Part shown: in pieces, positions 1 to 26,630 of the stretch
Numbering within the stretch: position 1 is the stretch's first letter
Layout: every line of letters begins with the position of its first letter
Source of the DNA: Chamaesiphon sp.
GTDB lineage: Bacteria; Cyanobacteriota; Cyanobacteriia; Cyanobacteriales; Chamaesiphonaceae
Assembly: GCA_965246715.1 (NCBI GenBank)
Contig: CBDFFH010000003.1
Location: 1 to 26,630 of the forward strand
Direction: 5' to 3'
Length of the DNA: 26,630 nucleotides
Made by a program: the position numbers and the translations under genes
Notes under the pieces: model-generated
The model's input: the letters and a program-made list of their open reading frames with translations, nothing else
Told to the model about the DNA's origin: nothing
Databases searched by the model: none

Positions 1-3000
1 ACATTCACAATGGTAAAGCGCAAGGTTTTGGCATCCTCACGGGTAAGCTGTCTGGCGGGATTATGGCGATCGATTGCGATGGTCACGTACCCCACACTCT
101 ATTCAAAGAGATTTTAGGTGGTGATATTCCCCGTACGGTAGCCTTTACATCTGGCAAGGATGGACGCGCTCAATATCTATTCACCATTCCTCAAGCACAT
201 TGGGCTAACATCAGCACCAAAAAAGTAGGAACGGTCAAAGATGGCGGAATGCTCGAATTTCGGTGGGATGGGTGTCAGTCGGTATTACCCCCATCGGTAC
301 ATCCTGAAACTGGGCAGTATGAGTGGATCGACTCACCCGACACCACAGCAATCGCACCACTACCCGACGCGGTACTGGCATACTTATTAACACCAAAACA
401 GCAACCCAAACCACTGCCAGATCGACCTCAACCCAATCCTGCCTCAACGAATGGATACATCCCCCCGATTCCGATCGAACGCTGCCTGAGTAAGGAACAC
501 CGATCGGCATTAGCAAACGGGGTGAGTCAGGGCAACAGAGACAATACCGGATGCAGCCTCGCCCGCGATCTGATCGGCGTTGCCAGTTACATCCCCTCAA
601 TCCAATTCGATTACAAGTCCGATCGGTACCAGTTGTCAGTAGATGGAGATCCCGAACAATTACTATGGGACTACTGCCAGCGGTGCAGCCCACCCTTATC
701 TCAAGCCGATTGCGCTCGGATTTACAAATCGGCTCAGAGCTACAATCCAGCCCCTAGCATTAGTGATGAGGAGAGCTTAAAAAATTGTCTCAGAGCTTGG
801 TGCAAGGAACATAAGTTAGCGATTCAAACTAGCTCATCTAACGGTAGATCTAACAATGGTAATGGCTCTAGTCATGGAGTTCATGACAAGCCTCAACACT
901 CACAATTTGAGAGCAGCATCACCGATGGATTATTTAAAAATAATGTCAAAGTCGATCCAGACACGGGTGAGTTCAAATTGGTGCGAGAACGGATTGGCAA
1001 TCATTTGGAGGCGATCGCCTATGTAAATACCCCCAATGGTGACGGTGCCTCGATTCACATCGAATTTAAGACGATTCGGCACAAGATTCAACGCTGGACG
1101 ATGCCACGGGGGGCGATCGTCTGTGAAACCTCTCAGATGTTAGCCGAACTGCAAAATCGAGGTTATTTCTTCGACATCAGTAAGAAAAAACAGCTAGTCG
1201 AATATCTCAATGCTTTGGGTGGTGATGTCGCCACAACTTACACGATTACCGATACCACCGGATGGATCGACGGGGCTTATGTGACCCAAAACAAGACATA
1301 TAGCCATACCGTCGATAGCGATCTAAAATTCCGCGATGTCGAACCAATCGCTGATTCCATCTCGGAAATTAAGGGAACTCTCACCGAATGGCAGCACAAA
1401 ATTGGCTCTCTATGTGCGGGTAATTCACGCTTAATTTTTGCACTGGGTACGGGGTTAGCTGCACCATTACAACCACTAGTAGATATCGAGTCCGGTGGAT
1501 TCCATGTTGTCGGTACTACTTCCGTTGGGAAGACAACCATGCTCAGGGTGGGATCTTCAGTGGTAGGGATTAAAGATATTCCCCACTGGCGAACAACCAC
1601 CAATGGTCTAGAGTCGATCGCCTGTGCCCACAATCATATGTTGTTACCCCTGGACGAAATCGGACAGGCAGAAGCAAGAGAGGTGGGGGCAATCGCCTAC
1701 ATGCTGGCAAACGGTCAAGGTAAGACCAGAATGACCAAAAATCTCACCAATCGTAAGCCCAAGACTTGGCAACTACTATTTTTGTCATCGGGAGAATTGG
1801 GGATGGGCGCGTATATGGCGCAATCTGGAATTGCTCTCAAAGGCGGTCAAGAGGTGCGCTTGCCAGACATCCCCGCCGTGCCTAGCGGTTCTCCGTTTGG
1901 CGTATTCGAGTCAATTCATAATTTTGAATCGGCCAAACAATTTGCCGAACATTTAGACCGCGCCACCCAAACCTATCACGGGACGCTGTTGGATGCGTTC
2001 TTACTCAAATTAGTCACCGACAGGGCGACGAATCCAGATTTGGCCAGCACTCTCAAAAAACAGGTGTACGCGATCGCTCGCAAACTCTGTGAAGGAACGA
2101 GCGATACTGCTGTGGCGCGGGTTGCCAACCGTTTTGCCTTAGTGCAAGTAGCTTTGGAATTGACTCACGCTTATGGTTTACTGCCATTTCCACTCGAACA
2201 TATTCACTGGGCAATTTCTAAGATGTTCCGCGATTGGCTCGATTATCGCGGCGGCGACGGCTCGATCGAGGTCAAAAATGCTTGCGACCGCATCCGAAAT
2301 TTATTTGTGACACAAGAGTACGGCGACCGGATTTACAACCTGTCAGACGGCGATGCCCAATCGGTGCGGAACTTACTCGCATACCGCAAAACTGACGGGG
2401 ATGGAGAGGCTGAAGAGTTTTGGGTACCCACTTCTGTTTTCGATCTAGAAATTTGTACGGGTGTCGATAAACCATCCCTAATCAAAGAGTTGCAAAAACG
2501 GGGCTGGCTCACACCGCCACGAAATGACGGTAAAAGTACCCTACAACGTCGGATCAAGAAACGACGCAATTACTACTATGTGTTTCAACCGCAAAATATA
2601 TTTTGCGAAAATAGCAGTGAGTCAGGTGAGTCAGGTGAGTCAGTAGTCTATAACTCATTACCAGTAATAAGTACAGCCCCTGACATACTGACTCACCAGC
2701 ATAAAAGTAGTAGTGAGTCAGGTGAGTCAGTCAAAGAGTTACTAAATGGGTCTGACTCACTTGACTCACCCCGACTCACCAAGGCTGTGAGCCGAAATGG
2801 AAACTCTCAAATTCTCTCTCAGCCACCAGTTCAGACCTCTGGCTCACCCGACTCACCCGACTCACTAGAAAAAACGCAATCTCAGAAAATAGTTGAAGAT
2901 TATCTGTCTCCACCCCTGAAAAAGGGCGATAAGGTAGTGGTTCAGACCTCGAACGCGGTGGGAGTAGTAATGGATAATCGCACCAAAAACTATCGCTCGC

Positions 3001-3104
3001 CGAAAAAAGGAGTTGTGATGGTGAGTCAGTGTTTAGTTGAGTTTGAGGAAGGGGAGCGAAAATGGCTGGACGCAGAGATTTTGGCTTTAGACGGGCGAAA
3101 TTAA
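1..3104 (+). CDS. Plasmid replication protein: primase-polymerase (AEP/Prim-Pol) + PriCT-like + DUF927-type P-loop helicase; 5' part lies at the other end of the window
   Basis: The frame is open from base 3 (IHNGKAQGFGILTGKLSGGIMAIDCDG). Prim-Pol-like motifs AIDCD and QSVLPPSVHPETGQYEW; PriCT-like GNRDN...PPLS; Walker A GTTSVGKTT; Walker B LLPLDE; DUF927-type AYMLANGQGKTR, LSSGE and GQEVR motifs. Confidence 0.85.
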   Translation, partial: IHNGKAQGFGILTGKLSGGIMAIDCDGHVPHTLFKEILGGDIPRTVAFTSGKDGRAQYLFTIPQAHWANISTKKVGTVKDGGMLEFRWDGCQSVLPPSVHPETGQYEWIDSPDTTAIAPLPDAVLAYLLTPKQQPKPLPDRPQPNPASTNGYIPPIPIERCLSKEHRSALANGVSQGNRDNTGCSLARDLIGVASYIPSIQFDYKSDRYQLSVDGDPEQLLWDYCQRCSPPLSQADCARIYKSAQSYNPAPSISDEESLKNCLRAWCKEHKLAIQTSSSNGRSNNGNGSSHGVHDKPQHSQFESSITDGLFKNNVKVDPDTGEFKLVRERIGNHLEAIAYVNTPNGDGASIHIEFKTIRHKIQRWTMPRGAIVCETSQMLAELQNRGYFFDISKKKQLVEYLNALGGDVATTYTITDTTGWIDGAYVTQNKTYSHTVDSDLKFRDVEPIADSISEIKGTLTEWQHKIGSLCAGNSRLIFALGTGLAAPLQPLVDIESGGFHVVGTTSVGKTTMLRVGSSVVGIKDIPHWRTTTNGLESIACAHNHMLLPLDEIGQAEAREVGAIAYMLANGQGKTRMTKNLTNRKPKTWQLLFLSSGELGMGAYMAQSGIALKGGQEVRLPDIPAVPSGSPFGVFESIHNFESAKQFAEHLDRATQTYHGTLLDAFLLKLVTDRATNPDLASTLKKQVYAIARKLCEGTSDTAVARVANRFALVQVALELTHAYGLLPFPLEHIHWAISKMFRDWLDYRGGDGSIEVKNACDRIRNLFVTQEYGDRIYNLSDGDAQSVRNLLAYRKTDGDGEAEEFWVPTSVFDLEICTGVDKPSLIKELQKRGWLTPPRNDGKSTLQRRIKKRRNYYYVFQPQNIFCENSSESGESGESVVYNSLPVISTAPDILTHQHKSSSESGESVKELLNGSDSLDSPRLTKAVSRNGNSQILSQPPVQTSGSPDSPDSLEKTQSQKIVEDYLSPPLKKGDKVVVQTSNAVGVVMDNRTKNYRSPKKGVVMVSQCLVEFEEGERKWLDAEILALDGRN

Positions 3105-3132
3105 GTACTGACTCACCTGCCTGGTGAGTCAG
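2617..3132. repeat. Array of GTGAGTC(AG)/(CT)GACTCAC repeats in both orientations; candidate replication origin or iterons inside the rep 3' end
   Basis: About 14 exact GTGAGTC/GACTCAC copies: tandem 2617-2643 and 2713-2730, inverted 2688-2696, 2752-2779 and 2850-2865, one at 3021, and a palindromic pair at 3108-3132. Confidence 0.75.
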
Positions 3133-3140
3133 GATCTCAA

Positions 3141-3236
3141 GCAGGTTTTAGCGATAGCGGTGACTGAATGAGGCGGACACAAGCAGGTCAATACCGAAGC
3201 TAGTATCTTCGTCCGCCTCATCAGTCAAAAACCTGC
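3141..3236. terminator. Extended stem-loop between the convergent rep and mob genes
   Basis: Nested inverted repeats GCAGGTTTT/AAAACCTGC, TGACTGA/TCAGTCA and ATGAGGCGGAC/GTCCGCCTCAT. Confidence 0.5.
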
Positions 3237-3258
3237 CGCTCCGCAGGGCATGAAAGTC

Positions 3259-4953
3259 CTACATCGATAACCCTCGATACTGATGTCGTTCTTCCTCTTC
3301 CTCCTCCTCATAATCCAGATCGATAGTGACTGGAACCGTAACTGATGGAGATGAAATTTCCAACTCCATCGCCCCAGCTAAATAAACTTGCAGCTCTTCC
3401 CCCCAACTCCCAGACTCCGGCAACTCATACTCCACCTGCCCTGGTAAATTACTCAACCGAGCATCTGTCGCCACCACCACATCCACCCGCTCCAACTCAT
3501 CCCCAGGCAGCCACCCCCCCTCATGCCCCACCAGCAGTAACGTATTCCGTTCCTCAGCCTTGAGCGTTGTATAAGCCATCGCCTCCAACACATCCTCTAG
3601 CACCACCACCAGATCGATCGCGCCCTGACGTGGAGCTTGAAAATAACACCATCCCCCCGTCAACTTCGAGCCATCGATCGTCATCGACCGCCGAATCAGC
3701 TTCGAGTCATTCGCTAACTCCTCCATACCCAGATCGATCGCTACAGCCCCCGTCACCCGCTCCTCAAAATCCCGATACAGACAAATCAACCTCCCTTCTT
3801 CATCTGCATAAATTAACCCCTGATCGTGCAACCGCTCGACTAACTTAGTAGGTAACTGTCTAGCCTTAGTAAGATTGTCCTTAACCTCACCCCACTTATC
3901 CCGCTCCGATCGCGGTGGGATAAATTCACTAGGAAGCTGCTCGGTAACAAGCTGACTTACCTGCTGATTAACTAACCCAATTGTGGCAGCAGCTCCAAAC
4001 CTATCATTCAACCAATAAGCCGCACCAATCAGATTGGTAGAGCGCGTCTCCATCACCAGATCGAGCGGCTTTATCTGTTTGTCGAATCCCTCTGGTGGTA
4101 ATCCCAACTCACATGCCACCCGTGCGAGGGGGATCGGGGCTTCTGGCGTACTTAAAGACCGATTTACCTGAGATTGTACCTTCAAAGCCTCTTGAGTCTG
4201 CTCCAGCCTCTCTGAGAGTAAATCTCGTTGGTCGGCTACATATTTCAATCGTCGCTCTAGTTCCTGGTGGTCTTTTTGCATTTGAGCGTAAGCTATCGCT
4301 CGCGCTTGAACTGCGGAAAGATCGTTGAGATCTAATTCCTGACTAGCAGAATTGACCACCGTATAGTAATCCTTAACAGTCGTATGTTCTGCTCGGCTAT
4401 TCTTCACCCCCCGTTCTAATCCCAGATGTTGAGTAGCTGCTGCATAAGAGTCCTGAAAAGCAAACATCTTTGCTCGACCACCAAAAATCTTCTTACAATT
4501 AAGTTGACCGTTTTCATCAGTCGGTACCAAATAAGCATGAATGTGAGGAGTAGCTTCATCCAGATGCAGTTCGGCTCTAACGATCTTGTCCCCATACTCC
4601 CGCTGCAACCAGTCCTGACTAGCCTTCGCCCAACTATCTAATCGATCTACCTGGTAATCTCCATACTTGCTTGGGTCATCGGGTCTAAAATATTCAGGAG
4701 AAGCCGTAAGTAGAATCTCGACAGCATAGACAGCATCTGGTCGAATCTTCCGCCTTTGTTCGACAGAGTGAATCTTGTTGTGGACTACATCACTCAAAGG
4801 TAAATCGAGATCGTCATTGTGAATTAGGGTCTGGTTATCTTCAAGCTTAGAGCGATCGGCATTAGGTGTCTCTCGACCTCTAGAGACGTGCATCCCACTT
4901 CCCCCCAGGTTGGACTGTTTGAGCTTGGCAATACGAGCGACAGCGTAGGGCAT
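3259..4953 (-). CDS. mobV: MOBV family relaxase (Mob/Pre plasmid recombination enzyme)
   Basis: N-terminal YAVARIAKLK, H-x-x-R motif (HVSRGRETPNAD), EILLTASPEYF, HUH motif LHLDEATPHIHAYLVP and FQD...LERG. Confidence 0.92.
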   Translation of the reverse strand: MPYAVARIAKLKQSNLGGSGMHVSRGRETPNADRSKLEDNQTLIHNDDLDLPLSDVVHNKIHSVEQRRKIRPDAVYAVEILLTASPEYFRPDDPSKYGDYQVDRLDSWAKASQDWLQREYGDKIVRAELHLDEATPHIHAYLVPTDENGQLNCKKIFGGRAKMFAFQDSYAAATQHLGLERGVKNSRAEHTTVKDYYTVVNSASQELDLNDLSAVQARAIAYAQMQKDHQELERRLKYVADQRDLLSERLEQTQEALKVQSQVNRSLSTPEAPIPLARVACELGLPPEGFDKQIKPLDLVMETRSTNLIGAAYWLNDRFGAAATIGLVNQQVSQLVTEQLPSEFIPPRSERDKWGEVKDNLTKARQLPTKLVERLHDQGLIYADEEGRLICLYRDFEERVTGAVAIDLGMEELANDSKLIRRSMTIDGSKLTGGWCYFQAPRQGAIDLVVVLEDVLEAMAYTTLKAEERNTLLLVGHEGGWLPGDELERVDVVVATDARLSNLPGQVEYELPESGSWGEELQVYLAGAMELEISSPSVTVPVTIDLDYEEEEEEERHQYRGLSM

Positions 4954-5007
4954 AGGGTCAGAATCTACAACGTAGCTAGGGAACAGCCCCGTAGGGCGAA
5001 GGAAGCT

Positions 5008-5062
5008 TTTATTTGAGCGTTAGCGTCCCGAAGGGCAAATAAAGGTGTACTGAGTACACTAA
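5008..5062. promoter_or_regulatory. Candidate MOBV oriT
   Basis: Just upstream of mobV. Inverted repeat TTTATTTG (5008-5015)/CAAATAAA (5036-5043) lies next to the hairpin GTGTACT-G-AGTACAC (5045-5059). The minus strand reads TAGTGTAC, reminiscent of pMV158-type nick regions. Confidence 0.5.
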
Positions 5063-5357
5063 TACCCTTCGCTACCCACTCTAATCCATGATACCCACTA
5101 ATCCTGGTATGGTTGCTATCCTACTAATCAGTGCCAAGTCAGTACCCATATCCTGACTACCTACTAGCAATAAATTGAATGGATAGATTGAATAGGTTAA
5201 GTAGGTACACTAATACCCTTCGCTACCCACTCTAATCCATGATACCCACTAATCCTGGTATGGTTGCTATCCTACTAATCAGTGCCAAGTCAGTACCCAT
5301 ATCCTGACTACCTACTAGCAATAAATTGAATGGATAGATTGAATAGGTTAAGTAGGT
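5054..5357. repeat. 151-bp tandem duplication
   Basis: 5054-5204 is repeated at 5205-5355 with no mismatch seen by eye. Confidence 0.9.
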
Positions 5358-5510
5358 TAAATAGCCCAAAGGAATTAGATGCGGTAAATGGATAGATTAA
5401 TGATTGATAGTTTAAATCAACGAGATGGGTAAGCTAACTAGGACATAAAGCTGATGAGGACACGCAACCGATTTCGTTATACTAAATCTATCCTTTAGAC
5501 TCAAGCTCTT

Positions 5511-5960
5511 ATGCCCAAAAATATCATGATTCCCAAAGCAGCGATTGATGAGACGATCGCTGCCTTTAGTGAGTTACCTGCTAAACAACCATCTAATTAT
5601 CCGCTCAAAGAAGCGATCGAACGCATCCTCCCAGCTATTAATGGCTTGGTTAAAAAGGGCTATAACCTCGATGAGATTTGTAGCTTACTCGCTCAGAAAG
5701 AGATTATCGTTACTAGTTCGAGACTCAAGCAGTATCTGAGAGATTTCGACAAGTCTCATCCTAAACAATCTCGAAAACCTCGCCTTCCTGTAGCAACCAC
5801 AGTTCCTGCTCTAAGTCCGGCAAATAATGAAGATGAATCTAAAACCAAAGTGACTTCTAAACCTCAGGCGACCCCTAAGCCTGAAGTTACTAAACCTGCG
5901 ACTAATCCCGATAAATCCTATAAGTCTCCGCCTAAACCTGGAGCCGAACAATTCAAATAG
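5511..5960 (+). CDS. Hypothetical mobilisation-associated DNA-binding protein (helical N-terminus, Pro/Lys-rich tail)
   Basis: 149 aa ORF divergent from mobV and first in a compact three-gene operon. KKGYNLDEICSLL...SRLKQY is an HTH-like segment. Confidence 0.6.
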   Translation: MPKNIMIPKAAIDETIAAFSELPAKQPSNYPLKEAIERILPAINGLVKKGYNLDEICSLLAQKEIIVTSSRLKQYLRDFDKSHPKQSRKPRLPVATTVPALSPANNEDESKTKVTSKPQATPKPEVTKPATNPDKSYKSPPKPGAEQFK

Positions 5961-5972
5961 TGAAAGAACAAT

Positions 5973-6692
5973 ATGCGGATACATCTAATTGATGGTGAGA
6001 AAGGTGGCGTAGGTAAATCCTGGTTGGCGTTTGTGATGGCAGAGTATTTGAGGTCTAAACTGATTCAGTTCTATCTCTTTGCCGCCGATCGTAGTAACCC
6101 TACTGCTGCTAGTCGCTACAAGGATAAAGAACGGTATGCTGAGTTCTATGATGATTCGGTTCACTATACCCTGTTTAGTGAAAATATTAAGAAAATTGAC
6201 GAACCAGATGTGTTGTTAGAGATGGCAATCGAACGACCGATCGTACTAGATCTCCCCGCTCAGGTTTACTATCCTCTGACATCCTGGATTGAAGAGAAAG
6301 ATATCTTCGAGCTAAGTAAAGCAAATCAGATTGATTGGGTGCGATGGTTTGTTTGTAATGGTGAGGATGAATCGATCCAGCTCTTGATCTCTTCAATGGA
6401 GTTCTATAAACACCAGCAAACGGTGTTAGTCAAGAATTGGGGGCTTTGTGATAATTGGGACTATTTTGATGGTCACGAACAGCTACAAGCAACCATTAAA
6501 AAGCATCGGATAACTGTCATCGATTTTCCTAAGTTAGCTGATAGTAAACGGATTGCGATCAATGCAAAAAGATGGACTTTTGACGAGGCAAGAGAGTTAG
6601 GTCAGTTTGGATTGGTGGGAAAGAGTGAGATTTATAAGTACACGGAAAAGGCTTATCAGGTACTGGCATCTACCAAACTTTTGGAGGTCTAA
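5973..6692 (+). CDS. MobD-like/ParA-superfamily P-loop NTPase (mobilisation accessory)
   Basis: Deviant Walker A GEKGGVGKS, D-x-S-N-P and IVLDLPA motifs; typical context next to cyanobacterial MOBV relaxases. Confidence 0.7.
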   Translation: MRIHLIDGEKGGVGKSWLAFVMAEYLRSKLIQFYLFAADRSNPTAASRYKDKERYAEFYDDSVHYTLFSENIKKIDEPDVLLEMAIERPIVLDLPAQVYYPLTSWIEEKDIFELSKANQIDWVRWFVCNGEDESIQLLISSMEFYKHQQTVLVKNWGLCDNWDYFDGHEQLQATIKKHRITVIDFPKLADSKRIAINAKRWTFDEARELGQFGLVGKSEIYKYTEKAYQVLASTKLLEV

Positions 6693-6695
6693 GTT

Positions 6696-7460
6696 ATGGC
6701 TGTGGATTTTAATGGCTCTAGTAAGAATGCGGAGATGGAGTATATCGATGTCCTGCTAGAGGGGAAGTCGAATGAGTTTAAGGGGCGGGTGTTAGCGTTT
6801 ATCCGTAAGTATAAGATTGATGCTAACGATCCGACGTTTATGTTGTTGGTAGCGATTGGTGGATTAGATACTGCTTTGGTGGATTTGCCCCAGGCTCTGG
6901 CTAAGGGTCAGAAAGGGATGTCTGAGGAGGTGAAGCGGATTGAGGGTGAGTTTGGTAAGCTGTGGCGGACTGCTATTACCGCTTTGAAGGCGGAGATTGA
7001 GGAGGTGAAGACATTACACCAGTCACGAGATCGAACAGCTACTACTAGGGAGGGGGAGTTAAATCGGAAGATTGCTGCTGTCGAGCGGGCAATGTCTGAT
7101 TTAGATATTAATGTCAAGGCTCTGGAGGGGATAGAGTCGCGAATCAAGGCTGATTATTTGGGCTTGGCTAGAGGGCTAGTGGCATATAAGCAGGAATTGG
7201 CTACTGGTCTGGATAAGCTGGAGCAGCGGGATTCGGTTAAGATTTGGAATTTTAATAAGTGGAGGGCGGAGCATTGGCTGTTGTTCGTTGGTACTGTACT
7301 TCTGGGGTTGTTATTTTTCATCGATTCATGGCGTGTCCATTCGGAACTCGATCGGGTGAGTGAGAAGCTCGATCGGGTTTTGACTCATGTGGACTATAAC
7401 GCTACTAAGTTGGGGCGGATTGAGAAGCATTTGGGTGTGAAGAAGCCTAAAAGTGAATAG
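6696..7460 (+). CDS. DUF6753-like coiled-coil protein with a C-terminal transmembrane helix
   Basis: N-terminal LLEGKS..FK.RVL...IDANDPTFMLLVA motif, long coiled coil, hydrophobic WLLFVGTVLLGLLFFI; 3 nt after the preceding gene. Confidence 0.6.
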   Translation: MAVDFNGSSKNAEMEYIDVLLEGKSNEFKGRVLAFIRKYKIDANDPTFMLLVAIGGLDTALVDLPQALAKGQKGMSEEVKRIEGEFGKLWRTAITALKAEIEEVKTLHQSRDRTATTREGELNRKIAAVERAMSDLDINVKALEGIESRIKADYLGLARGLVAYKQELATGLDKLEQRDSVKIWNFNKWRAEHWLLFVGTVLLGLLFFIDSWRVHSELDRVSEKLDRVLTHVDYNATKLGRIEKHLGVKKPKSE

Positions 7461-7578
7461 CAAGGCATTAACTTTCAACTGCTAACAAGTACTGGATCGA
7501 TTGTGAGTGAGGAAGTTTTATGTTTATCCTTCTACTCTTCCAACTCGATCGCTTATCATCATCCAACTGGAGTACGAT

Positions 7579-10500
7579 TTAGCCCTGACAGAGCCAAGCA
7601 CCCCAGAACATCGGATGTTGGAGAGGATGTTCGGCACCTTGCAGATGGGTGATTTTAGCGTCAATCTCTGCCAAAATAATTCGTCCTTGCTCGATCGATA
7701 GTAACTCTGCACGGGTAATATTACGGATGTAGGATTGTGCCTGTTGGAGACAGATCGCGGCTGGTTGTCCGGCTCCGCCTTGATAATATTCAAAGAATTT
7801 ATCCATCAGCAGAATCGAAGTCTGGACTGGAACATCCCACAGGCTGACAATCAGCGTGGCAACTCCGGCAATTGCTAGAGCGCGTTTGAGTCCGAATACC
7901 CCTTCACCTTGGCGGACGGAACCCGTGCCGCTACTACAGGCAAGGAGGATGGCGATCTGCGTCCCCCACAAGTCTAGTTCCAGCAGATCGCGGGCGGTGA
8001 ATAAACCACCTTCTAATTCTGATGGGAGTTCGCCACCTGCGAGACTGGTGTTGAAACCAGCTAGGGCTAAACCCGCATCCCGCATCGGATCGGGATTGTC
8101 GCCGCCTTCTGGATCTAAACCATGTAGTCCGTGGGTGGCAATCACTAGATATTGAGGCGATCGCAATTGGCGGAGATTAATCGCCTGAGCGTCATTACCC
8201 AAATGGGGTTTAATGCCCAAGGATTGAGCGATTTTTTGAGCGAGGGGTTCGGTTTGGGGGAGGGGGGTGAGTTTATTACTGAGAGCGGACATCGAGCCGG
8301 ATTTTTCAAGCTCGGTAGTGGGTAGGGGTGCGATCGCGCGAGTGGGAAAATCGTAGTTAGGATTAGCCGCAATCGTACCTACACTGGCGGGTGCAGGTGG
8401 CTGTGGGCGGGTGCGAAGATCGCGGCTGGCAGAAACATAGCGAATCGATAATCGATCGCTTAAAATCCCATTTTCGACGGGTAAAATTCCGAAGGGGACG
8501 AGGTTTAAATCGCCATCGGGGGCAAAAATGACTTCTGTGGAGTGAGTCGGGAGATCGAGGGGATCGAAGATGGTTTGACGCAGATCGATCGCCTGGGCTT
8601 GATAAGGAGCAAGCAGTCGCGCCGGATCTTTCCGTGGGGCACGATCGTACTTACCCATTGACTCGAAACCAGGTAAATCGCTGGCGACTTGGCGAAATTT
8701 AGTAATCAGTTCGTCGATTTCTGCGGCGGCACCGAGTTTGACTAATTTAATTCCGCCCAATCCTTCATGGGTGAGGATGAAGGCGAGATAGTGGGGTTCT
8801 CCTTTCTTTCCAGTAACTAAATCGTAGAGATCGAAGCGAACGAAATCGACGAGGGTAGCACCAGCAGGGACGAGGAGATTAATTGCTTGACGATCGATCG
8901 TAGTTTCCATCAACTCGGCGCGAGGGACTTTAGCCGCGATCTCTTTTTCTGCTCGATCGAGTCGGGTTTGGAGGCGGTTAACCTGTTGTTGGTAGGCTTC
9001 GATATTCTCTGTCGGTGGTGTTTGGGTAATTTGGTGGAGTTGTTGGCGCAGTTGTTGCCGTTCGGCGGCTAGTTGTTGTAATTGAAGATCGTCACTTCGG
9101 GAGATGGCAGCACTCAGGGCAATTTCTACGGCAGTCGCGATCGATTTCCACAGATAGATGACTTCAAAAGCTTGAGCGATTGATTCGGAGTCATCAGCTA
9201 AATATTGCCAGAGACAGGAGAGTAAATAATTAATTGTGCTTTGTCGGCGATCTCGATAGGATAGTCGTTCTAACTCTGTTTTCCCTTGAAAGCGATCTGC
9301 TAAAACTTTAATATCTACCCGTGCAGCGTCAGCTAAATGCGTTCCAGCCTCCGTGAATCTTTCTTGTTTAACTAGTAAGAAGGCATAATTTTGATAACTA
9401 GCGACCAACTCTGGATGTCCCCGATCTACAAATAACTGGCAACGGATAATTAGAGATTTATGCAAAAAAGGTTCAGCTTCTACCAATTTTCTTTGGTCTA
9501 TATAAAACAGAGCTAAATTATTCAGACTGGCAGCAAGTGTTTCATTCGTATTATTTTCAAATAACTGGAGACAGATATCTAGAGACCTTAGCAAAAAAGT
9601 TTCGGCTTCTGTCCATTTTCCGTAGGATTGGCATAATCTTGCCAAATTGTTCAGACTGATAGCGAGACCACTATTGGCCTTACTACCAAACAACTGACGA
9701 AAGATAGCTAAAGATTCTAGCAAAAGAGGTTCGGCTTCCATCCATCGTTCTTGTTTTGAATACAATTGTGCTAAATTGCTCAGAGTATTGCCAAAGTCGT
9801 TATTCACATTATTACTAAACAACTGACGAAAGATAGCTAAAGATTTTAGTAAAAGGGGTTCGGCTTCCATCCATCGCTCTTGTTGTGAGTACAACTGTGC
9901 CAAATTGTTCAGACTGATGGCGAGGTCTTTATTTACTTTTTCCCCAAATAACTGATGACGAATACTTAGAGATCTTAGTAAAAGAGGCTCCGATTCTTCC
10001 CATCTTCCTTGTCCTAAATATAACTGTCCCAAATTATCCAAACTGGTAGCAAGGTCATTATTAATAGTTTTGCCAAATAACTGGTGACGAATATTTAAAG
10101 CTTGTAGTAAAAGAGGTTCAGCGTCTATCAATCGCCCTTGGGATAAGTACAAGGCTGCTAAATTATTTAGACTGGTGGCAAGGTGATTATTAATAGTCTT
10201 GCCAAATAGCTGGCGACAAATATTTAGAGCTTCTAGTAAAAGAGGTTCAGCTTCAACCCATCGCTTTTGATATTGATACAAGGCTGCCAAATTATTCAGA
10301 CTGGTCGCGAGATCGTTATAAAGTGTTTTGTTAAACAACAAGCGACGAATAATGATTTCTAATAATATAGGTTCAGCCAACAATTGGCGACGAATATTTA
10401 AGGCTTCTAGTAAAAGAGGTTCAGCTTCTATCAATCGTCCTTGGGATGAGTACAAGGTTCCCAAGCTATTTAAACTAATAGCGAGGTCATTATTGGGGAT

Positions 10501-10695
10501 ATTGCCAAATAACAGGCGATGAATACTTATTATGGATTTTAGAAACAGAGGTTCAGCGTCTTCCCATCTTCCAAGGAATAAGTATAAGTATGAGTATGCC
10601 AAATTATTCAGAATATTGGCAGAATTGTTATTAGGGTTGGGGAAAAGATATCGAACAATAGTCAAAAATTGTTTAGCAATTGATAGCTTCATCAA
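7579..10695 (-). CDS. TPR-repeat CHAT-domain (caspase-like) protease; the true start is probably ATG 10756, with a frameshift near 10680
   Basis: About nine 44-aa TPRs (LATSLNNLAALY...GR..EAEPLLL.AL.I), then a CHAT domain with APDGDLNLVPF, catalytic His in IATHG, catalytic Cys in LLACSSG, plus SLWDV and HPMFWGAW. Confidence 0.92.
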   Translation of the reverse strand: MMKLSIAKQFLTIVRYLFPNPNNNSANILNNLAYSYLYLFLGRWEDAEPLFLKSIISIHRLLFGNIPNNDLAISLNSLGTLYSSQGRLIEAEPLLLEALNIRRQLLAEPILLEIIIRRLLFNKTLYNDLATSLNNLAALYQYQKRWVEAEPLLLEALNICRQLFGKTINNHLATSLNNLAALYLSQGRLIDAEPLLLQALNIRHQLFGKTINNDLATSLDNLGQLYLGQGRWEESEPLLLRSLSIRHQLFGEKVNKDLAISLNNLAQLYSQQERWMEAEPLLLKSLAIFRQLFSNNVNNDFGNTLSNLAQLYSKQERWMEAEPLLLESLAIFRQLFGSKANSGLAISLNNLARLCQSYGKWTEAETFLLRSLDICLQLFENNTNETLAASLNNLALFYIDQRKLVEAEPFLHKSLIIRCQLFVDRGHPELVASYQNYAFLLVKQERFTEAGTHLADAARVDIKVLADRFQGKTELERLSYRDRRQSTINYLLSCLWQYLADDSESIAQAFEVIYLWKSIATAVEIALSAAISRSDDLQLQQLAAERQQLRQQLHQITQTPPTENIEAYQQQVNRLQTRLDRAEKEIAAKVPRAELMETTIDRQAINLLVPAGATLVDFVRFDLYDLVTGKKGEPHYLAFILTHEGLGGIKLVKLGAAAEIDELITKFRQVASDLPGFESMGKYDRAPRKDPARLLAPYQAQAIDLRQTIFDPLDLPTHSTEVIFAPDGDLNLVPFGILPVENGILSDRLSIRYVSASRDLRTRPQPPAPASVGTIAANPNYDFPTRAIAPLPTTELEKSGSMSALSNKLTPLPQTEPLAQKIAQSLGIKPHLGNDAQAINLRQLRSPQYLVIATHGLHGLDPEGGDNPDPMRDAGLALAGFNTSLAGGELPSELEGGLFTARDLLELDLWGTQIAILLACSSGTGSVRQGEGVFGLKRALAIAGVATLIVSLWDVPVQTSILLMDKFFEYYQGGAGQPAAICLQQAQSYIRNITRAELLSIEQGRIILAEIDAKITHLQGAEHPLQHPMFWGAWLCQG

Positions 10696-10832
10696 TTTTT
10701 CCTTGAGAATACAGTTGATTCACTTGTCCATCGAGTGTATTCCACTCGTCAAGCATAAATATCCCCCTCACCTTCGAGCACCGAGCGTCAAAATGGCTTG
10801 GGTTAGTAGTCTTTCGATAATGTATCCACTCT

Positions 10833-11096
10833 TTAGGCTGTTTTATCTACCTGGGGTGGTTTGTTTTTAAGTGCTATTAGAGTTGCGGTGGGAACAAAAC
10901 CGTCTATTTGCTCGGTTGGATCGAGAGCTTCTAAGGCATACTATAAACCACTCGACCCAAACATTGCATTAGCAAGAACACAACCTACGACTTCTCCTGA
11001 AAATGGCAAGACGAACAGCGCACGACCGAGCGTAAAATCGAAAATATCATACAGAATACATACGATAAATTTGTGATGCCATTCCATAGTTCGCAC
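10833..11096 (-). pseudogene. Small membrane-protein gene interrupted by one in-frame TAG (10941-10943)
   Basis: AGGAGA RBS then GTG/ATG. Translation from ATG 11087: MEWHHKFIVCILYDIFDFTLGRALFVLPFSGEVVGCVLANAMFGSSGL*YALEALDPTEQIDGFVPTATLIALKNKPPQVDKTA*. It sits in the operon between two co-oriented genes. Confidence 0.55.
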
Positions 11097-11202
11097 GGCT
11101 AATTATCTCCTGACAATGATGTGAATGATTAAGGATCGAGGACTAGACGACAGATATACGTAAGTATGAGCGAAGATCGTCGTAAAAATTGTATCATTCG
11201 TC

Positions 11203-12063
11203 CTAGCTCACCCGATAGAAAGTATGTAACACTTCACCCTGGTGCAATTCCACTTGAGTCAACAACTCTGCCAACTGCACGGCATTTAACTGCAATACTC
11301 GATCTCGCGCCTCTTCTAACCAACTCAGAATTGGCATCTGCGGGACAATCCACCCCCACCATTCCTCTTTTCCAGGCTCTGCCCCCAGATAGGCGTAGGG
11401 AGATTCTGGCTGGGGTATACTCATTTCCCCTGGACTGACATTAATACTGGGAGCCTGTGTTGAAGGACAAACACAGTAAACTACCTTCGCATCGTCATAG
11501 TTTAGCAACAATACCTGTCCCATCCCTTCACTGACGATCTTAAATTTCAGCCCATCAATCCCTTGGGGCACTGCTTGTAAAAAAGATTTGGGCTGAGGAT
11601 TTTTTAAGGCACCTGCTTTCTGAACCTCATTCTCCGCAATATACGCGCCCATTCGCTCTGGTGCATATTTTCCTAACTCTTTCAATTGAGTCCACAACGC
11701 CTCAACCCCCAATTTACTCCGCCCCAACAGTCGCTCTTCCCATTGGGGATACTCCTGTTTCAACCATTGCCACACCACATCTACACGCTCTCCGGTGGCA
11801 TTTTCAAAGTCTACCCCCAAGTCAGTTAATTTATCATAGACATTTCCACTAATGCGCTTGTAATTATCTCCACCAATTTGCTTGTCAGCATAGATAGATT
11901 TTTTGATTTCTGGGATCGACTGATGTTCTCGTTGGCGATCGAATTGATAGGTAAATACCTCGATTTCTCCTGGCGTTAATTTCGCCTTTACCGCCAGATC
12001 GCTCAGAAATGAATACCATCGAAAATTAACTTCTATCATAAAGACACCTTCACCTACTAACAA
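11203..12063 (-). CDS. Hypothetical protein: N-terminal HTH-like region and C-terminal DUF4384-like beta domain
   Basis: 286 aa. LTPGEIEVF...VYDKL HTH-like start; C-terminal GQVLLLNYD...YCVCPS...IPQ resembles DUF4384-type domains. Confidence 0.55.
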   Translation of the reverse strand: MLVGEGVFMIEVNFRWYSFLSDLAVKAKLTPGEIEVFTYQFDRQREHQSIPEIKKSIYADKQIGGDNYKRISGNVYDKLTDLGVDFENATGERVDVVWQWLKQEYPQWEERLLGRSKLGVEALWTQLKELGKYAPERMGAYIAENEVQKAGALKNPQPKSFLQAVPQGIDGLKFKIVSEGMGQVLLLNYDDAKVVYCVCPSTQAPSINVSPGEMSIPQPESPYAYLGAEPGKEEWWGWIVPQMPILSWLEEARDRVLQLNAVQLAELLTQVELHQGEVLHTFYRVS

Positions 12064-12160
12064 TAATTAAGCCATGACTTTCATCAAATAATCATTATTT
12101 GCAACTGGATAGTAAAACAAATATTGATGAATAAATTCAGGCTGATTTGTAACTTTCACT

Positions 12161-12211
12161 AAGATAACTCATTCCAGTCAGAATTTACCATACCCTATAC
12201 GGGTATATTTT
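12161..12211 (-). promoter_or_regulatory. Conserved promoter-like element, copy A (upstream of the CHAT operon)
   Basis: 39/51 ungapped identity, counted by eye, to the reverse complement of 16470-16520. Confidence 0.55.
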
Positions 12212-12478
12212 TTTGGACTTATATTATCCCATTGTTGTGAGTATAAGTCGATTGGCTCCGAGCAATAGTATATAGTCCCGACCGAGATCGTAGCCCTTAA
12301 ACTTTGCCACCTGAAAAACGTTTTGATGATAGTTTTCTCTATTTTAGATCTAGAGTACCTAAAAAAACACCAAAAATAATATACCCAATCGGATCTTTTT
12401 TTGCCGTTATAAATGGCGATATAGTCGTGCTTGAGATAACAAATTTGTTTAAATTCAACAAATTAAGTCTCATGTCCG

Positions 12479-12536
12479 ATCGAAATTTGCCAAACAGCAG
12501 AAATCGATCGAGATAAGTAAATAGAACAGCCAAAAA
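12479..12536 (+). promoter_or_regulatory. Repeated leader element ATCGAAATTTGCCAAA...CAGAAATCGATCG.GATAAGTAA.TAGA (other copies at 12931-12980 and 15282-15340)
   Basis: Three similar copies, each ending about 15-25 nt upstream of a start codon. Confidence 0.6.
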
Positions 12537-12560
12537 CCTACACCAAGGTAAATCACCATC

Positions 12561-12818
12561 GTGTCAAATCAACTATCTCGCCGTCCGCTCCGGTTATCAG
12601 CACTAGCTCTGCTGGCTCTGATTTCGATCTCACTCGTCGGTTGCGACGAAAAAACCGGACAACAAGATTCAGGACAACAGGAGCAAGACGCTCGGAACAG
12701 AACGCAACAAGAACGAGATCGTCAAGCAGAACGAGATCGTCAGCCTACCCCTGCTCCTACCCCTGTTACACCAGTTGGTGGAGCTTGTGGACTCTATGGT
12801 AATGGCCCCTGTTATTAA
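12561..12818 (+). CDS. Small lipoprotein with a Cys-containing C-terminal motif
   Basis: Basic n-region, hydrophobic h-region, lipobox LVG-C, Gln/Arg-rich linker, PT repeats and terminal GGACGLYGNGPCY. Confidence 0.7.
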   Translation: MSNQLSRRPLRLSALALLALISISLVGCDEKTGQQDSGQQEQDARNRTQQERDRQAERDRQPTPAPTPVTPVGGACGLYGNGPCY

Positions 12819-12850
12819 ACCCACATTCCGCACTTCACTTTTTCAATGAC

Positions 12851-12887
12851 GTAGGGTGCGTTACGGCAATAGCCTAACTAACGCACC
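12851..12887 (+). repeat. GTAG-family REP-like palindrome
   Basis: GTAG-GGTGCGTTA...TAACGCACC. Confidence 0.6.
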
Positions 12888-12997
12888 AATTCTCGTCCTA
12901 GCTGGACACCAAACCTCGAACTGAGACTCAATCGAAAATTGCCAAATCACAGAAATCGATCGCGATAAGTAATTAGATCCAACAAGGAGAATCGATC

Positions 12998-13345
12998 GTG
13001 AACTTCCACAAGCAACTCAATCAATTAGTTAGCCGCGACGACATCATTACTAATCTCCCTGAAGTTGAGATTTTTTGTTCGGCAACAGACCAAAATCACC
13101 TACTCAGACGCTTACAACAACGAGCGATTAATTGGGACATGATCGGACTGGCAATCGCCTACGGTAAATTTCAATATTATTCCCAAGCCCAAACTTGGAC
13201 GCTATTCGATCGCAGTCTGATTCATACTCCCTACGCTCGATTCATCGACAAGCTACGCGGACTGCGAATCATTGCTACTAACTACTCCAGCGATGACACC
13301 CTCAGAGTCAGTACCGCTTACTGGGCATACGACTTGAGAAGATAA
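12998..13345 (+). CDS. Hypothetical protein (possible small RNase/toxin-like fold)
   Basis: AAGGAGA RBS and GTG start. HLLRRLQQRAI near the N-terminus and VSTAYW at the C-terminus loosely recall DUF4258/BECR-type patterns. Confidence 0.6.
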   Translation: MNFHKQLNQLVSRDDIITNLPEVEIFCSATDQNHLLRRLQQRAINWDMIGLAIAYGKFQYYSQAQTWTLFDRSLIHTPYARFIDKLRGLRIIATNYSSDDTLRVSTAYWAYDLRR

Positions 13346-13399
13346 TTCTCACGTAGTTTTTACTATTTAGATTCAATTAACCTACCGGAAACCACCATT

Positions 13400-13876
13400 A
13401 TGTCCACTACTTCAATCGCCACTATGTTTAAATCCACTGCTAATTTTTCAACGGTTATTAAAAAGACTACCTTGTCGCTAGCTATGGCTCTAACTTGCTT
13501 ACATCCAAGCATGGTGTTAGCTCAATCTAACTACGAACTTCAACAATTAGTTGAGTATCGCCAAAACTATCAAATGCAAGCAAACAATTTGCGGGCAAAA
13601 ATGATGTTTTACATGCTGTCAAATCCTCAAGCATCTGCGGCTGTATTGGCTTCAGGAGCGGGACTTGCCGCATTTTTAGAAGAAAACCTCGATTCAGGTA
13701 CTAAAGCCGCCTTGTTGTTAGCAGCAGCGATTGGTGGTGGTTACTGTCTCGATCGTGCCAATTTTGAAACCTGTGCCGACGTTGCTGCCACTTTGACTGC
13801 ATATGCGATCGAGATCGGCAAGTACGATCGAGCAATTAACTCGATATCTCAGCAAATTAGCTCTTTACAAGAATAG
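13400..13876 (+). CDS. Secreted helical protein with a central hydrophobic Gly/Ala hairpin
   Basis: Signal-peptide-like segment ending VLA-Q, hydrophobic AAVLASGAGLAAFL...AALLLAAAIGGGYC and coiled-coil flanks. Confidence 0.65.
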   Translation: MSTTSIATMFKSTANFSTVIKKTTLSLAMALTCLHPSMVLAQSNYELQQLVEYRQNYQMQANNLRAKMMFYMLSNPQASAAVLASGAGLAAFLEENLDSGTKAALLLAAAIGGGYCLDRANFETCADVAATLTAYAIEIGKYDRAINSISQQISSLQE

Positions 13877-13999
13877 CAAAATAGTAAGACAATTTTATTT
13901 TCTTACCCCATTAAACTGTATAAATAGTTAGACAGCGGACAGCAGGTGATGTTCTAAGCTGTCTAGATAACCCAGTTCACTCAAGGAGACTTTATTTGA

Positions 14000-14383
14000 A
14001 TGAGTACCATGACCTTTGAAGCAATCCCGGTGCAATGGACAGCCCTTCAAGCATTTGAGGAGATTGAACCAATCAATGATGCCGATCTGGAATGCTTGGC
14101 TGAAGTTCGGGAGGTTCTCAAGAAATATGGCAAACGAGAGCGATTCGGTGTAACGCTCTTGCACAAACACTTCGACATAGCTGAAGATGAAATCCTTGTT
14201 GAGACAACTGATGTAGAAGCCCGTCTTCTAACCACCAAACCGATGAAGAAAGACTGTGTTGGTAACACTGTAGAGACGACTTGGATGCTGCTTGATGGAG
14301 AAAACCGAGCAATGTTGGGGTGTCGAACGGTCTGTTCTCCAAATATCCACGGTAACCACCACCCATTCCATCAATCGACGTAA
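14000..14383 (+). CDS. Conserved hypothetical protein with a Cys/His-rich C-terminus
   Basis: AAGGAG RBS; motif CLAEVREVLKKYG..ERFGVTLLHKHF....DEILVETTD; ends CRTVCSPNIHGNHHPFH. Confidence 0.7.
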   Translation: MSTMTFEAIPVQWTALQAFEEIEPINDADLECLAEVREVLKKYGKRERFGVTLLHKHFDIAEDEILVETTDVEARLLTTKPMKKDCVGNTVETTWMLLDGENRAMLGCRTVCSPNIHGNHHPFHQST

Positions 14384-14405
14384 CTATTTTTAGTCTGGTG
14401 CTACA

Positions 14406-14840
14406 GTGAAATCAGTTTGCTGTAGCGTCTCTCAAGATGTAGACCCTGTGCAAAACTTATGTGGGTCTATATCTCCATGTGATTCAGATTCAACAATTCA
14501 GACTTTTATGCCCATCTTAAACAGACGCGTATACGTATATGTTGGTATCGGTGCCCTGATTGCATTATTACCACTTGCTTCATTTGCCCTAATTGCGCTT
14601 GAAGTGATAATGATATATCAGATCGCCAAATCTCACGATGAGGTTCATCTTTGGGAGCTAGTTTGGTACTGTTCAATTACAGAAGCGGTGAGTTTCTTCT
14701 TGAAATTCTTGGCATTATGGCTGCACTTTATACCAGTAATTGGACAAATAGCAAACTCAATCGTAGCTGGTGGATTTATATTCTTTGTATACAATCTAAC
14801 CGACGATCACTATAAAAAGAAAAAACTTTCCGATAAATAG
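14406..14840 (+). CDS. Small membrane protein (DUF697-like); likely start ATG 14508
   Basis: Three hydrophobic segments; LEVIMIYQIA and FIPVIGQIANSIVAG motifs. Confidence 0.6.
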   Translation: MKSVCCSVSQDVDPVQNLCGSISPCDSDSTIQTFMPILNRRVYVYVGIGALIALLPLASFALIALEVIMIYQIAKSHDEVHLWELVWYCSITEAVSFFLKFLALWLHFIPVIGQIANSIVAGGFIFFVYNLTDDHYKKKKLSDK

Positions 14841-15262
14841 TGAGGCTAAATACTCAAAATTTTATTGTTTCACAGTTGCGATATACTTCGTTAAGGTCGT
14901 GTATTCGCTCTAATGTGCAGTCGGTTATCGAGTGCTAGAGGTTGTCAGTTTTTGCACGCCCTACCCTGACTGCTCAGCGCACTGGGCGGACAGACCACAA
15001 TATCACTTTTGAGTAGCAGTAATCGTCATCCTAACCTCTCCCACTGATTTTAAGATCGAACCATTCACTCGTGAGAACGCTCGCAACTCGAATTTACAGG
15101 TAAGTTTCTATTCGCTCCCGATCCATTCTAACCTAGCGAGAAGGCAGTATTTGAATCGATCGAACCCTCAGATTTAGCATGGCAGTCAATGAAAGGTTTG
15201 TCGATCGAAAGCCCCCACACCCGCAGGGATGTCTGCGCCAAGGCATCCCCGCCGAATACCCC

Positions 15263-15612
15263 AACCTCGAACTGAGACTCGATCGAAATTTGCCAAAACA
15301 CAGAAATCGATGGAGATAGATAAGTAGAACAGACAAAAATAGGACGAAAAAATCATGAACTTTCACAAGCAACTCAATCAATTAGTTAGTTAGTCGCGAC
15401 GACATCATTACTAATCTCCCTGAAGTTGAGATTTTTTGTTCGGCAAAAGACCAAAATCACCTACTCAGACGCTTACAACAACGAGCTATTAATTGGGACA
15501 TGAGCCGAGGTTGCTGCTACTTTGACTGCATATGCGATCGAGATCGGCAAATACGATCGAGCAATTAACTCGATATCTCAGCAAATTAGCTCTTTACAAG
15601 AGTAGCGAAATA
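15263..15612 (+). pseudogene. Decayed, internally deleted copy of 12912-13884
   Basis: 15263-15503 matches 12912-13142, with a 4-bp TTAG duplication causing a stop. It is fused directly to 15504-15612, which matches 13775-13884. Confidence 0.85.
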
Positions 15613-15721
15613 GCATGTAAATCCTATTCATTCCAACCGATTAAGCTGGAGAAGGCAAGATCATTTAAAGCCACTCCAGTTCTCCAGCTCTCTCGATAAA
15701 TAGGATTTACATGCTATTTCG
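15605..15721. mobile_element. MITE-like element of ~117 bp
   Basis: 23-bp terminal inverted repeat CGAAATAGCATGTAAATCCTATT plus inner AGCTGGAGAA/TTCTCCAGCT. Its last 52 bp are repeated at 16309-16360. Confidence 0.65.
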
Positions 15722-16308
15722 AGATACCGATGACCCATTTGTTTGACTTTTTTCAACACTTGGATGCCACCATCTCGTTCAGTGATATTGGCTGCTGTCA
15801 CCCATACCCGTAAGACTAAGCCGAGTGTGTCTACTGTCACAAACCGCTTTCTGTGATTTGCTTACCTGTTATGCCTCACTGACCATTGCGGCACTTTTGA
15901 CACTTTGGCTATCGATTGCAGCCTCTGATGGGCTGGGTTGACGCTCTTGTTCTATTCTTACCCATGCTCTCAACCGATCGTGGATTTTGACCCATGTTCC
16001 ATCCTTGCGCCAGTCTCGAAAATAAGTATATACCGTCTGCCATGCTGGGAAATCTCCTGGTACGCTCGCCAACGACATCCTTCACACAGTAGATAGAAGA
16101 TTGCGTTGATTACCTCTGCGATCTCCACCTCTCGTGGACGACCACCTGGCTTTGGTGCTGGAATCATCCCACTAATTAATTCAAATTGGTCTGTGGTCAG
16201 GTTACTAGGATATGCTTTACTCATTCTGCTCACTTAGCACTACTCATTATCTATCTGTAGTCTATACCGAGTGAGCTTTTTTACCAACTGACTTTTCAAA
16301 CATCCTCT
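15722..16308 (-). mobile_element. Truncated, frameshifted IS5-family (IS1031-like) element
   Basis: Left end AGAGGATGTTTGAAAAGT (16308-16291). Transposase fragments MSKAYPSNLT...GGRPREV...GCRWR, PGDFPAWQTVYTYF...IDSQSVK and RKRFVTVDTLGLVL are broken by frameshifts; the 3' half is missing. Confidence 0.9.
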
Positions 16309-16469
16309 GCCACTCCAGTTCTCCAGCTCTCTCGATAAATAGGATTTACATGCTATTTCGCATATTTGCCTATTCGGGCTGCTCAATACAAAATGTAAAA
16401 GTGTAGTTATTAAGCCACTTCAGTTCTCTCGATCGAGTAAGATTTTAGTGACTTTTTATATAACCTATG

Positions 16470-16520
16470 AAAATTTGCCCTATGCGGGTATGGTAATTTC
16501 TGGATTGAATGAGTTACCTT
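16470..16520 (+). promoter_or_regulatory. Conserved promoter-like element, copy B (upstream of the MACPF-like operon)
   Basis: Inverted homolog of 12161-12211; contains CCC-N5-GGGTATGGTAA. Confidence 0.55.
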
Positions 16521-16621
16521 TGTTGACAACTAAAAGTTAGTCCAGATTGCATCATCATTAATTATTTTTTATTAAATCAATCGAAATAGTAGGCAAACCA
16601 AACAGTCAACAAGCCAGAGAC

Positions 16622-16837
16622 ATGCGACGCGATTGGGAAGATCGAACTCTCGGACACGATCGTCCCCAAACTCCCCCACCCCAAGGCTGCGGATGTTGTA
16701 TGGGCAAAGGAGCCGCCATACTGGTTTTAATCTCAGGGGTAAGTCTCCTTTCAACCCAAGTAAATCAGCAAAAATGGGAACATAAACCTGTTCCCCAAGA
16801 ACAAGTCAATCTTTTTTCTCAAGGAGATGGCAAATAA
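16622..16837 (+). CDS. Small hypothetical single-TM protein with a CGCC motif
   Basis: 71 aa, co-oriented with and 35 nt upstream of the next gene; GCGCC followed by a hydrophobic stretch. Confidence 0.45.
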   Translation: MRRDWEDRTLGHDRPQTPPPQGCGCCMGKGAAILVLISGVSLLSTQVNQQKWEHKPVPQEQVNLFSQGDGK

Positions 16838-16872
16838 CTATAACAATAAATTAATACTGGAGATTACAAAAA

Positions 16873-18003
16873 ATGCTTCGTTTTTTTAAGTTTGTTGGTT
16901 TTGCTATCCTGGGGTTTCTCTACCTAATTTTCTTGGCAGCTAATCCCCAGGCGGCACTTACATGGAGTGCGATTTTCATTGTCCTATATTTGATCGACCG
17001 AAAGCAGATAGCAGCAAAGCAGCGTAAACAGGCGATGATTCTTGCCCAAAAGCAAGAAAAGGAGGCAGCAAAGCAGCGTAAACAGGCGATGATTCTCGCC
17101 CAAAAGCAAGAAGAGGAGGCAGCAGAGCGGCGTAGACAGGAGGCTCTAGTACGTGAAGCGGCGGAGCAACGTAAGCAAGCGATTGTCTTAGCACGACAAC
17201 GCAAAGATTTATATGAATACGATCCTTCTATTCAGGAATCGGATAGACGCTCGACAAAAAATATGTGGGAAAATCCCGCACTATGGGCAGAAGCAATCGA
17301 TGCCCGTTATGGAGTTGCCAAAAAAAATGTACTAGATGCGGAGTTAGTACTTAATGATGATGTAGAACAGTTCGATCGATACAGACGACAATTGCAAGTT
17401 GAATTAATACCTAAATATGAGGCTGCAATTAGACCATTTATCGAGGATTTACAGCTTAGAGATGAGGATATTCCAACGCCAAGAGAATTAAAAATTGCGA
17501 TTGATTTTGTTTATCCTAGTAATTTGCTGCCTAATGTAATTCATCAAGATTTAGCAAGTTTGTCTCAAACTTTTGGGAATAGCCTCAGAAATGTATTGCA
17601 GGGCAAAGATATTATGAAGCTTCAGAAAGGAGATATGACTTCTATTGCTATTATGGCAGCATTCGCTGCAATTTCTTACCTGTATACCTTATCTACACAG
17701 CGTACAAAACTTGAGAAAGTACAAGCCGATGTCGATAAGCTCTGCGAACAAATTAGCGGAGCGATCAAAACCTATGGTAGAGCCTCGGAGGAAATTAAAC
17801 ATTTAAAATCAGTCCACCAAGTTGCCATCAATTATATGATGCGTTATCTTGACATTGCGCTCGAACTATCCACCCAAGGAAAAACATTCTCCGATCTCCA
17901 AGCAGCAGAGCGAAAGGCGATTGAAACTTGTTATCGGGGTGGGCAGTCATTAAAGCAGATAATGAAACAAGACGTAATCAAACCTATTGAAAATACAAAT
18001 TAG
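16873..18003 (+). CDS. Membrane-anchored coiled-coil hypothetical protein
   Basis: GGAG RBS; two N-terminal TM segments, 18-aa tandem repeats and an internal hydrophobic helix (IAIMAAFAAISYLY). Confidence 0.75.
   Translation: MLRFFKFVGFAILGFLYLIFLAANPQAALTWSAIFIVLYLIDRKQIAAKQRKQAMILAQKQEKEAAKQRKQAMILAQKQEEEAAERRRQEALVREAAEQRKQAIVLARQRKDLYEYDPSIQESDRRSTKNMWENPALWAEAIDARYGVAKKNVLDAELVLNDDVEQFDRYRRQLQVELIPKYEAAIRPFIEDLQLRDEDIPTPRELKIAIDFVYPSNLLPNVIHQDLASLSQTFGNSLRNVLQGKDIMKLQKGDMTSIAIMAAFAAISYLYTLSTQRTKLEKVQADVDKLCEQISGAIKTYGRASEEIKHLKSVHQVAINYMMRYLDIALELSTQGKTFSDLQAAERKAIETCYRGGQSLKQIMKQDVIKPIENTN
17011..17118 (+). repeat. 54-bp in-frame tandem repeat (2 near-identical copies plus degenerate copies)
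   Basis: Encodes AAKQRKQAMILAQKQE(K/E)E twice. Confidence 0.85.
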
Positions 18004-18009
18004 AAAAAT

Positions 18010-18480
18010 ATGAACGAAGAAATTGTCCCGAATAAAATTTATGCCGAACTCGTTAATAATCCACAAGTTGCAGAGTATGTTGACTTAGCATTTCAGCTAG
18101 CTCCATTGGCTAACCAAGCACTTGAATTAGCTTTTCAAGCTCTTCCATTGGTTAACAAGGGATTGGATTTAGCAGAACAACTGGATCGAGAAAAGACAAC
18201 TCGATTAGCAATTCAAGAAAATGCCGATCTTCAACGTAGAACGATCGAGCGTCGCATGACGCAGCTTGATGCTGAATTGGAGGCAGATTTAGAGAACAAC
18301 AAAAACGTTGTTGCTACGAGTATGCGAGTTTTCGAGAAAATGGTTGAAAACGGTCATATCGACCAAGCGATGATTTTACACGAACGAATTATTAGCAAGC
18401 TCTCAGGACGTGCGAGTATTGCCGCTGATAAATTCAATCAGAACAATCCTGATGGAGAGGTTAAATTTTACACTACTTAG
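18010..18480 (+). CDS. Helical coiled-coil hypothetical protein
   Basis: 156 aa, 6 nt after the preceding gene; internal LAFQ.APL.N repeat. Confidence 0.7.
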   Translation: MNEEIVPNKIYAELVNNPQVAEYVDLAFQLAPLANQALELAFQALPLVNKGLDLAEQLDREKTTRLAIQENADLQRRTIERRMTQLDAELEADLENNKNVVATSMRVFEKMVENGHIDQAMILHERIISKLSGRASIAADKFNQNNPDGEVKFYTT

Positions 18481-18677
18481 GAGTTGAACGGTATAGAGCA
18501 AACTCGAATAGCATTAGATGGAAGCTGCGTGGTTGCATTTTACAATCAAATTCTCATGGCTTGCACTGAATCGCTCGCGTCTAATTTGCTCTGTCTAGAG
18601 GGACAAACGATCGAAACGTTATATTTTAAGTAATTCAATGCTTTAGGCGAGAGGCTTCGCCAACAACATAAAATTGT

Positions 18678-20339
18678 ATGGCTAACAGAGACTACTTCGA
18701 TGGTATGGATCTAGGTGTGGGTTACAATCCGCTCACTGGTGCGGCTTCCACTTCCTGGGTAGATTTTGGAGAACTGACAACAGCGGGTGGGCAAACTGGG
18801 CAAACGGCAGAGTTGCTATTCAAACGGGTGACTTCGAGCGCAGAACTGAGCAAGGTGTTGGGGATGGATGCCGAAGTCAACCTGAGTGCTTCCTGGTTTA
18901 AGATCGGCGGTTCTTTCAAAGCCAAGGCTTGCACTGAGTCGAGCCGAAAAATCAACGAGTATTCTACTTTCTCGGTGCTGTATGTGAAAGTACGGGGGAT
19001 GGCGCAAAATCTTCGCGATGTCGATCTCAAACCCCAGGCGATCGATTTCATTACTAATAAGGGGCTGGAGGCGTTTTTTCGACGAGCTGGTTATGAATAT
19101 ATATCTGGCATCATTCCTGGCGGTGAGTTCATCAGTACGATCGAGATTATTTCCAACGACATCGAAACCAAGGAAAAAATCGATGCTCACCTCAGTGCCC
19201 AAATCTCCTGTAGCACTGTAATTCCTAAGATTGGAGCGATAGACGCGAATGCCGAACTCAAATCTAAGTTTGCAGAGTTAGCTAAATACAATAACGTGCG
19301 GATTGAAGCGCGATGCTATCGCAAAGGCGGCGTGGGGGCAATTTCGACTACTCCCGAAGAAGCTCTGGAGTACGCTGTCAATTTTCCAGCTTCCGTGCAA
19401 CAGTCGGCGGATATCTTACAAGTTATTTGCAAGCCCTACCATGAATTAATATCTTTCCCTGACGAGTTTGACACGATCGCGGTAGAACGCCAACAACGGG
19501 TGTTGAGAAGCCTCTGGGATCGCTACCAGCAAGTCACCAAATCGATCGCGGATGTGGAATATATTCTCCAGTATCCGATCCAGTTTGATGGGGTGGAAGA
19601 AGGCATCCTCAGAGCGGGTAAACAACAGCTAGAACAGCAGTTAGACGAGATTGCCGATCGAGCGATGAATTATGCCAAGAATCCCACGCAGATTCGGGTT
19701 GAAGGTAGTGATTTTGCAACTATTCTACTATCCTTGCCACCCCGTAAAATCACGCCCCAGCCCGAACCGCCGCTTCAGACTGAAGATTCGATCGATGCAG
19801 TTGCGCTCGAATCCGCTCAAGGGATAGATTATCGCCAACTGCGGGATTTACTCAAAGCTGAAAAATGGCAAGAAGCAGACAAAGAGACACGAAAAGTAAT
19901 GCTCAAAGCTGTCAATCGAGAAAGTGAAGGCTTTGTGGATGTTGATAGCCTAAAAAAATTCCCATGTCAGGACTTGCGTACAATCGATCGTCTTTGGGAA
20001 ACTGCGAGTGTAACTGTCTCGGCGATCGATAATGAGGAAGCCCAACGAGCGATTCAAATCGTTCAAGGCTTAACTCGCTGTCTCAACGAAGGCGATATCT
20101 ACGCCGGACGCGTGACGCGAATTATTCCGATCGGTGCCTTCGTGGAGCTACTACCAGGTAAAGAAGGGATGATCCATATCTCCCAACTGGCCGATTATCG
20201 TATCGGGAAGGTTGAAGATGAAGTCGGCGTTGGCGATGAAGTGATCGTCAAAGTTCGTGAGATCGACAATAGAGGTCGCGTTAATCTGACTCGATTGGGC
20301 ATTCATCCCGATGAAGCTGCTGCGGCGCGACGAGGATAA
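18678..20339 (+). CDS. Chimeric protein: MACPF/CDC-like N-terminal domain + coiled coil + partial GUN4 domain + PNPase C-terminal (KH end/S1) segment
   Basis: [10 protein letters not shown] and [19 protein letters not shown] (MACPF-signature-like). GUN4 start [14 protein letters not shown]...WQEADKET...[13 protein letters not shown] (19803-19997). Then [37 protein letters not shown]...[16 protein letters not shown], which matches the cyanobacterial PNPase C-terminus as I recall it. Confidence 0.75.
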
Positions 20340-20499
20340 CTCGATCGTCTCGATGTGTAGGTTGGGTATAACAAACATGAAACATAGTAGCTCAACCACC
20401 TTCATAGTCATCTTGCACGATCGTTTGAGATGTATCGATCTATGTCTATCCATAGCAAAGCGTCGAATCTGCCAAATCAATTGTTCGATTGCGAATAAC

Positions 20500-21045
20500 T
20501 GTAGCAACCTGCAATACTAAATCCTTGAGACCGCAATCATCGCTTTTTTGAGACCGAATTAACTGCAACTATAAGTGCAGTTGAGACCACATTAACTGCA
20601 ACTGAGACCGAATTAGTTGCAACTGAGACTGCAATCATCCAGTTGAGACCACATTAACTGCAACTATAAACTTAATAATTTAGATCGAGTCTCAGACTCA
20701 GATTCACCATCCGATCGACCTGCTAAGTTAATAAACTGGTTGCCATCGATCGAATCTTGACTTAGATAAAATTACCGAGTTGTTTGCCCTGCGAAATGGC
20801 GGCTGAACGCTTTGTATCAACTTAATTGGCAGCAGTAAAGAAAACGGACGTTTTCTTTACTGCTGCCCGCCCCAATTTATAGTTGCAGTTAATTCGGTCT
20901 CAAATTTAGTATTGCGGGCTGGTTGCATTTAATTCGGTCTCAGTTGCAGTTAATTCGGTCTCAAGCGACCGGATAGTTGCAGTTAATGTGGTCTCAAAAT
21001 TGCGATGATTGCAGTCCTGAGCGATTAGTATTGCAGGTCGCTACA
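20500..21045. mobile_element. Non-autonomous mini-transposon-like element with ~172-bp inverted arms and TGT...ACA termini
   Basis: Ends TGTAGCAACCTGCAATACTAA and TTAGTATTGCAGGTCGCTACA (1 mismatch). Each arm has four TGAGACC(GA/AC)ATTAACTGCAACT-like repeats at equivalent positions. Confidence 0.65.
20828..20867. terminator. Perfect 18-bp stem hairpin in the core of the mini-element
   Basis: GGCAGCAGTAAAGAAAAC-GGAC-GTTTTCTTTACTGCTGCC. Confidence 0.5.
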
Positions 21046-21046
21046 G

Positions 21047-21074
21047 GTAGGGGCAATTCATGAATTGCCCCTAC
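21047..21074 (+). repeat. GTAG-family REP-like palindrome
   Basis: GTAGGGGCAATTCATGAATTGCCCCTAC is a perfect palindrome. Confidence 0.7.
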
Positions 21075-21138
21075 CGAGGGTTTCAACGATCGCCTAATCG
21101 GTAAATCATACACAAAATCAGCAACGCCGGAAATTTGT

Positions 21139-22146
21139 CTAAACCAAATCTGCCAACTTACTAGAAACCTTCCCCTGCACATTTTTCCGGCGGTCGTCAT
21201 AGATCGTCAAAGTTTCCAACTTCGCATGACCGCTCAACAACCTCGCATCCCGCACATTACCATCACTCAAATCCAAATAAGCCGTAATCGAACTATGTCT
21301 GACTCGATGCGGCGACATTCTTTTCTCAACATCAGCCCCCTGCGCCAATCGCTCCACCAAATAACCCAAACTTCGCCCCGATAACCGCTTGCCATAAGAA
21401 CGATTATCCAAAGCAATAAATAAAGGCTCACTCGGTTTTCCAGCCCTGACGAGCGACCATTCATTTAAAGCAGCTCTGGTTTTTACAGCCAAATCGATCG
21501 CAATTTTTTGAATCTTTCCCTTCCGCATAATCCATAACTTATCTGACTGAAAATCCTCAGTATTTAGAGCCGTAACTTCACTTCTTCGCAGCGCATTATC
21601 CCACAACAATCGCATAATGGCATAATCCCGCTTACCCCCAATTGTCTCGCGATCGATCGCCTCAATCATCACTCGATAAACATCCGGCTCCACCCCAGAA
21701 GTATCCCGATACACCTCCACCTTTAAACTCGCCACATCCTCCAAACTAAACGCACACTGACTTAATTTCCGCGCATGATTGACCAATGATTTAATCGCCG
21801 CCAATCGCGTATTAATCGTATTTGGCGATAGATTCAGATCTAACAATCGCGCTCGATAACTCAATACCACCGCAATCGCCTGTTCGCTGGGTAAATTCAA
21901 AAATTCGCGAATCTGGTGAGGGTTCACCTTAACTCCCGTCATCTGCACAAAAAAGTCATTCAGAGCCGAAGCGTAAGTCCGTTTGGTATGTTCGGAAATC
22001 TGAAGTTTGAGAAATTCCGCCCAAATATTATCGTCAGCCACCAACGATCTGGCAATCGAGCCGATTGTCGATTTTGTAGTGTCCTGAAGTGAAGCTCCCT
22101 CTGGATCGATCGGTAAGTTAACGAGTGCAAAATTACTATCGGTCAC
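21139..22146 (-). CDS. XerC-like tyrosine recombinase (plasmid multimer resolvase type)
   Basis: SAM-like domain (SEHTKRTY, SPNTINTRLAAIKS); catalytic motifs RD.AI...ALRRSEV, RKGK, HRVRHS and GHAKLETLTIYD. Confidence 0.93.
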   Translation of the reverse strand: MTDSNFALVNLPIDPEGASLQDTTKSTIGSIARSLVADDNIWAEFLKLQISEHTKRTYASALNDFFVQMTGVKVNPHQIREFLNLPSEQAIAVVLSYRARLLDLNLSPNTINTRLAAIKSLVNHARKLSQCAFSLEDVASLKVEVYRDTSGVEPDVYRVMIEAIDRETIGGKRDYAIMRLLWDNALRRSEVTALNTEDFQSDKLWIMRKGKIQKIAIDLAVKTRAALNEWSLVRAGKPSEPLFIALDNRSYGKRLSGRSLGYLVERLAQGADVEKRMSPHRVRHSSITAYLDLSDGNVRDARLLSGHAKLETLTIYDDRRKNVQGKVSSKLADLV

Positions 22147-22211
22147 GTTCGATTACCTCTGTCTGAATTAAAGAGTTCAAAACTACTATCGAATGCCACT
22201 GCCCAGGTTGT

Positions 22212-22339
22212 GATTCCGAAAATAGCCATTATCAGAACCAAAATCATCTGGGACTATTTTCGCAGATTTCTTGCCCCCATTACCGATCGTCGATAATCTC
22301 GTTTCCAATCGAGCTACCTATAAAGGTAACTATCGGAAC
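22212..22339. promoter_or_regulatory. Two dif-like 9-6-9 recombinase binding sites (candidate resolution site)
   Basis: TTCCGAAAA-TAGCCA-TTATCAGAA (22214-22237) and TACCTATAA-AGGTAA-CTATCGGAA (22315-22338), immediately upstream of the recombinase gene. Confidence 0.5.
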
Positions 22340-22405
22340 TTGAATTTATGCCACCATCGCTGTAAATAATTACCAACTTCACACTTTACTTCACAATATC
22401 GATCT

Positions 22406-23293
22406 ATGATTGGAAGTAGGGAACGATCTAAATATCCCTTTCGCTCTAGTCAGTCCTCCATGTCGGCGCAAGTCCCCACAGGCACGTTCACAGTGACTAA
22501 TCTCAATCCCCTCACCGCCACACCACCGATCGAGGTGCCATTAAAAAATGCGCCCCTGGTCAGAGCGATCGCCCAAGTCCGGTTTCCACCGATTCTATCG
22601 ATCGAGCAACAGGAGTTTGTCGGTTCCTTCCAAGAGGCAATTCGCGAAAAATACCCGATTTTACAGCCCGTCCAAACCCCTGGTCTACTATTTAACCCTG
22701 AAGGTGCGATGCTTGCGCCTACACCTCAAACCATTTGGTGCTTTTGGAGTGCAGATCGAACTTGGCGGATTTCCTTAGCAAGCAGTACCGTGGCGATCGA
22801 AACGACTAAATATACCAGTCGCAGTGACTTCCTAGGACGCTTAGAAAGTTTGCTCGCGACCCTCGATCGCTGCTTTCACCCGTCACAGATCGAGCGGTTT
22901 GGATTGCGCTATATCGACCGAGTAGTGGGTCGAGAGTTGCAAGATATATCCCTACTGATTAGACCGGAAATGGCTGGCATTGTCTCTAGCGAACTTCAAG
23001 CATACATCCATCAAGTTTTGCACGAGTCACTATTTATCTTGCCGTCGGGAGCGGGACAGATCGCGGCGCGATGGGGTACGATTCCTGCCAATGAAACTTA
23101 TGACCCCTATGAAATCGAGGCTATTGGCGAACGGAGTTGGCTGCTCGATTTAGATATATCAACGGTGAAAGAGCAGGAATTTAAGGTTGAATCCCTGATG
23201 CAACAAGCGCACAATTTTACCGAGCGACTTTATACCTTCTTTCGCTGGGTGGTAAATGATGAATTTCTCAGACGCTATGGGGGTGAAGTATGA
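22406..23293 (+). CDS. TIGR04255 family protein (the real start may be the GTG at ~22493)
   Basis: LKNAPLVRAIAQVRFPPI, YTSRSDF, IERFGLRYIDR, WLLDLD and FFRW motifs. Confidence 0.8.
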   Translation: MIGSRERSKYPFRSSQSSMSAQVPTGTFTVTNLNPLTATPPIEVPLKNAPLVRAIAQVRFPPILSIEQQEFVGSFQEAIREKYPILQPVQTPGLLFNPEGAMLAPTPQTIWCFWSADRTWRISLASSTVAIETTKYTSRSDFLGRLESLLATLDRCFHPSQIERFGLRYIDRVVGRELQDISLLIRPEMAGIVSSELQAYIHQVLHESLFILPSGAGQIAARWGTIPANETYDPYEIEAIGERSWLLDLDISTVKEQEFKVESLMQQAHNFTERLYTFFRWVVNDEFLRRYGGEV

Positions 23294-23898
23294 GTACTCT
23301 TTTAGACAAAACGACAGTAATTCGGGACACTGGCTATCGCTATTGGTTAGCTCCCCTCAAGATGACGACTAGTGGGGTCAAACTACCCACGACGATCTCG
23401 CCAACACAACCCGCAACTCCACCAGTCCGATTACCACAGCAAGCAGTTAATGAATTAAGAAAGTTGAGTGGGTTAACTTGGGAGCAACTGGCTTGTCTGT
23501 TTGATGTTTCCCGCCGCAGCGTGCATTTCTGGGCGAGTGGGCAGCCGCTAGCTGTAGCCCATGAGGAAAAGTTGAATCGAATTTTAGACGCGGTGCAGTA
23601 TATCTCGCTAGGTAGCGCGAGTCTCAATCGCAGTCTGTTAATGGGACTTGGTAAGGACGGTAGATCTTACCTAGAACTACTAGCAGCGGGGGAATATGCG
23701 GCAGTCAAACGGCTGCTCGGTGTTGGCAATGCACACACCAAACCGCAATTAGCACCATTAGCTCCAGCAGCGGACATAACGCTCGTGCTACCCAATCCAG
23801 CGGATCTGGTGGATGCCCTGCAAGATCCGATCCATCGCGAGGTTGGCAAGTCAAAATCGGCAAAAAGTGTGAGGAGTCGAAAGCCAAGTGACGATTAA
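23290..23898 (+). CDS. XRE-type HTH protein (candidate antitoxin or regulator)
   Basis: ELRKLSGLTWEQLACLFDVSRRSVHFWASG helix-turn-helix; ATGA overlap with the upstream gene. Confidence 0.8.
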   Translation: MSTLLDKTTVIRDTGYRYWLAPLKMTTSGVKLPTTISPTQPATPPVRLPQQAVNELRKLSGLTWEQLACLFDVSRRSVHFWASGQPLAVAHEEKLNRILDAVQYISLGSASLNRSLLMGLGKDGRSYLELLAAGEYAAVKRLLGVGNAHTKPQLAPLAPAADITLVLPNPADLVDALQDPIHREVGKSKSAKSVRSRKPSDD

Positions 23899-24742
23899 CG
23901 AACCTAACAGTTGGATTCCAGATACCGATGCCGCTTTAGAACAGTGGTCTCAAGGGGATTGTACGATGGGAGCAGATTGTTGGTTCGTGACTCGCTTCGA
24001 TCCGCAACGTCCGCTAACACCCGATGCGGCGGACGTTGTAGCTATATCCGCCGAAGCTGACTTAACCGAATCCTCAGTCAGCGGTTTTGTGGTGGTTACG
24101 CAAACCTGCGATCTCGTCCGCTCTTGTGCGGAACGTCCCTTCGTTGAGGTCGCTCCGTTGGTCGCAGTTGACGACCAGTATTTACAAGAGATCCAACGCC
24201 TGAAAAGACCTCGCTATGCCTATATTGCTGGAGTTGCCGAATTTAATCTCGTAGCGGATTTAGATCGGGTGATGACGGTCGAAAAGGCTGTTGTCGCCAG
24301 ATGGGAAAGAATATCTGGCTGTCGAAGCGATGCGGATACTCGATTGCTGGGAGAAGCATTAGCCCGAAAACGCAGTCGATTTGCTTTCCCCGATGACTTT
24401 AATGAGTTCGCTAAAGATCTGCAAAAGCGAATGCAGAAGCGGCATGATAAAGCTGATGATGATGGTGTGGGTTTACGCGCCCTCCGTGAAATTAGAGTAC
24501 GAGCCGCACCAGCTTGGGATGCGGAGCAAGTAGAACTCATGTTTTGGTTCATCCGCGCCGAGGCAGATGTTCGCTTTAAAAATAAAGCATGGGATGAATT
24601 ACTAGGTGAGTGGCTGAAATTACTGCCGCCATCTGGTCGGTTTAGTTCGGTAGATGGAGCGGTAGTATCGCTAGACGATATGACAGCTCAGGAATATCTG
24701 CAAAGCGACCGACTCGATCTCGATCGTCTCTCTTCACATTGA
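23888..24742 (+). CDS. Conserved hypothetical 'QGD...VVVTQTCDL' protein (candidate toxin)
   Basis: WSQGD, VVVTQTCDLVR, VEVAPL and RKRSRFAFPDDF motifs; 11-nt overlap with the upstream gene. Confidence 0.7.
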   Translation: MTINEPNSWIPDTDAALEQWSQGDCTMGADCWFVTRFDPQRPLTPDAADVVAISAEADLTESSVSGFVVVTQTCDLVRSCAERPFVEVAPLVAVDDQYLQEIQRLKRPRYAYIAGVAEFNLVADLDRVMTVEKAVVARWERISGCRSDADTRLLGEALARKRSRFAFPDDFNEFAKDLQKRMQKRHDKADDDGVGLRALREIRVRAAPAWDAEQVELMFWFIRAEADVRFKNKAWDELLGEWLKLLPPSGRFSSVDGAVVSLDDMTAQEYLQSDRLDLDRLSSH

Positions 24743-24764
24743 TCTTCTCCTGAATTATCTTCCT

Positions 24765-24868
24765 TAAACATCTAAGCATCTAAACATCTAAACATTTATA
24801 TGTTTAGATGTTTAGATGTTTTAAGCAGTCATCTATTATAGGCATCTAAATGTTTAAGCGTTTAAATG
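24765..24868. repeat. 8-bp TAA(A/G)CAT(C/T) direct and inverted repeats: par centromere/operator 1
   Basis: TAAACATC TAAGCATC TAAACATC TAAACATT followed by inverted (G)ATGTTTA copies upstream of parA. Confidence 0.75.
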
Positions 24869-24898
24869 ATATAATCAGCTCGGTATCTATAGTTAAAA

Positions 24899-25495
24899 TT
24901 GATGATCGTTACTGTTGCCTCATTCAAAGGAGGCGTGGGCAAAACGACAACTGCCCTCCACTTGGCGGCGTACTGCCAGACATTAGCCCCAACATTACTA
25001 GTTGATGGAGATCTCAATCGCTCGGCATTAGACTGGGCAAAACGCGGACATCTCCCATTTAAAGTGGTCGATGAAAAAGCTGCTGTTAAATTCGTCCGCA
25101 ACTACGAGCATATAATTGTGGACACCCCCGCCCGTCCAAATCTAGAGGAGCTAAAAACGATCGCGACTGGTTGCGACTTACTCGTGCTGCCAACTTCCCC
25201 AGATGCGCTGGCGATGGGGGCACTGCTGCAAGTCTTAACTGCACTCAAAACACTAGAGACAAATTACAAGATTCTGCTGACGATCGTGCCACCACCTCCC
25301 AGCCGCACTGGAATTGAGGCTAGAGAATCGCTCATCGCTGCCAACCTACCCGTTTTCAAGGCTAGTATCCGGCGATTTAGCGTGTTTCAACGAGCGGCTT
25401 TAGAAGGGGTATCGGTCAACCAAGTTAAAAACGATTCCAAATCAGGAATCGCATGGCGGTGTTATTCAATGGTTGGTGAGGAGATGATGTCATGA
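24899..25495 (+). CDS. parA: ParA partition ATPase (short, type Ib)
   Basis: FKGGVGKTT deviant Walker A, LLVDGD and IIVDTP; no N-terminal HTH. Confidence 0.92.
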   Translation: MMIVTVASFKGGVGKTTTALHLAAYCQTLAPTLLVDGDLNRSALDWAKRGHLPFKVVDEKAAVKFVRNYEHIIVDTPARPNLEELKTIATGCDLLVLPTSPDALAMGALLQVLTALKTLETNYKILLTIVPPPPSRTGIEARESLIAANLPVFKASIRRFSVFQRAALEGVSVNQVKNDSKSGIAWRCYSMVGEEMMS

Positions 25496-25773
25496 GCAAG
25501 AAAAATGGTAGCAGATTCGATACTTTATTTAGTGAAGCTGGAGCTAGTCGGACTGACTTATCAGAAAATGAAACAGAGGAAGTTTTAGAGCTTGGGGCAA
25601 AAACTCCATCCTCTAAACAAACTACCAAGAGTACCGATCCTGACTATATTCGCGCCACTATTTACCTCCCTAAAGAGATGCACAGACAAATTAAGGTAGC
25701 AGCGATTGTTGAAGAGCGAGAGATGAGCGATATTGTCGCTGAGGCAATCAGTCGATATTTTTCAGGCATCTAA
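25492..25773 (+). CDS. Small ribbon-helix-helix centromere-binding protein (ParG/CopG-like)
   Basis: Overlaps the parA stop; disordered N-terminus; C-terminal RATIYLPKEMHRQIK...MSDIVAEAISRY RHH pattern. Confidence 0.8.
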   Translation: MSKKNGSRFDTLFSEAGASRTDLSENETEEVLELGAKTPSSKQTTKSTDPDYIRATIYLPKEMHRQIKVAAIVEEREMSDIVAEAISRYFSGI

Positions 25774-25820
25774 GCATTTAAACATTTAAGCATCTAAATA
25801 TTTAGATGCTTAAATGTCTA
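25765..25820. repeat. 8-bp repeat array: par centromere 2
   Basis: GGCATC TAAGCATT TAAACATT TAAGCATC TAAATATT TAGATGCT TAAATGTC is the same unit as the array upstream of parA. Confidence 0.72.
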
Positions 25821-25828
25821 TTGGTACT

Positions 25829-25885
25829 GGTTATGGTGGTTATAGTGGCTATGGTGGTTATAGTGGCTATGGTGGCTATAGTGGT
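25829..25885. repeat. 9-bp tandem repeat GG(T/C)TAT(G/A)GT x6
   Basis: GGTTATGGT GGTTATAGT GGCTATGGT GGTTATAGT GGCTATGGT GGCTATAGT GGT. Confidence 0.85.
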
Positions 25886-26502
25886 CTTCACTATTGTGGG
25901 CAATAGGATCTTTATAAATTTGCAAAGATGACTCTCAACCCAATTTATATAAAAATTGCGGATAGAGCAAAATTCTCAATCACAACTCCCGATGCTGCTT
26001 AGCATAGACACTAGAGAGTTAAACATTATGTTTAACAGAATGTTTTTTTGCCTTTTAGCTGATTTAGATTATAATAGTGAGAATAATTTTTGCTGCTCAA
26101 TAATCAATTAAAAATCGATTAAATGAAACAATTTATTCTCAAAATAAATTAATGCAAAATAGATTAAAGATACACATAAAAATAGCCGCCTAGTTACCTA
26201 GAGCGACATTGAGGAATTGAATAATTAATTTTAATACGCTTGTTTCGCCTGCTTCAACAGGTTGAGAAACAAAAAAGATCGAGACCAAAAGTAACTCGAT
26301 CTTAGCGAAAATGAAGCTAACTGTCCATCCCCCAATCAGCTCAATTTAACGATCGAATCTGGATATTTTTGCTCAAATCGTTACTACAGCTATGTTTGAC
26401 CTATTTTTGTCAAGCCCAGCGTACTAGCGATCTTGTAGCTATTTATGTAGTTTTATGATTTTTATGTAACTAGACGGCTCCTACCCACCATCAGGAGCCA
26501 TC

Positions 26503-26630
26503 ATGACCGCATTAATTAACACATTGTCCGCATTGCCTGAAGCTTGGGTATTGACTCCAGTTAATGGTAAAAAAGCCCCATATACCAACGACTGGCAAAG
26601 AATTTCGGTTACTCGTGAGGCGATCGCCTC
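26503..26630 (+). CDS. N-terminal fragment of the Rep primase-polymerase (continues at the window start)
   Basis: AGGAG RBS; MTALINTLSALPEAWVLTPVNGKKAPYTNDWQRISVTREAIA is open to the window end. W.LTPV.GKK.P...DWQ is the usual Prim-Pol N-terminal motif. Confidence 0.8.
   Translation, partial: MTALINTLSALPEAWVLTPVNGKKAPYTNDWQRISVTREAIA

Follow-up and report, generated by a model that had tools for sequence, protein, structure and literature searches.

A 51-bp element stands, in opposite orientations, at the starts of two operons on a plasmid of Chamaesiphon sp.: a leftward one encoding a DUF4384 regulator and a TPR-CHAT caspase-like protease, and a rightward one encoding membrane proteins and a MACPF-like chimera. 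We tentatively propose (probability about 0.4) that a protease-gated regulator controls both operons through this element; any link between the two gene sets would likely be via putative gene switching. We count as established the element, its dyad pattern, the obligate regulator-CHAT pairing and, in homologues, the co-variation of the loop motifs.

The window is the whole of contig C3 (26,630 nt), which carries plasmid genes (Prim-Pol/DUF927, Mob_Pre, ParA and an integrase) and has a sister plasmid, C18, with the same backbone and different cargo. Its gene content is as described in the earlier note, with four corrections: a frameshift in the CHAT gene, a stop codon in the small membrane gene, the make-up of the chimera and the lack of a single divergent promoter.

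The 51-bp element and its alleles

12161..12211, minus strand: copy A of the element, lying 122 bp ahead of the start codon of the DUF4384 regulator (ATG 12039), with dyad 1 spanning 12190-12206 around a 5-bp spacer and dyad 2 spanning 12171-12184 around a 6-bp spacer
15660..16308, no strand assigned: IS with a 52-bp duplication and at least six further copies elsewhere in the genome
16470..16520, plus strand: copy B of the element, lying 101 bp ahead of the rightward operon, with dyad 1 spanning 16475-16491 and dyad 2 spanning 16497-16510

The inverted repeat reported in the earlier note is real. Copies A and B agree at 39 of 51 positions without a gap, compared with a best 51-mer match of at most 31 (mean 28.3) in 150 shuffles of the intergenic pair, and in-register identity falls to 1-8/20 beyond the element edges. 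Base 16475 is A instead of T in all four public runs, which would raise the identity to 40/51. A genome-wide search for the motif in the 55-contig, 6.1-Mb assembly returned these two copies only (next nhmmer match E 1.7); a 34-position core matched at 34/34 in both, with the next best site in the genome at 23/34. We detected no copy in 26 other same-genus genomes and no exact match in viral contigs, while 12 sister-genus genomes gave two partial matches, both within a coding sequence. A resemblance to cyanobacterial CRISPR repeats (best E 0.007) was rejected as a common CCC..GGG hairpin. A trans-regulon was likewise rejected, as a two-repeat pattern gave 23 mostly intragenic matches in five genomes vs 17 in controls.

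Between the copies, the spacers differ at 8 of their 11 positions and the rest of the element at 4 of 40 (Fisher p 1e-4, an optimistic value, since the dyads and the pair list were defined after inspection). A third allele, found in runs X3, X4 and X6, has eight changes; four are two compensating pairs in dyad 2, three fall in spacers and one disrupts an outer pair. This pattern arose with a frequency of about 0.005 by simulation, again an optimistic figure, and the element of this allele is overall not more conserved than its flanks (8/51 vs 24/160 listed changes). As judged from these alleles, the pattern shows that the dyad arms are under selection, with spacers varying and arms either kept or changed in compensating pairs.

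Five small rightward genes and the IS lie between the copies, and the two operons therefore do not have one common divergent promoter. The IS is missing from contigs of runs X1-X4, indicating a late insertion. The co-regulation suggested in the earlier note nonetheless remains plausible, given an element unique to both operon starts, selection on the dyads and a similar layout in 3 of 20 related loci.

The element could instead be a duplicated promoter or host-factor site, SigF-type or other, with the operons sharing timing of expression and the modules being independent cargo without any mechanistic connection, a possibility that we regard as somewhat doubtful. It would fit the separate occurrence of CHAT/regulator, the 376/156-aa pair and MACPF everywhere else examined, the duplication of other leaders on the plasmid (three copies at 12457, 12909 and 15260) and the different cargo of C18. 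The element also contains the -12 cores of the SigF (type 3) promoter of Synechocystis pilA1, GGGT[A/G] and GGTAA, the former in both copies. A host-factor site should, however, recur on the chromosome, where the element has zero copies, and symmetric compensating changes in two dyads are unexpected for a sigma-factor promoter. The -32 element of the consensus in the accessible part of PMC2532724, [C/T]AGGC, is absent 10-30 bp upstream of either core in both copies, and GGGTA occurs 10,566 times in the genome. Thus, of the SigF-type promoter put forward in the earlier note, only the -12 core appears to fit. A sigma-70 scan gave fewer matches than chance (11 vs 19.6).

Quite unlikely, in our estimate, is a structured RNA leader acting post-transcriptionally in both mRNAs, rather than a DNA operator. 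Both copies fold into two sense-strand hairpins (z -1.8 and -2.1), the third allele has its two double-compensating changes and two one-sided changes between the copies yield G-U pairs. The z values are modest, though, with 9 and 6 of 200 shuffles folding as well, and are lower with flanks; two other changes disrupt pairs and Rfam gave zero matches to the element. If either of the cores, GGGTA or GGTAA, is the -12 box, most of the element would be untranscribed.

The DUF4384 regulator and its TPR-CHAT partner

7579..10759, minus strand: gene for a TPR-CHAT caspase-like protease; the 5´ piece (10759-10673) is read in a different frame from the main one (10692-7579)
8650..8664, minus strand: CHAT loop, residues 678-682 (M680-G681); in homologues it bears the motif of the cognate regulator linker
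10833..11096, minus strand: small predicted membrane gene; in-frame TAG at 10941-10943 (codon 52), 51 aa before it and 87 aa if read through
11203..12039, minus strand: regulator of 278 aa, made up of a variable, predicted DNA-binding N-terminal domain, a linker and DUF4384; the conserved partner of TPR-CHAT
11602..11625, minus strand: linker motif, residues 139-146 (A142-G143), aligning with the family [L/M]-G motif; predicted CHAT cut site

Regulator matches were found in 45 of 401 genomes, own genome included. TPR-CHAT was present in all 20 best-scoring regulator loci and lay downstream on the same strand in 18/18 measured loci (two split-gene loci left out). The DUF4384 match is weak in the plasmid's regulator (E 0.026, below the cut-off); 25 of 28 family members match, with a best E of 5e-17. 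We predict from domain comparisons that the N-terminal domain binds DNA. A Cro/C1 HTH replaces it at the same position in 4 of the 28 members, and the window-type domain itself gave zero HTH matches in Pfam or PDB. The nearest allele, P0088, differs mostly in this domain, with 78/100 residues identical, against 129/133 in the C-terminal part. Neither the regulator profile nor the CHAT profile matched a solved structure, and a related-locus search using the regulator alone gave nothing useful.

In the protease gene, translation from the ATG at 10759 would end at a stop codon (10673), and TTG 10695 or ATG 10692 opens the main frame; the contigs of runs X1 and X2 are identical over the gene. The TPR array is retained in the main frame, and so is the His-Cys dyad (H855 at 8133, C920 at 7938), whose two residues are invariant across 19 aligned sequences (Pfam CHAT E 1e-44). 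Runs X3 and X4 have no coverage over the TPR array, nor X4 over MACPF, and were not counted as evidence there. The small membrane gene has zero homologues in 300 other genomes, and a plasmid search with the 87-aa protein gave nothing useful. Given the frameshift and the stop codon, the left operon may be partly decayed in this strain.

Of 19 regulator linkers, 17 have the [L/M]-G motif, as do 14 of the 19 CHAT loops. Cognate motif pairs were more alike than shuffled ones (235 vs 101+/-29, p 5e-5), as were the seven dereplicated pairs (85 vs 33+/-16, p 0.003), neither value being tree-corrected. The plasmid's own two loop motifs match weakly, the regulator having Ala-Gly and not Leu/Met-Gly. 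The predicted cut site derives from this co-variation and from CHAT specificities: the Runella gasdermin is cut by its CHAT protease at a Leu-Gly dipeptide, according to the part of 10.1101/2021.06.07.447441 available, and Csx29 orthologues cleave between L and D, M and K, and A and S, according to that of PMC11106740. The likely CHAT substrate is the adjacent DUF4384 regulator, not the MACPF-like protein.

In the arrangement that we propose, the TPR array would sense a trigger, TPR-CHAT would cut the regulator in its linker, and the N-terminal domain would bind DNA, specifically the 51-bp element, which is likely the operator/promoter of the adjacent regulator. The protease would then control the rightward membrane-protein operon by transcription, not by cutting its products, possibly in defence.

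Related loci and known protease systems

There is precedent for such a layout. In loci L074, L076 and L093, a second, inverted copy of the element upstream of the regulator stands ahead of a divergent cas1-cas2 operon (E 0.022, 4.7e-6 and 0.0027, respectively); these 3 of 20 related loci are of one lineage and have a different (XRE) HTH. The other 17 had no comparable recurrence within 10 kb. Another regulator subfamily has a triple repeat that precedes the regulator at 5 of its 6 sites in five genomes, one of the sites being a paralogue not used in deriving the motif.

The locus resembles type III-E Craspase in part. There, TPR-CHAT (Csx29) adjoins a two-domain linker partner, its substrate Csx30, and one Csx30 group has a C-terminal DUF4384, as described in the accessible part of 10.1101/2022.08.17.504292. 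The predicted output is transcriptional in both, and the Craspase system also has Csx31 and RpoE/CASP-sigma; its reported targets may include cas1 (compare cas1-cas2 in the three loci above). The differences are that here the partner itself bears the predicted DNA-binding domain and that a motif is common to partner and protease loop. Among the plasmid ORFs scanned (22 with Pfam; 17 with NCBIfam and PADLOC), we found no Cas7-11, Csx31, sigma factor or cas genes, and no CRISPR array was among the plasmid repeat families listed. Pepco, EACC1, MBL and alpha/beta-hydrolase modules, as far as the available part of PMC12642450 describes them, likewise pair a protease with a conserved adjacent partner, but here the protein conserved beside the protease is predicted to be a regulator and not a latent toxin.

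An extension that we consider unlikely is a stand-alone, CRISPR-independent cascade, in which a trigger would act through TPR on CHAT, CHAT would cut the DUF4384 regulator at the loop motif also borne by the protease, and the freed DNA-binding domain would turn on a linked output operon via a private operator. Its output here would be an uncharacterised two-gene membrane-disrupting module plus MACPF-GUN4, and in a Nostoc-type lineage cas1-cas2. Such a cascade would lead from protease through transcription to pore, with outputs that can be exchanged.

Although cyanobacteria commonly have TPR-CHAT proteases, most of these are without a known substrate. The locus offers candidates for a substrate, for its cut site and, unusually, for an operator, of which natural compensating variants exist. 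The control proposed for this locus would, if true, extend Craspase-like transcriptional signalling beyond CRISPR and explain the attachment of unrelated effector operons to one sensor; otherwise, the locus would be plasmid cargo of an ordinary kind in which a promoter has been duplicated.

The rightward operon and the MACPF chimera

16622..16837, plus strand: 71-aa single-TM ORF, with zero homologues in 300 other genomes
16873..18003, plus strand: 376-aa protein with TM segments at its N-terminus, a long coiled coil and a helical bundle that has a hydrophobic helix at 255-273
18010..18480, plus strand: 156-aa helical protein; 13 of 14 related loci have its gene after that of the 376-aa protein
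18678..20339, plus strand: MACPF-like chimera; MACPF-like domain, coiled coil, N-terminal half of GUN4 and PNPase S1 tail
20009..20339, plus strand: captured pnp 3´ end; 113 aa, 88-89% identical to PNPase of 5/5 same-genus genomes

The 376-aa family has no Pfam name. In Foldseek, the ClyA-family toxins XaxB, ClyA and SmhB ranked first for its model, non-significantly (E 0.04-0.25, TM about 0.2); in VIA the best Z was 8.3, to unrelated bundles. PDC-M09A matched the family weakly, with E 1.5e-4 to 0.011 for three of 12 relatives and 0.005 here. Relatives of the gene are without the 51-bp element, and the regulator is present in only three of six genomes having them; in the two comparable genomes, the upstream regions of the regulator and the 376-aa homologue have no common sequence. 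A plasmid search with the 376-aa protein gave nothing useful.

The MACPF motif (Y/W-G-T/S-H-F/Y-X6-GG) has a degenerate first half, while Y-X6-GG and the second GG are invariant (G138, Y141, G148, G149, G217 and G218 in 37 sequences), as in bacterial MACPF (PF01823) and the cyanobacterial MACPF-GUN4 and MACPF-FGE-sulfatase proteins. The Pfam score, 20.4 bits, is just below the 21.5 cut-off, which the 97% identical P0032 passes at 22.7. When a low-confidence model (pLDDT 56.6) was compared by Foldseek for a MACPF or a gasdermin fold, the top rows were MACPF/CDC proteins (pneumolysin, C9, stonustoxin and perfringolysin, E 0.007-0.05), none significant. We saw no hydrophobic signal segment in the chimera. 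ESM Atlas returned only unnamed clusters, a family search with P0042 matched only GUN4, and a PADLOC PD-T4-6 match was set aside as GUN4 only.

The earlier note had suggested that CHAT might process the MACPF-like or membrane proteins, which would make the locus a gasdermin-like pore system with the MACPF-like or the 376-aa protein cut and activated by CHAT itself, and that homologues never co-occurring with CHAT would speak against it. The loci examined gave exactly that result. CHAT adjoined MACPF homologues in 0/7 loci and lay near the 376/156-aa pair in 0/14 (several contigs being short, one ending in a TPR fragment); neither MACPF nor the pair occurred in any of 20 CHAT/DUF4384 loci, and none of three MACPF-bearing genomes had the regulator. 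By comparison, 43/50 gasdermins adjoin a protease gene, according to the available part of 10.1101/2021.06.07.447441. The catalytic dyad is intact, the MACPF motif is invariant, 70% of 37 homologues retain the Leu-Gly of MACPF residues 61-62 and ClyA-family toxins top the non-significant rows for the 376-aa model. We found no conserved [L/M]-G, however, in either the linker between MACPF and GUN4 or the soluble portion of the 376-aa protein, and we judge direct cleavage very unlikely. The Runella gasdermin system described in the same source is alike in its His-Cys dyad CHAT, whose Leu-Gly preference fits the family motif, and in that a pore-former-like gene here is on the same replicon; here, however, that gene is MACPF-like, 8 kb off and in another operon, with homologues not beside CHAT. 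In the parts of the literature consulted, we found no account of this regulator-CHAT pair or of a CHAT-MACPF system; the neighbourhood may figure in the source data behind PMC7159879 and PMC8195603.

Co-transcription of the MACPF gene is uncertain because of the 197-bp gap that precedes it, and the MACPF-GUN4 gene is likely a passenger behind the 376/156-aa pair. Most of 57 MACPF relatives are annotated with a C-terminal GUN4 or FGE-sulfatase, domains known from cyanobacterial conflict proteins in the accessible parts of PMC7159879 and PMC8195603. The S1 tail is in this copy alone of the 57; the pnp piece replaces the second half of GUN4 and is likely, by its identity to PNPase, a recently captured pnp 3´ end. 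As the assembly has no other pnp, an assembly artefact was considered and rejected. The X1 contig spans 17067-20240 without difference, although X1 may be the source sample and its contig therefore not independent. The host pnp falls in the gap beyond the end of C47, and a close relative is 97% identical over the C47 flank vs 85% over the plasmid piece, which also argues against an artefact. The captured tail illustrates how a MACPF protein can exchange its C-terminal binding domain.

A repeated element in front of two divergent operons

Contig C3 carries one 51-bp sequence with two dyads in inverted orientation upstream of two operons:

12161-12211, minus strand: element copy A, ahead of the left operon
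11203-12039, minus strand: 278-aa DUF4384 protein, a predicted regulator, in the left operon with a small membrane gene and a TPR-CHAT protease gene
16470-16520, plus strand: element copy B, ahead of the right operon (a 71-aa ORF, then 376-aa and 156-aa genes)
18678-20339, plus strand: MACPF-GUN4/S1 chimera, putative last gene of the right operon

The two copies are identical at 39 of 51 positions, with sharp edges; the best 51-mer match in 150 shuffled sequences did not exceed 31, and the inverted element of the earlier note is thus upheld. A search of its own genome found no third copy, nor did one of 38 genomes of the family, save for two partial matches inside coding sequence, so the element is not a general feature ahead of many unrelated genes. 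The best model, to which we give a probability of about 0.4, is a protease-gated regulator whose operator would precede both operons. A simple duplication of a promoter, with independent cargo modules behind it, is a tentative second reading.

The dyads, which were delimited only after inspecting the sequence, have spacers of 5 bp and 6 bp. Copies A and B differ at 8 of 11 spacer positions and at four of 40 others, one of which reads otherwise in all four public runs compared. In runs X3, X4 and X6, from two studies, copy A occurs as a third allele with eight changes: two compensating pairs in dyad 2 account for four of them, spacers hold three, and the last disrupts an outer pair. Against this pattern, the divergence of the allele in the element (8/51) equals the level of the flanks (24/160; 32 of 44 differences listed). 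The pattern fits either a protein operator or an RNA leader, with RNA folding giving a z of about -2; a leader is nonetheless an unlikely account of the element. As to the SigF-type promoter proposed earlier, the -12 core (PMC2532724) is present, but the match is limited to that 5-mer, of which the genome holds 10,566 copies.

The predicted DUF4384 regulator and its TPR-CHAT partner

Of the 401 genomes of the order, 45 have a match to the regulator. Neighborhoods of up to 20 kb around the best 20 of 47 foreign matches all contained TPR-CHAT (20/20), and none contained MACPF or 376/156-aa genes; the pair also occurs on two annotated plasmids. Published CHAT cuts fall at Leu-Gly (10.1101/2021.06.07.447441) and between L and D, M and K, and A and S (PMC11106740). 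Among 19 pairs (the window and 18 loci, two loci with split genes being left out), [L/M]-G was seen in 17 regulator linkers and 14 CHAT loops. Linker and loop motifs of cognate pairs were closer to each other than those of shuffled pairs, with p 5e-5 overall and p 0.003 for seven dereplicated pairs, neither value being tree-corrected. In the window pair this match is weak, and the regulator has Ala-Gly, usual for its subfamily. DUF4384 forms the C-terminal end of one Csx30 group (10.1101/2022.08.17.504292), and the window pair would work in a manner like Csx29/Csx30 signalling; however, the window is not a member of type III-E, with no Cas7-11 or CRISPR array found, and lacks the effector-protease adjacency of gasdermin-type systems.

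No HTH match was obtained for the N-terminal domain of the window regulator, the fast-changing part relative to the nearest allele; four of 28 family members have a Cro/C1 HTH at this position instead. In this strain, a frameshift lies near the 5´ end of the CHAT gene, and the small left-operon gene has an internal stop codon; contigs from runs X1 and X2 read the same as the assembly at these sites. A nearly full CHAT protein could, from the reading frame, still be made from a second ATG (10692), which follows a purine-rich stretch.

The layout of the window has a counterpart at three of 20 related loci, L074, L076 and L093, which form one lineage with an HTH of XRE type: some 55 bp of sequence ahead of the regulator are repeated, in inverted orientation, 3-7 kb away in front of a divergent cas1-cas2 operon. 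No comparable recurrence within 10 kb was found at the other 17. A triple repeat precedes the regulator at five of six genomic sites in a further subfamily; the motif was derived from four of these five, the fifth being a paralogue left out of the derivation. The cas1-cas2 recurrence, the like layout of the window and the triple repeat suggest that the regulator acts on its own gene via a private operator, and that an output operon is recruited by a second copy of it. The interpretation in the earlier note is partly supported: co-regulation of the operons through the element is plausible and has a parallel in 3/20 related loci. The regulator was found in three of six genomes of 376-aa relatives, and no upstream sequence common to the two genes was found where they were comparable. 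With no tie between the regulator and the 376-aa relatives, the coupling seen in the window is local and not a conserved system.

A further copy of the triple repeat, at L107 1501-1525 (genome G159), is 27 bp upstream of a 460-aa gene that by eye resembles SEFIR/TIR plus GUN4, a possible regulon target. At L071, L074, L075, L076, L092 and L093, XRE-type DUF4384/TPR-CHAT pairs are found within CRISPR adaptation loci that have cas1-cas2; most of these loci also encode a cas1 fusion of 668 aa whose N-terminus is RT-like.

Genes of the right operon

The MACPF-GUN4/FGE-sulfatase family (57 hits) has invariant MACPF glycine motifs; the nearest named relative of the window's MACPF protein is from Chamaesiphon (79%), which points to a Chamaesiphon-like host. 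At seven homologous MACPF loci (three genomes and four of nine plasmid hits) no CHAT domain was found, one weak profile match being a TPR-only protein. For the 376-aa protein, 29 further close relatives were found, those with a name being cyanobacterial, and a wide search gave 29 cluster representatives. At 13 of 14 loci its gene is followed by the 156-aa gene; CHAT, DUF4384, MACPF and the element were found in none of the 14, seven of which span <5 kb, while one has a TPR fragment at its end. Direct activation of a pore former by CHAT is improbable given these CHAT-free loci (7/7 and 14/14), and the protease-activated pore system first envisaged finds no counterpart in the CHAT/regulator loci either. 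The 376-aa model (pLDDT 82.8) gave ClyA-family toxins as top Foldseek rows, none significant, and only generic bundles with VIA; a predicted pore role is therefore a lead only.

The S1 tail of the chimera corresponds to the last 113 codons of pnp (88-89% identical to same-genus PNPases) and stands in place of half of GUN4, which is complete in a 97% identical protein; in run X3 this site holds 347 other letters instead. The MACPF-pnp fusion is, judged by these alignments, recent and strain-specific. A full pnp gene is absent from the assembly, and synteny with locus L007 places it in a gap beyond the end of contig C47.

The 156-aa protein (18010-18480) exceeds its 142-aa relatives by 14 residues through an apparent internal duplication, and the 376-aa gene contains a 54-bp tandem duplication (17011-17118). 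Downstream of the 142-aa gene, six of 14 loci (L015, L018-L022) have ~155-aa and 119-aa genes instead of MACPF, the former being DUF6232 in L015, the one scanned. L087 8170-10500 encodes a MACPF-like domain fused with a septin-like GTPase; a TPR gene lies in convergent orientation to it.

Plasmid setting and other repeats

Contig C3 of a 6.1-Mb cyanobacterial assembly, to which the window corresponds from end to end, encodes replication, mobilisation and partition functions and an integrase by domain scan, and both its ends lie in one primase reading frame. Its further features are:

12457-12533, 12909-12985 and 15260-15336: second repeated leader, upstream of small rightward genes, 68-84% identical
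20478-21067: 146-bp inverted arms made up of short repeats, adjoining the integrase
22406-24742: three-gene unit (TIGR04255 protein, HTH-like protein, 284-aa unknown) directly before parA
24753-24875 and 25759-25833: 8-bp repeat arrays by this unit and parA

The stretch 15260-15628 duplicates 12909-13899 with a deletion, and the domain scan gave no clear family for the five small genes at 12561-14840. The sister plasmid C18 has a backbone ~87% (85-88%) identical to that of C3 and different cargo; its first part is repeated at about 22.8 kb, and the contig is probably over-assembled. The inverted arms are likely a resolution or attachment site, and similar stretches occur on contigs C18 and C36.

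Follow-up and report, generated by a model that had tools for sequence, protein, structure and literature searches.

The window analysed here, a stretch of 26,630 nucleotides, carries a chimeric ORF, P0001 (18678..20339, + strand), which is a real hybrid: probably a recent and accidental swap gave a MACPF-GUN4 gene a new tail from the 3' end of pnp, the gene for polynucleotide phosphorylase (PNPase), and the S1 domain in that tail would be a passenger. The frame is intact over 553 aa, interrupted by no stop and no frameshift, and the tail keeps a complete S1 domain together with the native stop; the single open frame reported in an earlier reading of this DNA, made from the sequence alone, was confirmed. 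From N- to C-terminus the protein comprises a MACPF-like domain, a helical hairpin, a linker, half of a GUN4 domain and the C-terminus of PNPase. Pfam domains were placed at aa 119-260 (MACPF), aa 379-444 (GUN4) and aa 470-538 (S1), and the three-part make-up given in the sequence-only reading (MACPF-like region, truncated GUN4, PNPase end) is upheld by Pfam, TIGR03591 and a MACPF fold model. Of the wider interpretation offered there, the MACPF/CDC fold, the truncated GUN4 and the in-frame pnp end held, whereas a role as RNA sensor or decoy and an implied crossover at CGATCG words were not supported. Taken by itself the fusion is moderately interesting, since the passenger reading is favoured; it is also a domain-shuffling event in which both parents (a GUN4-tailed allele and a same-genus pnp) and both joints are visible. 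The nearest named matches to both halves of P0001 are Chamaesiphon proteins (P0003 and P0248), which makes Chamaesiphon the likely genus.

The left junction lies at 20009/20010, a codon boundary between residues 444 and 445, which agrees with the proposal that a cyanobacterial pnp contributed its 3' end in frame. Of the 23 same-genus genomes with a match, 22 have pnp alignments that begin at 20009 or 20010. Both junctions were sought in sequencing runs, of which 20 were listed and 3 contained at least half of the sampled words; the contigs of six (X1, X2, X3, X4, X7 and X9) were read, and X4, X7 and X9, which hold a small share of the words, served for junction reading only. Run X1 has a contig that crosses the left junction (18300-20240) and another that crosses the right junction (20219-20536), both with 0 differences, and a contig of X2 (19810-20318) crosses the left junction with 10 differences. 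These two runs come from a single study, from separate samples taken in different years. A check of coverage across position 20000 or so, suggested to expose a chimeric assembly, thus found contigs from two runs that span the junction. The uninterrupted allele was seen in X3, a run of another study, where a contig matches 18300-20009 with 29 differences and an 18-nt gap, continues for 347 other letters and rejoins the window at 20390; the original flank (20390..20507, +) follows this rejoining point with 3 differences (X3 record 17). Contigs of X4 and X9 also depart from the window at 20009, that of X9 into a normal GUN4 continuation, and contigs of X2, X3 and X9 join at 20010 from normal pnp upstream sequence. 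Since X3 departs at 20009 and rejoins at 20390, the change is a two-sided swap in which 380 nt (330 coding and 50 downstream) replaced 347 nt. Three proteins, P0324, P0002 and P0009, have an N-terminal part near-identical to that of P0001 and a full GUN4. A metagenome scan with P0009 for close DNA of the uninterrupted allele returned 20 GUN4 loci, all unrelated.

The captured end of pnp (20010..20339, +) encodes aa 445-553 and the stop, and comprises the KH end with a linker (which we take to be about 25 aa), the S1 domain and the native C-terminal tail. TIGR03591, the PNPase model, matches aa 442-539 at model positions 589-686 with E 1e-28 and 100 bits, against E 1e-17 for the best ribosomal S1 model, and the solved cyanobacterial-type PNPase 8ZAW matches the tail at E 2e-55. 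The origin of this tail of about 110 aa in the C-terminus of PNPase, rather than in another S1 protein, was therefore correctly recognized from the letters. A full PNPase has two RNase PH domains, KH and S1 and scores above 525 bits with TIGR03591, and the match here is that of a fragment; positions 3-72 of the 74 in the S1 profile PF00575 are present, as in a PNPase-type S1. Compared with PNPase, the tail lacks the RNase PH core and a full KH domain, has five private residues and sits on a plasmid-like circle. The stop is followed by a captured non-coding flank of 50 nt (20340..20389, +), delimited by the X3 joint and by alignment, which contains the start of a common cyanobacterial repeat. 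This repeat start also aligns just 3' of the pnp stop in the same-genus copy G007:C146, and its 11 nt occur in 107 copies in the host genome. An orphan KH end and 50 nt of non-coding flank are as expected of a random fragment.

The donor was likely an unsampled lineage of the host genus and not the present host. In amino acids, the captured piece is 89-95% identical to same-genus PNPase ends, and its best same-genus DNA match is 89%. In a tree it falls inside the same-genus pnp clade (100/99 support) as sister to G007:C146 (97/84), with only 318 nt in the tree and 14 of its 29 inner branches open. Three of the 26 same-genus genomes have no match to this pnp end, and the piece has no match among the 72,556 plasmids of PLSDB at E 1e-15. 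A lineage other than the host is likely because the piece is 84.8% identical to pnp of the closed same-genus genome G011, whereas the flanks of that gene are 92-97% identical between G011 and the host, a comparison that takes the G011 gene for the unassembled host gene and the contig of the window as correctly binned. The host assembly holds no full pnp, and its only PNPase-specific match is the captured piece. The G011 pnp flanks match host contig C47 at its end and host contig C46 at its start, and a 4.4 kb gap between the two contigs holds pnp, so that by its sequence context the host gene is judged to be unassembled, not lost; loss of host pnp, or its transfer to the plasmid, was rejected because the locus is an assembly gap. 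A comparison with pnp including the host copy, with dN/dS, had been suggested, and it succeeded for same-genus pnp but not for the host copy, for which G011 was substituted.

The lack of a full pnp elsewhere in the assembly would also be expected if the fusion were an assembly chimera, joining the missing pnp end of the host to a plasmid gene, and X1, which may be the source sample, shares its study with X2. This explanation is very improbable. Separately assembled contigs cross the left junction (X1 and X2) and the right junction (X1), the host pnp position is a plain gap between two contigs, the piece and the expected host allele differ too much, and two errors would be required to return to the plasmid flank. 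The chimera is thus largely refuted.

The CGATCG words at 19985 and 20023, to which the sequence-only reading drew attention, do lie on either side of the left junction, but the crossover role implied for them is not supported, since both are kept in the hybrid and both are present in the parents. The left word forms the GUN4 I-D-R codons and is also found in 2 of 3 GUN4 loci examined; the right word is present in 7 of the 21 chromosomal pnp copies. The crossover falls 19 nt after the left word and 13 nt before the right one, and such a pairing is fairly uncommon: CGATCG occurs within 25 nt on both sides of only 161 of 20000 random genome points. Neither CGATCG nor GCGATCGC occurs at the right joint (20389/20390). 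HIP1 recombination, with a crossover inside a shared CGATCG or GCGATCGC, was rejected because both words are kept and the crossover lies between them; the words are inherited from the parents and do not mark the crossover point. At most 1 nt of exact sequence is shared at the left joint. How the pieces were spliced is a guess. Likely the event was an accidental double illegitimate recombination, in which 380 nt of a pnp end, probably from another lineage of the genus, would have replaced 347 nt of the GUN4 tail; stray single-stranded pnp DNA, arriving by transformation or from a former host, may have been spliced in at both ends. Such a two-sided swap resembles SPDIR, described as the replacement of a resident segment by a heterologous DNA segment through two illegitimate joints (10.1101/2024.07.02.601687). 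In that description, SPDIR produces microindels in Acinetobacter and is guided by microhomology, whereas here the segment is 380 nt and the left joint has no exact microhomology. If this is what happened, a plasmid gene of conflict type can pick up a new tail that derives from a housekeeping gene in a different lineage.

The window is one entire contig of a 55-contig assembly. Profile scans identified genes for a primase-polymerase/DUF927 protein, a Mob_Pre relaxase, ParA and an XerC-like protein. Because the primase gene runs from one end of the contig into the other, with 2 nt implied to be missing between them, the contig is a nearly closed circle of 26.6 kb, likely a plasmid. The upstream ORF (16873-18003), considered as a partner of the fusion gene, had no relatives in 200 genomes of the order or in PLSDB and none that was clear in the Atlas, and the DNA of this ORF and the next was present in 0 of 38 family genomes. 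Promoter and terminator scans gave matches at chance level only.

On such a plasmid the captured piece might act as DNA, as a homology patch for recombination with the chromosomal pnp of the host, and it may itself stem from such contact; we consider this quite improbable. In the X2 contig across the junction, the 8 listed of the 10 differences fall together at 20255-20294, and positions 20336-20460 are uncovered in X2; gene conversion or a crossover into a different pnp would leave such a pattern. Against this, a stretch of 35-44 nt from 20214 is identical in 5 of the 21 chromosomal copies, and one of 32 nt was seen besides; an assembler could switch paths there, and the 8 letters of X2 fully match no sampled chromosomal copy (6 of 8 at best). 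Since the piece is 85% identical to the allele that the host likely carries, recombination would presumably be weak.

The part of the parent that remains next to the junction is the N-terminal half of GUN4 (19812..20009, +; aa 379-444), which by Pfam covers positions 2-69 of the 141 in the profile. The sequence-only reading was right about the truncation; it placed the end at IDRLW (about 19997), and GUN4-derived sequence continues 12 nt further, to 20009 (residue 444). When the intact relative P0009 was aligned to solved GUN4, the cut was found to follow the helix-4 tryptophan, just after that helix. GUN4 is described as an eight-helix cupped hand whose porphyrin pocket is formed at the 6/7 loop and palm, with contributions from helices 5-8, and changing two residues of the 6/7 loop led to misfolding (PMC1084334). 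Because helices 5-8 and the 6/7 loop are missing, P0001 lacks a complete porphyrin-binding domain and the remnant cannot form the pocket. Modelled from alignment rows of GUN4 only (A5), the half domain had pLDDT of about 80; the S1 part of that model, which had no alignment depth, was below 50, a value uninformative on S1. Another tail alignment (A4) was dropped when GUN4 rows fell on the S1 part.

The N-terminal MACPF/CDC-fold domain (18678..19457, +; aa 1-260) was examined by profile match and by structure, as had been proposed, and has the predicted fold. An AlphaFold model of aa 1-365, built from 126 aligned sequences (pLDDT 90.1, pTM 0.86), shows the bent four-stranded central sheet and two helical inserts by which MACPF/CDC proteins are recognized. 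Foldseek gave 43 matches at E <=0.001, of which all those listed are MACPF, with stonustoxin at the top, and ranks 1-12 of VIA-align are MACPF/CDC chains. The inserts, at aa 52-95 and aa 160-206, are likely TMH1 and TMH2, judging from the model; by a crude measure of whether they are amphipathic enough for membrane beta-hairpins, hydropathy of alternate residues is 0.94 / -1.68 in the second insert and -0.26 / -0.28 in the first. The MACPF consensus is given as Y/W-G-T/S-H-F/Y-X6-GG with a second glycine pair (PMC2954219). P0001 has a divergent form of this motif (19086..19124, +; aa 137-149), in which the G, the Y, the six-residue spacer and the GG are kept at aa 138-149 and positions 1, 3 and 4 differ; its second glycine pair is at aa 217-218. 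Residues G138, G148, G149 and G217 are conserved in at least 90% of the 126 aligned sequences, and the motif of Bth-MACPF is described as diverging in a similar manner (PMC2954219). The Pfam profile PF01823 scores P0001 just below its cut-off (E 6e-4; 20.4 bits vs 21.5), which the close relatives P0002, P0323, P0003 and P0008 pass (21.9-22.7 bits). Among the nearest Atlas clusters with a family, MACPF, MACPF_SNTX or thiol-cytolysin domains occur in 10% to 88% of members. The domain is followed by a two-helix hairpin (19473..19679, +; aa 266-334), assigned from the secondary structure of the model, and by a linker rich in Pro, read from the sequence, to about aa 378.

Because of the MACPF/CDC fold, we infer that the family could form pores. 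In a crude hydropathy test, a signal-like stretch was found in 0 of 57 close relatives, P0001 included, and in 29 of 143 distant relatives; because all 57 lack such a stretch, the MACPF-GUN4/FGE subfamily is likely cytoplasmic. The parent of the hybrid would have been a cytoplasmic MACPF that oligomerises and whose two helical inserts insert as beta-hairpins, and the GUN4 or FGE-type tails of the family may be ligand-sensing or targeting modules. The hybrid would be free of GUN4 control and, if expressed, an inert or unregulated MACPF, in which S1 would have no selected job.

Stonustoxin, a heterodimeric fish venom protein that also contains thioredoxin and PRYSPRY domains, is the top fold match (PDB 4WVM; Foldseek E 4e-8). 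VIA-align placed it at Z 11.9 and rmsd 3.7 with 275 aligned residues, in a span (model residues 1-355) that takes in the helical part; identity is 11%, and a common fold does not show a common target. At the sequence level, the best solved relative is Aeg-L of Alternaria alternata (PDB 9UJ0), which the family profile matches at E 4e-19 over profile positions 15-259; in its pore state it aligns with VIA Z 11.5 and rmsd 11.5 over 265 residues. Aeg-L is described as acting with Aeg-S on airway epithelium (PMC13341504). It differs from P0001 in its tail, structural identity is 11-13%, and the 20 window ORFs scanned included no Pfam match to an aegerolysin-like partner. A C-terminal domain that varies in type likewise follows the MACPF domain in the bacterial MACPF protein Mpf2Ba1 (8B6V; PMC10344926), GNIP1Aa (6FBM), the BSAPs and Bth-MACPF (3KK7). 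Mpf2Ba1 has a profile match at E 2e-5, and all of these apart from BSAP-1 are in the fold match lists. The subfamily of P0001 differs from all four in its cyanobacterial GUN4 or FGE tails, and from the BSAPs and Bth-MACPF, described as exported lipoproteins (PMC2954219, PMC12853789), in having no signal-like stretch.

Bacterial MACPFs are known to occur in cyanobacteria (PMC2954219). The parent family is a cyanobacterial MACPF group, defined by the 57 close matches, with GUN4 or FGE tails. Of the 56 close relatives other than P0001, 36 have a C-terminal GUN4, 13 an FGE-sulfatase domain and 7 no listed domain. In these GUN4 or FGE tails, 49 of the 56 are like the multidomain proteins of cyanobacteria in which GUN4 and FGS domains have been described as common C-terminal partners of diverse effector domains, with GUN4 proposed as a tetrapyrrole sensor (PMC7159879), which for this family is an analogy; in P0001, the GUN4 is halved. 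More distant relatives were sought in a representative library, where 920 matches were found at E <=0.001; 150 were listed, 146 of them new, and 145 were scanned, a 4419-aa repeat protein being left out. Tails among the 145 were PASTA (8), crystallin (5), H-lectin (3), GUN4 (2), ankyrin (2) and Lcl_C (2), with single cases of FGE, LGFP, ChW, AbfB and ricin-B; most had no tail domain. A search for other MACPF-S1 fusions, called for in the sequence-only reading, found an S1 domain in 0 of the 56 close relatives and in 0 of the 145 distant relatives among the matches listed. No second protein with GUN4 and S1 was seen in the best 120 of 7442 matches to the junction region or among 116 short matches. 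On these sequence comparisons, the MACPF-S1 allele is unique among the relatives searched. The relatives are sporadic: a single genome held one among the 26 of the genus, as did a single one among 400 other genomes of the phylum, and a genome collection held 4 loci. Literature searches (MACPF with cyanobacteria, GUN4 and phage defence; pnp/S1 fusions; Aeg-L; Chamaesiphon plasmids) returned titles and abstract openings that describe no MACPF-S1 fusion and no MACPF-GUN4 subfamily. The word 'perforin' is absent from the main text of PMC7159879, whose supplements could list MACPF-GUN4 architectures, and MACPF, perforin, GUN4, S1 domain and PNPase have no occurrence in PMC13069673.

A family that swaps its C-terminal modules this often (GUN4, FGE-sulfatase, crystallin, H-lectin, PASTA, ankyrin, ricin-B, AbfB, LGFP) could have had the hybrid kept by selection, with S1 binding RNA, or else a phage protein directed against PNPase, and thereby triggering or positioning a MACPF pore that kills the infected cell. 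In cyanobacteria, PNPase is described as essential and as a binding partner of RNase E (PMC3964918). The S1 domain is complete, a cytoplasmic protein could reach such ligands, the C-terminal domain of BSAP-1 is reported to drive receptor recognition (PMC12853789), which offers an analogy, and decoy domains have been proposed for cyanobacterial conflict systems (PMC7159879). We nevertheless regard this as unlikely: the fusion is a single allele, the broken half GUN4 and the orphan KH end are still attached, and the relatives stand alone amid unrelated genes in 5 of 5 loci read, with no neighbour gene common to the window in the 4 loci tested. No relative was found in viral contigs among 133 pattern matches, and the literature searched yielded no anti-phage MACPF-S1 protein. 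The only PADLOC match on P0001 (PD-T4-6, positions 295-370) sits on the GUN4 part, and the 17 window proteins include no complete PADLOC system. The broader proposal, that the cytoplasmic MACPF family are cell-death effectors with swappable C-terminal sensors and that the plasmid allele gained from PNPase an S1 sensor of foreign RNA or phage proteins, is slightly more doubtful still. Were the S1 tail to control a pore, P0001 would be an RNA-linked MACPF effector of a kind not found described in the literature searched. The homology patch and the assembly artefact rank below both retention by selection and an accident.

An accident is favoured over a sensor because the fusion is a single allele, near-identical alleles keep the full GUN4, and the tail has an excess of private changes; for the same reasons, the RNA-sensor or decoy role gained no positive support, and the 'recent accidental fusion' that had been offered as its alternative is the best fit. 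Relaxation was assessed from private sites and from pairwise dN/dS. In comparison with 21 same-genus chromosomal copies, 8 bases are private to the captured piece; 5 of these changes are non-synonymous and 3 synonymous, against 8 non-synonymous and 45 synonymous private changes summed over the 21 copies (one-sided Fisher p 0.008, from small counts and from copies that are kin, not independent). In a set of 118 PNPases, four of the five private residues are absent and the fifth is present in 3. Its pairwise dN/dS, at 0.053, is barely higher than that of the others (0.017-0.050). By the private-site counts, S1 is likely a passenger under relaxed selection. Of the private residues, three belong to the orphan KH end and linker and the other two, both conservative, to S1 itself, and these conservative changes also fit continued constraint on S1; counterpoints to accident are the intact frame and the presence of the fusion in samples from two different years. 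One chromosomal copy, that of G007:C146, itself has 4 non-synonymous to 1 synonymous private changes, so that such an excess is not peculiar to the captured piece, and in aa 1-444 of P0001, eight residues are shared with none of the close relatives compared (up to six).

Contig C3, which carries the hybrid MACPF-GUN4-PNPase S1 gene, is a nearly closed circle, since a primase-polymerase gene spans its two ends (window positions 1-62 and 26030-26630) and comparison with the homologues on host contigs C18 and C46 implies that just 2 nt of this gene are absent between them. Also encoded on the circle are a relaxase (Mob_Pre), ParA and a recombinase. C18 carries two copies, at 103-7009 and 22861-29766, of a plasmid backbone related to that of C3; they share 85-88% identity with window 9-7076. 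The spacing of these two copies, about 22.76 kb, suggests that C18 is itself an over-assembled circle. A transposase-like fragment at 15719-16308 is 97% identical to at least six copies on other contigs of the host assembly, a hint that the circle has been resident in this host lineage.

An array of repeats of approximately 23 nt (20478-21067) begins about 90 nt 3' to the right joint of the swap, in which the pnp 3' end replaced the GUN4 tail. It has two long inverted arms of 146 nt that are 79% complementary, and similar arrays are present on host contigs C18, C36 and C53. The array adjoins a gene for a XerC-like tyrosine recombinase (21139-22146) and is likely the target region of this enzyme.

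The left junction of the swap is flanked by two 7-nt words, at 19998-20004 and 20010-20016, which lie 12 nt apart and differ at one base; each parent contributes one of the pair. A simple microhomology crossover would leave a single copy and does not account for the retention of both words. In one (X2) of the two sequencing runs with a contig spanning this junction, differences from the window are clustered at 20255-20294 and coverage is absent past 20336. This pattern represents either a recombinant allele or a path switch by the assembler. The chromosomal pnp end that groups as sister to the captured piece in the tree (contig C146 of the same-genus genome G007, 5626-5943) has four private non-synonymous changes. 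G007 has two pnp copies and 7% contamination.

Immediately upstream of the hybrid gene, on the same strand, are two orphan ORFs of 376 aa (16873-18003) and 156 aa (18010-18480); the product of the longer one has a hydrophobic stretch near its N-terminus. Neither matched any family, and their joint DNA was found in none of 38 genomes of the host's family. For the 376-aa protein, no relative was detected in 200 genomes of the order or in PLSDB, and no clear one in the Atlas.

The circle also encodes a caspase-like protein of the TPR-CHAT type, 1038 aa long (7579-10695, minus strand), for which no counterpart was found at the four related MACPF loci compared. Pore formers activated by proteases are known (10.1101/2025.11.14.688446). 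On the plus strand, three ORFs at 22406-24742 overlap one another; they code for a member of the TIGR04255 family, a protein with a helix-turn-helix and a 284-aa product of unknown kind.
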